A stretch of 64,000 bases of DNA, taken from an uncultured Smithella sp. (lineage in GTDB: Bacteria > Desulfobacterota > Syntrophia > Syntrophales > Smithellaceae). Below the pieces are notes generated by a model. The model worked only from the letters and a program-made list of their open reading frames with translations. It searched no databases and was not told the DNA's origin. The position numbers were made by a program, and so were the translations under genes. Below are positions 1 to 64,000 of the stretch, piece after piece. Position 1 is the stretch's first letter. Every line of letters begins with the position of its first letter. The DNA lies in contig CAYUDM010000009.1 in assembly GCA_964443625.1 (NCBI GenBank), positions 10,005 through 74,004 on the forward strand, given 5' to 3'.

Positions 1-167
1 GCGTAGCATTTTCCGTCTGTAAGATCACAGGAAAAAAGCTGCACCGTCCGGTCGGCATGGATGACCTGATACGGACAAAGTCCCACGCAGGCCCCGCAGC
101 CCGTGCAGAGAGATTGCTCCAGAACCTGTTTTTTGAGTTTTGCCTGAGCGCTAAGCCTTTTGGCCAT
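1..167 (-). CDS. 5' part of a 4Fe-4S ferredoxin-domain protein (FrhB/F420-hydrogenase-beta-like N-terminus); the rest lies outside the window
   Basis: My own reverse-strand translation from the ATG at 167 gives MAKRLSAQAKLKKQVLEQSLCTGCGACVGLCPYQVIHADRTVQLFSCDL. It contains a CxxCxxCxxxCP motif. An AGGTGAT Shine-Dalgarno sequence lies upstream. Confidence 0.45.
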   Translation of the reverse strand, partial: MAKRLSAQAKLKKQVLEQSLCTGCGACVGLCPYQVIHADRTVQLFSCDLTDGKCY

Positions 168-260
168 GGATCACCTAAAAAAAGAGTTGGAAGTGTATAT
201 CGCATCAAGAACTTTCAGGCAAGTCCATGATGCATTAAACGCTCACTTTATTGATCTCTT

Positions 261-1088
261 TTAGCGGTTGTTCGGGCAGGCCTTCACGCACTCGTCGCAG
301 TCGAGCCAGTAATCATGGCCGGCCGTATTGATGACGCGCTCGATGTGTTTCAGCGCGTCGGGCCCTTTGAGCGCAATCGGATAAATGGCGTGTTTGATGG
401 TGTGGCCCATGCACACCATCTTTTGAAACGCGCCGTCAGGTGTAAAGGCCGCAGCCAGGCAGGCCTTCTGGCAGGCATGGCATTTGGGCGGACAGGGATC
501 TTCCGTGATAACGGGATCGCCGGGCATGTCCGCGTCCGTGACGACCGCAGCCAGGCGCAACCGGCCGCCGTATTCGGGATGATAGACTTGGCCGCTGCGG
601 CCGAAGGCGCCCAGTCCGGCAAATACCGCCGCGTGCTTGAGCGACAAAAGCCCCCAGGGTTCCGCACCTGAAAAAACCATCGGCGCATAGCTGGGAACCA
701 TGATCGCACGATGCTTCCCTTGCGCTTCGATAAAGTTACTCAGATCGAGGCTGATCGTATCGAGCTGGCGGTAAACCGTATGATAAGAGCGGTGCAAACC
801 GTAAAGGTTATAGTCGGGCGAGTCAAGCACACCGCGCGGAACCGGAATGCCGAAAACAATCACAGTTTTCGCGTTTTTGCAGACATTTTCGGGATGATGC
901 TTCTCAGGCGCCTCACTGAAGCGGTAGGCGGGCGCGAATCCCACTGCGGCCACACGGTTTTTCAGATAACCGGTAATCGATTCCCTAAGCGCGCTGTCCA
1001 TTCTTGCCCTCCAAACCTGAACGTGACTTGCTCCGTCATAATGCTCGAAATGCCCGTCAATACGAACACTTTTTGCGTATTTTTTCAA
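261..1088 (-). CDS. Fe-S protein, epoxyqueuosine-reductase/reductive-dehalogenase-like
   Basis: 275-aa ORF with C-terminal Cys clusters (CPPKCHACQKAC, CDECVKACP). The family assignment is from memory only. Confidence 0.45.
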   Translation of the reverse strand: MKKYAKSVRIDGHFEHYDGASHVQVWRARMDSALRESITGYLKNRVAAVGFAPAYRFSEAPEKHHPENVCKNAKTVIVFGIPVPRGVLDSPDYNLYGLHRSYHTVYRQLDTISLDLSNFIEAQGKHRAIMVPSYAPMVFSGAEPWGLLSLKHAAVFAGLGAFGRSGQVYHPEYGGRLRLAAVVTDADMPGDPVITEDPCPPKCHACQKACLAAAFTPDGAFQKMVCMGHTIKHAIYPIALKGPDALKHIERVINTAGHDYWLDCDECVKACPNNR

Positions 1089-1169
1089 TAAAACAAATGC
1101 AGGAAACGGCTTTTGAGTCCGGCGCCTGCTGGATCGAACCGTTGCCTGACTTCCATTAATCCGTATTTT

Positions 1170-2294
1170 TTAGGTTCCCGGCTGCAGTGTCACGGCCACA
1201 TCCTGCGTTTTGCCGTCGCGCCAAATCGTGACCGTCACGGTGTCGCCCACGGCGAATTCATCCAGACGCGACTGCAAGCGGCTGACCGTTTCCACCGGCT
1301 TTTGATTGACCGCGGTAATGATATCGCCCGGCGTCACTTCCCCCTGCCGTGAAACGGTCGCTCCGACAAGCCCCGCGCGCTCGGCCGCCGATTGAGGCAA
1401 AACCCGCAACACTAAAATGCCGTCAATGCGCAAAACTTCCTTCATCCGGTCGTTTAACCGCTCGTCGAATTCGACGCCCAAGGCAGGCCGGATAAACCGG
1501 CCGTGACGGATGAGTTCCGGAACAACACGGTTGACCGTGTCGACCGGCACCGCGAATCCGATGCCGGCGCTTGCGCCGCTGGGGCTGTAAATGGCTGTGT
1601 TGATGCCGATGAGGCGGCCGGCCGAATCCAGAAGCGGCCCGCCGGAATTGCCCGGATTGATGGCCGCGTCGGTTTGAATCAGATGCTCGATGGTTGCCCC
1701 ATTGCCGGAAAGCGACCGGTCGAGCGCCGATACGATCCCCGTGGTGAGCGTCCAGTCGAGCCCGAAGGGATTGCCGATAGCGAACACTTTCTGGCCGACT
1801 TTCAAGTCATGGCTCGTCCCCAGAGGAACGGGCTGAGGCCGCTTGAATCCCACGCCGATACGCAGCACCGCGATGTCGTGCGCGGGGCTTGCTCCGACCA
1901 GCGCGGCGCGATAATCGCTTCCGTCGCTGAGCTTGACTGTGGCTTCACTGGCGTTTTCGATGACATGATAATTCGTGACGACATGGCCTGCGTCGTCCCA
2001 GATAAAGCCCGAACCTGTGCCGCGCGGCACGGTGAAAACGTTGCGCGTCCAGAAATCGCGCACTTGCGCCCGCGTGGTGATAAAGACCACCGAATCGCGC
2101 GCCTTTTCAAAAAGTTCGATGGTCGCCTTTTCATCGGCGGCCAGATCGCCTCTGGCGGCCACGGTGCGCGGCGCGGCATCGGGTTTGGGTGAAAACCAGC
2201 GCCGGATATCCTGCGCGCCGCCGAGATACAGCCACAAAAGAAGAAACCCCAGAGCAATCAGCATCAGGCGGAAAAATATCCGGCCTCGGGACAT
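1170..2294 (-). CDS. HtrA/DegP-family serine protease with one PDZ domain
   Basis: N-terminal TM segment, trypsin-like core with GNSGGPLLD around the active-site Ser, and a C-terminal PDZ-like region. Confidence 0.85.
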   Translation of the reverse strand: MSRGRIFFRLMLIALGFLLLWLYLGGAQDIRRWFSPKPDAAPRTVAARGDLAADEKATIELFEKARDSVVFITTRAQVRDFWTRNVFTVPRGTGSGFIWDDAGHVVTNYHVIENASEATVKLSDGSDYRAALVGASPAHDIAVLRIGVGFKRPQPVPLGTSHDLKVGQKVFAIGNPFGLDWTLTTGIVSALDRSLSGNGATIEHLIQTDAAINPGNSGGPLLDSAGRLIGINTAIYSPSGASAGIGFAVPVDTVNRVVPELIRHGRFIRPALGVEFDERLNDRMKEVLRIDGILVLRVLPQSAAERAGLVGATVSRQGEVTPGDIITAVNQKPVETVSRLQSRLDEFAVGDTVTVTIWRDGKTQDVAVTLQPGT

Positions 2295-2321
2295 GGCATC
2301 ACCCTTTCTTTCTTTATGGCC

Positions 2322-4235
2322 TTACCCGGCAAGCGATCCGGCCATCAAATCTCCGATCACCTTACTGAAGCGCGAGGGATTATCGACTTTTCCGCCCTCG
2401 GCAATCATCGCCAGATCGTAGAGCAGTTGGCTGTAGTCTTTCAAAACCGCCGCTTCACGGTCTTTTTCAAACACCTCACGGATTTTCGTCAAAAGCGGAT
2501 GGTCCATGTTGAGCTCAAGCGCCCGTTTCGTTTGCGGCACATTCTGACCCGTGGCGCGCATCACCTTCTCCATAAACGCGCTCATATCATAGGTCTCCCC
2601 TGTAAGACACGCGACGGAATCTTTAAGGTGCGTCGAGGGTTTGACCTCTTTGACTTTGTCGTCAAGCGACGTTTTGAGAAATTCGAAAAGCGGGCCGTAT
2701 TCCTCTTTCTTTTTGTCATCGACCGCCTGGCCGTCCAGATCGCCCTTTTCCGCGCTTTTAAACGGCTTTTTTTCAAACTCACCCAGATCGCGAATCACCC
2801 ATTCGTCAATGGGATCGTTCATGAGCAAAACTTCATAGTCCTTGTCTTTGAGGCACTCCAGATGCGGACTGTTGGCGAGCATCGTCAGGTTTTCGCCGGT
2901 AATGTAGTAAATATCGTTTTGATCCGGCTGCATCCGCGAAACATAGTCTGCAAGCGAGGTCCACTTTTCGTCGGATTTGGTCGTTTTGTAGCGCAATAGT
3001 CCGCCGATCTTTTCGCGGTTTTCAAAATCTGCCGACACGCCTGATTTGAAGATGGGGCCGAATTCGGCGTAAAACTGTTCATACTTGTCTTTATCGAGGC
3101 CGGCCAGCAGTTCCAGAACTTTCTTCACCAGATTCTTGCGGATGTTTTTCACCAGTGTGTTGTGCTGAAGAATCTCACGGCTGACGTTGAGGTTAAGATC
3201 CGGCGCGTCCACCACGCCTTTGATGAAACTCAAATAAGGCGGCATCAGATCGGCACAGTCATCCATAATGAACACTCGCTTGGAGTAAAGCGCGATGCCG
3301 TGCTTGCGCTCGGGTGAAAAAAATTGAAAAGGCGCTTTAGACGGCACGTACAAAAGCGCGCTGTATTCCGTTGTGCCTTCAAGCTTCAAATGAAGCCGTG
3401 CCAATGGCGGGTTCCAGTCATGGCTGACATGCGAATAAAACTCGTTGTATTCCTCATCCGTCACTTCGGATTTGTCTTTGGCCCAGATGGCCTTCATGGA
3501 GTTGAGGGTTTCTTCCTCGATCGCCGTTTCGGTTTTGTCTTTTTCGGGCTTGCCGTCTTTGTCTAAAACCGGTTTGGTCTTTTTCACATCCATTACAATC
3601 GGATAGGCCACAAAATCGGAATGCTTTTTTACGACATTGCGAATCACCCATTCTTTCGTGAAATCCTGCTCGTCGTCGTCGGCTTTTTTAAGCTTCAAGA
3701 TGACAGACGTGCCGCGGGCAGGCTTTTCCACCGCTTCGATGGAATAGGTGCCGTCGCCCGTCGATTCCCATTTCGTCGCCTGCTCGCTTCCGGCCGCGCG
3801 GGTGACCAGCGTGACTTTATCCGCCACGACAAACGCGCTGTAAAACCCCACGCCGAACTGGCCGATCAGCTCCGGCGCAAGCGTGGCGTCTTTTTTGGCC
3901 GCGTCCATCGCTTCCAGAAATCCGGCCGTGCCGCTTTTAGCGATGGTGCCGATATTTTCAACCACCTCGTCATAGGTCATGCCGATGCCGTTGTCGGAAA
4001 CGGTCAACGTCCGGGTGTCCGGGTCCACTGCGATTTTGATTTTGAATTCCGTATCGTCACCCAGAATCGACGAATCGAGCTGCGATTTGAACCGTAGCTT
4101 GTCGATGGCGTCGGAGGCGTTCGAGATGAGCTCCCGAAGAAAGATTTCGGGATGCGAATAAAGAGAATGAATAATGATGTTGAGAAGCTGGTTGATTTCC
4201 GTTTTAAATGCATGCGTTTCCTTGCGAGCGTCCAT
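2322..4235 (-). CDS. htpG: Molecular chaperone HtpG (Hsp90)
   Basis: 637 aa. The N-terminus FKTEINQLLNIIIHSLYSHPEIFLRELISNASDAIDK is the Hsp90 ATPase signature. Confidence 0.95.
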   Translation of the reverse strand: MDARKETHAFKTEINQLLNIIIHSLYSHPEIFLRELISNASDAIDKLRFKSQLDSSILGDDTEFKIKIAVDPDTRTLTVSDNGIGMTYDEVVENIGTIAKSGTAGFLEAMDAAKKDATLAPELIGQFGVGFYSAFVVADKVTLVTRAAGSEQATKWESTGDGTYSIEAVEKPARGTSVILKLKKADDDEQDFTKEWVIRNVVKKHSDFVAYPIVMDVKKTKPVLDKDGKPEKDKTETAIEEETLNSMKAIWAKDKSEVTDEEYNEFYSHVSHDWNPPLARLHLKLEGTTEYSALLYVPSKAPFQFFSPERKHGIALYSKRVFIMDDCADLMPPYLSFIKGVVDAPDLNLNVSREILQHNTLVKNIRKNLVKKVLELLAGLDKDKYEQFYAEFGPIFKSGVSADFENREKIGGLLRYKTTKSDEKWTSLADYVSRMQPDQNDIYYITGENLTMLANSPHLECLKDKDYEVLLMNDPIDEWVIRDLGEFEKKPFKSAEKGDLDGQAVDDKKKEEYGPLFEFLKTSLDDKVKEVKPSTHLKDSVACLTGETYDMSAFMEKVMRATGQNVPQTKRALELNMDHPLLTKIREVFEKDREAAVLKDYSQLLYDLAMIAEGGKVDNPSRFSKVIGDLMAGSLAG

Positions 4236-4631
4236 AAGGTCCTCCTGAAATCTTTATCTTTTTTCCCCGATGCAGGGTTTTTATTCAGCGGCGATAAATT
4301 GGCAATGAAATTGAGGTTGTCAAGTAAGGTGTGCTCCCCAAACGCGCCTTTTGGGCACGCCTCTTGCTTTCTCTATGTTTTTGTTCTGTCAGAATAATTT
4401 CTGGAAAACAGAATCAGCTGTGCTATACTGCCAAACATCCAGCGGTTATCATATTCTTCCGTATCACCCCTCTCAAACGCCGGCGTCTCTCAGAATATCC
4501 GTAAACCCGTTTACCGGTCAACCAGTCCTCACTCATTGAGTATGGGACTACAGCCGATTCATTAACCAGCGTCGATGGGCGTGCCCTTATTCGATGTGCC
4601 AAAGGCATTTTTGCAGAAAGGAGGAAAGAAG

Positions 4632-6224
4632 ATGGACCATTTTCTCAACAGGCGGCGTTTTCGAATGGTGGTCCCAGCCTATCCGGCTTTTAATATCTAT
4701 TCCCGAATCGCCAGCCGGACAACGTCCCTGGGGCCGCTTTCCATTGCCACCGTGGTCAGCCGGATGCCCGGTTGGGATGTTGAAGTGATTGACGAGAACA
4801 ACTACCGCAAATTCGGCCCACGCGACCGCGATGGCCGGCCCGACCACAGGACCCTGCAGGAGATCCGTCACGCCGACGTTGTCGGCTTTTACGGAGGGCT
4901 GAGCTCGACCATTCCGAGACTCCATGATCTGGCCCGCCTGTATAAGCTTAGCGGCGCCGTCACCATTGCCGGGGGCCAGCACTTTGTGGCTGACAATATC
5001 CGCGAGGCGCTGGAAAACGATATCGATTATATCGTGGTCGGGGAGGGGGATCACACCATCCGGGAGCTTCTTGAGGCCATTCAGACGCGAGGAATACCGG
5101 CAAATGTTGACGGGATTGCTTATCTCAAAGAGGGAGAACTGATCCAAACCCCGCAGCGCCCGCCGATTACCGATTTCAATGCGCTGCCTCTTCCCGACTT
5201 TACGCTTCTGAGATACGCCAGAGTCAGAATCTATCCGATAGGCTGGATTCGCGGCTGCGGAATGAACTGTGAGTTCTGCACCGTGAAAGGCAAACCGCGC
5301 GCCTCCGCTCCGGAACGCGTGGTGGAACAGATGGCGTCGCTTCTGGAAGCTCACAACGCCCGTCATTTCTTTATTGTGGACGACCTGTTCGGGCACGGCC
5401 GGACCGAGACGCTGAAACTCTGCCGCATGCTGGCCGAGTATCAAAAGGCCGTGGGCATCAAGCTGGACATCACGGTTCAGACCCGGCTCGACCGCGGTCG
5501 GGACAACGAGCTTTTGGTCGCCATGCGCTCAGCCGGCGTGAACACCGTCTGTATCGGTTTTGAATCGCCCATCGCCGAGGAATTGACGGCCATGGATAAA
5601 AGAATCAAGCCCGATGAGATGCTGGCGATGACCTGGCTTTTTCACAAGGCCGGCTTTCTCGTGCACGGCATGTTCATCTTCGGGTATCCGATGCCCGAGG
5701 GCGTCACCCTGAAAATGCCGCTTGCCGAGCGCGTCAAGCGCTTCAGGCAATTCATCCGCAAAAGCAGGCTCGACACGCTCCAGGTGCTCCTGCCCGTTCC
5801 CTTGCCCGGCACCGCGCTCACCGAGAGGCTTGCCGACTCCGGCCGGATTTTCCCCCGCACGGATATCGGATGGGAATATTATGATGGAAATTTTCCGGTG
5901 TTCATGCCCGATGAACCGCTGACCCCCGAAGACATGCAGCAGGCTGTGCGCAAACTCATGAAACGCTTTTATCGTTTCCGGTATCTGTTTGCCATCGGGC
6001 TCAACGTGTTGATCTTTCCCGCCATGATGCTGACAGCATGGAACATCCGCTTCGGCTGGCGCAGGTGGTATCGCCTCTGGCGTAACGATCTCATTCGATT
6101 CGGAGGCTGGGTTATCCTGCGGCGCTGGGCGTCTCTTGTCCGCCGGGGCACCTTCTTTGAGAAGCTGACCCGAGCCAAAGAGCATCTGGGCTTTGGCTCC
6201 AGAACATCGCTGTCCGCTCGGTGA
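4632..6224 (+). CDS. B12-binding-domain radical SAM protein
   Basis: CGMNCEFC (CX3CX2C) follows an N-terminal Rossmann-like B12-binding region. I chose the start at MDHF because of the AGGAGGAAAG SD; the ORF track opens at 4575. Confidence 0.8.
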   Translation: MDHFLNRRRFRMVVPAYPAFNIYSRIASRTTSLGPLSIATVVSRMPGWDVEVIDENNYRKFGPRDRDGRPDHRTLQEIRHADVVGFYGGLSSTIPRLHDLARLYKLSGAVTIAGGQHFVADNIREALENDIDYIVVGEGDHTIRELLEAIQTRGIPANVDGIAYLKEGELIQTPQRPPITDFNALPLPDFTLLRYARVRIYPIGWIRGCGMNCEFCTVKGKPRASAPERVVEQMASLLEAHNARHFFIVDDLFGHGRTETLKLCRMLAEYQKAVGIKLDITVQTRLDRGRDNELLVAMRSAGVNTVCIGFESPIAEELTAMDKRIKPDEMLAMTWLFHKAGFLVHGMFIFGYPMPEGVTLKMPLAERVKRFRQFIRKSRLDTLQVLLPVPLPGTALTERLADSGRIFPRTDIGWEYYDGNFPVFMPDEPLTPEDMQQAVRKLMKRFYRFRYLFAIGLNVLIFPAMMLTAWNIRFGWRRWYRLWRNDLIRFGGWVILRRWASLVRRGTFFEKLTRAKEHLGFGSRTSLSAR

Positions 6225-6280
6225 CGGTTTGAATCACATTTGGATCTTTCGCGAAGACTCACGAGCGAAACACCCTTAGA

Positions 6281-6383
6281 TTTATAAATGAACAGATCCA
6301 GGAGGCACAGGAAAATACCATTCAATCGTGATTCATGAGAGCTAAGACCCTTTTTTCGAAATCGTAGAACCAGCCATACGCAT
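6281..6383. repeat. Repeat family copy C (left-end fragment only)
   Basis: Aligns to 11571-11680 and 8662-8755: ..cacaggaaa..ttcaatcgtgattcatgaga..aagaccctttttt.gaa.tc.tagaa...gccatacgcat. Confidence 0.7.
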
Positions 6384-6396
6384 TTCGGACCTTGTT

Positions 6397-7566
6397 TTAA
6401 CAAGGCGGACCGTACCAGTCTTTGAACACCTGGTAGGGCACTATGCGCGGTCTGGCAAAAGGTCTGGCGACACCGGACAGGCTTTCTCCAACAATCGCAA
6501 TGTCCTCCATACGGCGCGGCTTCATCCCGGCCTTCCAGGCCCACTGGAAGGTGTCGATTTCATCCAGCATAAAGCCCATCACACGGGCGGCAACCATGTC
6601 CGCAGCCAGGGCATTGGTTCCTGCGATGATCAAATTCATTTTAACGGGCTTGCCGCCTTGCGCGGTGGAAGGACCATTTCCTTCCATGGCCATGGTGGCA
6701 TCGATGACATTGAGGCCGATTTTATTGGCCTTAACCATATCAATGATGGCCGTGGACGTTCCGGTCGGTTCCAGTTCACTGGCCCTGCTGTGCACGGCCG
6801 ACCGGACCGATCCGTAAACCAGTCCGGGGTAGGCGCCGATGCCGACATTTTTCATCGCCAGCGTCACGCCGGCCAGCGTGTGCGTCTTCATCATCGGCAT
6901 CGAACAAACCATATCGGCATGGTAAAGCGCTTCGTGAAGATGGATTTCCTTAAAGACAAAATTATCCGGAATGCCCAGCTTCATCATTTTTCCCACATGC
7001 AGGTTGACCAGGGGAACCTCTATTCTGCGTGACAGGTCGCAATATCCCAGCGTGCGAAACACGTCGTCCTGAATCGCCTGGAGGTCCTGATAGCCTTTGG
7101 CGCTGCATACATTGCCTTTTACAAACACCTTCACATTGCGCCAGGACGCCACACTGGCCTCGCCGATAGAAACGTTTTTCCCCGCTTTTTTCATCAGACA
7201 GGCCAGAGCTTCGACCACAAGAGGATTGGTCGTATCGGCAGGCGACAGGTTCAGCAAGTTCGGCTTGAGCAAGATATTTTCTTTCCCCGCGGCAACCTGA
7301 TGGATCCCTCCGATCAGATCAATCGCGCGGGTTACGGCGTAATTGATGCCTTTGGCGTCGCTCCATTTTTCATTCACCTTCACGATACTGACAATCGGTT
7401 TTGGGTCTGAATAATACAGAGGGTAAGGCGTATAGGAAGCGGGGGCAATTTCAAATTCCTGCTCACGGACGTCGCCCGACGGCATGGCATGCCTTGAGCA
7501 TCCCAGCATAGTGCTCAGGCACAACAACGAACCCTGCTTTAAAAGTTGCCGTCTGGTCAGATGCAT
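6397..7566 (-). CDS. DUF362-like protein with Tat/lipoprotein-type signal
   Basis: N-terminus MHLTRRQLLKQGSLLCLSTMLGC (RR motif plus lipobox-like Cys). The DUF362 call is from memory of the overall sequence. Confidence 0.55.
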   Translation of the reverse strand: MHLTRRQLLKQGSLLCLSTMLGCSRHAMPSGDVREQEFEIAPASYTPYPLYYSDPKPIVSIVKVNEKWSDAKGINYAVTRAIDLIGGIHQVAAGKENILLKPNLLNLSPADTTNPLVVEALACLMKKAGKNVSIGEASVASWRNVKVFVKGNVCSAKGYQDLQAIQDDVFRTLGYCDLSRRIEVPLVNLHVGKMMKLGIPDNFVFKEIHLHEALYHADMVCSMPMMKTHTLAGVTLAMKNVGIGAYPGLVYGSVRSAVHSRASELEPTGTSTAIIDMVKANKIGLNVIDATMAMEGNGPSTAQGGKPVKMNLIIAGTNALAADMVAARVMGFMLDEIDTFQWAWKAGMKPRRMEDIAIVGESLSGVARPFARPRIVPYQVFKDWYGPPC

Positions 7567-7574
7567 GCGTGCGC

Positions 7575-8372
7575 CTATCGGAAAGCCCCCAGGCCGAAAG
7601 ATAGGGGAAAGGTGTTTTTAAAGTAATAGGCTAAAACCATTTCCGACGGCTTCAAGCCGAAGACCTTCGCCAGCCGCTCCGAGTGCGCCCCTGCGGCCTG
7701 AGGGTCGCACAGAAGACGCGCGCTTCCGGTTCTGACGATGATGCGATCCGGATAGATTCGCGATACCTCCAGCAGATTGGCTTTGCCGCCGAAGTCGGGC
7801 TCATAGACTTTGCCGTCCAATAAATTAAAATTCGGCAAGCCCCGAAGTTTTTCAAACCATTGCGATTCGGACACAGAAACATCGTTTCGCTCTTTGGCGG
7901 CAAGCTCAAGGGTCATAACGGTTTGGTTGTTGAGCTTCAGTATCCCGGTATAGGTGGACGGTTCGCGGACAAGGTCGATATCGCCCATGATTTTCGGAAA
8001 ACCGAGGTATTTGATCCCTTTAACCCGGGCATCATCCGACGTCACCGGCATGGTCAGACAATGCCATCCCGTTTTGCCTTTGTATTTCGCCAGAAGCGAA
8101 ACCGCCACTTCGCGGTAGGGTGTTGTGCGCTTGTCCATTTTATAGTAGTCCATCACAAAGGCCATCATCAACGGTTCATCCGGCATGTCAAAGATGCGAG
8201 GGAGCAAATCGCGATAGGCGGCGGTGTCCTGAGTTTTATAAAACACAAACAGGCCGTCAAATTCGTGATACGTGTAAGGACGCTCCAGATGGACGCATCC
8301 GGCCGTAAGCAACAGGTAAGCGCATCCGAAAATCAGCAGAAGCGGGTGAACAACTTTTTTTAAATTCATCAT
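7575..8372 (-). CDS. Putative lipoprotein, possibly acetoacetate-decarboxylase-like fold
   Basis: I trimmed the start to MMNLKKVVHPLLLIFGCAYLLLTAGC (signal peptide plus lipobox). The upstream 74 codons of the ORF look non-coding. The family guess is weak. Confidence 0.4.
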   Translation of the reverse strand: MMNLKKVVHPLLLIFGCAYLLLTAGCVHLERPYTYHEFDGLFVFYKTQDTAAYRDLLPRIFDMPDEPLMMAFVMDYYKMDKRTTPYREVAVSLLAKYKGKTGWHCLTMPVTSDDARVKGIKYLGFPKIMGDIDLVREPSTYTGILKLNNQTVMTLELAAKERNDVSVSESQWFEKLRGLPNFNLLDGKVYEPDFGGKANLLEVSRIYPDRIIVRTGSARLLCDPQAAGAHSERLAKVFGLKPSEMVLAYYFKNTFPLSFGLGAFR

Positions 8373-8661
8373 GACATCCCACAACCTCTTTTTGTTTTGG
8401 CATCTTGTTTGTGTAGCAACAATCGCGCGATGACGATACGCACATCTGTCCTCAAGTGGAGACACAGCCAATGAGCCATCAAAGGAAGCTGAATGAACGC
8501 AAGAGGGACTATGCGTAATTTTCATTTTGAAATCAAGATATTTATCTATAGGATGCCGAGCACATCGATCGCACCTGACCACCGATGGCCGCAAAGTTTT
8601 TGGGCATATTCAACGTACAAGCGCTCCACAAGCAGGGGCCCCAACGCTCTTAGATTGTTAT

Positions 8662-8970
8662 GTTAACAGATTCGATGTATACAGGAAAACGTCCGGCCAT
8701 CGTGATCCCGGAGACGTAAAATCTTTTTTGAACCCATAAAAGGCCATGCGCATGATACATCCGAAGAAAAATTATATCGGACATCCCTCTAAAAGACCGG
8801 CGGACGAACCTCTTATTTCCTTTTCACATCTTTCTTTCCCGACGGACGCAGACAGGATCGACGACACCGAATCGGTTTTCGGCTTTCCCGAAACGAAAGA
8901 ATCACAACTGTATGAAACAGGCTATCTGGCGAAAATATTTCTGAGATGCTGAGTAACCGCTTTGCGCCAC
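8662..8970. repeat. Repeat family copy A (full length, about 300 bp)
   Basis: About 75-80% identical by eye to 11571-11896, with no indels across the embedded 68-codon ORF. Shares the CATGCGCATG palindrome and a CCGAATCGG(Y)TTTCGG hairpin. Confidence 0.8.
8746..8952 (+). CDS. Conserved 68-codon ORF inside repeat copy A (coding status uncertain)
   Basis: It has the same length, start and stop position as the ORF at 11669-11875. Several differences between the two are third-position synonymous changes. No convincing SD. Confidence 0.3.
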   Translation: MRMIHPKKNYIGHPSKRPADEPLISFSHLSFPTDADRIDDTESVFGFPETKESQLYETGYLAKIFLRC

Positions 8971-9103
8971 GAACTGAAAAGTCAAGGATACTGAAAATAG
9001 ATCTAAAATATAACTGTCATTATATCCATAATTACGGGAATATGCAGACATTGCTTAATAATTTATGGGTGTCTCCATTGCACATTGCATTTCACCCAAG
9101 TTA

Positions 9104-10177
9104 TCATGATACCCTTTTCCCGCTGACAAATACGGCAAGTGATTCCACAAGCGTCTTTAACTCAGAGGATTGTGCAGACAACTCTTCCGCAGTGGACGCG
9201 GATTCCTCGGCGCCGGCTGCCGTCTTTTGTGTGACCATATCCATTTCCGCCACAGCTTTGCCGATCTGACCGATGCCCTGTGCCTGCTCATTGGACGCTG
9301 CGGAGATCTCGTCAATCAGAAGACCTATCTTGTTGGAAATTTCCACATTCTCCTTAAATCCTTCTTGCGTCTGCAGGGTGAGCTCGTTGCTGTTCTTAAC
9401 TGTAACAATCGTTTTTTCAATCAGACTGGATGTATTCCTTGCCGCTTCCGCCGCCCGCATCGCCAGATTCCGAACCTCGTCTGCCACTACGGCAAAGCCT
9501 GCACCGGCTTCTCCTGCGCGGGCTGCTTCGACGGCGGCATTGAGCGCCAGCAGATTCGTCTGGAAAGCAATCTCATCTATCGTTTTAATGATCTTGCCTG
9601 TTTCTTCACTGGAGCGGGTCACTTCCTGAATCGCCTCCACCATGCGATTCATCTGATCACCCACTTTATCTACAACCTGTCTGGCTTCAGCTGTCAGCGC
9701 TTTCGCCTGAGCGGCGTTATCTGCATTGTGTTTCGTCATGGAGGACATTTCCTCCAAAGACGCAGACGTTTCCTCAAGCGCGGAGGCCTATTCCGATGAG
9801 TTTTCGGCCAGATGCTGACCCGAATTTGCGATCACTGCGGAGGCGCTTGATACTTCATCCGCTGCCAGATTAACATTTTCGAGCGATTTGATGATATTTT
9901 TTTCAAAATACATCCCCGTGTATATAAAGCAACCAAGGATGAGTGCAACATCGATCAGGCTTGTAACCGCAAAAATAAACGGATTTGATGCCATATTAGT
10001 TCCTGCGACCCAATATATCATGATTAATACCGCAGCTATCGCCGGAAAAATCCTGAGCCACATTTTATAGATCATGCCTTTTCCAAAAGCTTTTAAAAGA
10101 ACAAAAGAAATAAGCGCGGCGCCGGAAATAACCGCGACAGATACCAAAATAAACTGCTGATTGAAAGTAAGAGTCAT
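9104..10177 (-). pseudogene. Methyl-accepting chemotaxis protein interrupted by one in-frame TAG (9788-9790)
   Basis: ORFs 9788-10177 (TM region) and 9104-9757 (signalling domain [38 protein letters not shown]) are in the same frame. Read-through gives ..[22 protein letters not shown], so the TAG sits where MCPs normally have Q. Confidence 0.75.
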
Positions 10178-10286
10178 AACATTGCCCCCCGCTTATAATA
10201 TTGGACGATACCCCGTCTTCAGCATGTATCGGCTGCCTGCCAGTACGACTGTAATATTATTTACATAACTTTAGAATGCCAAGTGG

Positions 10287-10562
10287 GACGCTGTTTCCTT
10301 ATGCTTCCTGAAAACTAAGACCATTTTTGAAGTCATAGAAACATTCAAAACCATGACACACCAGAAGATAAAACATATTCAGAGATATAATCAAAATAAA
10401 CGTTGGTTAAACAAAGGCAGCTGTCCAGACGCTGACGGGATTGGCCGCACCGGCATAGGAGATATCCAGCTTGGAACAAACGACAGACTCAAAAGTTCGG
10501 GAAGAAACCGGATGCCGCCCTCAATGAGATTTTGATCACCGGCAATAGCCTGGAAAAATGCA
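10287..10562. repeat. Repeat family copy D (degenerate)
   Basis: The left about 90 bp match clearly (cctgaaaactaagaccatttttgaagtcatagaaac...ccatga). The remainder shows only patchy similarity (ccagacgctgacggga; aatagcctggaaaaatg). A 60-codon ORF starts at the homologous ATG (10353). Confidence 0.5.
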
Positions 10563-10657
10563 CGCCCCGGCACAAGCGAAAAAGCGCAATCGGCAGCCAT
10601 CGCGGGGTCTGCAGATGAAACCCCTGATGTCGAATTCTTACCCGCTTTGAGTCACCC

Positions 10658-11446
10658 TTATCTTTTTGCCCTCCAGGCGGGTTCGTTGTGCATGCGGCCG
10701 CCGTCAATCACAATCGTCTCGCCCGTCACATAACTTCCCGCCTCCGATGCCAGAAAAACCACGATACCGCGCAGTTCCTCGGGCTCGCCGAGTCGCAGCA
10801 TGGGGATTTGGGCGATCGCTTTGGCGTTGACCTCCGGGTTCTTCCAAAGCGCTTCGCTTAAGCGCGTTTTAATGATGCCCGGCGCAATGGCGTTGACACG
10901 GATATGGTATTGCCCCCATTCTTTGGCCATGGTCTGGGTAAGCATGACCACGGCCGCCTTGGAGGCGCAATACACGCCCAGCTCGCCCGCACGGAGACCG
11001 CCGATGGAAGACGTGTTGATGATCGATCCGCCGCCTTGTTCTTTCATGATTCTGGCGGCCATCTGGCTTAAGACGAAGATACTCTTAAAATTGACATTCA
11101 TCGTGATGTCGAAGGTTTTTTCATCCTGGTCCATCATCGGTCCGAAATAGGGATTGGTGCCGGCATTGTTGACCAGAACATCCAACCGACCGAATTCCTT
11201 CATGACCTGATCAATGAGCGCCCGGCATTCATCCATTTTGCCGACATGCGCCGCAATGGCTTTTCCCCGGACGCCCTTTGCCGATACTTCCGCGGCGACG
11301 ACTTCGAGATCGGCGATTTTACGGCTGCTGACCACCACATGCGCACCCGCATCCGCCATGGCCAAAGCCGCGGCCCGTCCGATGCCCCTGCTGCCGCCTG
11401 TAACCACGGCGACTTTTCCTTCGAGAGAGAACTGGGATAGATCCAT
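10658..11446 (-). CDS. SDR-family oxidoreductase (FabG-like)
   Basis: Contains TGGSRGIGRA (the NAD(P)-binding TGxxxGxG motif), NNAG, and the YCASKAA catalytic YxxxK motif. Confidence 0.85.
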   Translation of the reverse strand: MDLSQFSLEGKVAVVTGGSRGIGRAAALAMADAGAHVVVSSRKIADLEVVAAEVSAKGVRGKAIAAHVGKMDECRALIDQVMKEFGRLDVLVNNAGTNPYFGPMMDQDEKTFDITMNVNFKSIFVLSQMAARIMKEQGGGSIINTSSIGGLRAGELGVYCASKAAVVMLTQTMAKEWGQYHIRVNAIAPGIIKTRLSEALWKNPEVNAKAIAQIPMLRLGEPEELRGIVVFLASEAGSYVTGETIVIDGGRMHNEPAWRAKR

Positions 11447-11570
11447 GATGTTTGTTCCTTTCTCCAGGCAATATTTTTTTCATGACGGATTTTGTATAGC
11501 ATACACGGACAGGATGGTCAAAAAACAGCGGCGCGAGGTGAATGACTAAGGAGCCCAAGAAGAGCGGGCT

Positions 11571-11896
11571 TAAATTATTAAGTGAATAGATCAGAAGCAC
11601 ACAGGAAAGACGCTCTTCAATCGTGATTCCTGAGAATTTAAACCCTTTTTGAAGTCATAGAAACGGCCATGCGCATGAATAAACCGAAGATTAAAAATCT
11701 TGGACCATCCCACAAAATGCCGGCAGAAGAACTTCTTATTTCCTTTTCGCACCCCTCCTTCCCGACGGACGCGGACAGGAATGAAGACACCGAATCGGCT
11801 TTCGGCTATCCTGCATCCGGTGAAACGGAACTCTACGAAACAGGCTATCTGGCGAAAATATTTTTTCGATGTTGAGTAACCGCCTTGCGCCGCAAG
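11571..11896. repeat. Repeat family copy B (full length)
   Basis: See copy A. This copy lies directly upstream (minus-strand sense) of the SDR gene. Confidence 0.8.
11669..11875 (+). CDS. Conserved 68-codon ORF inside repeat copy B (coding status uncertain)
   Basis: The product MRMNKPKIKNLGPSHKMPAEELLISFSHPSFPTDADRNEDTESAFGYPASGETELYETGYLAKIFFRC is paralogous to the 8746-8952 product. Confidence 0.3.
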   Translation: MRMNKPKIKNLGPSHKMPAEELLISFSHPSFPTDADRNEDTESAFGYPASGETELYETGYLAKIFFRC

Positions 11897-12348
11897 CTCT
11901 ATGCTATTCATTTTTTTAAGAGATGTAAAAAAGCTCTCATAATCTTGCATGCCGAATCAGCCAAACATCACCCAACGGGCATGTTTCCCGAACATACCTC
12001 TGGATTTTTCCCGTCTATCTTCTTCCACATTCGTGACACCATAAGTCAATTAGAGAAAAAATCAAGAAAGGGTAAAACTCTTCGCCGTCATGCTCTTCCC
12101 GCATTTTTCGTTTCGCTTCTCCAGGCGATTCGTCAAGCATTATCTCCCTTCGGGAAAATACGTAAAATCAGAAAGATGAAATGCCTCCGATAACTGTTTA
12201 AGATAAATGTCAGTAATGTCGATTAGAGTCTATATTTCGGCAGGTCATGTTTGCTGTGTTGACCTGAAACGGGTTATTCGGATTCAAGTTTGAACCCAAT
12301 CTTAGGTCAGGGTGAATTCGCTACGAGTAAAAATAGGGGAATTCAAAT

Positions 12349-13635
12349 ATGATCAATGTTGAATTATTTAGGGAAGTTATCTCAATGTCATTCAATCGGT
12401 TCCGACATCAAAAAAGTGTATTCATAATCCTCCTGTTCGGCTCGCTCATGTGTCTGGCGCTGATTTTAAGCTGCAGCAACGGAAATCATCGAGACTCGGC
12501 CAACTGTCTGAATTTTGTGAACTCCTTTGAAGGAGGAGCTTTGTATCTTACCCCCAATTCAATTTATCCTGTTTTGAACCTGTCCGGCAACTGGTATGAG
12601 ATGGGGCGCCAGTACGGTCACCTGCTGCAACACCAGCTGAGGGATTTTCACGATGACATCAGCTCCGATTTGACAGTCAGAGGGATGTCTTATGCCGCCC
12701 AACTGGAATCCGCCAGAGAATTCTACCAGCTCTACTCGCCTCATATTCACCAAATCATGGACGGTATGACGCAGACCTCCGGATTGAGCAAAGATGAAGT
12801 CCTTGTTCTCAACGCAGGAATGATGCTTCTGAGCGGAGTGATTCTTCAGGGCAGCCCGCCAAGTGTTTGCAGCGGCATTGCGGCATGGGACACATATACG
12901 CCGGACAATACTCTGGTGTTCGGCAGAAACTGGGATATCAGCCGCGCGGAGATGGTCCGATACATGAAGTATCTTGGCGTCGCGGTGTTTCATCCACGCG
13001 ACGGATATGCAGTGGCCAACATACATCCCATCGGGAATTTGTACCTCGAAACCGGAATGAATGAAACCGGTCTTTTCCTCGAGCTCAACAACGGCGAACA
13101 GTCCGACAATGGATTTAATCCTTCGGCAGAAGATACCGCCTCAGTTCTTTTCAGAGTCCTTGCCTCCAGCGCAACCATCGATGACGCATATGCCATGCTT
13201 GAAGCCACCCCGGCAGACCTGGCCTACATTATCCAGCTGGCTGATGCCTCGCGTGCTGTATCCATAGAGCGAGCCACATTCGGTTGCCGCCTCAGAGAGG
13301 GAAAGTATTTAGGACTTCTTGCCGCGACCAACAATTTCGTGCCGCCGTATCCATCCGAATGGGATGGGCTGGTCAATCCGCCACCGGATGCCACCCAGGA
13401 TCCCAGACTGGAAAATCTCTGGAACTTGGCTAATTCGCCGGCATTTAAAGGCAACCTCGATGTTTACGGCATGATGCGGCTCATGGAGATTGATATTCAA
13501 CAAGGCGGCGCTGTGCATGACGGGACCGTGGTTCAAGTGATTGCCTCGCCTGAAAACAAAACTATCTGGCTGCGTGGGTTGGACTATTCAGATTGGGAAA
13601 AAGTGGATCTGGGCTTTCTTTTCAGCCGGCATTGA
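12349..13635 (+). CDS. Peptidase C45 / acyl-CoA:6-aminopenicillanic-acid acyltransferase-like Ntn hydrolase, secreted or lipoprotein
   Basis: Signal peptide/lipobox (LALILSCSNG), a GNWYEMGRQYGHLL block, and an internal CSGIAAW that could supply the nucleophile Cys. AGGGGA SD before 12349; an alternative start is at 12385. Confidence 0.55.
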   Translation: MINVELFREVISMSFNRFRHQKSVFIILLFGSLMCLALILSCSNGNHRDSANCLNFVNSFEGGALYLTPNSIYPVLNLSGNWYEMGRQYGHLLQHQLRDFHDDISSDLTVRGMSYAAQLESAREFYQLYSPHIHQIMDGMTQTSGLSKDEVLVLNAGMMLLSGVILQGSPPSVCSGIAAWDTYTPDNTLVFGRNWDISRAEMVRYMKYLGVAVFHPRDGYAVANIHPIGNLYLETGMNETGLFLELNNGEQSDNGFNPSAEDTASVLFRVLASSATIDDAYAMLEATPADLAYIIQLADASRAVSIERATFGCRLREGKYLGLLAATNNFVPPYPSEWDGLVNPPPDATQDPRLENLWNLANSPAFKGNLDVYGMMRLMEIDIQQGGAVHDGTVVQVIASPENKTIWLRGLDYSDWEKVDLGFLFSRH

Positions 13636-14067
13636 TGAAAGCAACGGTTTGTTGGAAGGATCAATACTCATGCAGAAATTCCATAAAGGACAAATAGCAG
13701 TGTGCGCTTCGCGCAAATGAATCGTTAAAGTTCTTCAATTTCTGAGTTAACAAATCTGAGAGAACTTTGTCATATAATTTTACCTGCCGGATCAACCCAA
13801 CACGAATCCGCATGGCGCATTATCTGCACCTTGCAATCATTAAAAAAGAATGAATCAACAGTTTGACAGGAAGACGCCGAGTATGGTTTACTTCTGCATA
13901 CTTTCACAGATACGGACTTCGTCATGACTAGCATCACGGAACAGCCGTGCAATCATAATGCGCCTTGCTCTGTAAAAAAGTTTAGACCACCGCAGGTTAC
14001 ATAGAAGATATTCGTAGGGAATAATATAAAAGGCGTCAATCATTCAATTTTAGAAAAGGAGGACGAA

Positions 14068-14631
14068 ATGGGTAAAAATATTTTTCTAGGTGTAGGGATA
14101 TTTATATTTTTGTTTATCAGCGTTATTCCGGTCAGCGCTCAAATGAACCCAGGCAAATGGAAGATCACCACAACAACCGAAATGGCGGGAATGCCTCCGC
14201 AGTCTGTCACGCATACTCAGTGCACTACTCCAGATGATTTGATTCCCATGAGTCAAGACGCAAGTCAGGAATGCCAAATCTCGGATATCAAAAAACAAGA
14301 CAATACAGTGTCCTGGAAAATAGTCTGCGGGGGCGGGAACAACAAGATGAATGGAACAGGCGTCGTTACCTATAAGGGAAACACCATGAATGGCACAATG
14401 AATATGACTATTGTGTCCTACGGAACTCATGTGAAAAACAAAATTTCCGGACAGCGCATAGGCCCCTGCGACGGACAATCATCCAGCACAACATCCCAGC
14501 CAAGACAGAAATCCGAAATTGAAGAAACGGTCGCAGAAGACGCCAAGGATGTCGGCAGAGCCGCCAAGGACGAAGCTAAACAGGGTGTGGTTAACGAGGT
14601 TCGCGGGGCTATAAGGGGTTTATTTAAATAA
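14068..14631 (+). CDS. DUF3617-like secreted protein
   Basis: Signal peptide followed by PGKWKITTTTEMAGMPPQSVTHTQCTTPDD, which is typical of that family as I recall it. AAGGAGG SD. Confidence 0.5.
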   Translation: MGKNIFLGVGIFIFLFISVIPVSAQMNPGKWKITTTTEMAGMPPQSVTHTQCTTPDDLIPMSQDASQECQISDIKKQDNTVSWKIVCGGGNNKMNGTGVVTYKGNTMNGTMNMTIVSYGTHVKNKISGQRIGPCDGQSSSTTSQPRQKSEIEETVAEDAKDVGRAAKDEAKQGVVNEVRGAIRGLFK

Positions 14632-14804
14632 GTCATATGGGATTGATCCGGAATTCATCAAATCGGGTTCTGATGTTGGCACCAATCACTTTTGCGAAAG
14701 CTGAAATACCATAATGTTATGGGTGATTAGATTTATCCTAAACCAGATCTAAAAGAATCTACCTGCAAAGAGTGATTGCCAAATCCAATCCAGGAGGGAA
14801 AATC

Positions 14805-15659
14805 ATGAATCGTTTTAAATTTGCTTGGCTTGCTTTAATAATGTTGATCGTTTTCGCTTCTCCAACTCTTGCCGATGATGTGAAGGAACATCCGCTGATC
14901 CGACCTTTCCCGGGCTCGGTTTTGGCCAAGAATATGTCGAAACATAAAAACTTCGATGCCTACGAGTTTTACTATTTAAATGAGACAACAAAGAAACGCG
15001 AAAAGAAAACCATCAAGGGAGAATATTGGAAACTTCTGTATGAAGTTCGGACAAAGTCCGGCCAACGGGTCACAAACATTTCCATGGTGGAGTTTCTTGA
15101 AAACTACAGAGTTGCCGCAGAAGAAAAAGGCGGGCGGGTTGTTTGGGAAGACAGAGATAAAATCGTTCTTACCATCCCGCGTGAAGACGGCGGCATAACT
15201 TGGCTTCAGGTTCAACCCGCCTCCAGTATGGGGCAACAGTATCTGTACATTGTTGATGAAAAGCCGTTCAAACAATCGCTGACCTTCGGCCCCGTGCAAA
15301 TGAAGGAAGCCCTGGACAGAGACGGCAAAGTTGCTCTATACGGGATTCATTTCGATTTGGATAAAGCTACACTTAAACCCGACTCCGTCAAACAGCTCCA
15401 GCACGTTATCACCTTGCTGCTGACTTATCCGCAGTTGAAGCTCGAAGTTCAGGGGCACACCGACAACCAGGGAAAAGCCGACTATAATATGAATTTATCG
15501 CAACAAAGAGCTGAAACAGTTAACCAGTACCTCCAGCTATTTGGTATCACATCAGAACGTCTGCAACCAAAAGGTTACGGTCAAACAAAGCCTGTAGCTT
15601 CTAATGCAACAAAAGAGGGCCAAGCTAAAAACAGGCGTGTGGAGTTGGTAAAAAAGTAG
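14805..15659 (+). CDS. OmpA-family protein (C-terminal OmpA/peptidoglycan-binding domain)
   Basis: The C-terminus reads FDLDKATLKPDS...LEVQGHTDNQGKADYNMNLSQQRAETV...NRRVELV. I chose the start at MNRFKF after a GGAGGG SD. Confidence 0.8.
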   Translation: MNRFKFAWLALIMLIVFASPTLADDVKEHPLIRPFPGSVLAKNMSKHKNFDAYEFYYLNETTKKREKKTIKGEYWKLLYEVRTKSGQRVTNISMVEFLENYRVAAEEKGGRVVWEDRDKIVLTIPREDGGITWLQVQPASSMGQQYLYIVDEKPFKQSLTFGPVQMKEALDRDGKVALYGIHFDLDKATLKPDSVKQLQHVITLLLTYPQLKLEVQGHTDNQGKADYNMNLSQQRAETVNQYLQLFGITSERLQPKGYGQTKPVASNATKEGQAKNRRVELVKK

Positions 15660-15691
15660 CCATAAAACAGACCAGGCGATTCGGAAAAATC

Positions 15692-17020
15692 GAGACTGTA
15701 AATAAATCTGTGTAAATGGAATTTTTCTCACGTCGCCGCCAAATCGAAGCGGCCCTCGTACATAACAGCCAGCTGGGAGATTGTCAAAGCCCAGTTAGCC
15801 AACGGCATCGTCCATTTTTTCATAACGTCTTGAATCGCCAAAAATAATATTTTTGTTAACGCTTCATCATTCGGGAAAACGGATCTGTTTTTTGTTACCT
15901 TTCGGAGTTGCCGGTGAAGACCCTCCAAAGCATTGGTCGTATAAATGATTTTCCGGATGTGTTCCGGGTATTTAAAAAAGGTGGCGACATGCGTCCAGTG
16001 GTTTTTCCACGGGTTCACTGCCAGAGGATATTTCTGGCCCCACTTGGCCGTCAGCTTATCCAACTCATGCGCAGCCTTGTCTTCGCTGGGGGATTTATAA
16101 ATGGCCTTAAGATCGGCAATAAATTCTTTCTGATATTTTGAGCCCACATATTTGAGCGAATTGCGGATCAAATGCACGATGCACAGCTGAATCTCTGTTT
16201 TCGGAAAAGCGCTGTTAATGGCCGCCGGAAATCCTTTTAAACCGTCAACGCAGGCAATCAAAATGTCTTCAACACCCCTGTTCCTCAATTCGTTCATGAT
16301 TCCCAGCCAATAATGGGCGCCTTCGTTTTCCCCGACCCAGATGCCTAAAACATCCTTGTGCCCTTTTAAATCGATCCCCAGGCAGGTATAAGCCGCCTTA
16401 TTGATCACTTTGCCTTCCTGGCGAACAGGGTAATGGATGGCGTCAAAGAAAACGATCGCATAAACGGCCGACAGCGGCCGGGCCTGCCATTCTGCCGCCA
16501 GGGACATGACTTTATCGGTTATGTTGGAAATCGTGGTCGGCGAAATGTCTACGCCGTAAATATCTTTGATGTGTTCCTGAATGTCGCGAACGGTCATGCC
16601 TTTGGCGTACATCGATATGATCTTCTCATCAAATTCACTGATGTCGCTCTGGCGTTTCTTAACGATGGCGGGCTCAAAAGTCCCGTTCCGATCACGGGGC
16701 GTCTCTATTTTGACTTCACCAAAATCGGACCGGACGGTTTTGGCTGTTTTGCCGTTACGGTTGTTTCCGCTATTGTTTCCGTCTGTTGAATGTTTCTCGT
16801 AGCCTAAATGATCTGTCAGCTCTGCCTCCAGGATCTGTTCCGTCATCTCTTTCAGCATTCGCTTTAACAAACCGTTTTTCCCGGAAATATCTTCCAGGGT
16901 TTTACACTGGCTTAACGCCTCCTCTACATCAAACGTCAGCTTCATACTAAATCCTCCTGTCTATTCTGGTTTTATTCCTACCCTAAATAAAACCATTTAC
17001 ACAGTTAGATTTACACTCCC
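15692..17020 (-). mobile_element. IS256-family insertion sequence, apparently intact
   Basis: Imperfect terminal inverted repeats: GACTGTAAATAAATCTGTGTAAATGG on the left, and GAGTGTAAATCTAACTGTGTAAATGG on the right (reverse complement). Flanked by GAAAAATC / GAAAAAATC, a near-identical 8-9 bp target duplication. Confidence 0.85.
15728..16945 (-). CDS. IS256-family (Mutator-type) transposase
   Basis: 405 aa. Typical blocks include DHLGYEKH, YAKGMTVRDI, VFFDAIHYPVR, VDGLKGF, CIVHLIRNS and TTNALEGLHRQLRK. Confidence 0.9.
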   Translation of the reverse strand: MKLTFDVEEALSQCKTLEDISGKNGLLKRMLKEMTEQILEAELTDHLGYEKHSTDGNNSGNNRNGKTAKTVRSDFGEVKIETPRDRNGTFEPAIVKKRQSDISEFDEKIISMYAKGMTVRDIQEHIKDIYGVDISPTTISNITDKVMSLAAEWQARPLSAVYAIVFFDAIHYPVRQEGKVINKAAYTCLGIDLKGHKDVLGIWVGENEGAHYWLGIMNELRNRGVEDILIACVDGLKGFPAAINSAFPKTEIQLCIVHLIRNSLKYVGSKYQKEFIADLKAIYKSPSEDKAAHELDKLTAKWGQKYPLAVNPWKNHWTHVATFFKYPEHIRKIIYTTNALEGLHRQLRKVTKNRSVFPNDEALTKILFLAIQDVMKKWTMPLANWALTISQLAVMYEGRFDLAAT

Positions 17021-17173
17021 GAAAAAATCAATTTCTTGCGGCGACCGGGCCAAAAGGGATATTGGCCATTTATTTCTTGCCTGGCGGATCAGCCAAGATT
17101 CACGCCCTAGGAGCGTTCCCCGAACGCGCCGATACCACCACGTCACAACCAGAAATCGATTGGAGATCGATCC

Positions 17174-17241
17174 CTACGTAGATAGCGACGTCAACTTCCG
17201 TGTGAGCATGTCCCGGATGACTTTCGGGTTGGCTTTGCCGC
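17174..17241 (-). pseudogene. Orphan duplicate of the gatB 3' end (last 22 codons plus stop)
   Basis: The reverse strand reads GKANPKVIRDMLTRKLTSLST*, against GKANPKIIRDVLTRKLTSLST* in the intact gatB (19217-19284). The match is about 82% nt identity by eye. The preceding REP-like sequence is duplicated as well. Confidence 0.65.
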
Positions 17242-17306
17242 TTCGTTCACGTCCGCATCTCTAACTCTCTCAAAACGTTATCCTGACAACGGAAAGCCCT
17301 GTTTCA

Positions 17307-18971
17307 TCAAAAGAACTTTTTAATATAACCGGCTACAGCTCTCAAGGGGCCTGTGATTTTCCAACTACTAGAATTCATCACACTATCATATGTCATTTGA
17401 AGTCTTGAATTTTCAGACTTAAGTGCGTCAATCTGCGTCTTGAATCCCAACTCCATCGCTTGAATCTGATGTTTGTATGTAAATTGTCTATTGGCCTGAT
17501 CCTGGGAATGCTGCCTGTACTCAAGAAGGGTTCCATTGACTTTCTTTGCCTTCCATCCAGACTGAACGATTTTCAAAAACAGGCTGTAATCATCCGGCAT
17601 ATTCGGATCATCCGCATATCCCCCAACTCGTTCATAAGCCATTCTCCGGTACATGGAAGATCCATGAATATAGTTTCCCTTCTCTAATTCTTCACGATCA
17701 TATTCAGGGAAATTGATATAATAGAGCCCATTGTCTTTTTGTACGCGTCTGCTCTCTTCAAACAGGTTATAAACATGTTCCGCTTCACCGCCAAAAAGAA
17801 CATAGTCCGTGTAGGCTATCGCAACGTCTGGATGATCCTTCAATACTCCATACGTTTTTTCAAGGTAATCGCAATGGAAGCGGTTGTCGGCACCCAGGAT
17901 ACAAATCAAATCTCCCTTAGTCATGGATACCGCTTTGCGAAAATTTTTGACAATGCCTTCATTACGGATATTTCGATGATATTTCACGAGTGAGGGATAC
18001 TTTGTTGCATAGTATTCCCCGATTTCGAGTGTGTTGTCCTGTGAGCAATCGTCAACGATCAGGATTTCGTCCGGCAACAGTGTTTGATTCAGAACGGATT
18101 CGACTGCATCGGTTAGAAAACGACCGTAATTATAACTTGCAACGATAACACTGAGCGTATGCCCGGAAAGGGGTTTTATGAGTTCTTTATCTACATGTTT
18201 CTGTCGATCGGACACGCACTTTCGGTAATTTTCATCGGATAGATACTTTATACTTTTCCATGTCTCCGGTAGAGTTCTAAAATCATACTCCAGGTGTTCG
18301 GGCACTTTCGTTGATACCAATCCGTCATCATTCGTCAAATAATCATATCCGATCGATTGATAAAGACGCTCCGGATCAAGGGCTTTGTATAGATCGCGTC
18401 TTTTGATTCTGTCTTTCGGGTGCACCATTTTCAAGTGATAGGTTCTGTCATTGAGCAATACCTCGCACCCCCTCAACTCGATTGGATAATTTGGGGCATG
18501 ATATGGTTGACTGGACATTTTAACGCTATTCGGCACGGTGAATAAAATGGGCTTTATTTTTGCATTCCATACACCGTCGGATCGGTAATAATCCGCCTTG
18601 TTCCGACACTCGCACAATTTTAATACATAGACCGTCGGAATCTTAGACACAGCGGTGAGAATTTTCATTCTTTCTAAAAAACCCGTGGATATCCTCTCAT
18701 CCGGATCTGCGGTGAATATCCAGTCGTATCCATCTTTTTTAACAGCCTCATACAGTCGCTCCAAATCTTCCTGCTCTCTGAATTCGATGCCTTCATGTGG
18801 GGGGTTTTTCAAAAGCAGATTTAACTTGCGTTCCTTTTTGAGAAGCTCAACCGTTGAGTCTTCTGATCCATCATCCAGACAATACAATGCATCGACATAG
18901 TCCCGAACGCTGTCTAAAAAACCGGGAAGAAAGAATTCTTCATTTCTGACATGCAATACGCAAGCAATCAT
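17307..18971 (-). CDS. Family-2 glycosyltransferase, apparently two GT-A modules plus a C-terminal coiled coil
   Basis: Central block LSVIVASYNYGRFLTDAVESVLNQT..ILIVDDCSQDNT. The N-terminal block is similar (CLDDGSEDST). Composition is AT-rich compared with the neighbours. Confidence 0.75.
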   Translation of the reverse strand: MIACVLHVRNEEFFLPGFLDSVRDYVDALYCLDDGSEDSTVELLKKERKLNLLLKNPPHEGIEFREQEDLERLYEAVKKDGYDWIFTADPDERISTGFLERMKILTAVSKIPTVYVLKLCECRNKADYYRSDGVWNAKIKPILFTVPNSVKMSSQPYHAPNYPIELRGCEVLLNDRTYHLKMVHPKDRIKRRDLYKALDPERLYQSIGYDYLTNDDGLVSTKVPEHLEYDFRTLPETWKSIKYLSDENYRKCVSDRQKHVDKELIKPLSGHTLSVIVASYNYGRFLTDAVESVLNQTLLPDEILIVDDCSQDNTLEIGEYYATKYPSLVKYHRNIRNEGIVKNFRKAVSMTKGDLICILGADNRFHCDYLEKTYGVLKDHPDVAIAYTDYVLFGGEAEHVYNLFEESRRVQKDNGLYYINFPEYDREELEKGNYIHGSSMYRRMAYERVGGYADDPNMPDDYSLFLKIVQSGWKAKKVNGTLLEYRQHSQDQANRQFTYKHQIQAMELGFKTQIDALKSENSRLQMTYDSVMNSSSWKITGPLRAVAGYIKKFF

Positions 18972-19194
18972 ATTTTCACTTGATACGAGAGGAACGCTGT
19001 TTTCTTATTCTCCGCCTGCCTCATCCGTGTTCTCATTAAACCAGATCTGGACAAAAAGTCGGAGAGAAACATCCTTGGATCGTGAAGTTAACAGATACGA
19101 GAGAGCTTTGCCATAAAATATTGCCTGCTGAATCGGCAAAACATGAGTAGGCAGGAAGTGTTCCCCAAACGCGCCCAAACCATCTGCCAATAAA

Positions 19195-19215
19195 GGATCG
19201 GTCGGGGACCGATCC
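19195..19215 (-). terminator. Hairpin after gatB (REP-like unit), followed by TTTATT on the minus strand
   Basis: ggatcggtc-ggg-gaccgatcc forms a perfect 9-bp stem, 2 nt after the gatB stop. Confidence 0.5.
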
Positions 19216-19216
19216 T

Positions 19217-20659
19217 TTATGTAGATAGCGAAGTCAATTTTCGGGTAAGCACGTCCCGGATGATTTTGGGATTGGCTTTGCCGCCGGAGGCCTGCATGAT
19301 CTGGCCGATCAAAAAACCTGCGGCTTTAGACTGGCCGTTTTTAAAATCGGCCACCGCTGCGGCTTGCGCCGCGAGCACCTGATCGATAATGGCCTCAAGG
19401 GCGCTCGCGTCGGAGACCTGGGCCAAACCTTTTGCTTTTACGATCTCGGCAGGCGCGTCATTCGAATCGAACATCGACGACAGCACGTCGCGCGCGGCAT
19501 TGGCATTGATTTCTTCTTTGGCGAGCATCGAAAGAAGCGCGGCAAGCCTCGCCGGCGTCACAGGCGTCCGGGATAGCTCCTGGCGGCGCTGACGAACCGC
19601 GGGCAATAACTGCGTGGTCAGCCAGTGCAGAGCGGCTCTGGGCTGTACGCCTTCGCGGAGAAGCTCTTCAAAGTAGCCGGCCACCTCCGGATCGGAGCTT
19701 AGATACGTCGCCTCTTCGGCGGAAAGGCCATGCTGATTGACGAAGCGTTCGGCGCGGGTCGCAGGCATTTCCGGCAGTCGCTTGCGCAACGCCTCGATTT
19801 CGTCGGGCGACAGCTCAATCGGCGGCACAGACGGATCCGGAACGCAGGGGCCTTCAAATTTCTGCCGCATCGGGAGCGTGACTTTTTTATCCGGGTCCCA
19901 CAAACGGGTGTGCAGGACCACGGGCTCGCCCGCCTGCACGGCCGCGCTCTGGCGGGTGATCTCATAGGCGATGGCGTCTCCCACATGCCGGACGGAGTTC
20001 ATGTTTTTCACTTCCACTTTGGTGTTCATCTGGTTTGTGCCTTTAGGCCGTATGGAAATGTTCGCGTCCGCGCGCATGGTTCCGTTTTCCATGCTGCACT
20101 CCGATGAACCCACATAGCGCACCTGCGTGCGCAGCGCCTTGAGAAATTCCATCGCGTGGTGCGGCGTGCGGAAATCCGGTTCGGTGACGATTTCGACAAG
20201 CGGCGCGCCGGCGCGGTTGAAATCCACCAGGCTGATGGGGTTGCGGCCTTCCATTTCATGCACCAGCTTGGCAACGTCTTCCTCCATGTGGATATGATGG
20301 ATGCGCAGCCTTTTGACGGAGCCGTTCTCATCGGTGATGTCGATCCAGCCGCCGCGGGACAAAGGCAGATGCGCCTGTGAAAGCTGATAACCTTTGGGCA
20401 GATCCGGATAATAGTAAACCTTCTGATCGAACGCGCTTTTCGGCTGGATTTCGGCATTGAGACCCAGGCACAAAAGCGCCGCTTTATCCAGCGCGGCCTT
20501 GCTGAGGCGCGGCGCGGCGCCGGGATACCACAGGCAGACCGGACAGGTGTTGACATTGGGATCATCGCCGGGATTGTTGGGACAGTCGCAAAACAGTTTG
20601 GTGGCACAGTTGAGTTCCACGTGAATTTCCAATCCAATGACCGCTTCAAATTCCATCAT
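19217..20659 (-). CDS. gatB: Asp-tRNA(Asn)/Glu-tRNA(Gln) amidotransferase subunit B
   Basis: MMEFEAVIGLEIHVELN.. and the rest of the sequence are typical of GatB. I trimmed the start to 20659 (GGAGG SD; ATGA overlap with the upstream stop). The ORF track extends to 20818. Confidence 0.9.
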   Translation of the reverse strand: MMEFEAVIGLEIHVELNCATKLFCDCPNNPGDDPNVNTCPVCLWYPGAAPRLSKAALDKAALLCLGLNAEIQPKSAFDQKVYYYPDLPKGYQLSQAHLPLSRGGWIDITDENGSVKRLRIHHIHMEEDVAKLVHEMEGRNPISLVDFNRAGAPLVEIVTEPDFRTPHHAMEFLKALRTQVRYVGSSECSMENGTMRADANISIRPKGTNQMNTKVEVKNMNSVRHVGDAIAYEITRQSAAVQAGEPVVLHTRLWDPDKKVTLPMRQKFEGPCVPDPSVPPIELSPDEIEALRKRLPEMPATRAERFVNQHGLSAEEATYLSSDPEVAGYFEELLREGVQPRAALHWLTTQLLPAVRQRRQELSRTPVTPARLAALLSMLAKEEINANAARDVLSSMFDSNDAPAEIVKAKGLAQVSDASALEAIIDQVLAAQAAAVADFKNGQSKAAGFLIGQIMQASGGKANPKIIRDVLTRKLTSLST

Positions 20660-21849
20660 GATTTTCCTCCTGTGCCCGGCCGGGAAAGAAAAGTTCCCAG
20701 CGCCAGTATCCGCGCGTCGTCTTTGAGCGCGCCCACAAACTGCAGGGCGGGCCCGCCCGCCGCGAAAGGCGCCGCCGTCAACGCCGGACAACCTGTAACA
20801 TTGGCGTGCGCCGTCCATTTAAACTGATCGTAGAGGTTCTCCAGTGATTCCGGCGTGTCGGGTTTTTGCACAGGAAACACCAGAGCTTCAACCTGTTCAA
20901 AAAGGCGGCTGAATTCTTTGCAAAGCCGCGCGCGGATGCGGCAGGCGTTTTCATAGGCGTCATATCGTTCAAACTGAAAATACGCGCCCTGGATGAGATA
21001 GCTTTTAAGGAGCGTTTTGAAAAAAGCCCCGCGGGATTGCAGATACATGTCGTTCCAGTTTTTGGCCCCGGGAGCGCGTTTGCCGTAGCGCACGGAATCA
21101 TACCGGCCGGCCGAAGACGAGGCTTCAACCGATCCGACAATCCGGTGCACCAGCCCGCACAGGCCATAATCCGGCCAGGAAAGCATCTTTACCTTGAAGC
21201 CCGCTTTTTTGAGTTGCGCCAGTTCTTCGTCAAACGCCTTTTGCTCATCGCCTGCGAGTTCCGCTTTTGCTTCCTCGACAACGCCCAGGGTCATCCGATC
21301 CGGCCGAATCCCGGCAGGTGAACCCTCGGTATACGACAACACAGGCTGGGAAAAGTCTCGGTCATCCGGCCCGGCAACGGCGGCCAGAATCAGGCGGATG
21401 TCCTCAGGCGCACCGGCGAGAATCCCGCAGGCTTCCATCGACGGAAGAAGTCCGGCAATGCCCACACGGGGAATGAGCCCCCAGCTGGGCTTGAAACCCC
21501 AGATGCCTGCGCGGCAGGCGGCCAGACGCGCTTCGCCCGCAAGATCGAGCATCATTTCCGCCCGGGCGGCCTTTTGATCAATGGCCCGGCCTGCTGCGCT
21601 TTGGGCGTCAAGACCCAAGCCGAATTCACTCGTGTGCGTCGAGCCCACAAGGAAAGCGCCGTTTTGTTGAAGCCGCTCGACAACCGCCGCGTTTTCGGCC
21701 GCCTGGAAACCGGCCAGAGCATCCGAGCCCGGGTCCATAGGCCAGCCCGCGACGCCGATGCCGGATTGAATGGCTACGGTCATTCCCGCAAGCTTGCCCG
21801 CGGGACTTTCAGTTCTGTTGGGATTGCGATAGAAAAAAGTGGAATCCAT
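20656..21849 (-). CDS. GatA-like amidase-fold protein lacking the amidase catalytic residues
   Basis: 397 aa and collinear with GatA (..WGFKPSWGLIPRVG.., ..SSSAGRYDSVRYG.., ..NVTGCPAL..). However, IKD is replaced by IQS, the GGSSGG block is absent, and TGGSIR is replaced by AGEARL. See findings. Confidence 0.7.
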   Translation of the reverse strand: MDSTFFYRNPNRTESPAGKLAGMTVAIQSGIGVAGWPMDPGSDALAGFQAAENAAVVERLQQNGAFLVGSTHTSEFGLGLDAQSAAGRAIDQKAARAEMMLDLAGEARLAACRAGIWGFKPSWGLIPRVGIAGLLPSMEACGILAGAPEDIRLILAAVAGPDDRDFSQPVLSYTEGSPAGIRPDRMTLGVVEEAKAELAGDEQKAFDEELAQLKKAGFKVKMLSWPDYGLCGLVHRIVGSVEASSSAGRYDSVRYGKRAPGAKNWNDMYLQSRGAFFKTLLKSYLIQGAYFQFERYDAYENACRIRARLCKEFSRLFEQVEALVFPVQKPDTPESLENLYDQFKWTAHANVTGCPALTAAPFAAGGPALQFVGALKDDARILALGTFLSRPGTGGKS

Positions 21850-21859
21850 AGATCATCCT

Positions 21860-23980
21860 TTATTCCAGAATACTGGCGACTTTGAAATAATTGCCCTTGA
21901 CCGCCGGCGCGCTTTGAAGAAGTTTTCCGGTTTCGGCCAGTTCCGATCGCTTGGCATCCAGACCGGGCCGCGTGCGATGAGACGCGGGCAAAACCGATTG
22001 GATCGGCTCTTCATTTCCCGCTTCTTTGCCCGCAAGGCCGGCCAGCGCTTCGGCCTGGCTTAAAACCTCTTCCATCACGGACCGCTCCGCAGGATCAACG
22101 CCGATGCGCGACACCCACGACACGCGGTCGAGCAGATTTTCTTTTTCCGCGGTTCCGGGAAGAACCTCTTTGCCGCCCAGATTCAAAAGGCCCAGTTCAG
22201 CCAGTTGCTGATGTTTGACAACGGACGGCGCACCGGTAAGCGGACAACCTGCCGAGCGGTTTTTCGGAAATGCGATGACGTCGCGGATGGAGGGCGTTTT
22301 GAGAATCATCGAGACCACACGGTCCATTCCCAGCGCGAGGCCTCCGTGAGGCGGCGCGCCGTAGTCGAAGGCTGTCAGGAAAAAGCCGAACTTTTCCCGC
22401 ATGTCCTCTTCGGAAAGCCCCAGCGCAGAGAAGATCTTGCGCTGAAGATCGCGGTTGTTGATACGGATGCTGCCGCCGCCCAGCTCCTCGCCGTTCATCA
22501 CCAGATCGTAGGCGCGTGAACGCAACCCGAGCAGCTCCTCGACGTTTTTCGGGTCGAAATCCGTTCGGTCCGGCGCGGTGAAAGGATGATGGCTCGAGGT
22601 GACGCCCCCCTCCTCCGTGGGTTCAAAAAGAGGAAACTCTGTGACCCACAGCGGGCAGAAAAGATCTTCGGGAATCAGCCCCAGACGGTTGGCCAGGTGC
22701 AGGCGAAGCTGCCCCAACGCGGACGTGACAATCGCGTAAGACGGATCGGCCACCATGATGAGCACGTCGCCGTCCTGCACGTCAAAACGTTTCCAGAGCG
22801 CAGCCAGTTCCGCCTCGCTGAAAAACTGGACGATGTTGGATTCCAGTTTTCCGCCTTCGGCGCGCATCCAGGTTATTCCCTTGGCGCCGAAAGACGGCGC
22901 GATTTCTTTGGCGTATTCATTTTGCAGGACGTTTTTGCTCAGGCTCTCCGACCTGCCTTTGACGTTGATGCCCTTGATGCAGCCGCCGCGCTTGAGAATC
23001 TGTCGGAAGATTGAATAATTTGTATGGGTGAAAACATCGGTGACATCCACAAAGCGCAGGCCGAAGCGCAGATCGGGACGGTCCGAACCGGTGGTGTCCA
23101 TCGCCTCGGCGTAGGTCATGCGCGGAAATGGCCGGGGAAGCGAAATGCCGCCGACGTCGAACATCTGTACAGTCAGCTCTTCGATCAGATCGTAGAGAAA
23201 TTCTTCATCGATAAAAGACGCTTCAAGATCCAGCTGCGTGAATTCCGGCTGGCGGTTGGGGCGCAGGTCTTCATCACGGAAACACCGGGCCATCTGGAAA
23301 TAGCGCTCCAGGCCGCCGATCATTAAAAGCTGTTTGAAAAGCTGCGGCGACTGCGGCAGGGCGTAGAAATTGCCCGGATGGACGCGGCTGGGCACCAGAT
23401 AGTCGCGCGCGCCTTCAGGTGTGCTCATCGTCAGCACGGGCGTTTCGACTTCCATAAAGCCCCGCTCACCAAGGAAGCGGCGCACGCACTGGAATATTTT
23501 GTGGCGCAATAGCAGATTGCTTTGCATGGCCGGTCGCCGGATATCCAGATAGCGGTACTGGAGGCGCAGTTCTTCTGAAACGCTTTCGGAACCTGTTTTT
23601 TCCGCGCCCGCAACCATGGCTTTATCGGATATCGCAAACGGTAGCGGATCGGATTCGGCCAGAATTGTCATCCGGCCGACGACCACTTCAACCTGCCCGG
23701 TTTCAATATTGGGGTTTTCCGTTCCGGCCAGTCTTTTTCTCACCTCGCCTTCGGCTGAAACGCAATATTCAGCGCGAAGCGAGGAGGCCTTCTCGCAGAT
23801 CTCCCGGGGCGTGATCTCCGGATTGAAAACGATCTGCACAATGCCGCTGCGGTCGCGCAAATGGATGAATATCAGACCGCCGTGATCGCGGTAGGCGTCC
23901 ACCCATCCACAAAGCTGCACATTTCGTCCGACATGCTCCACCTTCACGCTGCCGCAAAAGGTCCGCAGGGAAAAACTCAT
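21860..23980 (-). CDS. aspS: Aspartate-tRNA ligase with a C-terminal GatC-like domain (fusion)
   Basis: The first about 595 aa are a bacterial class-II AspRS (FRDEDLRPNRQPEFTQLD, GGGSIR, ..AFPKN). The last about 95 aa resemble GatC and end in APAVKGNYFKVASILE. Confidence 0.9.
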   Translation of the reverse strand: MSFSLRTFCGSVKVEHVGRNVQLCGWVDAYRDHGGLIFIHLRDRSGIVQIVFNPEITPREICEKASSLRAEYCVSAEGEVRKRLAGTENPNIETGQVEVVVGRMTILAESDPLPFAISDKAMVAGAEKTGSESVSEELRLQYRYLDIRRPAMQSNLLLRHKIFQCVRRFLGERGFMEVETPVLTMSTPEGARDYLVPSRVHPGNFYALPQSPQLFKQLLMIGGLERYFQMARCFRDEDLRPNRQPEFTQLDLEASFIDEEFLYDLIEELTVQMFDVGGISLPRPFPRMTYAEAMDTTGSDRPDLRFGLRFVDVTDVFTHTNYSIFRQILKRGGCIKGINVKGRSESLSKNVLQNEYAKEIAPSFGAKGITWMRAEGGKLESNIVQFFSEAELAALWKRFDVQDGDVLIMVADPSYAIVTSALGQLRLHLANRLGLIPEDLFCPLWVTEFPLFEPTEEGGVTSSHHPFTAPDRTDFDPKNVEELLGLRSRAYDLVMNGEELGGGSIRINNRDLQRKIFSALGLSEEDMREKFGFFLTAFDYGAPPHGGLALGMDRVVSMILKTPSIRDVIAFPKNRSAGCPLTGAPSVVKHQQLAELGLLNLGGKEVLPGTAEKENLLDRVSWVSRIGVDPAERSVMEEVLSQAEALAGLAGKEAGNEEPIQSVLPASHRTRPGLDAKRSELAETGKLLQSAPAVKGNYFKVASILE

Positions 23981-24127
23981 GATATTTCGATCCTTTCTGC
24001 TGGAATATCAGGATACAAAAATGTTCCTGATACAAAATTGTTCGCGGAGCGTATCAAAACTGTTGAAATGTGACAAGATATTAAAATTATAAGATGTGAA
24101 TAAAGAAGTGAATTGCCGACAATAACC

Positions 24128-24234
24128 GGATTGATCGGGGATCAATCCCTACATTCAGACATCGACTGTAGGGCGTATCCCCCCGAACACGCCCATACCG
24201 TCTGCCAAAGCCGGATCGGTCGGGGACCGATTCC
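24128..24234. repeat. Two tandem REP-like hairpin units downstream of the radical SAM gene
   Basis: ggattgatc-ggg-gatcaatcc (24128-24148) and ggatcggtc-ggg-gaccgattcc (24213-24234), each followed by CTAC. The same unit occurs at 19195-19215, with a degenerate copy at 17155-17171. Confidence 0.6.
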
Positions 24235-25166
24235 TACAAACCCCGCATGTATTCGGGTCGAAGCAGGCGCGGATCTTTGCGCGACAACAGCGTGTTTAAC
24301 TGGCGAAGGACTTTTTCTTTGTCTTGCGGCAGGGTTCCCCGAATCGCGAAATAATTCGACGCGTGCATGGAGCTGAAAAAACAGTTCGTAAACGATGCGT
24401 TTTCAACCAGACCTTTCAATTCCCGCAGCGAATCAAAAGGCGTGATGAGCTCGAGCTCTCCGCGTTCGACTTCTTTATACAATTCGGTTCCGGGAACCAG
24501 CGTCAGCGTGAGCGCGCCCGCGTAATCCGGATCCATCTCTGTCAGGATTCTGGCGGTTTCAGCCACATGGCGCTCGCTTCCAGCAACACCACCCAAACCC
24601 AAAATAACAGTGGCCGAAAGCAAAATACCCGAAGCTTTGACTTTGCGCGCGGCTTCCACCATCTGGTCATGCGTGACGTTTTTCTTGATCTTTCGCAAAA
24701 CCTCGTCATCGCCGCTTTCGACACCCATATACAAAATGCCGAGTTTCTGGTCTTTGAGCGCTTTTAATTCATCCATGGAGCGCCGAAGAATATCCTGCGG
24801 TGTGGCGTAGCTCGCAATGCGCTCGAGACCGGGAAATTTGGCATTCAGATACTGCAGTGCTTCCATCAGTTTCGGGTACGGATAAACCAGCGCATCGCCG
24901 TCTTGCAGGAACACTCTTCTTCCGTCCCACTGCTGCAAAATGGCATAGACGATCGGATCCACACCAGGAAGCCACATTCTGGAATGCACAAACAGCGACA
25001 TGGCGTCGATTTCCCTTTTGACGTCGGCAAGATCGCGCATGCCGAGATTCGTGAAAGAAAAGTTGCAAAACGTGCAGGAGTTGTTGGAACAGCCCGACGT
25101 GAGCGGCAGATAGTAACTTGCGTGCTCGCTGGGAGGTCGAATTATATCCGGTCTTTCAAATGCCAT
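24234..25166 (-). CDS. Radical SAM protein with a CX4CX2C cluster motif
   Basis: The N-terminal LPLTSGCSNNSCTFCNF precedes a TIM-barrel-like remainder. Confidence 0.65.
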   Translation of the reverse strand: MAFERPDIIRPPSEHASYYLPLTSGCSNNSCTFCNFSFTNLGMRDLADVKREIDAMSLFVHSRMWLPGVDPIVYAILQQWDGRRVFLQDGDALVYPYPKLMEALQYLNAKFPGLERIASYATPQDILRRSMDELKALKDQKLGILYMGVESGDDEVLRKIKKNVTHDQMVEAARKVKASGILLSATVILGLGGVAGSERHVAETARILTEMDPDYAGALTLTLVPGTELYKEVERGELELITPFDSLRELKGLVENASFTNCFFSSMHASNYFAIRGTLPQDKEKVLRQLNTLLSRKDPRLLRPEYMRGL

Positions 25167-25294
25167 GATGTCACCTTACCTGTCGAATATTTATGTTCAA
25201 TATAGATGCCGCCCTCAGGTTGTCAAGCTACCGCCGTTAGATCCCTGAATGATCCGGTAAGTCCCTCTTAGAAACTTTCTCTGGTGTTTTCTGA

Positions 25295-25999
25295 TCAGAT
25301 ATCCTGATTTCGCGCGCCTGTTATCCGCACGTCAAACGTGAAAGAGACAAGCACGGGCAGAAGCGCGCCGAAAATGAGCGCCCAGGCGATTTCTCCTAAA
25401 GGAACACCGCACAAAGGTTTCCCCCATGTTCCATCGAGGTTCCACTGGTGGACAAAACCCGGCAGCAGGAAAAAAGTCGCCAAAACGATCAGAAACCAGG
25501 CCAGCCCGAAAATCACAAATCCCGTAGCGGCAAGCGGCCAGGCATCAGGCCGCAAGACCAAAAGACCGGCCGCCAAAGCCGTGCAGATGATCAACAGCAA
25601 GCTCATCGGATTGATCTGCATGTAAATCCCCATCAGATAGGCCAGATACGCCAGCGGCATCATACAGGCAATACGACGAAATGAAGCCCGCCATTGAAAA
25701 TGGACGGTCAATGTCTTTTGCCAAATCACAGCCACCAGATACCAGGGAATCATAGCCACGACTGCGGCAATCAAGATATCTTCAATGCCTACAACCATTC
25801 CGCCCACTCGCTTCGGCATCCAGTAATGCTCTTCCAGGAAGAAACAAAAAACACCGCTTGTGGCGTTGAGCAGCCCGGCATAAATCATCAGACGGAAGTG
25901 AACCGGTTGCAGAGTCAGACGGCCCAAAACCAGCGTGATCGTTAGATAAACCGTGCTGGATAGAATCAACGCGTATGAAAGAACGGACTCGCTCATCAT
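25295..25999 (-). CDS. Polytopic membrane protein (possibly lycopene-cyclase-domain-like)
   Basis: About 7 hydrophobic segments, with GIEDIL and GVPLGEI motifs. I trimmed the start to the MMSES adjacent to the upstream stop. Confidence 0.4.
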   Translation of the reverse strand: MMSESVLSYALILSSTVYLTITLVLGRLTLQPVHFRLMIYAGLLNATSGVFCFFLEEHYWMPKRVGGMVVGIEDILIAAVVAMIPWYLVAVIWQKTLTVHFQWRASFRRIACMMPLAYLAYLMGIYMQINPMSLLLIICTALAAGLLVLRPDAWPLAATGFVIFGLAWFLIVLATFFLLPGFVHQWNLDGTWGKPLCGVPLGEIAWALIFGALLPVLVSFTFDVRITGARNQDI

Positions 26000-26000
26000 G

Positions 26001-27122
26001 TCAGCGTTCCCGCAACGCGTCGATCGGATTGAGTTTGAGCGCACGCCAGGCGGGAATGAGCCCAGCGCCCAATCCGATGGCCAGGATGACGGCCGATTGT
26101 TCGGCCAACGCCGACCACGACGGTGCGACGAGAATAAACCCCTGAAGTTTCGGATGCAAAACGAGCAATTTCAGCCCCAAATAGCCGCAAGCGATTCCCG
26201 CCAAGCCCCCTGCCGCGCTCAGAGCAAGGCTTTCGAGCATAATGAGCGTGATGATTCTTCGTCCCGACCAACCCACCGCATTCAGAACGCCGATTTCGCG
26301 CGTTTTTTCCAGTACCGCGACCAACATAGTGTTAAAGACGATGAGAAGCCCCATGATCAGACCGACCAGCGATGCGGCCCAGGACATGCCGCGCCAGAAT
26401 CGGTATAACTCATTTTCCTGCGCGGCCGTTTGGGCCGCGACAAACAGGAATTGAGGATATTTTTCAGAAAGCCGGGCGCGGGCCGTCTCAAGGCCTTTTT
26501 CATGGTCGCCGCCTTCTACGCGAAGATGCACGACGGTGATCTTTCCCTGTCGGTCCAGAAGATCCTGCAGGCCGGACAGAGGCATCATCAGGCTGTTGTT
26601 GCCCAAAACATTGTCCAAAAGCGCCACACCGGCCACCCGCAGCTCGCCGCCGAAAGGCGACAGAACACCGCCCGCCTGGATGTCAAGCGATTGGGCAAGC
26701 CCCTCGCCGACCACAACCTGGTCGCGGGAATGAGGATCTGGAAGCCGTCCTGAAATCAGAGCAACCTGACTCCACAGCACGCTGTCGCCGGGCCAGCCTC
26801 GCACCAAAACGGAGGCGCCGGATTCCAGCGTAATCACATCAATCAGTTCCGTAGAAACAGATTCCACCCCCTCAACGGCTTTCAACTCGTCGGCAATGCG
26901 TTCATCAATCGCGCCGGTCAATAAATTCATCACTCCTTTGCGATGGGCCATCAAATGCGTCCCCTGCTTGACCAGGCTGCCGTTCCATGCCGTTTCCAGG
27001 CCGCGCCCCAATCCGGTGAGTACCGTAAACCCGCCCACTGCCGCCGCAACGCAAATCACCGTAACCGCCGTGCGCACCGGCCGCTGCACAAGATGCCGAA
27101 TGATGATGTGAACCAGACGCAT
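26001..27122 (-). CDS. ABC transporter permease, FtsX/LolC-E/MacB type
   Basis: The architecture is TM, a large periplasmic loop, then three C-terminal TM segments. I trimmed the start to MRLVHIIIRHL. Confidence 0.8.
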   Translation of the reverse strand: MRLVHIIIRHLVQRPVRTAVTVICVAAAVGGFTVLTGLGRGLETAWNGSLVKQGTHLMAHRKGVMNLLTGAIDERIADELKAVEGVESVSTELIDVITLESGASVLVRGWPGDSVLWSQVALISGRLPDPHSRDQVVVGEGLAQSLDIQAGGVLSPFGGELRVAGVALLDNVLGNNSLMMPLSGLQDLLDRQGKITVVHLRVEGGDHEKGLETARARLSEKYPQFLFVAAQTAAQENELYRFWRGMSWAASLVGLIMGLLIVFNTMLVAVLEKTREIGVLNAVGWSGRRIITLIMLESLALSAAGGLAGIACGYLGLKLLVLHPKLQGFILVAPSWSALAEQSAVILAIGLGAGLIPAWRALKLNPIDALRER

Positions 27123-27135
27123 AAACCGACTTTCC

Positions 27136-27867
27136 TTATTCTTCCCGCGGCATCGACGCTGAACCGGACACCACTTCAATCAACACGCGCAATTTCGTTT
27201 CGGGTTCCATATAGATTGAGCGAACAATCCCCTGCCCCCAAATGGTTGTGCGCACTTCGAGGATTTGAATGGAGGCCGTCAGGATATTTCGTCTATTGTA
27301 GCTCTCTATTCTCTGAGGCTCGCCGGTTATTCTGGAAACATAAACGAGACGCTTTCCATTTTCCGGCCAACCGCTTGGTCCCTCGGGAAGAATTTCATAC
27401 ACCTCGACCTCGTTGTCGGATTTTGCTTCGTGCCTTGCCGCTTTGAAAGAAAGACAGAGCCAATCCGTCAGCACATGCCAGGGCAGTAAAGTGCCGGCGA
27501 TTCGGTTCTCGGAAGACCCGGGAAAAGCGCCCGCTCCGTTGCGGCATGGATGCGGCGGCCCCGTCGGACCGCACTCGAGGCAAAATGACGCCGTTTGTAA
27601 CTGTTCATCGGTCGGTTCGACCGTAAGACGGATGATTTTGTCATTGGAGACGTAATGAACTTTCAGGTTTGAAACGGATCTCTTTCCTCTATGATCCAGG
27701 CCGGTCAACCTCAAATCGATCAGGGCTTCATCGACCGCCGGCCGACTCAGACATTGAAGCGGCTCTGTCAACGACTCGGACGCAAGAGCAGCACCGGCCG
27801 CCATGATGAGACTCCATAAAACGATGCTGAACAAAACAAAAAACAGGTGTCGATCCTGAATACTCAT
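27136..27867 (-). CDS. Secreted protein, LolA-like lipoprotein-sorting fold suspected
   Basis: It has a signal peptide and sits between the ABC ATPase and the permease. The family call is weak. Confidence 0.4.
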   Translation of the reverse strand: MSIQDRHLFFVLFSIVLWSLIMAAGAALASESLTEPLQCLSRPAVDEALIDLRLTGLDHRGKRSVSNLKVHYVSNDKIIRLTVEPTDEQLQTASFCLECGPTGPPHPCRNGAGAFPGSSENRIAGTLLPWHVLTDWLCLSFKAARHEAKSDNEVEVYEILPEGPSGWPENGKRLVYVSRITGEPQRIESYNRRNILTASIQILEVRTTIWGQGIVRSIYMEPETKLRVLIEVVSGSASMPREE

Positions 27868-28598
27868 AAGCCGCCTTTTTCGGTCAACGATGCGATTCGT
27901 CCGTCAAACAATTCGACGACGCGATCAGCGTCTCTGGCAATGGCATGATTGTGCGTGACGACAACCAGCGTTAAACGCTTCGCCCGGGAAAGGTCTTGTA
28001 ATAGATGCATCACCGCTTCCGAGCTTTTACTGTCGAGATTGCCGGTCGGTTCGTCCGCAAGCAGGATGGACGGGCTGTTGGCCAGGCTTCTGGCAATGGC
28101 CACTCTTTGCTTTTCACCGCTGGAGAGTTCATCCGGATACCTGTGGCGCTTCGCGTCAAGACCGACTCGATGCAGAAGGTCATGCGCCGCGTCAAGCCTC
28201 TGCGCGCGGCTTTTGACGACGCCGAACATGGGAATCTGGACGTTTTCCAACGCGGTGAACGCGGGAAGCAACTGAAAAGACTGGAACACAAAACCGATAG
28301 CCCGTGCGCGCAACCGAGCCCATTTGACGGCGCTTTCCGGCTCGGCGCCATTGATCAGGACGCTCCCCTGCGTGGGCTGATCCAGCCCGCTCATCAGGTT
28401 GAGTAAAGTCGTCTTGCCGCTGCCGCTGGGCCCAACGACGGCCAGAAATTCTCCCCGTCGCACCCCGAGGGTGATATCCTCAAGCGCGGTGACCGACCCG
28501 GCCGGATACAGACGGGAGACACTGGAAAATTCAATGGCATGACGGGAAAGCGATGAAAAACAAGACGAAGAGTCTTTTCTGGTAGCTGACTGCTGCAC
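27864..28598 (-). CDS. ABC transporter ATP-binding protein (LolD/MacB-like)
   Basis: Walker A GPSGSGKTT, signature LSSGEKQRVAIAR, and Walker B LLADEPTGNLD. Confidence 0.9.
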   Translation of the reverse strand: MQQSATRKDSSSCFSSLSRHAIEFSSVSRLYPAGSVTALEDITLGVRRGEFLAVVGPSGSGKTTLLNLMSGLDQPTQGSVLINGAEPESAVKWARLRARAIGFVFQSFQLLPAFTALENVQIPMFGVVKSRAQRLDAAHDLLHRVGLDAKRHRYPDELSSGEKQRVAIARSLANSPSILLADEPTGNLDSKSSEAVMHLLQDLSRAKRLTLVVVTHNHAIARDADRVVELFDGRIASLTEKGGL

Positions 28599-28730
28599 CT
28601 GGCCCCCTTTGCGGATGCCCGTCGGATTGGACAGGATCTTTTGAACACAGCCGGATCATGCGCTGCGTTTCGCGTCTCCGAAACAACGGAATATAACGGT
28701 TAAGTTAATAATGGAGGCCGGAATAACTTG

Positions 28731-29375
28731 TCAAGATGATTTTCCGGCTTCGGATCCTTTGAAAAGTCCCAGTTCTTGCATTTGCCGGCAAAAGGTTTTC
28801 TCATCGGTATAGAGCATGGCATGCATACCCTTGAGACTGGCCCGTTCAACATGTCCCGGAGAATCGTCAACAAACGCAATCGCGCCCGGCGCGGAGTTCA
28901 GGTGCCTGGCGATATCGTCAAAAAGCGAGGCGTCGCGTTTTCCTTTGCCCAGATGGTAGCTGTTGAAGACATGATCGAATTCCTTGAAGAAATCATCTCT
29001 TGCGTTTAATGCATCGAGCATTTCAATTTGATCGCTCAAGATGGCGACGCTCAAGCCGCGGGCTTTCAGCTTTCTGACACAATTGATCATCGACTTGCGT
29101 AAAATAAAACCGGAGAAAATCATCTGATAACTTTCAGCGGCATTCCCCGCAATGCCGGTTTTTTCCTGCAGAACTTTCCAGAAACCGGGCCAGGTCCCCT
29201 TCCCCAGAAGATAACCTGTTTCATAGGCCATGTCGGCCGCTTCCTCCACAAACTTCTCGCCGTCTATGCCGTTGGCATCGGCAATGGCCATCCAGCCGTT
29301 TTTCCAGCCTTCCTCGGCCAGTACCCCGCCGAAATCAAACAGCACGACCCGAATCTTTTCTTCTTGAGGCATCAC
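28731..29375 (-). CDS. HAD-superfamily hydrolase
   Basis: Motif I VVLFDFGGVL and a late FVDDSPGHV motif. Confidence 0.75.
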   Translation of the reverse strand: MMPQEEKIRVVLFDFGGVLAEEGWKNGWMAIADANGIDGEKFVEEAADMAYETGYLLGKGTWPGFWKVLQEKTGIAGNAAESYQMIFSGFILRKSMINCVRKLKARGLSVAILSDQIEMLDALNARDDFFKEFDHVFNSYHLGKGKRDASLFDDIARHLNSAPGAIAFVDDSPGHVERASLKGMHAMLYTDEKTFCRQMQELGLFKGSEAGKSS

Positions 29376-29634
29376 ACTTTCTTCCCTTTCGTTGATAAAC
29401 TTCGCCGCCTTCCCGCTTCAGATTCGAGACTATACGCACGGAGACGCAAAGTTGCAACCGAAAGCCTTTGACCGAAATGATTTTCTTAACAAGGAATTGA
29501 CATCTCGATAAAAGACAAGGTAAAAGCGCGCATGCAAAACGCCTTAGGTCATGCGGGATCTCTTTCTTGCTCAAACGCAGGACATTCCTGCAAAAGCTTT
29601 TTAGTCAATGGAGAATACTTAACGGGACCGATCC

Positions 29635-30204
29635 ATGAATCATTTTGAAACACCCGGAATTGTCGGAGGAATTCCCACCGAGGCTCAGTGCCTTGTCATC
29701 ATGGAAAGATATTCCATGCTCCCCAATATCATCGATCATTCTTTCCAGGTTATGCGCGTCGCCACGGCGATCACAGATCATCTCCAGGACGGACTTCCCG
29801 TCAACCGGCAAAAGGTGCTCGCAGGCGCGTTGCTCCATGATATTACCAAAACCCGGTCTCTTTCCACCCGAGAGCGCCACGACGAATCAGGCGGCGCTTT
29901 GATGCGGGAAATGGGTTTCCCCGATCTTGCCGAGATCGTCGAGCAGCATGTTCGACTTCAGAACCTCACACTTAACGGCATGATTGAGGAAAAAGAAATT
30001 GTTTACTATGCCGACAAACGGGTTATGCACGACAGAATTGTCAGCGTGGAAGACCGTTTTCAAGATCTGCTGGTAAGATACGGCCAGACAGAAGAAACCC
30101 GCCTCAAAATCCTGCAAAACAAAGATCATGTGCTTGTCGTAGAAAAGAAGATTGCCCGATTTATGAAAGTCGGTCCTGACTGCGCTCTCGGCATGATCAA
30201 ATAA
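29635..30204 (+). CDS. HD-domain phosphohydrolase
   Basis: H...LLHDITK...RHDESG pattern. Confidence 0.7.
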   Translation: MNHFETPGIVGGIPTEAQCLVIMERYSMLPNIIDHSFQVMRVATAITDHLQDGLPVNRQKVLAGALLHDITKTRSLSTRERHDESGGALMREMGFPDLAEIVEQHVRLQNLTLNGMIEEKEIVYYADKRVMHDRIVSVEDRFQDLLVRYGQTEETRLKILQNKDHVLVVEKKIARFMKVGPDCALGMIK

Positions 30205-30463
30205 TCCGTTGCAACCTCAACGAACGATTCCACTTGTCATTAATATTGCACCAGCCCGAACAATTTCTTGCTCCCCTTGCATAATTTTTTCTCAAAACAG
30301 CGTTTCGCTTTTCACCCCATTAAACACCGAAGTGAAATATTTCAAAGAGTTCTACAAGCCACTGTGATTACCATCACACGACGCAATCTATTAAGTATTT
30401 GTAATTATTATTAAAGTTAATTTTCCAGGCAGCCGAGAAGTATAAGCAGGAGGATTATTTTTT

Positions 30464-30691
30464 ATGCGCGCTATTGCAGTTCCATACAAAAGCCGTTTAG
30501 AGTTAACCCATATGTCAACCATCAGAATTCTGGCCCAAAGAAATTTCATATCGCGCCTGCATCGCTTTCTTAATCATACCCTCCACCGGGATGGATTGCA
30601 TCAGGACAGCGGAAGCCGGATGACCAGACTGTGCCGGATTCTTCTTGGATTTGCAGTGATTTACTTCACCTCGTCACTCTTTTTGAGATAA
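30464..30691 (+). CDS. Hypothetical small protein with a C-terminal hydrophobic segment
   Basis: AGGAGG SD 11 nt upstream. I recognise no similarity to anything. Confidence 0.25.
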   Translation: MRAIAVPYKSRLELTHMSTIRILAQRNFISRLHRFLNHTLHRDGLHQDSGSRMTRLCRILLGFAVIYFTSSLFLR

Positions 30692-30768
30692 GTCCGGCTT
30701 TCGCTAGTCCTGCTAGTCGCGGCATTTGTCCATGCAAGCACAAATCCATTGTTGGTTGTACGACTGCA

Positions 30769-31566
30769 TTATAAGAGCTTTTTATTTTTGAGGGCATGGA
30801 CCACCAGAAACGTGTTCCATTCATGATCTTCGCCGCCCCATGAACCGTCCTTCTTCTGCACGTTCACCAAAAGGGGAAAGGCCTTCTCCCATTGGAGGTG
30901 CGCCGGTTCGGAATCCAAATGCGCCAGGGCATTGAGGGTCAAAAAAAATGGAATCGGCGAGGGCCATATCCCTGAATCTTTTTGCTGCTTGGCCAAATCA
31001 TTAACCAGATTAAACGTGGCTGGATCTTTCGCGTAAACGGGATGAACGATCAATGCGCGCAAAATATTACTTCTATCCGGCCAGATATCTTCCTCCCGCT
31101 CCTGTGCGGCCAACCATTGGATAAGTAACTGATAGTGCGTCTCGACCCGATCTTCCTTTTCCATTTGGAATACGGAAGCCAGAAAAAGCGTTGCGCACAT
31201 CAGGGTCAATGGCTGCCTGGCCGCCACAAAAGGCAATCCCTGAAAATCATCGGATGCCCACTGTTCAGAATACAGCCCCGACAGATCTTTCGTTAAGGTC
31301 TGATTGATCAGCCATTCCAATCCCTTATGGATATCAGGCGTTCTTTCCCGGTAGGTGAGATGCAAACCAAACAAGCGTCTGATCGTTTCAAGAGGCGATT
31401 GAAACCAGGAGCCATCAGCCGACTGTTTTTCCATCAGTGAAAGCACCGTATGGTCGAAATCCCTTTTCCAGTCGGGATTATCGGATTCCCCAAGCCATTT
31501 TTTTCGCGCATACAACCCGGCCGACGAGGAACTGGCGTGAAATATTTCAAAAGCATTATACTTCAT
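30769..31566 (-). CDS. Prenyltransferase/terpene-cyclase-like repeat protein
   Basis: Repeated QxxDGSW-type motifs (EKQSADGSWF, QQKDSGIWP, QKKDGSWGG). I trimmed the start to MKYNAF, because the longer ORF (to 31779) runs through a tRNA remnant. Confidence 0.45.
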   Translation of the reverse strand: MKYNAFEIFHASSSSAGLYARKKWLGESDNPDWKRDFDHTVLSLMEKQSADGSWFQSPLETIRRLFGLHLTYRERTPDIHKGLEWLINQTLTKDLSGLYSEQWASDDFQGLPFVAARQPLTLMCATLFLASVFQMEKEDRVETHYQLLIQWLAAQEREEDIWPDRSNILRALIVHPVYAKDPATFNLVNDLAKQQKDSGIWPSPIPFFLTLNALAHLDSEPAHLQWEKAFPLLVNVQKKDGSWGGEDHEWNTFLVVHALKNKKLL

Positions 31567-31582
31567 TTCTGATTCCTTGCAA

Positions 31583-31659
31583 AAAATGCCCGCTTCTTTC
31601 GAAACGGGCATTTTGTTTGGCTCCACAGCGCGGACTCGAACCACGGACATGCTGGTTAA
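31583..31659 (-). repeat. Direct repeat 1: duplicated tRNA-Asn 3' half (anticodon loop to CCA) plus terminator hairpin
   Basis: 77 bp, with 1 mismatch against 31947-32023. The tRNA-derived part is 31618-31659. The ATGCCCG/CGGGCAT hairpin is followed by T6 on the minus strand. Confidence 0.85.
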
Positions 31660-31940
31660 TCCCGCCTTGGGCGGGACTCTATCGACTGAGCCTCCACCAG
31701 ATAACGAATAACACCTCTGCCCTTGATTCGCTTTTCCAGTATCATCGCCTCGGAACGACTTGAAACCTTTTGTGTCCATATCACTTTCCAGGGCCCTTTA
31801 AAACGCTTGGTTGTTTTAGAACCCAGGTAATCGGAATTGTTGTGTTCGGAGAATCGGCGATCCAAATTATCCGTATGACCAATGTAATGACGACCGCTTG
31901 CCACACTCTGTAAAATATAGACCCAATAAGTCATGTCCAT
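31656..31940 (-). CDS. GIY-YIG nuclease-family protein (small, stand-alone)
   Basis: YWVYILQSVASGRHYIGHTDNLDRRFSEHN matches the GIY-YIG motifs. The last about 16 codons and the TAA stop are encoded by tRNA-like sequence. Confidence 0.8.
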   Translation of the reverse strand: MDMTYWVYILQSVASGRHYIGHTDNLDRRFSEHNNSDYLGSKTTKRFKGPWKVIWTQKVSSRSEAMILEKRIKGRGVIRYLVEAQSIESRPRRD

Positions 31941-31949
31941 TTCACGAAA

Positions 31950-31975
31950 ATGCCCGCTTCTTTCGAAACGGGCAT
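31950..31975 (-). terminator. Hairpin immediately 3' of tRNA-Asn
   Basis: ATGCCCG-N12-CGGGCAT. The minus strand continues TTTCGTG, a weaker U-tract than in the duplicate copy. Confidence 0.5.
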
Positions 31976-31981
31976 TTTGTT

Positions 31982-32057
31982 TGGCTCCCCAGCGCGGACT
32001 CGAACCACGGACATGCTGGTTAACAGCCAGCCGCTCTACCGACTGAGCTACTGGGGA
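31982..32057 (-). tRNA. tRNA-Asn (anticodon GTT), CCA encoded
   Basis: Hand-folded sequence: TCCCCAG TA GCTC AGTCGGTA GAGC G GCTGG CTGTTAA CCAGC ATGTC CGTGG TTCGAGT CCGCG CTGGGGA G CCA. Confidence 0.9.
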
Positions 32058-32093
32058 ATATTCACTTTTCTAAAGATCCTCCCTCAACGGCAC

Positions 32094-32157
32094 CTGCTGG
32101 TTAATCCCGCCAACGATGGGACTCTAACGATCCTTCTGAAGCAGGACTACTGGGAAA
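32094..32157 (-). pseudogene. Degenerate tRNA-like remnant upstream of tRNA-Asn
   Basis: It shares ..ctactggg(g)aatattc with the tRNA 5' flank and acceptor. It also shares gctggttaatcccgcc..gggactcta.cga with the sequence at the GIY-YIG 3' end (31651-31690). Confidence 0.5.
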
Positions 32158-32392
32158 TATTCTTTTTTCACAGCTCTTTTCCCTTAACTTGTCCTAGTGT
32201 CGATTTCGAAGACTCGTCATCGGGAAAAAATTCAGCGGCTACATAATACAACTCGACCCCATTGTCAACCATTACAATTAAATATTTCCATATTGTTTTC
32301 CCTCAAGGAGAAACTTAGCTGACCGATGGAATCTGTCCTAAACCTAAAGGATCGGTGCCGGTTTCACCTTCGGAAAACATTTTTTCAAATAC

Positions 32393-33202
32393 CTACTCTA
32401 ATTTGTGCAGATAAATGTCCTGCTGGGGAAACGGGATGGTAACTCCGTTTGCATCAAATTGCTTTTTAATCTGCTCTTGTAAGTCGAAAAACACTCCCCA
32501 GTAGTCTTCGGTTTTGACCCAGGGCCGAACGGCAAAGTCAACACTGCTTTCGGCCAGCGACATGATGGCAATGGTCGGAGCCGGCTCGGACAAAATCCGT
32601 GAATCACTGGTGAGAATTTCTTTAATGATTGATCGGACCTTGTCGATGTCATCCCCGTAGCTGACAGAGGCGACCAGATCGACGCGCCGCTGATCCAAAG
32701 CGGAATAGTTGGTAATATTGTCCGCGGTCAGCTTGGCATTCGGAATAATGATCATTTTATTATCAGGCGTTTTGAGCGTTGATGTGAAAATACCGATCGC
32801 TTCTACGACGCCCGCCGTTCCAGCCGCTTCGATGTAGTCACCAACCTTGAATGGTTTAAAAATCACCATTAGGACACCGGCTGCGAAATTGGCCAGCGAT
32901 CCCTGCAAAGCCAGGCCGATGGCCAGACCGGCGGCACCGATCACGGCAATGAACGAGGCTGTCTGGACGCCCAGTTGTCCGAGCGCAGCAATCACCACAA
33001 ACGCTACAACCGCGACGTAGACAACGCTCGATGTAAAAGACACGAGTATTTCATCGACCTTCCCTTGTCTCATCAGGCGCCGCACAAGCTTGCGCAGCAG
33101 TTTCGCCGCAGCAATTCCGATAACGAGAATCGCGATGGCGGCAATGACCTTCAAGCCGTATAGCGTGATCCATGACATGGCTGTATCGAATATGTTTTCC
33201 AT
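32393..33202 (-). CDS. Small-conductance mechanosensitive channel (MscS family)
   Basis: Three N-terminal TM segments and a conserved pore helix (GAAGLAIGLALQGSLANFAAGV), followed by a beta domain. Confidence 0.85.
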   Translation of the reverse strand: MENIFDTAMSWITLYGLKVIAAIAILVIGIAAAKLLRKLVRRLMRQGKVDEILVSFTSSVVYVAVVAFVVIAALGQLGVQTASFIAVIGAAGLAIGLALQGSLANFAAGVLMVIFKPFKVGDYIEAAGTAGVVEAIGIFTSTLKTPDNKMIIIPNAKLTADNITNYSALDQRRVDLVASVSYGDDIDKVRSIIKEILTSDSRILSEPAPTIAIMSLAESSVDFAVRPWVKTEDYWGVFFDLQEQIKKQFDANGVTIPFPQQDIYLHKLE

Positions 33203-33583
33203 TGTTCACCTCCTGTTTATTTTTTCAGTAATTTTGTTGATGAAGGTAAAGCCTGCTGCCAAGGTCACCCTTTGACGCGCCGAGGCCAGTTTACATCCAA
33301 TTTATCGTTAGCACGGATATTTAATGATGTATACAATTGTTGACGATTTTCTTACTATTTGCAGTGTATCTAAATGGTTGCGCTGGATTTGCAACACACA
33401 TACTGCCACCGTAACATACGATTCCGGCTTGACAATAAAGTTGGGCCCTTTTAAAAGAGTTCAGCCTACTTTCGCGGTTTACGGATCAAGCCGGTTTGAT
33501 CCGCCACGCATCGGACGTCACTCCAGTCCGGCCGGACGGCGCCGGAAGAGCGTTTCACATTCCACTTAAAAGGAGATTTCGCG

Positions 33584-34837
33584 ATGAATGATGTGGTTAT
33601 TGTTTCAGCGTGCAGAACAGCGATCGGAACATTTGGAGGAACCTTAAAAGACATGATTGGCGCCCGCATTGCCGCCGTCGTGATGAAGGAAGCGATTAAA
33701 CGTGCGGGCATCGATCCGGCGATCATTGATGACGTCCGCTTCGGCTGCTGTATTGAATCCTGCAACACACTCAACACGGCCCGCGTGGGCGCGCTGTTGG
33801 CCGGTATTCCGGAAACGGTGACCGCCGTCACGATGAATCGCGTCTGCATCTCGGGCATGGAGGCGGTCTTAAGCGGCATGGCTATGATTCAGGCGGGCAT
33901 GGCGGACATCATTTTGGCAGGCGGTGTGGAACACATGTCCGGAGTTCCCTATGTCAATTTCGAATCGCGCTGGGGTTGCCGGCTTCAGGATACCGTTTTT
34001 ATTGACGCAATGATCCGCGCTTTGCATTGCGGCTCGTATGTTCAACCCTTATCCGACGATGGTCCCGTCAAATCCGGACAGCCCTTTGAAAGCCTGAAAG
34101 GCAAACCTTACATCATGGGGCATACGGCGGAACTGATCGCCCAGATGTTGAACATCAGTCGCCAGGAAATGGATGAAGTCGCCCTGCGCAGCCATAACAA
34201 TGTCGAGCGAGCTACCAAAAACGGCGACTTTAAGGAAGAAATCGTGCCTGTTGAACTTCCCTCAAGAAAAGGAAAACCGCCTGTTATTTTCGATAAGGAT
34301 GAACATTTCCGACCCGGATTGACTATGGAACAGCTACAGGCACTGCCTCCGGCGTTTATTCCCAAGGTAGGCAAGGTAACCGCGGGCAATTCCTCGGGAC
34401 TCAACGACGGCGCCGCTGCGATGGTCATCATGTCCGCCGAAAGAGCCAGGGAACTGGGTTTGACACCGATTGCCCGGATTCGCTCTTGCGCGCGTGGTGG
34501 CTGTCATCCTTCCGTGATGGGTTTGAGCCCGGTTCCGGCCGTCAGAAACCTGCTCAAAAACGATCCGAAACTTTCCCTGAAAGATTTTGAATTAATGGAA
34601 CTCAACGAAGCTTTTGCCGGTCAGTACCTTGGCTGCGAGAAAGAACTGGGCATCAACCGGGAAATCACAAACGTCAATGGTTCAGGCATCGGCCTGGGTC
34701 ATCCCGTCGGGGCAACGGGTTGCCGGATCATGGTGACTCTTCTTCACACAATGAAAAAACAAGGAAAAACACTGGGCCTGGCCACCCTGTGCGGCGGCGG
34801 CGGCGTGTCAATGGCCTGCGCGATCGAGATGATTTAA
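33584..34837 (+). CDS. Thiolase (acetyl-CoA C-acyltransferase family)
   Basis: MNDVVIVSACRTAIGTFGG.., NRVCISGM (active-site Cys), and the C-terminal GGGGVSMA. Confidence 0.9.
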   Translation: MNDVVIVSACRTAIGTFGGTLKDMIGARIAAVVMKEAIKRAGIDPAIIDDVRFGCCIESCNTLNTARVGALLAGIPETVTAVTMNRVCISGMEAVLSGMAMIQAGMADIILAGGVEHMSGVPYVNFESRWGCRLQDTVFIDAMIRALHCGSYVQPLSDDGPVKSGQPFESLKGKPYIMGHTAELIAQMLNISRQEMDEVALRSHNNVERATKNGDFKEEIVPVELPSRKGKPPVIFDKDEHFRPGLTMEQLQALPPAFIPKVGKVTAGNSSGLNDGAAAMVIMSAERARELGLTPIARIRSCARGGCHPSVMGLSPVPAVRNLLKNDPKLSLKDFELMELNEAFAGQYLGCEKELGINREITNVNGSGIGLGHPVGATGCRIMVTLLHTMKKQGKTLGLATLCGGGGVSMACAIEMI

Positions 34838-34890
34838 GCGCAAGACGTAATCCAAGCGTTGAGTTTTCGGTTACAAGCTTTAAGCGGGAA

Positions 34891-34921
34891 GGCCGGGGGA
34901 CGATCGTCCTCCGGCCTTTTT
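34891..34921 (+). terminator. Rho-independent terminator after the thiolase gene
   Basis: GGCCGGGGGACGATCGTCCTCCGGCC hairpin followed by TTTTT. Confidence 0.7.
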
Positions 34922-34951
34922 AGCCTGAAGCTACAGTCTATCAGTTTTTGT

Positions 34952-35311
34952 TTATACTTGCGCCACTCTTCTGGAGATCTTTTTGAGGCGACTGATCTGA
35001 AGCCTCAAAGTGACGGCTTTCTTATCATCTCTTTCCTCAATGGCCTGCCATCTTTGAATTTTAAGCTCCCGAATTTTTGCTTTCACTTGGGGCTTGGTCA
35101 GTTTGATTTTAACTTTGTGTTTGGATTTGTGAACGGGCGCTTCATCTTTGATGCCCTTGGCTTCTTTGATGAAGGCTACAAGTTCCTCTTTTTTCATGTC
35201 ATGGACGGCTTTTTCATGCGGGAATTCGGCCGCCAACTCCCGCAATTCCTTCACGGTTAATTTTTCCAGGGGTTTTTCTTCGGCATGTTTTTTGTGGGTT
35301 TCTTCAGACAT
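34952..35311 (-). CDS. Lys-rich small protein with a Rho-N/SAP-like N-terminal helix pair
   Basis: LTVKELRELAAEF..KKEELVAFIKEAKG. AAAGGAGG SD. Confidence 0.4.
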   Translation of the reverse strand: MSEETHKKHAEEKPLEKLTVKELRELAAEFPHEKAVHDMKKEELVAFIKEAKGIKDEAPVHKSKHKVKIKLTKPQVKAKIRELKIQRWQAIEERDDKKAVTLRLQISRLKKISRRVAQV

Positions 35312-35486
35312 CGCTTACAGACCTCCTTTATTTTTTTAGGTTTCAAGGAATCGACTGGCAATGCTTTGAAATGGCGATGGTCTTTTATGACACAGATTCC
35401 ACCCCGTTTCAATTGAGTATTTTCTACCGCCCATCCTATCGCCACTCGCCTATCGCCTAACCCCATTTTCCCCGTCCTTTTTCCCC

Positions 35487-35515
35487 TTGACATATTATGG
35501 GCATATGCTTATATC
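35487..35515 (+). promoter_or_regulatory. Sigma-70-type promoter candidate for the DUF134/sigma-54-activator pair
   Basis: TTGACA, a 17-nt spacer, then TATATC, located 22 nt upstream of the start at 35537. Confidence 0.5.
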
Positions 35516-35536
35516 TCTTAAAAAGGAGAAGGAAAG

Positions 35537-35890
35537 ATGCCCCGACCAAAATGTCACCGCCATGTCTGCGGAATGCCGGATGCCAATTACTTCAAGCCCC
35601 GCGGCATTCCCGCCCTTGAGCTTGAAGAAGTCGCGCTGCATCTGGATGAATTTGAAGCCATCCGCCTGGCGGATTACGAAAAACTCTATCAGGAGGAGGC
35701 GGCGGCCCGGATGAACATTTCCCGCCAAACCTTCGGCCGCATTATAGAGGCGGCCCGAGGCAAAATAGCCGATGCGCTCATTTCCGGCAAGGCACTCAAA
35801 ATTGAGGGCGGGCCCGTCAAAATGAAACCCAGTACCGCCGGGAAGGGCGAAAGCGCCCCCCGACTTCAAAAAGTCAAGGAGGGAAGATGA
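35537..35890 (+). CDS. DUF134 (UPF0251) putative DNA-binding protein
   Basis: MPRPKCHR..P....FKPRGIP......V.L..DE.EA.RL.D.....QEEAA..M.ISRQTF.R is the family pattern as I remember it. Confidence 0.7.
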   Translation: MPRPKCHRHVCGMPDANYFKPRGIPALELEEVALHLDEFEAIRLADYEKLYQEEAAARMNISRQTFGRIIEAARGKIADALISGKALKIEGGPVKMKPSTAGKGESAPRLQKVKEGR

Positions 35891-37239
35891 AGACCGCTGC
35901 GTCCTCAACGCTCAATTCCAGCGATGGACAAAACATCATTCTGGATTCCATTGCCGACGGCGTCTTTACTGTGGATCGCGAGTGGCGCATAACGTCTTTT
36001 AACCGCGCCGCCGAAAGCATCACCGGCGTGACCCGCGCCGAGGCGATTGGTCAGTTGTGCAAAGACGTGCTGAAGGCGGACATCTGCGAAAAAAACTGCT
36101 GCCTGCGGGCGACGATGAAAAGCGGTGAGCCCATCATCAATAAAAAAGTCCATATCATTGACGCGGGCGGCCACCGGTTTCCCATAAGCATTTCCACCGC
36201 GCTTCTGCGTAATGCCAAAGGAAGGCTTCTGGGTGCCGTTGAGACCTTCCGTGACATTCGCGTGGAAGAGCACTTGCGCAAGGCAATTTCGTCGAAGTAT
36301 TCCTTTGAGGACATTATTTCGAAAAATCACCGCATGCAACAGTTGTTTGACATCCTGCCGGACATCGCTGAAGGCGCAAGTACGGTGTTGATTGAAGGGG
36401 AAAGCGGCACCGGCAAGGAACTCATCGCCCGCGCCATCCATTCGCTGAGCGCGCGAAAAAAGCAGCCCTTTGTCGCCGTCAACTGCGGGGCGCTGCCCGA
36501 TACGCTTCTGGAGTCGGAACTCTTCGGTTACAAGGCCGGCGCGTTTACCGACGCGAAAAAAGACAAGCCGGGCCGCTTCCGTCTGGCCGAAAACGGCACG
36601 CTGTTTCTCGATGAAATCGGGGAACTGACGCCTGCGATGCAGGTCAAGCTCCTGCGCGTTCTTCAGGAAAAAACCTATGAGCCGCTGGGCGCTACCCAAA
36701 GTATTGCGCATAATGTCCGCATTGTGGCGGCCACCAACAAAAATCTTGACGAACTGGTCCGCAAAAGACAGTTTCGCGAGGATTTATACTACCGCATCAA
36801 CGTCTTTAAAATTTCATTGCCGCCCTTGCGCGAACGCTTGGAAGACATCCCGCTTCTGGTGGAACATTTTATTGAACGCTTCAATCTGCTCACGAAAAAA
36901 AATATCGAAGGCGCAAGCACCGAAGCAATGGCTGTCCTGATGGCATACGCCTGGCCGGGCAATGTCCGGGAGTTGGCCAATCTCATCGAGCGCGCTTTTA
37001 TTTTATGCAAGGGGGGGCTTATCGAAAAACATCACCTGCCGGAGTCGCTGGTTCGCCCCGCCGCCTCCAAAAACACTTCCCCGCCGCAATCGCTCTCTGA
37101 CGTCGAGGCAACCTACCTGATGGATGCCCTCCGGGCCAACGGCTGGAACCGTCTGGCCACCGCCCGGAAACTGGGGATGCACAAAAGCACGCTGTACCGC
37201 CGCATCAAGACGCTGGGGCTCATCCCTCCGCGCGCCTGA
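35887..37239 (+). CDS. Sigma-54-dependent transcriptional activator (PAS-AAA+-Fis HTH)
   Basis: [28 protein letters not shown] and the C-terminal [14 protein letters not shown]. Its start overlaps the DUF134 gene stop by 4 nt. Confidence 0.9.
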
Positions 37240-37365
37240 ATTCAGAGTCGCAATAATACGACTAAGTTGCAGATGAAGTCGCATCATTGCGACGTCCAGC
37301 TCGACTTCCCGACGCTTTGCCTGCGCAATATACCGTGAATATTACATTTATTTTTTTGGCTGATC

Positions 37366-37381
37366 TGGCCCCTCTCTTGCA
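37366..37381 (+). promoter_or_regulatory. Sigma-54 (-24/-12) promoter candidate
   Basis: TGGCCCCTCTCTTGCA has the exact GG-N10-GC spacing of TGGCAC-N5-TTGCW. It lies 52 nt upstream of the 37434 start. Confidence 0.55.
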
Positions 37382-37433
37382 TTATAAGTGATCAGACTTA
37401 AACCACGCCAGCGCTCGATGAGCGCCAGAGGAA

Positions 37434-37877
37434 ATGATGAAACTTGCCGTGTCCATATTTAAAGAAAGCATCTCCACCGTATTCGATGCCGCCGATCAAC
37501 TTTTGATGATTGAAATGGCGCCCGACGGATCGCGGCAAAGGTCGCTTTTAAAAATATCAAGCTCCGAGCCCGCGTCAAGAGCCTTCGAACTCAAGGCGCT
37601 CGGGGTGGATGTTTTAATTTGCGGGGCAATCTCCCGGCACATGCAGGCCTCGATGGCCTCTCAGGGGATTGAAGTCCACGCCTTTGTCCGGGGAACGGTG
37701 GATGACGTGGTTGCCGCTTACTCCGACAATCGGCTGGGTCAGTCGATTTTTTCCCTGCCGGGCTGTCACGGTCGCGAACCGGGGAATTCGTTCTGCGCCG
37801 GGCCTGGATCCAAGGCGATGCGCGGACGGGGACGCGGTCTGCGTTGTAAGCAGGGCTCACAACGGGGACGGGCGTAG
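37434..37877 (+). CDS. NifX/NifB-C-terminal-like (dinitrogenase FeMo-cofactor-binding fold) protein with an Arg/Gly/Cys-rich tail
   Basis: The core is ..VFDAADQLLMIE......VDVLICGAISRHMQASMASQGIEV. The tail is LPGCHGREPGNSFCAGPGSKAMRGRGRGLRCKQGSQRGRA. Confidence 0.65.
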   Translation: MMKLAVSIFKESISTVFDAADQLLMIEMAPDGSRQRSLLKISSSEPASRAFELKALGVDVLICGAISRHMQASMASQGIEVHAFVRGTVDDVVAAYSDNRLGQSIFSLPGCHGREPGNSFCAGPGSKAMRGRGRGLRCKQGSQRGRA

Positions 37878-37916
37878 GCCGGCTCCCGTACACTATTATG
37901 AAAAGGAGACAAGATA

Positions 37917-38465
37917 TTGAACGCGTTTATTCCAAAACAACTGTTTTTTACCAAGGGGGTCGGCACGCATCGGGAGCAACTGCATTCCTTCGAGCTGGCG
38001 CTCAGAGACGCGGGTATCGAGAAGTGCAACCTGGTCCAGGTCTCGAGCATCATGCCGCCCGGATGCAAAATTATTTCCAAAGCCGAAGGGCTAAAAAAGC
38101 TCAAGGCCGGCGCGATTACGTTTTGCGTCATGAGCCGCTGCTGCTCCAATGAACCGCGTCGTCTCATCTCGGCGTCCGTCGGGTGCGCGATTCCCGTGGA
38201 TAAAAAAACGTATGGCTACATCAGCGAACATCACGATTTCGGCTACACGGAGCGGCAGACGGGTGACTATGCGGAAGATCTGGCCGCGGCCATGCTGGCC
38301 TCGACGCTGGGCATCGATTTCAACGTGGATGAAAGTTGGGACGAGAAGAAGGAACTTTTTAAAATCAGCGGGAAAATTGTTGGGACGCGCAACACCACGC
38401 AATCCGCAGTTCTCAAGACGAAGGACTATACGACGGTTCTGGCGGCGGCCGTTTTTGTTTTCTAA
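37917..38465 (+). CDS. pdaD: Pyruvoyl-dependent arginine decarboxylase
   Basis: IPKQLFFTKGVGTH...ELALRDAGIEKCNLVQVSSIMPP contains the SS self-cleavage region. TTG start after an AAGGAG SD. Confidence 0.8.
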   Translation: MNAFIPKQLFFTKGVGTHREQLHSFELALRDAGIEKCNLVQVSSIMPPGCKIISKAEGLKKLKAGAITFCVMSRCCSNEPRRLISASVGCAIPVDKKTYGYISEHHDFGYTERQTGDYAEDLAAAMLASTLGIDFNVDESWDEKKELFKISGKIVGTRNTTQSAVLKTKDYTTVLAAAVFVF

Positions 38466-38530
38466 AATTGACGTCGAACGGTTGCGTTCAACGTCATGAG
38501 GACAGGCAGAAACTAAAGGAGGTCTATATC

Positions 38531-38746
38531 ATGAATGGAAGAAATCGCACCGGTTGTGGGCAGGGTCAGGGCAGCGGCCAGGGGCGTGGTGGTCAGGGCC
38601 GGGGGCGCATGGGCGGCCCGACGGCGGGGGGCGCAGTGGGCGTGTGTCACTGTCCAAATTGCGGCCACACGCAGCCCCATGAACGGGGCGTGCCGTGCAC
38701 ACAGGTCAAGTGTCCGAAGTGCGGGACGAACTTGATTCGGCAGTGA
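38531..38746 (+). CDS. Gly/Arg-rich small protein with a C-terminal CxxC..CxxC zinc ribbon (DUF5320-like)
   Basis: MNGRNRTGCGQGQGSGQGRGGQGRGRMGGPTAGG..CHCPNCGH..CPKCG. AAAGGAGG SD before 38531. Confidence 0.5.
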   Translation: MNGRNRTGCGQGQGSGQGRGGQGRGRMGGPTAGGAVGVCHCPNCGHTQPHERGVPCTQVKCPKCGTNLIRQ

Positions 38747-38909
38747 GAAAGGCAAAACCAATCCGCATTTTTGCAACATAGACGGAAAGACTCTTTCCGT
38801 CAGGACGCCGGTGGCGCTTGATACACCGCTTCGCGCCACCGGCGCCAATTAGCTTTCGCAGAAATCCGCTCGCGGTCGTTTCTGCATCAACAGAAAGAGG
38901 GATGAAAAC

Positions 38910-39272
38910 ATGAAAATAGCCATTACCACCTCCGGCAGTGACTTGAATGCGCCGCTGGACAGCCGTTTCGGCCGCGCGCCGAAATTTTTAATCTACGATC
39001 TGGAGACGAAAGGTTTCGAGATCATCGACAACGCGCAAAGCTTAAACGCCACGCAAGGAGCGGGTATCCAATCCGCTCAAAATGTCGCGCGTAGCGGCGC
39101 GATGGCGCTCATCAGCGGTCATTGCGGTCCCAAGGCGTTTCGTGTGCTTCAGGCGGCGGGCATTAAAATTTATACGACAACGGCAACGACAGTGAACGAA
39201 GCGATTGGTGAATATCATGCGGGCAAGTTGACACAAGCCGCCTCGGCGGATGTGGAAGGTCACTGGGTATGA
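38910..39272 (+). CDS. NifX/NifB-like cofactor-binding-fold protein
   Basis: MKIAITTSG.....LDSRFGRAPKFLIYD....F..I.N..........GAGIQSAQ.....G....I.GHCGPKAF..L..AGIKIY. Confidence 0.8.
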   Translation: MKIAITTSGSDLNAPLDSRFGRAPKFLIYDLETKGFEIIDNAQSLNATQGAGIQSAQNVARSGAMALISGHCGPKAFRVLQAAGIKIYTTTATTVNEAIGEYHAGKLTQAASADVEGHWV

Positions 39273-39763
39273 ACCATTTGCAGATCGTCTGCAAACCGAT
39301 CGGCGTGATCCGCAGCGAGCACACGATCGCTGAAGAAACACCCATTCAGCCCGTTTACGCCAAAGGCTGCAAGGGCCACGTTGAAGTGTTTCCCGAATAC
39401 GCCGAAGGTCTGAAAGACCTTGACGGCTTTTCGCATCTTTATCTGCTTTACCATTTTCACGCCTGCGGGACGGTCAAGCTGACGGTCAAGCCTTTTTTGC
39501 AGGACATCGACCGCGGCATTTTTTCAACCCGCGCGCCTTTTCGTCCCAATCCCATCGGTTTGTCCGTGGTGGAACTTCTGGGAGTGGAGGGCAATATTTT
39601 GCACATTGAAGGTGTGGATATTCTCGACGGCACGCCGCTTCTGGACATTAAACCCTACACGGAAAAGTTTGATTTGCGCGCCGTCACCAAAAGCGGCTGG
39701 CAGGATGATGTGGATGAATCAACCGCCCACCGGCGGGGAAAGAGAGGGTATAGCCGAGCATGA
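39269..39763 (+). CDS. TsaA/TrmO-like SAM-dependent methyltransferase fold (UPF0066)
   Basis: ..PIGVIRSE..........FSHLYLLYHFH......STRAPFRPNPIGLSVV....VEGN.L.I.GVDILDGTPLLDIKPY. Confidence 0.8.
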   Translation: MNHLQIVCKPIGVIRSEHTIAEETPIQPVYAKGCKGHVEVFPEYAEGLKDLDGFSHLYLLYHFHACGTVKLTVKPFLQDIDRGIFSTRAPFRPNPIGLSVVELLGVEGNILHIEGVDILDGTPLLDIKPYTEKFDLRAVTKSGWQDDVDESTAHRRGKRGYSRA

Positions 39764-40647
39764 AATCTTCCATTGACTGTATTCCCTGTTTCGTCCGCCA
39801 GGCGGCCGACGCGGTGAGCTTCGCGGCGCCGAAGGATGAAGATCGTAAACGTTTGATGCGCATTGTTCTGGAGTGGGTAAGCCATATCGATTTTGATCTG
39901 TCTCCGCCTGCCGCCGTTCAGATGATCCATCGACAATTGCGCGCCCTGACGCCTGCTGAGGATCCGTATCGTGCGGCCAAAGACCGTCAAAACGACCTTG
40001 CGGCGCGCCTGATGCCATCGGTCCGCAAAAGAATTCTCGCGTCCTTTGACCCGCTGGACATGGCCGTGCGGTACGCGATTACCGGAAATATTCTTGATCT
40101 GGGCGCAAAAAACAATCTGGGAATGGGGGATATTTACGCGGAATTTCAAAGCGCCTCGATCCAACCGGTTTTTGGCGACATGGCGGCGCTCAAGAAGGCC
40201 CTCTCGGGTGCCAAAAATATTTTGTATCTGGCGGACAACGCCGGAGAAATATTTTTCGACCGATTGCTGATCGAACAGTTGGGCGGCAAAAGAGTAACGC
40301 TGGCCGTGCGCGGCGCGCCGGTCATTAACGATGCGACCCGCGAAGACGCCCTTTCGGCGGGCCTCGACGAGATAACGGACATTATTGACAATGGCTCCGA
40401 TGCGCCGGGAACCATTTTGTCGGATTGCGGCGATGAATTTAGACGGTGCTTTGACGAAGCGGATTTAATTATCGCCAAGGGCCAGGGCAATTTCGAGTCT
40501 CTCTCGGACGAGCCGCGCGACATCTTCTACCTGTTTCGGGTAAAGTGTCCACTCATCAGCCGCCATGCAGGTTTCCCGGTTGGCAGCTATGTTGCCGCCA
40601 ACCGATTTGGCGCGCGCAATCCCGAATTCGAAGGAATCAACTCATGA
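39760..40647 (+). CDS. DUF89 (ARMT1-like, damage-control phosphatase family) protein
   Basis: N-terminal C.PC, then LADNAGEIFFD and IAKGQGNFESL motifs. Confidence 0.75.
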   Translation: MKSSIDCIPCFVRQAADAVSFAAPKDEDRKRLMRIVLEWVSHIDFDLSPPAAVQMIHRQLRALTPAEDPYRAAKDRQNDLAARLMPSVRKRILASFDPLDMAVRYAITGNILDLGAKNNLGMGDIYAEFQSASIQPVFGDMAALKKALSGAKNILYLADNAGEIFFDRLLIEQLGGKRVTLAVRGAPVINDATREDALSAGLDEITDIIDNGSDAPGTILSDCGDEFRRCFDEADLIIAKGQGNFESLSDEPRDIFYLFRVKCPLISRHAGFPVGSYVAANRFGARNPEFEGINS

Positions 40648-41507
40648 AAATTTCTGTCGCCTCCGGCAAGGGAGGAACCGGCAAAACCACCGTATCCGTG
40701 AATTTGGCCCGGACAATGGCCTCTTGCGTTGCGCTTTTGGACTGCGATGTGGAAGAGCCCAACGCGCACCTGTTTGTCCAGGGGGAGGTCATTGATGAGG
40801 AGGTGGTCACGCTGCCCATTCCCCGCGTGGATGAATCGTTGTGCGACGGATGTGGCCTGTGCAGTAAAATCTGCGCGTTTAACGCGATCGTCACTTTCGG
40901 CACGGCGCCGCTGATTTTTCCCGAGTTGTGCCATGGCTGCGGCGGCTGTGCACGTGTCTGCCCGCCCCAAGCCATTACCGAAGAAGGCCGACGCATCGGT
41001 GTAGTGGAGACGCGACACACGGCGGATATTACGCTCATCACCGGGCGGCTCGATATCGGGGTGGCCATGTCGCCGCCTCTGATCCGTGCTGTGAAGGCGC
41101 GTCTGACACCGGGGATGCCGGCGATTCTGGATGCGCCTCCCGGGACATCGTGCCCGGTGATTGCAGCAGTGCGGGACACGGACATCGTGCTTCTGGTGAC
41201 GGAACCCACACCGTTTGGCCTCAATGATCTCTCTCTGGCGGTGGATATGGTGCGCGAGCTTGGCTTGCCCTTCGGCGTCATCATCAACCGCATGGGCTCG
41301 GGTGACAACCGCGTGCAGGACTATTGCGCCAAGGAGGGCATTGACGTCCTGATGGAAATTCCCGATGACCGGCGCATCGCCGAGGCCTATTCCCGCGGCG
41401 AGATCATGGTGGATGCCCTGCCCGAATATCGCATCCTTTTTGAAAATCTTTTAACAACCATCCGGAATCGTATCGCTGAGGGAGAAAAACGTTATGCCAA
41501 CCTTTAA
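40644..41507 (+). CDS. MinD/CooC-type P-loop ATPase with inserted 2x[4Fe-4S] ferredoxin domain
   Basis: MKISVASGKGGTGKTT, then CDGCGLCSKIC and CHGCGGCARVCP. ATGA overlap with the upstream gene; the ORF track opens at 40545. Confidence 0.8.
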   Translation: MKISVASGKGGTGKTTVSVNLARTMASCVALLDCDVEEPNAHLFVQGEVIDEEVVTLPIPRVDESLCDGCGLCSKICAFNAIVTFGTAPLIFPELCHGCGGCARVCPPQAITEEGRRIGVVETRHTADITLITGRLDIGVAMSPPLIRAVKARLTPGMPAILDAPPGTSCPVIAAVRDTDIVLLVTEPTPFGLNDLSLAVDMVRELGLPFGVIINRMGSGDNRVQDYCAKEGIDVLMEIPDDRRIAEAYSRGEIMVDALPEYRILFENLLTTIRNRIAEGEKRYANL

Positions 41508-42462
41508 GTATCTTTACGGCCCTGTGCCATCGCGCCGCTTAGGCCGGTCGCTGGGGCTTGATCTGGTTCCTTATAAAACATGCACCTACGACTGCATTTA
41601 TTGCCAGCTGGGGAAAACGACGAATAAAACGATTGAAAGACGCGAGTATGTTCCTCCCGCGGAGGTTCTGGAAGAGCTTCGGGAAAAACTCGCCTCCGGG
41701 CTGAACTGTGATTATATCAGTCTGGCCGGTTCCGGAGAGCCGACGCTGCATGCGGGCCTCGAGGAGTTGATTGCCAAAATCAAAGAAATGACTAAGATTC
41801 CCGTTTCGGTGATCACCAATGGGTCGCTTCTGTATCTGCCTGAGGTCCGCCAGTCGCTTCTGGGCGCGGACCTCGTTGTGCCGTCTCTGGATGCCGGTGA
41901 CGCAGCGCTCTTCGAATATGTGAACCGGCCTTCTCCGGCCATTGATTTTCAGCAGATGGCCGAGGGTCTGGTTTCGTTTGCCAGAGAATATTCCGGACGT
42001 CTGTGGCTTGAAGTCCTCTTGGTTTCCGGTGTAACGGGGCTTCCTTCGGAGGCCAGAAAAATCGCGGCCTGGGCCGATAAAATCCATCCGGAAAAAATCC
42101 AGCTCAACACCGTGAGCCGTCCCGCCTATGAAGATTTCGCCTGTGCTGTGGATCCGAAACAGATGAAAACGCTGGCCGGCCTATTTTCTCCGGTGGCCGA
42201 GATTCTCGAAATCACGCATCCCGCTTATGCTGATGAAGCGAATGTGTCGAATGTGACGGACGCCGACATTATGAATCTTCTGGCGAGGCGGCCCTGTACG
42301 CTCGACGGGATCTCTGCGGGGCTTGGCCTGCATCCGCATGAGGCGGCCAAGCGCATCGAACATCTCAGAAACAACAACGCCATAGAAACAACGCGAAACG
42401 GGCGGAAAGTATTTTATAAATCAGTAAACACCCCTTCTGAGGAGGCGCCCATCCGCCCATGA
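41494..42462 (+). CDS. Radical SAM protein
   Basis: YGPVPSRRLGRSLGLDLVPYKTCTYDCIYCQLG contains a CX3CX2C motif. It overlaps the upstream gene by 14 nt. Confidence 0.8.
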   Translation: MPTFKYLYGPVPSRRLGRSLGLDLVPYKTCTYDCIYCQLGKTTNKTIERREYVPPAEVLEELREKLASGLNCDYISLAGSGEPTLHAGLEELIAKIKEMTKIPVSVITNGSLLYLPEVRQSLLGADLVVPSLDAGDAALFEYVNRPSPAIDFQQMAEGLVSFAREYSGRLWLEVLLVSGVTGLPSEARKIAAWADKIHPEKIQLNTVSRPAYEDFACAVDPKQMKTLAGLFSPVAEILEITHPAYADEANVSNVTDADIMNLLARRPCTLDGISAGLGLHPHEAAKRIEHLRNNNAIETTRNGRKVFYKSVNTPSEEAPIRP

Positions 42463-42908
42463 GTGACGTTTTGGAGACAAAAAAATATATTGAGGCCTGC
42501 CGGGAAATATTCTGGCAGAAAGTATTCGCGGTTGAAGCGGAATATCTCTGCGCAAAGCTTCGGGGCTGCTTAGACGTTTTGAGCGTCGGCTGCGGCCCGG
42601 CAATTATCGAAGGAGAGCTGGCCGCGAAAGGCTATCGCGTCACCGGGCTGGATATTTCCCAGGAGGCTTTGAAGTGCGCGCCGGATAGCATTCGGACAAT
42701 GGCTGGCCGGGCCGAAGACCTGTCGTTTCCCGAGTCCTCCTTCGATGCCGCCATTTTTGTGGCGTCTTTGCAATTCATTGAAGATTACCGGGCGGCGCTT
42801 AACCGTGCGGCGGCCGCATTAAAACCCGATGGCCGGATCATCGCGATGCTGCTCAACCCTGCGTCGGAATTCTACAAAGACCTGCGCCGCAAACCGGATG
42901 AATCATGA
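42459..42908 (+). CDS. Class I SAM-dependent methyltransferase (short)
   Basis: VLSVGCGPA (motif I), ..GLDIS, and a 4-nt overlap with the upstream gene. Confidence 0.7.
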   Translation: MSDVLETKKYIEACREIFWQKVFAVEAEYLCAKLRGCLDVLSVGCGPAIIEGELAAKGYRVTGLDISQEALKCAPDSIRTMAGRAEDLSFPESSFDAAIFVASLQFIEDYRAALNRAAAALKPDGRIIAMLLNPASEFYKDLRRKPDES

Positions 42909-42937
42909 TCTTGCGAAATTAAAATGACCGGGAGGGG

Positions 42938-43561
42938 ATGCGTTTTATGCCCATCGATGAAAACGAATTAGCTCAAAATCACAAGCGCTACCGCAAGCGG
43001 ATCGCGTTGTATCGGAAATACGGATATGATGTTGACGAAGAGCGGAATTTTGTGATTGAAAAAGCAATGCCTCTTTCCGGAAATATTCTGGAAGCCGGAA
43101 CCGGAAAGGGTTATTTTTCGCTGGCCCTGGCCCGGCGGGGGTTTTCCTTCACCACCGTTGATCATTCGCCTTCGGAGCAATGGTATGCGGGGTTGAATCT
43201 GGGCTTTTACGGTCTGGCGAGCCTTGTTCGTTTCGATGTGGCGGACCTGGAGCATCTTCCTTACGCCGATGCGTCTTATGATGTGATTTTTGCGGTCCAT
43301 CTGGTTCATCACCTCGCGTTAATCGAGCCCGCTTGCAGCGAAATTCTGCGGGTCTTGTCGCCTTCGGGCAAAATCGTATTAAGTGACTTCAATGAAAAGG
43401 GTCGGGCGGTGGTGGATCAAATTCACGCCCTGGATGGAAAAAAGCATGAGGTGGGACTGGTGACCCTGAAGGCCGTCAAGGATTATTTGACCGATCGGGG
43501 CTTGTGGGTTGAAAAACACGAGGCAACGCACCAGGATGTGCTGATTGCGTCCCGACCATAA
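42938..43561 (+). CDS. Class I SAM-dependent methyltransferase
   Basis: ILEAGTGKGYFSLALARRG, ..TVDHS. The start may instead be the second ATG at 42947. Confidence 0.7.
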   Translation: MRFMPIDENELAQNHKRYRKRIALYRKYGYDVDEERNFVIEKAMPLSGNILEAGTGKGYFSLALARRGFSFTTVDHSPSEQWYAGLNLGFYGLASLVRFDVADLEHLPYADASYDVIFAVHLVHHLALIEPACSEILRVLSPSGKIVLSDFNEKGRAVVDQIHALDGKKHEVGLVTLKAVKDYLTDRGLWVEKHEATHQDVLIASRP

Positions 43562-43627
43562 CGGCGGATGCCATGATGCTCAAAAAAGCAAAGGGTTGGG
43601 ATCCCTTGGAGGTTCATTTTCGAGGCT

Positions 43628-44497
43628 ATGAAAGAATTAGTGATTATCAGCGGTAAAGGCGGAACAGGAAAAACCAGCGTGACGGCGTCATTTGCGGTGC
43701 TCGCCTCGCGCGCCGTGATCTGTGATTGCGACGTCGACGCCGCAGATTTGCATCTGGTGTTGACGCCCCAAATCCGGGAGCGTCATGAATTTCGAAGCGG
43801 GCATGAAGCGCTCATCCGGCCGGAAGATTGCTCGGGCTGCGGCCTGTGCGAAGAGATTTGCCGCTTTGACGCGATTGCGTCTTGTGACGGCGTTTATCGC
43901 ATCGATCCGGTTGCCTGTGAAGGCTGCGGCGTGTGTGCGCATTTTTGCCCTGAAAAAGCAATTGACTTTCCCGAGCGTCTCTGCGGAAACTGGTTTGTTT
44001 CGGATACGCGCGTGGGGCCGATGGTGCATGCGCGCCTCGGCGTGGCGGCTGAAAATTCCGGCAAACTCGTCTCCACCGTGCGCACGGAAGCCAAGCATCT
44101 GGCTGAAGAAGAAAACTTCAATTGCGTTTTGGTGGATGGGCCTCCCGGCATTGGCTGTCCGGTCATCGCCTCGCTCACCGGCGCCTCGCAGGTTCTGGTG
44201 GTGACGGAGCCTACCGTATCGGGCGAGCATGATCTGGAGCGCGTGCTGGGGCTCGCAAGACATTTTCAGATTCCCGCGTTTGTGTGCGTCAATAAATGGG
44301 ACATCAATCCGGAGATGACCTGCCGCATTGAGAAGTTCGCCCGTGACGCAGGCGCCCGCATTGCCGGACGCATCCGCTATGACCGGGCTGTCACCCGGGC
44401 GCAGATTGATCAAAAAGCCGTCGTGGAAACTAAGGCCGCTTGCGCTCACGATATTAAAGCAATATGGACTTATTTAAATCAAGCAGGAGGATGTTAA
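43628..44497 (+). CDS. MinD/CooC-type P-loop ATPase with inserted 2x[4Fe-4S] ferredoxin domain (second copy)
   Basis: ISGKGGTGKTS, CSGCGLCEEIC, CEGCGVCAHFCP. Confidence 0.8.
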   Translation: MKELVIISGKGGTGKTSVTASFAVLASRAVICDCDVDAADLHLVLTPQIRERHEFRSGHEALIRPEDCSGCGLCEEICRFDAIASCDGVYRIDPVACEGCGVCAHFCPEKAIDFPERLCGNWFVSDTRVGPMVHARLGVAAENSGKLVSTVRTEAKHLAEEENFNCVLVDGPPGIGCPVIASLTGASQVLVVTEPTVSGEHDLERVLGLARHFQIPAFVCVNKWDINPEMTCRIEKFARDAGARIAGRIRYDRAVTRAQIDQKAVVETKAACAHDIKAIWTYLNQAGGC

Positions 44498-44503
44498 TAA
44501 AAA

Positions 44504-45412
44504 ATGGAGGACAAAGAAGTGGAAAACAAAAAAACGTGCAGTTCTTGCACAGATTCAAGCTGCTCCGCCAAAGCAAAACAGCAGGGCGAAAGCGATACGG
44601 ACTTTGCCGATCGACAACGGCTTCATGCAAGGCTGTGTCGTATTGGGCATAAAATTGCCGTGCTGTCCGGCAAGGGCGGCGTCGGCAAAAGCACGGTGGC
44701 GGTGAACCTGGCCACGGCGCTGGCGTTAAACGGCCTGCGCGTGGGGCTTCTGGATATCGATATTCACGGGCCCAGCGTTCCCACGATGTTGGGGCTTGAA
44801 GGCCAGTCGCTCAAAGGCAATCCCGGTGAAATTTTTCCCGTGGAATTCGGCGGGCTGAAAGTCATGTCCATCGGCTTTTTACTGCAAAATCCCGACGATG
44901 CGGTCATCTGGCGCGGGCCCATGAAAATGGGCGTCATCAAACAGTTTCTGACGGATGTCAACTGGGGCGATCTGGATTACCTGATTATCGATTTGCCGCC
45001 CGGCACGGGCGACGAGCCACTGTCGCTTTGCCAGTTGATCCAGCCGCTGACCGGCTCGGTGATCGTAACGACGCCGCAAAAAGTGGCGGCGGTGGATGTG
45101 CGCAAGTCCATCAGTTTCTGCCGACGGCTGGAGGTGCCGGTTTTAGGTGTGGTGGAAAACATGAGCGGCTTCGTCTGTCCCAAGTGCGGCGAGCTGACGC
45201 AAATTCTGCCCGAAGGCGGCGGACGGAAAATCGCGTCCGACATGGACGTGCCTTTCCTGGGCGCCATTCCTCTGGACCCGGGCATTGCGCAATCCGGCGA
45301 TTCCGGCAAAGTGTTTATTTATCATTCGTCCAAAACGCCGACGGGAATCATTCTGCAGGAGATTATCGATCAGATTACCGATCCGGATAAAACAAAAAAA
45401 ATTAACGCATAA
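44504..45412 (+). CDS. Mrp/NBP35/ApbC-family Fe-S cluster carrier ATPase
   Basis: Cys-rich N-terminus, VLSGKGGVGKST, DLPPGTGDE and CPKCG. Confidence 0.85.
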   Translation: MEDKEVENKKTCSSCTDSSCSAKAKQQGESDTDFADRQRLHARLCRIGHKIAVLSGKGGVGKSTVAVNLATALALNGLRVGLLDIDIHGPSVPTMLGLEGQSLKGNPGEIFPVEFGGLKVMSIGFLLQNPDDAVIWRGPMKMGVIKQFLTDVNWGDLDYLIIDLPPGTGDEPLSLCQLIQPLTGSVIVTTPQKVAAVDVRKSISFCRRLEVPVLGVVENMSGFVCPKCGELTQILPEGGGRKIASDMDVPFLGAIPLDPGIAQSGDSGKVFIYHSSKTPTGIILQEIIDQITDPDKTKKINA

Positions 45413-45425
45413 GGAGAATGGCTTT

Positions 45426-45764
45426 ATGAAAATTGCCGTACCGTTAGCCGAAGGCAAATTGACGCTGCATTTCGGGCATTGCGCAAGCTTTGCCCTGGTC
45501 GAAGTGGATGATCAGACGAAAAAGATTCTTGGACGCGAGGACATTCCCGCGCCGCCTCATCAGCCGGGACTTTTACCGCCGTGGCTGGCCGAACGCGGCG
45601 CGAAGATGATTATCGCAGGCGGCATGGGTCAGCGCGCTCAGCAGCTTTTCGCCGAGCAAGGCATCCAGGTGGTGGTCGGCGCACCGGCTGAGGCGCCGGA
45701 AAAACTGATTACAGACTTTTTTGCAGGCGCGCTGCAAACCGGCGCGAACGCCTGCGATCACTAA
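45426..45764 (+). CDS. NifX/NifB-like cofactor-binding-fold protein (third copy)
   Basis: MKIAVPLAEGKLTLHFGHCASFALVEVD... AAGGAG SD. The ORF track opens at 45285, inside the mrp gene. Confidence 0.75.
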   Translation: MKIAVPLAEGKLTLHFGHCASFALVEVDDQTKKILGREDIPAPPHQPGLLPPWLAERGAKMIIAGGMGQRAQQLFAEQGIQVVVGAPAEAPEKLITDFFAGALQTGANACDH

Positions 45765-45797
45765 ACCGTAAATGTTTGGATAGAGGAACAGGGTTTC

Positions 45798-47339
45798 ATG
45801 CCGTTTGATGAACTGCTGAAGGATTTGCAGATCCGGAAAGAAAAGGCCCTTGCCCAGGGAGGGGCCGATAAAACTCAAAAGCAGCATGACAAAGGAAGGT
45901 TCACCGCGCGTGAACGGATTGGACGACTGCTCGATGACGGTTCTTTTCTGGAGTTGGGCGCGCTTTGCGCCTCCGACATTTCCGGTATGGCCGAGAAAAC
46001 CCCTGCCGACGGACTGGTTTTAGGTTACGGCACCATCGGCGGGCGGCGCGTGGGCGTCTTTGCCAACGACTTCACCGTACTGGCCGGCTCCAGCGCCAGC
46101 ATCAATAACAAGAAAATGGGCCTCTTCAAAAACCAGCTCTACGATTACGGCTTTCCAATGATCTGGCTGGGCGAAGCCGGCGGCCAGCGCATTCCTGATC
46201 TTCAGGATGCGGGCCGAATGCTGTTTCACGGCGTGGGCTCCGACGCCGCGCGGCCCGGCTACAGCCATTTCCGACAGGTGCCTTACGTGATGGCGGCGAT
46301 GGGCGATTGCCACGGCGTTCCCGACTGGCAGGCGTGCCTCGCGGATTTTACGCTCATCGTGAAGGGCGCCTCCATTGCCGTATCCGGTCCGCGCGCGCTG
46401 GAAAAAGCCATTGGCCAGCAACACAGCGCCGAAGAAATGGGCGGCTGGCAGGTGCACGCGCAGGTGACCGGTATGGCCGACCAGGTGGCGGAAAATGAAG
46501 AAGACTGCTTTCGCCTGATTAAAACCTATCTGGACTATATGCCTTCCAACCAGGGTGAACTGCCGCCCAGGCGGACAGTGCTGGAAGGCTCGAATGATCG
46601 GGCAAAAAAGATTCTGGACATCCTGCCGGAAAAGCGTACGCGCGCCTACGACATGCATAAAATTATTACTTGTCTTGTTGACGGCGGGCAGTATCTGGAA
46701 TTCAAACCGTTTTTTGGGAAAATGCTGATTACCGCTTTGGCCCGCGTGGGCGGCGAAACGGTCGGTTTTATCGCGAGCAACCCCATCGTCAACGCCGGCG
46801 CCACCGACACGGACGCGCTGGAGAAATCCACCAGTTTTATGTGCCATTGCGACTCATTCAACATTCCTCTGATCTTTCTGGTCGATACGCCGGGACACCT
46901 GACCGGTCTGGAGGCGGAGCAAAAACGCGTGGGCGCAAAGGTGGTCAACAATCTCCAGGCGCTGTTTCAGGTGACGGTTCCCAAAATCACGATCCTCATT
47001 CGCAAAGGCTACGGCCAGGCGATGGTCAACATGTGCGCCGCCGGGGCGGGCGCGGATTTTCTGGTGGCCTGGCCCACGGCTGAAATCAGCTTCATGGATC
47101 CGCATGTCGGCGCGGATATCGTCTTCGGAAACCTTCCGGAAGCCGAGCGCGAAAAGCTGGTGGAAAAAATGATGGCGGATTCTTCGCCTTATCCGGCGGC
47201 GCGGGTTTACGGTATTTCCGATGTCATCCATCCCTGCGAAACGCGCGCCTATCTGATCAACGTTCTGGGCATTATCCGGGATTCGAAAACAAAAGGCATG
47301 AGCCGGCATCTTCTGGCGGGCTGGCCGACCAAATTCTAA
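45798..47339 (+). CDS. Acyl-CoA carboxylase carboxyltransferase subunit (PccB/MmdA family)
   Basis: 513 aa with the two crotonase-like halves typical of the carboxyl transferase domain (..GTIGGRRVGVFANDFTVLAGS.., ..ARVGGETVGFIASNP..). Confidence 0.85.
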   Translation: MPFDELLKDLQIRKEKALAQGGADKTQKQHDKGRFTARERIGRLLDDGSFLELGALCASDISGMAEKTPADGLVLGYGTIGGRRVGVFANDFTVLAGSSASINNKKMGLFKNQLYDYGFPMIWLGEAGGQRIPDLQDAGRMLFHGVGSDAARPGYSHFRQVPYVMAAMGDCHGVPDWQACLADFTLIVKGASIAVSGPRALEKAIGQQHSAEEMGGWQVHAQVTGMADQVAENEEDCFRLIKTYLDYMPSNQGELPPRRTVLEGSNDRAKKILDILPEKRTRAYDMHKIITCLVDGGQYLEFKPFFGKMLITALARVGGETVGFIASNPIVNAGATDTDALEKSTSFMCHCDSFNIPLIFLVDTPGHLTGLEAEQKRVGAKVVNNLQALFQVTVPKITILIRKGYGQAMVNMCAAGAGADFLVAWPTAEISFMDPHVGADIVFGNLPEAEREKLVEKMMADSSPYPAARVYGISDVIHPCETRAYLINVLGIIRDSKTKGMSRHLLAGWPTKF

Positions 47340-47355
47340 CCGAATAGGGGGGCAT

Positions 47356-48312
47356 ATGACGGCGCAAACCGGGTTAAAAGCGGTGGATAAGATTGAAATC
47401 TGGACGCTGCAGGACAACTACATCGAGATGACCGCGATGGACAACAGCGCGGTGGTGACGCGGGCGATGGCGATCAAGGACGGTGAAATCAAAGCGTCCA
47501 TTCTGGCGGAACACGGTTTTGCGGCGCTCGTCAAAACGACAGCGGAGGGCAAAACGCACACGCTGCTTTTCGACTTCGGTTTTTCCGAAGATGGGGCGGC
47601 CCGGAACGCGGAAAGCCTCGGCCTGAACATGCGCGAGGTCGAGGCGGCGGCGCTGTCGCACGGCCACAGTGATCACACCGGCGCCATGAAGGCCTTCGGT
47701 CAGGCGATCGGCAAAAAGAACCTGCCGCTTGCGCTCCATCCGACGGCGTTCAAGTCCGCCCGTTATCTGAAACTGGGAGAGGCACTCAAATTTTATTTTC
47801 CGAAACTCACGCGTGAAATGGTGAAAGACGCGGGCTTTGAACCGGTGGAAATCGAAAAATCCTGTCCCCTGCTTGACGGCGCGGTATTATTCCTGGGCGG
47901 CATTCCCCGCCGGACGGATTTTGAAAAAGGATTTCCCATTGCTTACCGTCTCGAAGACGGCAAGGAAATCTGGGACGCCATTGAAGACGACACATCGGTG
48001 GTGATGCATCTGAAAAACAAGGGCCTGGTGATTTTATCCGGCTGCGCCCACGCGGGCATTGTCAACACGGTGCAATATGCGATCGAGACAACTGGCGTTA
48101 CGCAAGTGCATGCCATCATGGGTGGTTTTCACCTGTCCGGGCCATTTTTTGAACCGATCATCGACCGCACGGCCGAGGCGCTGCAAAACTTCAAACCGGC
48201 CTACGTCATCCCGACACACTGCACCGGCCGTAAAGCGATCATGGAAATAGAAAAAAAGATGCCGAATCAGTTCATTTTGAATATGTCTGGAACGAAGCTC
48301 ACTTTTCAGTAA
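47356..48312 (+). CDS. MBL-fold metallo-hydrolase
   Basis: Contains the SHGHSDHTG motif. Confidence 0.7.
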   Translation: MTAQTGLKAVDKIEIWTLQDNYIEMTAMDNSAVVTRAMAIKDGEIKASILAEHGFAALVKTTAEGKTHTLLFDFGFSEDGAARNAESLGLNMREVEAAALSHGHSDHTGAMKAFGQAIGKKNLPLALHPTAFKSARYLKLGEALKFYFPKLTREMVKDAGFEPVEIEKSCPLLDGAVLFLGGIPRRTDFEKGFPIAYRLEDGKEIWDAIEDDTSVVMHLKNKGLVILSGCAHAGIVNTVQYAIETTGVTQVHAIMGGFHLSGPFFEPIIDRTAEALQNFKPAYVIPTHCTGRKAIMEIEKKMPNQFILNMSGTKLTFQ

Positions 48313-48471
48313 GGCGGTAGGAGTGAGGAGTGAGGTGAAAGGTTGAAGGCGAAAGGAAAAAGGCGATAAGTGCAAGACACAGCGGAGAGGAGTCCGGCGC
48401 ATGCTGGACAGAAGCTGCAGTTTCTCTTTACACCTGACACCTAACGCTTCACCGGATAAAAAGGAGTTTTC

Positions 48472-48945
48472 ATGACACAAAAAGCGTTTCAGGATTATTA
48501 CCCGGAAGATTTGAGCCACTGTTACGGCTGCGGCAGGTTAAACGATAAAGGACTGCAAATTAAAAGTTTCTGGGACGGCGAAGAATCCGTCTGCGTTTAT
48601 ACACCCAGGGATTACCATACGGCCATTCCCGGATTTGTGTATGGCGGGCTCATTGCTTCGCTGATCGACTGCCACTCGACCGGCACGGCCGCAGCGGCCA
48701 AGTACCGGGCGGAAGGCCGGGAAATGGATTCTGATCCGCCGATCCGGTTTGTGACTGCTTCTTTGCACGTGGATTATCTGCTGCCAACGCCGACGGGCGT
48801 TCCTCTTGAAGTCCGGGGAAAGGTCAAACTGATCAAGGGACGCCGCGTGGTCATTGAGGCGCGCCTCCTGGCCCAAGGAAAAGTCTGCGCACAAGGCGAG
48901 GTGGTGGCCGTCCAAATGCCGGAGCACATGCGTCCGGAAAAGTAA
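48472..48945 (+). CDS. Hotdog-fold (PaaI-type) thioesterase
   Basis: Contains the GFVYGGLIASLIDCH block. Confidence 0.6.
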   Translation: MTQKAFQDYYPEDLSHCYGCGRLNDKGLQIKSFWDGEESVCVYTPRDYHTAIPGFVYGGLIASLIDCHSTGTAAAAKYRAEGREMDSDPPIRFVTASLHVDYLLPTPTGVPLEVRGKVKLIKGRRVVIEARLLAQGKVCAQGEVVAVQMPEHMRPEK

Positions 48946-48972
48946 CTATATTTAACCGGGAACAGATCGGTC

Positions 48973-49797
48973 ATGATGAATAAAGCCATTAAAACCTTCT
49001 ACTTCAGCGCCACGGGAGCAACAAAAAAGATTGCGGATGCCATTGCCGGAGAGCTGGCAAAGCGCTTTGGTGTTCAGTCGGTCGGGAATGTCGATTTTAC
49101 ACTGCCGGAGGGCAGAAAAGAGCCTGCCTCTTTTTCCAGACAGGACATCGTCGTAGCCGGCGTTCCGGTTTACGCGGGCCGGGTTCCCAATGTCTTATTG
49201 AAATATTTAAACACTATCCACGGCAACGGCGCGCTGGCTGTTGCCGTGGTGGCTTACGGAAACCGTCATTATGACGACTCGCTCGTCGAATGGCGGGACA
49301 TCCTGAAATCCAGAGGCTTTCAAGTTGTTGCCGCCGGCGCCTTCATCGGCGAACATTCTTTTTCCAAAATCCTCGGGGGAGACAGACCCGATGCGCAGGA
49401 TATGGCGTGTGTCAAGGCATTTGCCAGGCGGATATTTGAAAAGCTTGCCGCTTCTCACGGTAGGGCAGAGACGCTATCCGTGCCAGGAAATCAACCCTAT
49501 CAGCCTTATTATCGTCCCAAAGACAAAGACGGCAACCCCGCCTCCATCCTCAAGGTCGTCCCGAAAACCAGCATAGACTGCATCTCCTGCGGCCTGTGCG
49601 CCAGTCTTTGCCCCATGGGCTCCATTGATGCGGATGACCCGTCCAGAATCACGGGCATCTGCATCAAATGCTGCGCCTGCATCAAAAACTGCCCGGTTGC
49701 GGCAAAGTATTTTGATGACGCCAATTTCCTGTGGCACAAGAAGGAACTGGAGGTTGCTTTCTCTTCCCCGCGCCGGGAACCGGAATTCTTTTTATAA
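48973..49797 (+). CDS. Flavodoxin-like / 2x[4Fe-4S] ferredoxin fusion (EFR1-type)
   Basis: N-terminal TFYFSATGATKKIA, and C-terminal CISCGLCASLCP plus CIKCCACIKNCP. Confidence 0.6.
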   Translation: MMNKAIKTFYFSATGATKKIADAIAGELAKRFGVQSVGNVDFTLPEGRKEPASFSRQDIVVAGVPVYAGRVPNVLLKYLNTIHGNGALAVAVVAYGNRHYDDSLVEWRDILKSRGFQVVAAGAFIGEHSFSKILGGDRPDAQDMACVKAFARRIFEKLAASHGRAETLSVPGNQPYQPYYRPKDKDGNPASILKVVPKTSIDCISCGLCASLCPMGSIDADDPSRITGICIKCCACIKNCPVAAKYFDDANFLWHKKELEVAFSSPRREPEFFL

Positions 49798-49878
49798 ATC
49801 TGCATTTCATTGATCGAAATCAATGCGCAAAGCTCATGCCTCTGTTAGAGTTTCAACGAAAAAAGGAGCAGAAAACCG

Positions 49879-50829
49879 ATGAGCGAGCGTTTAAAGAATT
49901 TCCCCATTTCATTTTTTGCGGTGGTCATGGGCCTGACCGGCGCAACCATCGCATGGCACAGGGCGGAAGCCTTGTTGGGTTGGACATCCGGCGTAAGTAT
50001 CTTTCTGCTGGGTGCAAGCGCGCTGATTTTTATCGGTATTCTTGCCGCCTACGCCTTGAAAGCCTTAAGGTACCCGGAAGAAATCCGCAAGGAATTTAAA
50101 AATATCACCAAGCTTTCTTTTTTCCCGACGATTTCCATCAGCCTCTTGCTTTTGAGTATCGCCGCCATGGATTTATTTCCGGGGCTATCGAAGAGCTTAT
50201 GGATCATCGGAACGGTCCTTCATTTCCTCATGAGCGTGACGGTCATTTCCATCTGGATTCGCCATCCTTCGCTGGAAATCAACCATATCAGTCCCGCGTG
50301 GTTTATTCCGGTCGTGGGCAATATCCTGGTGCCGATTGCGGGCGTCGCCTACGCCCCTGCTGAAATTTCGTGGTTCTTCTTCAGTGTCGGACTGGTTTTC
50401 TGGTTGGCTCTGTTTACTATTCTCTTCTACCGCCTTCTCTTTCACAATCCTCTGCCCGAGCGGCTGCTCCCGACACTCTTTATTCTGATCGCCCCGCCGG
50501 CTGTCGGATTTATATCGTATGTCAAACTGACCGGAGGCGTCGATTCGGCTGCCCGAATCCTGTATTATTTCGGCCTGTTTATTTTTGTCCTGATGATTCC
50601 GCAGCTTAAAATGCTGGTCCGGATCAAATACTACCTGTCCTGGTGGGCCTATACATTTCCGCTCGCGGCGCTTGCCATTGCCACGCTGTTAATGTATCAT
50701 CAGGTCGGTTTCATCTTCTTTAAATATCTAGCGCTCGCTTTTCTGATTCTGGTGTCCGCCGTCATTTTAATGCTCACCTTTATGACGCTTGCGGCTATGA
50801 AAAACAAAACCATTTGCATTGAAGACTGA
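49879..50829 (+). CDS. TehA/SLAC1-family anion channel
   Basis: About 10 TM segments. The N-terminus LKNFPISFFAVVMGLTGATIAW is typical of the family. Confidence 0.7.
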   Translation: MSERLKNFPISFFAVVMGLTGATIAWHRAEALLGWTSGVSIFLLGASALIFIGILAAYALKALRYPEEIRKEFKNITKLSFFPTISISLLLLSIAAMDLFPGLSKSLWIIGTVLHFLMSVTVISIWIRHPSLEINHISPAWFIPVVGNILVPIAGVAYAPAEISWFFFSVGLVFWLALFTILFYRLLFHNPLPERLLPTLFILIAPPAVGFISYVKLTGGVDSAARILYYFGLFIFVLMIPQLKMLVRIKYYLSWWAYTFPLAALAIATLLMYHQVGFIFFKYLALAFLILVSAVILMLTFMTLAAMKNKTICIED

Positions 50830-50867
50830 CGCAGTTTAAACCTATTAACCCACTTCAAGGAGCATGT

Positions 50868-52568
50868 ATGAACAGAAGGAAAAGAATTCTTGTGATCGGC
50901 GGTTCGGCCGCAGGACCCAAAGCCGCCGCCAAAGCCAGGCGCATCGACAATGACGCGGAAGTCGTCATTATACAGAAAGAAGCCGACCTCTCCATGGCTT
51001 CTTGCGGATACCCTTATTATGTCGGCGGTTATTTTGACGACCGCAATCAGCTTCTGTGCACGCCAACAGGTGTTGTAAGAAGCCCCATGTTTTATTTGAA
51101 CGCCAAGGACATTGACGCCCGTGTCAACACTGAAGTCACAGCTGTTGACCGGAAAAATAAAACCGTTTCCTTTAAGAATCTGGCAAGTGGTGAGACCGGA
51201 ACCTTGCCTTACGACAAACTGGTCATCGCCACCGGCGCGGTTCCGCGCATGCCGCCTGTGCCGGGTGTGGAGCTCGACGGCATCACCACGCTGCAATCCA
51301 TGAAAGACGCGGATTTCCTGCGCAAGGTCCGCGACGAAGGCAAAATCAAAAAAGCCGTGGTCATCGGCGGAGGGCTCATCGGCATCGAAACCTGCGAAGC
51401 GCTTCAGTTGGCGGGCATTGAAATCACCGTGATTGAACTGTTACCCCAGCTTCTGACCTTTCTGGACTGGGAGTTGGCCAAGCTTGTAGAAAACCATGTT
51501 AAAAGCAAAGGCGCCAACGTCATTACTGAAAACGGCATCGCCGCCTTTTTGGGCGAAAACGGAAAACTCACCGCCGTCAAACTGCAAAACGGCACGGAGC
51601 TTCCGTGTGAACTGGCGGTGGTGGCCATCGGCGTGCGTCCCAATGTGAAGCTCGCCAAAGAAGCAGGTTTGAAAATCGGCGAGTTGGGCGGCATCGCCGT
51701 CAATGAATACATGCAGACCTCCGATCCGGACATCTATGCCGTTGGTGACTGCGTGGAAAGCGTCAACCGCATCACCGGCAAAATAGTGCATGCACCTTAC
51801 GGTGATCTGGCCAACCTCCAGGGCCGCGTGGCGGGGGAAAACGCCGCTTCGACCAATTGTGTAACCTTCCCAGGAACCATTCAAACCGGTATTTGCAAGG
51901 TTTTCGATTACGGGGCAGGCGCCACCGGGCTTTCCGAAACGGTGGCCAGGCGGCTGGGGTATAACGACATCATCACTGTCATTAACGCCAGTCCCGACAA
52001 ACCCGGCTTCATGGAAGGCAAACTTCTGGTGACGAAATTAACCGCTGACGCCAAAACCGGTCGGATTTTGGGCGCACAGTGTATTGGACCGGGAAACGTT
52101 GCCAAACAGATTGCCCAGTGGGCCATGGCGATTTCGGGGGAAATGACCGTGGAAGATCTCATTAACGCGGATCTGCCTTACGCCCCGCCTTTTTCGCTGG
52201 CAATCGACCATTTCATCGCCGCCGCGCACATTTTGCAAAACAAGATGAAGGGCCGGATGAAGGGCATCAGCTGCAAAGAAGTGTATGAGAAGCTCAAGGT
52301 GGGGGAGAAACCGTTTATCATTGACACGCGCGGTCCGGAAGAATTCGAAGAGATGCGCCTCGGCATTGGCGAAACGCTGATCCCGCTGGGCGCGATCCGC
52401 AAACGCCTCAATGAACTTCCGGAAGATAAGAATCGTGAAATCATCTGCTACTGCAAAATTTCTCTGCGCGGCTACGAGGCGGCAATCGCACTGGAGGGCA
52501 ACGGTTGGAAAAACGTGAAGGTGATGGAAGGCGGCATCATGGCCTGGCCCTATCCGAGGGAAAAATAG
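50868..52568 (+). CDS. CoA-disulfide-reductase/NADH-oxidase-family flavoprotein with a C-terminal rhodanese domain
   Basis: ILVIGGSAAGPKAA, the redox Cys in SMASCGYPYY, and the rhodanese loop CYCKISLRG. Confidence 0.85.
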   Translation: MNRRKRILVIGGSAAGPKAAAKARRIDNDAEVVIIQKEADLSMASCGYPYYVGGYFDDRNQLLCTPTGVVRSPMFYLNAKDIDARVNTEVTAVDRKNKTVSFKNLASGETGTLPYDKLVIATGAVPRMPPVPGVELDGITTLQSMKDADFLRKVRDEGKIKKAVVIGGGLIGIETCEALQLAGIEITVIELLPQLLTFLDWELAKLVENHVKSKGANVITENGIAAFLGENGKLTAVKLQNGTELPCELAVVAIGVRPNVKLAKEAGLKIGELGGIAVNEYMQTSDPDIYAVGDCVESVNRITGKIVHAPYGDLANLQGRVAGENAASTNCVTFPGTIQTGICKVFDYGAGATGLSETVARRLGYNDIITVINASPDKPGFMEGKLLVTKLTADAKTGRILGAQCIGPGNVAKQIAQWAMAISGEMTVEDLINADLPYAPPFSLAIDHFIAAAHILQNKMKGRMKGISCKEVYEKLKVGEKPFIIDTRGPEEFEEMRLGIGETLIPLGAIRKRLNELPEDKNREIICYCKISLRGYEAAIALEGNGWKNVKVMEGGIMAWPYPREK

Positions 52569-52570
52569 CG

Positions 52571-52837
52571 ATGACACAGACATCCGATTCGGATTCCAAA
52601 GCAATTTCTTCCGATATGATCCGGCTGGACATTTTGTCGCACTGGCCGGGTACGGAACCGGTATTCCGACGCTATGACGAACAGGCGGGGGTTTGCATCT
52701 GTTGCAACTGCCTGTTCGATACCGTGACGGATGTCGCGGCAAAATTTTCCCTCGATTCCGATGTCTTTCTTTCCGATATACGAAAGGCGGCTGGAGGAAA
52801 TCCCGCCGTATCCGATCAGACACAGCGGCAGGTATAA
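52571..52837 (+). CDS. DUF1858-like small redox-associated protein
   Basis: ..ILSHWPGTEPVFRRY......C..C layout. The start at 52571 directly follows the upstream stop. Confidence 0.5.
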   Translation: MTQTSDSDSKAISSDMIRLDILSHWPGTEPVFRRYDEQAGVCICCNCLFDTVTDVAAKFSLDSDVFLSDIRKAAGGNPAVSDQTQRQV

Positions 52838-52988
52838 TTTTTAAGTCTTTAACATGTGAAAGGAGGTAAAGCGTATGGCTGAGGAAATCAAGGCCGGGTG
52901 CGCCCGTCCCACGGGCGGACCGGTCGGAGAAAAACCGAAAGCGAAACAGGAAACCCCGCAAGAACCGATCATTCAGGAGGGAAAAAGT

Positions 52989-53600
52989 ATGGTTACTGTC
53001 GGCAAGAAGGCGCCCGACTTCACGGCACCCGCGTATCATAAGGGTAAGTTTATTAATGTTCAGCTGTCCGAATATCTGGGCAAATGGGTGGTACTGTGCT
53101 TCTATCCCGGAGATTTTACCTTCGTTTGAGCAACCGAGATCTCGTCGGTCGGCGAGAAATATCCTGAGTTTAAAAAATTAGGTGTTGAAGTTCTTTCCAT
53201 GAGCGTGGACAGCGTTTTTGTCCACAAGATGTGGAACGATCATGAATTGTCCAAAATGGTCAAAGGCGGCATTCCCTTCCCGATGCTCGCAGACGGAGGC
53301 GGCAAGGTGGGCAGCATTTATGGCGTCTATCTTGAGGATGCGGGCGTGGAAGCCCGTGGCCGTTTTATCATTGACCCCGACGGTATCATTCAGGGCTTTG
53401 AAGTGCTCACTCCACCGGTGGGCCGCAACGTGATGGAGAGCATCCGGCAGATTCAGGCTTTCCAACATGTCCGCAAAACCAAGGGCGCCGAAGCCACGCC
53501 GTCCGGATGGAAACCCGGCAAACCCACGCTTAAACCCGGTCCCGATCTGGTGGGCAAAGTGTGGGAAGTCTGGAAAACCTCTTCTGCATTTGACGAATAA
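52989..53600 (+). CDS. Peroxiredoxin (AhpC/Prx1 type) with UGA (selenocysteine) at the peroxidatic position
   Basis: ORFs 52875-53129 and 53199-53600 are in one frame with only the TGA at 53127-53129 between them. The context [14 protein letters not shown] matches the FYPLDFTFVCPTE motif. The AGGAGGG SD favours [11 protein letters not shown] as the start; an upstream ATG at 52875 also has an SD. Confidence 0.8.
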
Positions 53601-53619
53601 CCTCACTAGCAAACTAACG

Positions 53620-53646
53620 GCGGGTGGAATTATTTTCCACCCGCCG
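53620..53646 (+). other. Perfect 11-bp hairpin between the two Sec-peroxiredoxin genes (no U-tract)
   Basis: ggcgggtggaa-ttatt-ttccacccgcc. Confidence 0.5.
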
Positions 53647-53668
53647 CAAAGACATTGAGGAAAAGATC

Positions 53669-54214
53669 ATGCAAATCAAAAAAACGATTTACGTTTTGCT
53701 CCTTTTATTTGTTTTATCCGCCTGCGCGGGCGCGGAAGTCAAAACCGATGCGATCCAGCCCGGTCAGAAAGCCGCGGACTTCACGCTGCCGGATCAGAAC
53801 GGAAAGATGTGGACGCTTGGCGAAACGCTCAAAGACTACAAATCTGTCATACTGGCCTTTTATCCAAAAGACGACACCGGGCTTTGAATAAAAGAGTTTG
53901 TTGAGTTTCAACAAAACATCGCCCAATACGAAGCAAGAAAGATCAAAATTCTCGGCCTGTCTCGTGATTCGGCCGAATCGCACCGTAAATTCATTTCCAA
54001 ACATGGCTTAAGCAACATGACACTACTGGTCGATGAAAAAGGCAAAATCGCCAAACGCTATGACGCAGACCACTGGATCCTGCCGCTTTCGAAACGTGTT
54101 TATCTGATTATCGATCAGAAGATGAATGTTATCTACCGCAAAGACATGGGCTTTGCGCTGCTGCCGGATCAGACGAAAACGCTTATTTACGAAATCGACC
54201 GTCATTTGAAATAA
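53669..54214 (+). CDS. BCP/PrxQ-type thiol peroxidase lipoprotein with UGA (selenocysteine) at the peroxidatic position
   Basis: 53624-53887 and 54017-54214 share a frame, and my translation of 53888-54016 has no stop. The context AFYPKDDTGL-U-IKEF matches FYPKD.TPGCT.E. Signal/lipobox LLFVLSAC. Confidence 0.75.
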
Positions 54215-54297
54215 TCCCGGATCGAAAGCGGCGCACTTCAAATCCATTTGGATGCGTCGGCCGGAGCCATCAAAGGCTCCGGCCAATCGAAACGGCC

Positions 54298-55026
54298 TTA
54301 CTGATAGCGCGGGTTAAAATTGGAAATGATCGCTTGTCTGGTTTTGTCGATCAACGTCTGAACATCGTCATGTGTGCAGGCGCGGGTGTCGATAGGGTTG
54401 CCGATCACCACTTGGATTTTTCCAGGCCTCAAAGACATACTTTTTTTGGGCAGCACCCGACGGCTGCCATTGATGGTCACCGGCAAAATGGGAATTTTCC
54501 GTTCAATGGCGGGCACGAAAGCGCCTTTTTTAAACTCGTGGATGAGTCCGTCCGGTGATCTCGTCCCTTCGGCAAACACCATGACGCTGACTCCGGCAGG
54601 CAGGCGGTCAAAACCTCTGTTGATACTCTCGATGGCTTTATCCCGATGCGTCCGATCAATGAAGATATTCCGCGAAGCGTATAATCCGTATCCGAAAAGC
54701 GGAATTTTCAGCACTTCTTTTTTGATGAACCATCGGTATTGAATTCCCAGCGCCGTGACAAGTGCAAGAATATCGTACAAGGACTGGTGGTTGGAAATAA
54801 TGATATAAGAGGTTTTCTTCTGAATATTCTCTTTGTTTATAATTTCAGTGCGAACAAAAGAAACGGCTAGCATAACGTAGGCCCATATTTTTGTGAGAGA
54901 AAACGCCAGATTCCCCGTGCGACTGAAAAGCCCTGTCACAATAACGGGCACGGCCAGCACAACAGTAGCTGCGGCAGCCCAGAAAAGCAGCCAGACGACA
55001 ACCAATGACGACAGTAGCGATCTCAT
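54298..55026 (-). CDS. plsC: 1-acyl-sn-glycerol-3-phosphate acyltransferase
   Basis: NHQSLYDI (the NHxxxxD motif) and FAEGTRS. Confidence 0.85.
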   Translation of the reverse strand: MRSLLSSLVVVWLLFWAAAATVVLAVPVIVTGLFSRTGNLAFSLTKIWAYVMLAVSFVRTEIINKENIQKKTSYIIISNHQSLYDILALVTALGIQYRWFIKKEVLKIPLFGYGLYASRNIFIDRTHRDKAIESINRGFDRLPAGVSVMVFAEGTRSPDGLIHEFKKGAFVPAIERKIPILPVTINGSRRVLPKKSMSLRPGKIQVVIGNPIDTRACTHDDVQTLIDKTRQAIISNFNPRYQ

Positions 55027-55350
55027 AGCAACCTTACCTCTCTAGAAAAAATCAAAGGGATGTTTCTTTGGATCCCCTCTTTCCTTTTGTCCTTTGAGGA
55101 TGGATTATCTAAACGATTCAAAATAAATTCAACTTCTTTGTGAGCAGAAGTGATTTTCCTCGCATGTCTGCAAAAAAGGAGAAATAATAAATTCATTGAA
55201 AAATATTTATTGATAAAGATCGGAAAAGCAATATGATTGCCGTCGACAAAATGTTCCGGACTGATCCGTCTTGAATAACCGGGCGGCCGGAACGAATAGG
55301 GTTTTTGGAAAACGGGTTTTTAAGCCCACAAAACACGAGGAGCTCACGCA

Positions 55351-56064
55351 TTGAACATTTCAGCGTTCTTCCCCGCCTATAACGAAGAGGCCAATATTGA
55401 AAAGCTTGCCCTTTCGCTTAAAAGCGTCCTGTCTGAACAATGCGAGGCCTACGAGATTATCATTATTAATGACGGATCAAGGGATCGAACACGGCAGATT
55501 GCCGACAGACTCGCAGAGGATAACGAACATGTGCGCGTGATTCATCATCCGACGAATCGCGGTTATGGCGGCGCCGTTATTTCAGGGCTTTACGCCGCCA
55601 AACTGGAATGGGTTTTTTTTACGGACGGTGACAATCAGTTCGATGTTTCCGAAATTCCCTTGCTAATCGCAATGGCTGACAAGTACGATTTTGTCGCAGG
55701 CTACAGGCTCAAGCGGAATGATCCGCCTTACAGAAGGCTCAATGCTTTTTTCTGGAATTTGCTTGTTCAAACACTTTTCGGGTTCAGCGCAAAGGATGTG
55801 GATTGCGCCTTCAAACTGATCAGAAAAGAGATCATCGATCAAATCCGTCCGGAAACAACAGGCGCCATGATCTCCACGGAGCTTTTTGCCAAAGCGACGA
55901 AACTGGGTTATCGCATCGGCGAGGTCGGTGTTCATCATTATCCCAGAAACGCCGGAACTCAGACAGGAGCCAAACCGAAAGTCATCCTGAAGGCCTTTCA
56001 GGAGCTCTTTCAATTTTACGGTTCAATGAAAATATGGGGGAAAAGTTCCTCGGGCTCCGTTTAA
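55351..56064 (+). CDS. Family-2 glycosyltransferase (polyprenyl-phosphate sugar synthase-like)
   Basis: FFPAYNEE, IIIINDGSRD, FTDGDNQFD. TTG start after a GAGGAG SD. Confidence 0.8.
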   Translation: MNISAFFPAYNEEANIEKLALSLKSVLSEQCEAYEIIIINDGSRDRTRQIADRLAEDNEHVRVIHHPTNRGYGGAVISGLYAAKLEWVFFTDGDNQFDVSEIPLLIAMADKYDFVAGYRLKRNDPPYRRLNAFFWNLLVQTLFGFSAKDVDCAFKLIRKEIIDQIRPETTGAMISTELFAKATKLGYRIGEVGVHHYPRNAGTQTGAKPKVILKAFQELFQFYGSMKIWGKSSSGSV

Positions 56065-56213
56065 ACAGCTGCCCGCAGGATCCCCTTTTTTATCCGCGAT
56101 TGATGTTCCGTCTTTATGCCCCTTGTAAACTTCGGCCGAGCCTTTCTCCGAATTTTTTTCAGCGCTTTTGCGTGAAAGGAGCCTACCTTTAAAGCAATAG
56201 CCCAGTGTGCGCA

Positions 56214-57404
56214 TCAGGCTGTGGCCCATTGATAGCCAAGCACCGCTGACAGAAACAGCAGCATCAGCAAGGCGGTTGAAAAAAAGAATATCATTTGCCT
56301 GGTGACGGGCCGGTTTTCCGTTAAAATAACGGGGATCAGCATCAGCGGAAAAATCATACCGATATAGCGAACAGAGCTCAGAAGCGATGCTTTGGTAAAA
56401 AGCAACAGGACATTGGGCAGGATATAAATCAAATATTCAACAGGGTATTTTCCTTTTTTCCAGAGAAACACACTCACGATCAGGGCCAAAAGGCAAAAAG
56501 TCAGAACCGTAAGCGTTACTACGGAAAGATCCCATCCCCAGAAACCGACAAATTTCGCCTCTCGGATCTGGCCGAGATAAGAGGTAAACAGGCCATTGAA
56601 TGTGTTTCCCCAGCAGACCTGAATATCCACCGCCGCAAAATAATTGCCGGTAATCAGATAAAGGTATAGAAAAAACGAGGCGACTGCCGCCGGCACGATC
56701 CCGATGAGGACATAGGACGGCTTAAAACCCTCTTTCAGGTACTGCCTCAGCAGGATGACAAACAACGGCAGCAAAACAAATATTCCCTGAAAACGGCTCA
56801 ATGCGCCGACAGCCCCGGCAAGCGATGCCGCTGTCCATCCCCCTTTTCTGGCATAATAGATTGAGCTTGAGATGCAAAATAAGAATAACGCTTCCGTTCC
56901 ACTCCGGAAGAAAAAATAGGCAGACGGAAAAAGATTGATCAAAAGCACGGCGTAAAGGGATACGGACTCTGAATAATCCAACCGGAACAGCAAATATAGA
57001 TAAATGCTGAATCCCATAGAAAACAGAAAAGACAACATCGCCGCCCAGACAATATGGTCAACTCCTGTAACCATACCAACTTTGAGCAGCGCAGGCCACA
57101 CGGGAAAGAACGCCCAGTTTTGCTGTTGTTGCGCGGAAAAAGGCGCTTTTGTATATCCGTCTTGAGCAATCTGCTGGTACCAGGCGCTGTCGCTTAAATA
57201 GACAATATTGCCAAGCGTTGTGTATATAATTGCGGAACTGAATAAGGAACGTGGCTTTTCCGCTTCCCCACTGATAGCCCCTGTTAGAATAAAAGCCATT
57301 AAGAAAAGGAATACCTTGACGAATAATACGCATGCCAATAATTTGATCAGCATTCGATGGTTTGCATAGAAACTCACAAATTCATTCCACCTTGTCGAAT
57401 TCAT
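56214..57404 (-). CDS. Polytopic membrane protein, probable GT-C-type (PIG-V/mannosyltransferase-like) glycosyltransferase
   Basis: About 10 TM segments. It is adjacent to and divergent from the GT2 gene. The family call is weak. Confidence 0.4.
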   Translation of the reverse strand: MNSTRWNEFVSFYANHRMLIKLLACVLFVKVFLFLMAFILTGAISGEAEKPRSLFSSAIIYTTLGNIVYLSDSAWYQQIAQDGYTKAPFSAQQQQNWAFFPVWPALLKVGMVTGVDHIVWAAMLSFLFSMGFSIYLYLLFRLDYSESVSLYAVLLINLFPSAYFFFRSGTEALFLFCISSSIYYARKGGWTAASLAGAVGALSRFQGIFVLLPLFVILLRQYLKEGFKPSYVLIGIVPAAVASFFLYLYLITGNYFAAVDIQVCWGNTFNGLFTSYLGQIREAKFVGFWGWDLSVVTLTVLTFCLLALIVSVFLWKKGKYPVEYLIYILPNVLLLFTKASLLSSVRYIGMIFPLMLIPVILTENRPVTRQMIFFFSTALLMLLFLSAVLGYQWATA

Positions 57405-58031
57405 ATTATTAATTCCAATGAAGTGATCAAACTATTGCGATTCATTCGAAAAGGTTCTCTATTGACACACAACGGTTAGTCTTATCCGTACCAACAACAA
57501 AACCAATCAGTGACGACCACGTGATCCATGCCTAGCAAGGTTGCTTATTACTTTCGTTAAATACCAAATTTCGCCTAGTCTGATTGCGCTGTTAGTCAAC
57601 AAATAACTCCTGTTCAACCTAAAGAACTGAAGAAACTTCTTATGATCCGATTTTCCCTCGAAACGGGAAAATCGGATATCCAATCTTCTTTACGCATCAT
57701 TACTGTCACTTTTTCGTTAAAAACCAATTTAAGTACGAGATAACAATGAGAATAAGCCATATAAAGTTATTTATCGATTTGAAATATTTTTTCTCAGAAT
57801 GCCGTAGCCCCGCATTTAATGGCAAGGAGAGGCCTGGTGAATTCTGGAAAAACAATCTTTTCGCAGATCATGGATTACCCGCCCACTTACGAGTTCCGGC
57901 AATGTGTAGAAAAACATACAGGGAACTAAGCTTTTCCTGCCGGGATCAGTTCTTAAGCATCGCCTTTACTCAACTGACATACCGGTAAAGCCTGCGGAAT
58001 ATTCAAGAATGCCTTCGCGCAGCAAAACATT

Positions 58032-59231
58032 TTACCCGGTGAAGATTCTCGATAGAAACGGCAGCGCGATAAACGTTCCCATCGACGATCCAATGGATGA
58101 AAAAATAAACACCAGAAAGATGATTGTGAGTCGGTTTTGCCACCATTGACGAATCTTCATGGCGCCGCCCTGGATCTGATCGAAATCTTTCACCCGGGGT
58201 TTGGACGCGAAGGTTTGCACCAATGCGGTGACAAAACCCGCTCCGATCGTGGGGTTGAGGCTCGTGATCGGTGCGGCAAGAAATCCCGCAACAATGGTCA
58301 GCGGATGCGCGCGAGCCAACACGCATCCCAGGGCCGCTAACGATCCGTTGACAACCACCCAATATATCAGGGCCTCACCGGCAAGATCCCGTCTGCCGAA
58401 CATGAAACCGTAAGCAAAGACAGCTATGATCACCAGGGGAATCACCCACGGCGCCGTTTTGGCAAATTTCGAAGGCGGCGGAACAAAATTGATTGCTTCA
58501 ATTTTTTCATCCGGAATAAATTTTTCGAAATGCCTGAGCATACCCGGAACATGCCCCGCGCCGACCACGGCAACCGTCACGTTCCCGAGGCGTCGCTGAA
58601 TGCTCGCCGCCAGATACACGTCTCGTTCATCAATGAGCACTTCCTTAGTCACGGGCAGTTCGTCGCCAAAGCCTTTAATCAGGTTGTCAATGGCATCCGG
58701 ATTTTTCATGCTTTCAATGTCGGCGCTTTCAATCTCCTTTTCGTCCTTGATGAAAAGCGAGGCAAGAAATTTCATTTTGTCGAAAAAACGCGTCAATCGC
58801 CATGCTCTTTTGAGCGTGATCCCGATATCGCGGTCGGAAAGCACTAACGTGGCGCCCGTTTCATGAGCGAGTTCAACCGCGCGCTTGAATTCCGCGCCGG
58901 GCATGCTGCCTGTCTTCTGAGCAATTTTCTTCTGGTAGGACGACAAAATAAACTGTCCGATAAAGTAAAAGAGCTGTTTGGCGCGAATAATCTTGATGAT
59001 GTCCAGGTCGTCGAAAACGTTTTTCTTCATGATGGATACCAAACGCTTATCATCAAGTTCAACGCAAATCGTGTCGGGAACGATATCCCGGATCGTTTTT
59101 TCAACCAGCAAGACGGACGCTTTGGAAATATGGGCCGTGCCGATCAGATACAGGACCCGGCCGTCATCAAATGTCAGGCGGTGAATTTCGTCACTGAGGC
59201 GAAAAATAGTCGGTTGAATGTATTTATTCAT
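58032..59231 (-). CDS. TraB/GumN-family protein with C-terminal TM segments
   Basis: VLYLIGTAHISKASV motif. I trimmed the start to MNKYIQ, because the longer ORF would overlap the upstream gene. Confidence 0.7.
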   Translation of the reverse strand: MNKYIQPTIFRLSDEIHRLTFDDGRVLYLIGTAHISKASVLLVEKTIRDIVPDTICVELDDKRLVSIMKKNVFDDLDIIKIIRAKQLFYFIGQFILSSYQKKIAQKTGSMPGAEFKRAVELAHETGATLVLSDRDIGITLKRAWRLTRFFDKMKFLASLFIKDEKEIESADIESMKNPDAIDNLIKGFGDELPVTKEVLIDERDVYLAASIQRRLGNVTVAVVGAGHVPGMLRHFEKFIPDEKIEAINFVPPPSKFAKTAPWVIPLVIIAVFAYGFMFGRRDLAGEALIYWVVVNGSLAALGCVLARAHPLTIVAGFLAAPITSLNPTIGAGFVTALVQTFASKPRVKDFDQIQGGAMKIRQWWQNRLTIIFLVFIFSSIGSSMGTFIALPFLSRIFTG

Positions 59232-59256
59232 TTTTTTATATGCATCGCTTTCGAAT

Positions 59257-60000
59257 TCAAATTTTTGCCCGATAAGACTGGTTCGGACAGAATTTTGAGT
59301 TGAACCTATATGGTGATCGAATGCCTCTGTCAAGATAATCGTTAGAGGACGTCCGGTTCGCCCGGAAACGGACAGGGCGATTTTCTTGCCGCACACCAGG
59401 CCGTCTTAACGGCCGGTCTCTGAAATCAGAGTTACCGATTCTATGCAAGGAATTGATGAGCCACAGGTATATCGCTTCGCTCATCACCTCGTGTCCTCTT
59501 TCGTTGGGATAGCGATCGTCGTCACCAACGAGATTGCGATTATTTAATTGATGTTCGTCAAGATACCCGGCCCAGTAAGTGTGAATTGGAATCAGATTGC
59601 AAAAAAGATCTTGCCCGGCAATACGCAGCGAGCGATAAAAAATATCAACCGCTTTCATATCTTCGGGATGATCGAAGGTGTGAGAAGTGGACAGGAAGAT
59701 GAGAGGTCTTAAGCGTTCACGGGCAAGCCTCACCATCTGAACCAGATTCTCCTGAAATTCGGACCGGTAAACACAGGCAACGGCATCATCCACACCGAAA
59801 TGAATCAAAAGAAGCTCTGGGCGAAATTCATCGATATCCCGGTAAAATGTGCCGATCCCGTCGAAAGACGTCTTCCCGAAACGGGATCTGTTGATCACCT
59901 CGATTCCCTGCTGCCCAAGTTTATCTTTGAGAATATCCGCGTAGCTTCTGGCCACCGCATGACCTGCCGCGATGCTGCCGCCGCGAATAAGCATATTCAT
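59257..60000 (-). CDS. SGNH/GDSL-like hydrolase
   Basis: Block I-like IRGGSIAAG, block III-like HFGVDDA, and a late D..H. The C-terminal about 60 aa look low-complexity. Confidence 0.55.
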   Translation of the reverse strand: MNMLIRGGSIAAGHAVARSYADILKDKLGQQGIEVINRSRFGKTSFDGIGTFYRDIDEFRPELLLIHFGVDDAVACVYRSEFQENLVQMVRLARERLRPLIFLSTSHTFDHPEDMKAVDIFYRSLRIAGQDLFCNLIPIHTYWAGYLDEHQLNNRNLVGDDDRYPNERGHEVMSEAIYLWLINSLHRIGNSDFRDRPLRRPGVRQENRPVRFRANRTSSNDYLDRGIRSPYRFNSKFCPNQSYRAKI

Positions 60001-60662
60001 GAATGAACTCCTGTTGTCTTTAATAGAAGCAAATATCCGATCCCCGAGATTAAATCAAATGGGAAAAAATCTAACACAAGCCATGCCGTGATTTTGTGTG
60101 GCTCAAATTCATTGTACGCCCCATCATGAAGTCCTGATGTTGTAATTCGATCCGGCATATTAGAAAATCGGAATTTGGCGCAAAATGATGCATCCATTGC
60201 ATCACAGCATGCTGTGCATTCTCAAAAAAAAGGAAATCTTAAGCCTGGCGCCCTAGCCTACTGGACGAGCCGCGCCCAGCATGCCGAGAACAACTGGGCG
60301 CTTTAATGGACGCATGATATAGCCCAAAGTCTTCGGAAAGGTTCGTTTTGTGAACTTTAACGGATGCAAAGGAATATTTGATAATAAAAAACATATTCAA
60401 TGCATTCATCAATCGTCATGGTTTTTTCCCGGCTGCATATTTCATCCAACCCCTCACCCCGCAGCAGTCGCAAAACCCCAATTGCGACCTATTTTTCGAA
60501 TTGGCGGCCCACACACCATCGATGAGGCAATGCTGCATGGCTATTGAGATACTTAATATTTCAGGATGCCTTTATTGTGTATTTGCGAAACAAGCCATAT
60601 AGCTTTTGAAGCCCACCCGGCTTGTCGGCACGCCTCAAAGAGGAATCCGGGGATGATCGGAC

Positions 60663-61877
60663 TTAAGGATTCCAACCGGCCAGTCTGGCCCAAAGCCACC
60701 AAACAGCATGACCCTTTAAAACACAATTCAGACGTTCGCTGTGCGCGCAACTGCCGCAACTTGCCGACAGAGTTGCCAATTCATGCAAAGGATTAGCTAA
60801 AATCCATTGCGAGGCCCAATTACCGGCAGAATAATCACATCCATCGTTGGCGAAAAGCTGCATAAAGTTGGTTGTTCCGGTCGGATCGTAGCTTTCAATA
60901 TCAGCAAAATCAAAAAGGATCTTGTTGTTGTTCAGACAGTAATTACGAATCTGCTGGTTGCGGACATGCAGATTTCCTGCGCTTCCGCCTCCGTCGAGAT
61001 GGCCGGTCATATAAACAAATTGAACAGCGGGATAATCCTGTTCCAATTGATTCATTAAAGCTAAGTAAGTATTGATATCCGATTCGGAAGCGCCGCTTAC
61101 CTGGCCGCACCATGACCAGATGACAACGTTGATGGCCGGGTTGGCGTTTAAAAATGTTCTTGTGGCCGTAGCCCAGGTCGTCCTATCGGGATTTCCCAAA
61201 TCAGAAGCGCCTGAAAAGGGGGTATCACGTAGTAAAAGAGCGTCGCCCGCGCCTGTGCTGTTATAAGAATATAGACTGTCGGAAGCAGCCAGCGCTTCCA
61301 TCCCTGTTATTAACTGGCTGCCGTGTGACGTGTGGCCATAAGCAATTTGAAGCGATGATTTTGCCGTATTAATCGCTGTTTGAGGAATGCTACCAAAAGC
61401 GGCGGCCGCCAGATGGTCGGCAATAATTGCGCCGGTTGACGTGGGCGCCTCGCTGACCGTAACCGTGTACACTTTGGTTGAGTCATCCTGCGCCGAAACA
61501 GTATAATAGACGGAATCGGTGAAATCATTAGCCGTTACGCCGCTCACCTGAAGTACGCTATCAATGTGGACCTCCTGTCCGGTTGTGGAAAAAGTCGCAA
61601 CCAAGCCGGTCCGGTTGGTCCCATTGGGAACGGTTGCATTGATATTAGTCCCTGAAATTGCGCCAATCACGTTTTGGGTAAGCGCATCGTTGGCCGCAGC
61701 TGAAAACGAGAATGCCGTGATATTCTTGGTGGAATCTGCTTCGGGCCAACCGATATACGGTGCGTCGGCACCTCCGCCACCGCAGCTGAGCAAAATAAAG
61801 AATAAAAACAAAAGGCAAAATTCACAAACCGGAGCAAACCGTTTTCCTCGTGTTCCGGAAATAAGGAGTCTTTTCAT
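60663..61877 (-). CDS. Putative lipoprotein with an Ig-like N-terminal domain and an unknown C-terminal domain
   Basis: Signal/lipobox FFILLSCGGGG and a GGAGG SD before 61877. No confident family assignment. Confidence 0.45.
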   Translation of the reverse strand: MKRLLISGTRGKRFAPVCEFCLLFLFFILLSCGGGGADAPYIGWPEADSTKNITAFSFSAAANDALTQNVIGAISGTNINATVPNGTNRTGLVATFSTTGQEVHIDSVLQVSGVTANDFTDSVYYTVSAQDDSTKVYTVTVSEAPTSTGAIIADHLAAAAFGSIPQTAINTAKSSLQIAYGHTSHGSQLITGMEALAASDSLYSYNSTGAGDALLLRDTPFSGASDLGNPDRTTWATATRTFLNANPAINVVIWSWCGQVSGASESDINTYLALMNQLEQDYPAVQFVYMTGHLDGGGSAGNLHVRNQQIRNYCLNNNKILFDFADIESYDPTGTTNFMQLFANDGCDYSAGNWASQWILANPLHELATLSASCGSCAHSERLNCVLKGHAVWWLWARLAGWNP

Positions 61878-62374
61878 GATCTTTCTCGCCTCCACGATTT
61901 CATGGATGAATTTTGTAAAGTGGCCCCATCTGTTTTTCAAGGATTCAGGTCACTTTATTGATTGATCAGATACGTTCCAAGGCCGTTTCTTCCGCATCCT
62001 TTATCCGCCTCGCTTACAGGAACCTTCTACAAAAATCTTGTTGATAATCCTGGATATAGCAGACATTAACGCCAACATTGACTTTTCAACATCAAAGGTT
62101 GCCTGATTAAACTATGCCATTTCGGTCGAGCCGATATTCTTCACATTCAGCCGAACAAGATTTGATAAGACTTTGATGATTCCGTTGGACACTATAGAAA
62201 GCGCGATTGTTTGCGTCAAGTAAAACTTGGCTATGAAAGGTATTGAAAAGAAAGAGCACGGCTCAGCTTTATGAGGGCTCTCACCTTAAAGCTTTCTGTC
62301 CTCCCTGTTCCTTAATCCTCATCGTCCCTCTTGAACTGAAACCCGGCCTAAAATCATTTCGTATTGTTTCTCGC

Positions 62375-62409
62375 GTGCAAACCGGGGCTAGAACGCCCCC
62401 GGTTTGCAC
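62375..62409 (-). terminator. 13-bp stem hairpin just after the reverse-rubrerythrin stop
   Basis: GTGCAAACCGGGG-loop-CCCCGGTTTGCAC. The U-tract is poor. Confidence 0.45.
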
Positions 62410-62418
62410 GAACTTGAT

Positions 62419-62937
62419 TTACTGAAGTCTTGCTTCCGACAGGTGCAGGTGGTCGGTTTCAACGTCCACCAGAGCTGCAAAGATCTGTTGAATCCTTGGA
62501 TGGTCCGCTGCGGAGGCCGCCTTTCGGTAGAAGTCAATCGCCCGGGTTTCACGCGCGTGAGATTCCTTGAGGTTTTCGACATTCTGCGTATGGCAGGCAT
62601 CCGTCCCCGGAGCGACAGCGCCCAGCTTAAGCACTTTTCTCCAGATGGAGGCATGCTCCGCCTCGATTTTGCCCAGCGCCTTGAACAGAATCTTCCCTTC
62701 GGGATCATCGGTCTGACCCGCGGCACACATATAGAAAGCGGCATTGCTGATTTCCACCTGCAGGGCGTGTTCGGCATTGGCGCGATCCTTCGCGGTCAGA
62801 TCGATATCGAAGTTCGCTTGAGCCTCTCTGGCTTCTTTGATGTGCTCGATATGTGCCCCGCAAAACGGACAGTTGGGCGGGGGATTAAAACCGATATAGG
62901 CATCGCCGCATATTTCGCATCGGTATAACTTGGCCAT
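62419..62937 (-). CDS. Reverse rubrerythrin (N-terminal rubredoxin-like CxxC..CxxC plus ferritin-like domain)
   Basis: MAKLYRCEICGDAY....CPFCGA followed by ExxH diiron motifs. Confidence 0.75.
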   Translation of the reverse strand: MAKLYRCEICGDAYIGFNPPPNCPFCGAHIEHIKEAREAQANFDIDLTAKDRANAEHALQVEISNAAFYMCAAGQTDDPEGKILFKALGKIEAEHASIWRKVLKLGAVAPGTDACHTQNVENLKESHARETRAIDFYRKAASAADHPRIQQIFAALVDVETDHLHLSEARLQ

Positions 62938-62961
62938 GATACATCCTTTCCTTAAAGAGTC

Positions 62962-63336
62962 TTACGCTTTCCACATACCGTGTAGATTACAGTATTCCCG
63001 CGCCGTTACCGTGGCGGCCTCAATGGGGAAAACCGCTTCGGGTGGCTGGCCCGGCGCTAAAAACTGACGACAGGATTTTCCGTCCGCGATCACTTCGATC
63101 CATTCGATGTAGTGCTTTTCTTCCATCGGGTGGGGAACGCTGCCAACGGTCACCTTGATGCCGCCTGCCACTTTTTCAATGACCGGCACATGCTTTTCTT
63201 TTGCGGCATCCGTGGTGTTTTCCGTCAAAAGTTTCATGGGCTGATTGCAGCAGACCAACTCGCCCACACCTTCATGCAGCACTTCGATGATATGGCCGCA
63301 GACATCACACTTAAAAACATCATTTCTTTTCGCCAT
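62962..63336 (-). CDS. dfx: Desulfoferrodoxin (class I superoxide reductase)
   Basis: [33 protein letters not shown] (desulforedoxin centre) plus the ..[16 protein letters not shown] neelaredoxin domain. GGGAGG SD. Confidence 0.9.
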
Positions 63337-63368
63337 GATGAACCTCCCTGTTTCTTTATGCGTCGTTA

Positions 63369-63866
63369 TCAATCTACTTTTTTAAACATCTTGCCTTTGG
63401 CGCCGCAAACCGGGCAGGTCTCAGGCGCTTCTTTTTCCGCTGTGAATCCGCAGACCGGGCAGACATAGTAGCTGTATGCTTCCTGTGCGTTATCCAGATG
63501 GTCCAGCGCCTGCTGATACAGGGCGGCATGAATCTTTTCCACTTCGTTGGCGAAAACGAAAGACCGCTCCGCCTCTTTATGTCCTTCGGCCTTGGCCGCT
63601 TCGATCATGCCCGGATACATGCTTTTGAACTCATGGGTCTCACCGGCGATGGCTTCGGCAAGGTTTTCCTTTGTGGAACGAATGCCTTTCATCGCCTTTA
63701 AATGGGCATGGGCATGAACAGTTTCCGCTTCCGCGGCCGCCCGAAAAAGTTTTGCAGCCTGGGGAAATCCTTCCTGGTCGGCCTTGGCCGCAAAAGCCAG
63801 ATACTTGCGGTTCGCCTGTGACTCTCCGGCAAAAGCCTCTTGTAACGCGTCTTCAGTTTTTGACAT
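63369..63866 (-). CDS. rbr: Rubrerythrin
   Basis: [19 protein letters not shown], and the C-terminal CPVCG....CPVCG. Confidence 0.9.
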
Positions 63867-63895
63867 AATTCTCTCCTCCATTTTAATTATTTACA

Positions 63896-64000
<105 letters not shown>

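Follow-up and report, generated by a model that had tools for sequence, protein, structure and literature searches.

A probable expanded orp (orange protein) operon with interleaved SAM enzymes in a Syntrophales (Smithella-like) bacterium

Gene content and relation to the ORP system

The window analyzed here, a 64-kb stretch of Smithella DNA, raises the question of what is handled by 15 co-oriented genes in which NifX-fold proteins, MinD-type ATPases and an Mrp carrier are interleaved with a radical SAM enzyme, methyltransferases and other additions. All 15 genes reported in the initial annotation are present on the + strand (35537-45764; every feature described below is also on this strand), the six overlapping junctions are exact (4 nt at five and 14 nt at one, 41494/41507), and every domain call, for which profile-HMM annotation had been recommended, was confirmed by Pfam and NCBIfam. 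The two ends required correction: the TTG at 35487, taken earlier as the cluster start, belongs to a spurious ORF and falls on a TTGACA box, the DUF134 start being 35537, and 45764 is not the end of the array since co-oriented, tightly spaced genes continue to ~52.6 kb. The exclusion of a nitrogenase locus agrees with the absence of nitrogenase genes among the ten largest ORFs (at least 389 aa) outside the cluster in the 64-kb window.

It had been proposed that a core of NifX, MinD-ferredoxin, Mrp and DUF134 genes recurs in anaerobes without an assigned function. The core does recur in anaerobes, but it is the named ORP (orange protein) system with its own literature. The ORP cluster encodes iron-sulfur handling proteins of strict anaerobes and is induced at low redox potential. 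In Desulfovibrio, where the system includes OrpR, Orp3/4, Orp8 and MrpORP, the regulator, the signal (low redox potential) and the Fe-S carrier step have been characterized (PMC8359166, PMC6345978, PMC3897727). In canonical ORP operons the order is [DUF134]-ORP-MinDFd-MinDFd-NifX-Zn_ribbon_8, and a radical SAM gene is absent; the Smithella locus therefore represents this array with inserted genes, which overlaps of 4-14 nt tie to it. Against the ORP reading, the genes form a single co-directional array, whereas those of Desulfovibrio form two divergent operons, and the window lacks Zn_ribbon_8, NifU_N and a 201-aa membrane protein, which relatives commonly have. We consider it probable that the locus is an expanded orp operon, redox-gated and acting on Fe-S or metal-sulfide species, and that the SAM enzymes expressed with it depend on it. 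The ORP core system is already known; the enzymes interleaved in it are new.

The core parts were identified as follows. NifXa (37434..37877, PF02579) is a NifX-fold protein with a PGC motif, an acidic domain and an IssA/IssX-like cationic Gly/Arg tail (pI 11.6; 11 Gly and 7 Arg in 47 residues), and its subfamily is conserved beside an OrpR-type activator across phyla. The IssA tail binds thioferrate, and the DUF5320 proteins of relatives similarly have many Gly, Arg and aromatic residues. A Gly/Arg-rich protein of 71 aa ending in a zinc ribbon (38531..38746) gave nothing above threshold in a Pfam search; in seven loci of other lineages, NifXa carries this same Gly/Arg + CxCPxCG...CPxCG module as a C-terminal fusion. 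This small protein is distinct from canonical DUF5320, as a 95%-identical relative (L086) has both, with a DUF5320 of 120 aa. The NifX-fold protein at 38910..39272 is an ORP homologue of the Orp8 type, whose top solved-structure match is 2WFB, the D. gigas ORP (E = 8e-23, residues 2-112), followed by MTH1175. Two MinD-type ATPases of the Orp3/Orp4 type, 31% identical to each other, each carry two [4Fe-4S] ferredoxin motifs: ATPase 1 (40644..41507, CbiA/ParA + Fer4) contains GKGGTGKT, CDGCGLCSKIC and CHGCGGCARVC, and ATPase 2 (43628..44497) was assigned by its Pfam domains. The Fe-S carrier MrpORP is split into two genes. Its P-loop half (44504..45412) matches the MrpORP model NF041136 with 383 bits at model positions 2-256 and contains GKGGVGKS, CPKC and an N-terminal CSSCTDSSC; the Di-Nase (NifX-fold) half (45426..45764; 127 bits, positions 265-364) contains HFGHC, PPHQPGLLP and a C-terminal CDH, consistent with the published MrpORP motifs HFGHC, PPHxPGxxP and CDH.

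Regulators, promoter and transcript

Both regulators attributed to the cluster were confirmed by Pfam. The gene for the DUF134 HTH protein (35537..35890; PF02001, 92 bits) overlaps orpR by 4 nt, and canonical ORP operons, e.g., that of L090, can likewise be preceded by a DUF134 gene. The second regulator is an OrpR-type sigma-54 enhancer-binding protein with PAS, AAA+ and HTH_8 domains (35887..37239). Its PAS domain carries C58-x8-C67-x3-C71 with D60 (Asp at +2), the Cys spacing of D. vulgaris OrpR (C52/C61/C65 with D/E54), and the activator shares the GAFTDA loop with DVU2106; the OrpR triad CX8CX3C was found in 30 of 34 activators neighboring the radical SAM gene. A candidate sigma-70 promoter (35487..35515, TTGACA-17 nt-TATATC), read directly from the sequence and missed by a consensus scan, may serve the DUF134-orpR pair. 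In D. vulgaris, orpR transcription is by sigma-70 (PMC3897727).

Two upstream activator sites were observed next to orpR: site 1, GTCGCAATAATACGAC (37247..37262), a palindrome that related loci conserve at the aligned position, and site 2, GTCGCATCATTGCGAC (37278..37293), a perfect palindrome 31 bp from site 1. These are the sole matches with at most one mismatch in the window. An A/T-rich tract (37338-37358) lies between them and the sigma-54 -24/-12 promoter TGGCCCCTCTCTTGCA (37366..37381), which has one mismatch to TGGCAC-N5-TTGCW and is one of just two equally good sites in 64 kb. The box had been called in the initial annotation and is real, being found 52-75 nt 5' of the orthologous first gene in 15/20 related loci. 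Conservation of the promoter with the two palindromes (GTCGCA-N4-TGCGAC) in ~15 related loci argues for the proposed sigma-54-controlled unit with its own regulators. Counting against the ORP reading, the activator-site sequence is unlike the Desulfovibrio OrpR box GGGCGYRTTTTGCGCCC.

From the gene spacing, and with no further promoter or terminator in evidence, we infer a putative single transcript over at least 37434-45764. It could be split or attenuated by a conserved two-hairpin RNA element (38781..38844) in the 163-nt gap 38747-38909, which would count against a single transcript. The element has a 12-bp GC stem and a loop ending in invariant CCGCTT, and its fold is very stable (-43.2 kcal/mol, z = -7.8). 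Compensatory changes occur in 13 of 18 pairs; helix 2 shows 97% pairing, with both partners altered in 8 of 12 pairs. A covariance model found the hairpin once or twice per locus, at this position and in Syntrophales-like loci only, and nothing in Rfam matched it. After the cluster, a co-oriented block annotated by Pfam (45798..52568, gaps of 16-159 nt) encodes a carboxyltransferase, an MBL-fold protein, a 4HBT thioesterase, a flavodoxin-ferredoxin, a SLAC1/TehA channel and a CoA-disulfide-reductase-rhodanese, and is a candidate for sharing the cluster transcript. The carboxyltransferase is an insertion peculiar to the window, and the MBL-4HBT-FldFd-SLAC1-CoADR order after the last NifX gene is kept in relatives (of 76 loci, 29 have MBL and 23 have CoADR).

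Radical SAM enzyme and other added genes

The radical SAM enzyme (41494..42462, PF04055) is uncharacterized and has a C-terminal winged-helix domain. An NCBIfam search gave no family at its cut-off, and sequence and fold searches for substrate clues returned generic radical SAM cores only. Its conserved cysteines are C30/C34/C37, the single [4Fe-4S] motif (CX3CX2C), and C268; a NifB-like cluster-fusing role is unlikely as the auxiliary-cluster cysteines are absent. Among loci flanked by at least 5 kb, ORP-core genes lie beside the radical SAM gene in 11/12 Syntrophales-like and 21/32 other-phylum loci, nearly all on the same strand, counts that are descriptive since the 80 loci were chosen as the closest radical SAM homologues, some bearing possibly imprecise taxon labels of metagenome-assembled genomes. 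In distant phyla the gene stays between two MinD-ferredoxin genes, and it is the only added gene linked to ORP genes across phyla.

A neighborhood comparison had been recommended in the initial annotation. Ours speaks against random adjacency to the core for the radical SAM gene, but the other additions are either lineage-specific or sporadic. Class I SAM methyltransferase 1 (42459..42908, PF08241), whose gene overlaps the radical SAM gene by 4 nt and whose orthologue is fused to the radical SAM protein in one relative (P0062; L004/L005), and methyltransferase 2 (42938..43561, PF08241) recur sporadically and are missing in many close relatives, e.g., L001 and L003. Also sporadic is the DUF89/ARMT1-like metal-dependent phosphatase family protein (39760..40647; PF01937, 222 bits, under the NCBIfam equivalog cut-offs), found near the radical SAM gene in 4/12 Syntrophales-like and 8/32 other loci. 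Largely Syntrophales-specific are the pyruvoyl-dependent arginine decarboxylase PdaD (37917..38465, TTG start; PF01862, 207 bits; NF009064, 208.3 bits, above the NCBI equivalog cut-off of 207), present in 10/12 Syntrophales-like loci and 3/32 others, and the TrmO/TsaA N-domain-only SAM-binding protein (39269..39763; PF01980, 143 bits; TIGR00104, 132.6 bits vs. a cut-off of 93), found in 3/32 loci outside Syntrophales. The TrmO-like gene has 4-nt overlaps on either side and always follows the ORP gene in relatives; we take its product to lack the C-terminal domain of E. coli-type TrmO.

Alternative explanations and proposed mechanism

The earlier proposal of one pathway, comprising all tailoring genes, that builds a modified metallocluster is unsupported as stated, since only the radical SAM gene is ORP-linked across phyla and its product lacks auxiliary cysteines. 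More broadly, the radical SAM enzyme, methyltransferases, TrmO-like protein, DUF89 protein and PdaD might act in sequence with NifX/MinD/Mrp as a Nif-like assembly line without nitrogenase, building or inserting a modified metallocluster or small cofactor. A NifU/NifB/NifX/NifH parallel (NifU_N in relatives, radical SAM enzyme, NifX-fold carriers, Fe-S ATPases), the interleaved and translationally coupled genes, the cross-phylum linkage, the radical SAM-methyltransferase fusion and the DUF89 gene in distant loci all favor it; we nevertheless find it doubtful, as one CX3CX2C plus one other conserved Cys provides for no NifB-type auxiliary clusters, PdaD and TrmO are rare outside Syntrophales, many close relatives have no methyltransferases, and canonical ORP operons function without any added genes. 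No characterized pathway matches the added genes. Patchy gene content in close relatives could instead mean that these genes, for a tRNA m6t6A methyltransferase, an arginine decarboxylase of the polyamine pathway, a phosphatase for damage control and methyltransferases acting on lipids or small molecules, are functionally unrelated passengers of an anaerobic operon with strong expression and have its regulation alone in common. TrmO and PdaD score above equivalog cut-offs for ordinary housekeeping functions, a phosphatidylserine-decarboxylase-like gene adjoining the methyltransferases in several relatives hints at a separate lipid module, and the carboxyltransferase insertion is found in the window alone. 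Such a mosaic is unlikely given the radical SAM position kept in distant phyla, the 4-nt overlaps tying inserts to core, and the position and presumed truncation of the TrmO-like protein.

Modification of a protein or peptide by the radical SAM enzyme and a methyltransferase, with the NifXa tail, DUF5320 or Zn_ribbon_8 (CCG tail) as target, appears very unlikely. A minimal module of OrpR-type activator, NifXa, DUF5320 and radical SAM enzyme is conserved (L046; L051, Malonomonas rubra), most loci have Zn_ribbon_8 directly 5' of the radical SAM gene, and pyruvate formate-lyase activase, a radical SAM enzyme that modifies a protein, is the best fold match; but fold matches are undiscriminating (TM ~0.5 for many families), Zn_ribbon_8 also occurs in ORP operons without radical SAM, besides being missing here, and a precursor-like leader or core pattern is absent. 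A published suggestion for Desulfovibrio ORP, a role in cell division that its own authors term a hypothesis, would have MinD-like ATPases and partners place the septum or a polar structure, with metal clusters in a regulatory role. Morphological defects upon OrpR inactivation, polar MrpORP and the MinD-like C-terminal amphipathic helices reported for D. vulgaris Orp3/4 agree with it, yet it is highly improbable here: none of the genes in the locus is a division gene, the ATPases are accompanied by Fe-S scaffolds, carriers and SAM enzymes, and redox and sulfur genes dominate the neighborhood. Scarcely credible is tRNA modification by a wyosine-like pathway, an idea prompted by the TrmO family match, the methyltransferases and the JGI label "wyosine synthetase (radical SAM superfamily)" on homologues, since the TYW1 model scores 31 bits vs. 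a cut-off of 318 (residues 64-165 only), the second cluster motif is absent, the partners are metal-cluster proteins and the label appears to be a broad superfamily-level one.

Under the expanded ORP reading, the DUF134 protein and OrpR-type activator would be made from their own promoter, and the PAS domain would hold a redox-sensitive [4Fe-4S] cluster. By analogy with Desulfovibrio, low redox potential would bring OrpR onto the two palindromes (37247-37293) and turn on the sigma-54 promoter. The core products may work as an ORP-type machine acting on inorganic Fe-S or metal-sulfide species, in which the IssA-like cationic-tailed protein, the ORP homologue and the MrpORP Di-Nase half serve as NifX-fold holders and the Gly/Arg-rich protein is a partner; the tailed proteins would handle metal sulfide. 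The Mrp carrier would load the two MinD-type ATPases with two [4Fe-4S] clusters apiece, a transfer likewise carried over from the Desulfovibrio work. Within the core, the SAM-related genes form two blocks, TrmO-like with DUF89 and radical SAM with the two methyltransferases, PdaD being a further insert. The radical SAM enzyme is a conserved ORP partner that most likely acts with methyltransferase 1, and we infer that it depends on the ORP proteins, most likely for its cluster and possibly for low-potential electrons. As a partner of ORP-type genes in many phyla, this enzyme offers a new handle on the role of the ORP system.

Gene content and the ORP core

The initial annotation had described a 15-gene cluster at 35487-45764, and profile annotation by Pfam and NCBIfam bore out its gene content: all 15 genes are present on the + strand between 35537 and 45764, and each domain call was confirmed. 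The profiles identify a DUF134 protein (start 35537), a PAS-AAA+-HTH_8 sigma-54 activator, three Nitro_FeMo-Co (NifX-fold) proteins, two MinD/CbiA ATPases, a radical SAM protein with a winged helix at its C-terminus, two class I methyltransferases and an Mrp/NUBPL ATPase, all on the + strand; a 71-aa Gly/Arg-rich protein with a zinc ribbon at its end is encoded on the same strand. The six gene overlaps are exact (4 nt in five cases, 14 nt in one), and the absence of nitrogenase genes holds for the ten largest ORFs (at least 389 aa) outside the cluster, which encode no nitrogenase subunit and belong to the usual housekeeping or mobile kinds. The bounds had to be redrawn: 35487 belongs to a spurious TTG ORF, DUF134 beginning at 35537, and the co-oriented close array goes beyond 45764.

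Judged by its sequence features, the core of this cluster is an ORP (orange protein) system. The described system features a Mo-Cu-S cluster bound by ORP, complex formation among the Orp proteins, and a small [2Fe-2S] protein, Orp5 (DVU2105), to which DUF134 or the CGGC-domain protein of relatives might correspond. The best solved-structure match of the ORP gene product (38910-39272) is D. gigas ORP 2WFB (E = 8e-23, 111/120 residues), followed by MTH1175. The MinD-ferredoxin proteins (40644-41507 and 43628-44497) have the Orp3/Orp4 architecture of CbiA/ParA plus Fer4, with two CxxCxxCxxxC motifs each and 31% mutual identity. The MrpORP profile NF041136 extends over two adjacent genes, matching Mrp (44504-45412) with 383 bits at positions 2-256 and the last NifX protein (45426-45764) with 127 bits at positions 265-364, and neither alone reaches the 450-bit cut-off. 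The Mrp half contains GKGGVGKS, CPKC and an N-terminal Cys-rich stretch, and the Di-Nase (NifX-fold) half contains the HFGHC, PPHxPGxxP and terminal CDH motifs that have been described, with the two-domain MrpORP carrier, in Desulfovibrio (PMC6345978). On these profile and motif matches the two genes are a split form of that carrier.

The activator has the pattern C58-x8-C67-x3-C71, an acidic residue at +2 (D60) and a GAFTDA loop, and its Cys triad would bind a cluster. The corresponding residues of D. vulgaris OrpR are C52, D/E54, C61 and C65, the Cys triad of which holds a redox-sensing [4Fe-4S] cluster (PMC8359166), and the unusual GAFTDA loop is listed for DVU2106 (PMC4641369). Canonical ORP operons, found via the D. 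gigas sequence, have the layout [DUF134]-ORP-MinDFd-MinDFd-NifX-Zn_ribbon_8. This layout and the matched core suggest that the window holds an ORP operon with extra blocks interleaved: the TrmO-like and DUF89 genes behind the ORP gene, the radical SAM and two methyltransferase genes between the ATPase genes, and PdaD near the front.

Promoter, hairpin element and surroundings

The cluster had been proposed to be sigma-54 controlled, and the -24/-12 box TGGCCCCTCTCTTGCA (37366-37381) indeed has one mismatch to the sigma-54 consensus; the 64 kb hold one other equally good site. When the upstream regions of the first structural gene were aligned from 18 related loci, they displayed an enhancer-dependent promoter of classical type, with tandem GTCGCA-N4-TGCGAC palindromes (two, sometimes three), an A/T-rich spacer and then TGGCAY-N5-TTGCW 52-75 nt before the start codon. 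The window's palindromes lie at 37247-37262 and 37278-37293 (+ strand), 31 bp apart, and the 64-kb window contains no others with up to one mismatch. Their sequence is unlike that of the Desulfovibrio OrpR box; the overall design is alike. Neither the window nor 25 relatives showed a second sigma-54 promoter ahead of the ORP gene, and intrinsic terminators showed no excess over shuffled sequence and none within intergenic gaps, so that one redox-gated transcript would be the simplest reading. A candidate promoter for the regulator pair, the TTGACA-17-TATATC motif at 35487-35515, may drive DUF134-orpR.

The one long internal gap of the cluster (38747-38909), which separates the Gly/Arg zinc-ribbon gene from the ORP gene, holds a structured element of two hairpins (38781-38844, + strand; -43.2 kcal/mol, z = -7.8). 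It has a 12-bp GC-rich stem and a 15-nt loop ending on the 3' side in an invariant CCGCTT, with no T-run after, and compensatory changes occur at 13 of 18 pairs in the RNAalifold register. A covariance model located the element at this position only and in Syntrophales-like loci only, as a tandem pair in two of the related loci (L004 and L019). Rfam gave no match over 33000-54000 at E up to 0.1. A REP-type repeat was rejected, there being one copy in 64 kb at a locus-specific position; RNA processing or stabilisation, attenuation and protein binding are candidate roles.

Several observations concern the surroundings of the cluster. Downstream, a co-oriented block (47356-52568, +) encodes an MBL-fold protein, a 4HBT thioesterase, an EFR1-type flavodoxin-ferredoxin, a SLAC1/TehA channel and a CoA-disulfide-reductase with rhodanese. 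The MBL-to-CoADR order is kept directly after the ORP operon in relatives, and around the radical SAM gene MBL is found in 29/76 loci and CoADR-rhodanese in 23/76; both genes recur near it in other phyla too. This hints that the block is part of a wider sulfur/redox island. A carboxyltransferase gene of the acyl-CoA carboxylase type (45798-47339, +) lies between the last NifX and MBL genes and is missing there in all relatives examined, which marks it as an insertion specific to the window's genome. Further downstream, an AhpC/peroxiredoxin gene (52876 or 52989 to 53600, +) has an in-frame TGA (53128-53130) exactly at the peroxidatic Cys (..GDFTFV*ATEISS..), and probably encodes a peroxiredoxin with selenocysteine; in two relatives (L001 and L002) the gene calls break the orthologue into separate AhpC fragments. 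Just upstream of the cluster and divergent from it, 34952-35311 (-) encodes a 119-aa lysine-rich protein with no Pfam match. A Mutator-family transposase gene (15728-16945, -) is situated in a stretch of lower GC content (12000-18000; 44-47% vs about 55%) that may be an inserted island, and 4575-6224 (+) encodes a B12-binding radical SAM protein unrelated to the radical SAM enzyme of the cluster.

The radical SAM gene and other added genes

The radical SAM protein (gene at 41494-42462) has thousands of homologues, the closest being from Smithella, Smithellaceae and Syntrophaceae MAGs, which makes Syntrophales the probable origin of the window. Four loci fetched via homologues of 60-75% identity contain the same expanded operon; in one of the four the radical SAM enzyme and the first methyltransferase form a single fused protein. 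A 95%-identical relative keeps the gene order of the window. The 80 closest radical SAM homologue loci (at least 50% identity, one genome per species, many phyla) were each searched with the window's proteins, and those in which the radical SAM gene had 5 kb or more of flank on each side were tabulated. In these counts, which are descriptive without a formal null and depend on crude gene calling and on MAG taxon labels that are possibly wrong, ORP-core genes lie near the radical SAM gene in 11/12 Syntrophales-like loci and 21/32 loci of other phyla; the figures are 11/12 and 15/32 for MinD-ferredoxin, 11/12 and 20/32 for NifXa (the tailed NifX-fold protein), 11/12 and 18/32 for the activator, 10/12 and 3/32 for PdaD as well as for TrmO, 4/12 and 8/32 for DUF89, and 4/12 and 6-7/32 for the methyltransferases. 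Almost without exception, the neighbour genes and the radical SAM gene have the same orientation. The CX8CX3C pattern is found in the PAS region of 30 of the 34 activators that adjoin the radical SAM gene; OrpR-type activators adjoin it in MAGs labelled Acidobacteriota, Eisenbacteria, Raymondbacteria, Bacteroidetes, NC10, Victivallales and others. OrpR had been held to be restricted to Deltaproteobacteria (PMC8359166).

From the neighbourhood counts and the CX8CX3C activators we infer that the association of the radical SAM gene with ORP is genuine and widespread. The smallest recurring module consists of an OrpR-type activator, a tailed NifX, DUF5320 and the radical SAM protein, often with Mrp, and is present for example in the isolate Malonomonas rubra DSM 5091. 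DUF89 and the methyltransferases are recurrent yet optional, and PdaD and the TrmO-like gene are mostly additions of the window's lineage.

Other genes recur beside the radical SAM gene in relatives. A PSD-family (phosphatidylserine decarboxylase) gene directly follows it, before two methyltransferase genes, in six loci (L012, L018, L022, L024, L027 and L053) and is absent from the window; PSD and the methyltransferases could form a phospholipid head-group module there, from PS to PE to N-methyl-PE/PC. Recurrent neighbours elsewhere (L052, L053, L070, L071, L073, L084 and more) include a Cys/Met-metabolism PLP enzyme, Thi4-family, YkoF-like and PNPOx-like proteins, DUF169, CGGC-domain and DnaJ-domain proteins and a family-less His/Cys-rich membrane protein of 200 aa. 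Zn_ribbon_8 (L003-L084), an FmdB-type protein of about 85 aa with the conserved C-terminal tail CSLEETGKTCCGxxxRCGxxxCGD, is encoded in most loci directly 5' of the radical SAM gene and likewise closes ORP operons without radical SAM; the window has none. Among the curated families of NCBIfam there is none to which the radical SAM protein, the CGGC protein, the small Gly/Arg proteins or the 201-aa membrane protein could be assigned.

Across 79 radical SAM sequences the conserved cysteines are CX3CX2C (C30/C34/C37) and C268 only, the latter in an RRPC motif of the winged-helix domain; with no further conserved Cys, the protein would lack NifB-type auxiliary clusters. A NifB-like enzyme was rejected on the absence of the auxiliary-cluster cysteines and of any NifB match in NCBIfam, and TYW1/Taw1 (wyosine) on a partial TIGR03972 match of 31 bits vs a cut-off of 318 and the absence of a second Cys motif. 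No NCBIfam family came near its cut-off, and a PDB sequence search returned weak BlsE and MoaA matches only. Foldseek with the AlphaFold model (pLDDT 70) was non-discriminating, as the cores of PFL activase, MoaA, TYW1, NifB, viperin and LipA all matched at TM ~0.5.

The other added enzymes are closer to known families. The TrmO-like protein scores 132.6 bits with TIGR00104 (cut-off 93.25) and is 164 aa long, with PF01980 alone (residues 23-135) and without the C-terminal domain of E. coli-type TrmO. PdaD scores 208.3 bits with NF009064 (equivalog cut-off 207) and contains QVSSIMPP, within which we take the Ser-Ser self-cleavage site to lie. The DUF89/ARMT1 protein is a member of the Pfam family (222 bits) and falls below the NCBIfam equivalog cut-offs (171.5 vs 440; 146 vs 500).

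Comparison with known systems and interpretation

NifXa (37434-37877) joins an acidic domain (pI 5.6, conserved PGC motif) to a tail (pI 11.6) in which 11 of 47 residues are Gly and 7 are Arg; set against the IssA-type description (Gly/Arg/aromatic-rich, cationic), the tail has 2 aromatic residues and 3 Cys. IssA of Pyrococcus furiosus is an iron-sulfur (thioferrate) storage protein, and mesophilic uncharacterised 'IssX' relatives have been noted (PMC5524996). With IssA/IssX, NifXa shares the IPR003731/NifX-fold domain followed by a disordered, high-pI Gly/Arg-rich tail; it differs from IssA in that its tail is shorter (47 vs 70 residues), aromatic-poor and carries three cysteines, and in that it sits inside an ATPase/carrier/enzyme operon. 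MTH1175, the template for IssA modelling, is the second-best structural homologue of the window's ORP gene product. The next small gene in relatives encodes a free-standing DUF5320 protein with MPRGDGTGP, a Gly/Arg/aromatic-rich stretch and then a coiled coil. The 71-aa protein of the window was rejected as a DUF5320 member, since the aromatic-rich region and coiled coil are absent and the 95%-identical relative has both genes; in other lineages, seven loci have its Gly/Arg plus zinc-ribbon module as a C-terminal fusion on the tailed NifX. The IssA-like compositions of NifXa, DUF5320 and the 71-aa protein lend support, short of proof, to the idea that these proteins hold anionic metal-sulfide species.

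Compared with the ORP system of D. vulgaris Hildenborough, D. alaskensis G20 and D. gigas (Orp3, Orp4, Orp5, Orp8 or ORP, Orp9 or MrpORP, and OrpR), the window shares the ORP homologue, two MinD-type 2x[4Fe-4S] ATPases, the Mrp + Di-Nase carrier, the PAS-AAA+-HTH sigma-54 activator with its Cys triad and GAFTDA, a sigma-54 promoter preceded by tandem palindromes and an A/T-rich spacer, and a strictly anaerobic host of a syntroph lineage. It differs in its palindrome sequence, in the splitting of MrpORP into two genes, in the added IssA-like tailed NifX and Gly/Arg zinc-ribbon protein, and in the interleaved PdaD, TrmO-like, DUF89, radical SAM and two methyltransferase genes. It is also one co-directional array, every cluster gene being on the + strand, whereas D. 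vulgaris has two divergent operons flanking orpR; the co-directional layout is found as well in three of the canonical ORP loci (L090-L092), and the divergent one is a D. vulgaris feature that is not general. That layout excepted, the locus shows the sequence-level ORP features tested. A link between ORP and this radical SAM family was not found in the ORP literature covered.

Nitrogenase cofactor maturation (NifU, NifB, NifX/NafY, NifH, NifEN) brings together the same folds, namely radical SAM, NifX-fold carriers and P-loop Fe-S ATPases, and a NifU_N scaffold occurs in relatives of the window. However, the window has no nifHDK/EN, its radical SAM enzyme has neither the auxiliary-cluster ligands nor the fused NifX domain of NifB, and its ATPases are, unlike NifH, of the MinD/Mrp type with inserted ferredoxin domains. 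With the Mrp/Nbp35/ApbC carriers (bacterial ApbC, eukaryotic CIA Cfd1-Nbp35) the window's carrier shares the deviant Walker A GKGGVGKS and the bridging CxxC, and with Nbp35 and MrpORP the N-terminal Cys-rich stretch; it differs in being dedicated to operon-encoded clients and paired with a NifX-fold partner.

The most likely explanation is an OrpR-controlled ORP operon that would handle Fe-S or metal-sulfide species at low redox potential, with the radical SAM enzyme and first methyltransferase as a conserved client or partner and the other inserts (PdaD, TrmO-like, DUF89 and the second methyltransferase) as looser additions. The initial annotation had treated the tailoring genes as one pathway that builds or inserts a modified metallocluster or small cofactor. 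The ORP linkage of the radical SAM gene agrees with part of that proposal and the pathway is possible, but the patchy distribution of the added genes, with PdaD and the TrmO-like gene mostly lineage additions and DUF89 and the methyltransferases optional, argues against it, as does the single cluster of the radical SAM enzyme. A mosaic operon of passengers would account for PdaD and perhaps TrmO, and is a misfit for the radical SAM gene.

Peptide modification by the radical SAM enzyme is a tentative lead, and a wyosine-like pathway is very unlikely. A cell-division role, which comes from the Desulfovibrio literature, receives no support from the gene content of the locus. Going beyond the preferred explanation of an OrpR-controlled ORP operon, one could imagine the radical SAM enzyme as the missing catalytic heart of many ORP systems, to which the MinD-ferredoxin ATPases would feed low-potential electrons at ATP cost while the NifX-fold and Gly/Arg-rich proteins would present metal-sulfide species or remove the product. 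This would amount to a redox-gated pathway, dependent on radical SAM and independent of NifB, by which anaerobes from a dozen phyla mature or modify a metal-sulfide cofactor; we consider it improbable.

The locus represents no new type of system, but it makes a long-standing orphan accessible to concrete tests. A conserved, anaerobe-specific module tied to syntrophy, the ORP system has a known regulator and one known carrier step. In many phyla its genes appear to be accompanied by one particular uncharacterised radical SAM family and to stand under OrpR-type activators, which occur far outside their supposed limit, the Deltaproteobacteria. The tailed NifX and DUF5320 proteins, which resemble IssA, suggest a connection with iron-sulfur storage. 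The minimal module is carried by a cultured organism, Malonomonas rubra DSM 5091, so that mutant work, interaction studies and activity assays are within reach. Should the radical SAM enzyme turn out to depend on the ORP proteins, or to act on their cargo, a widespread orphan system would gain a biochemical role.
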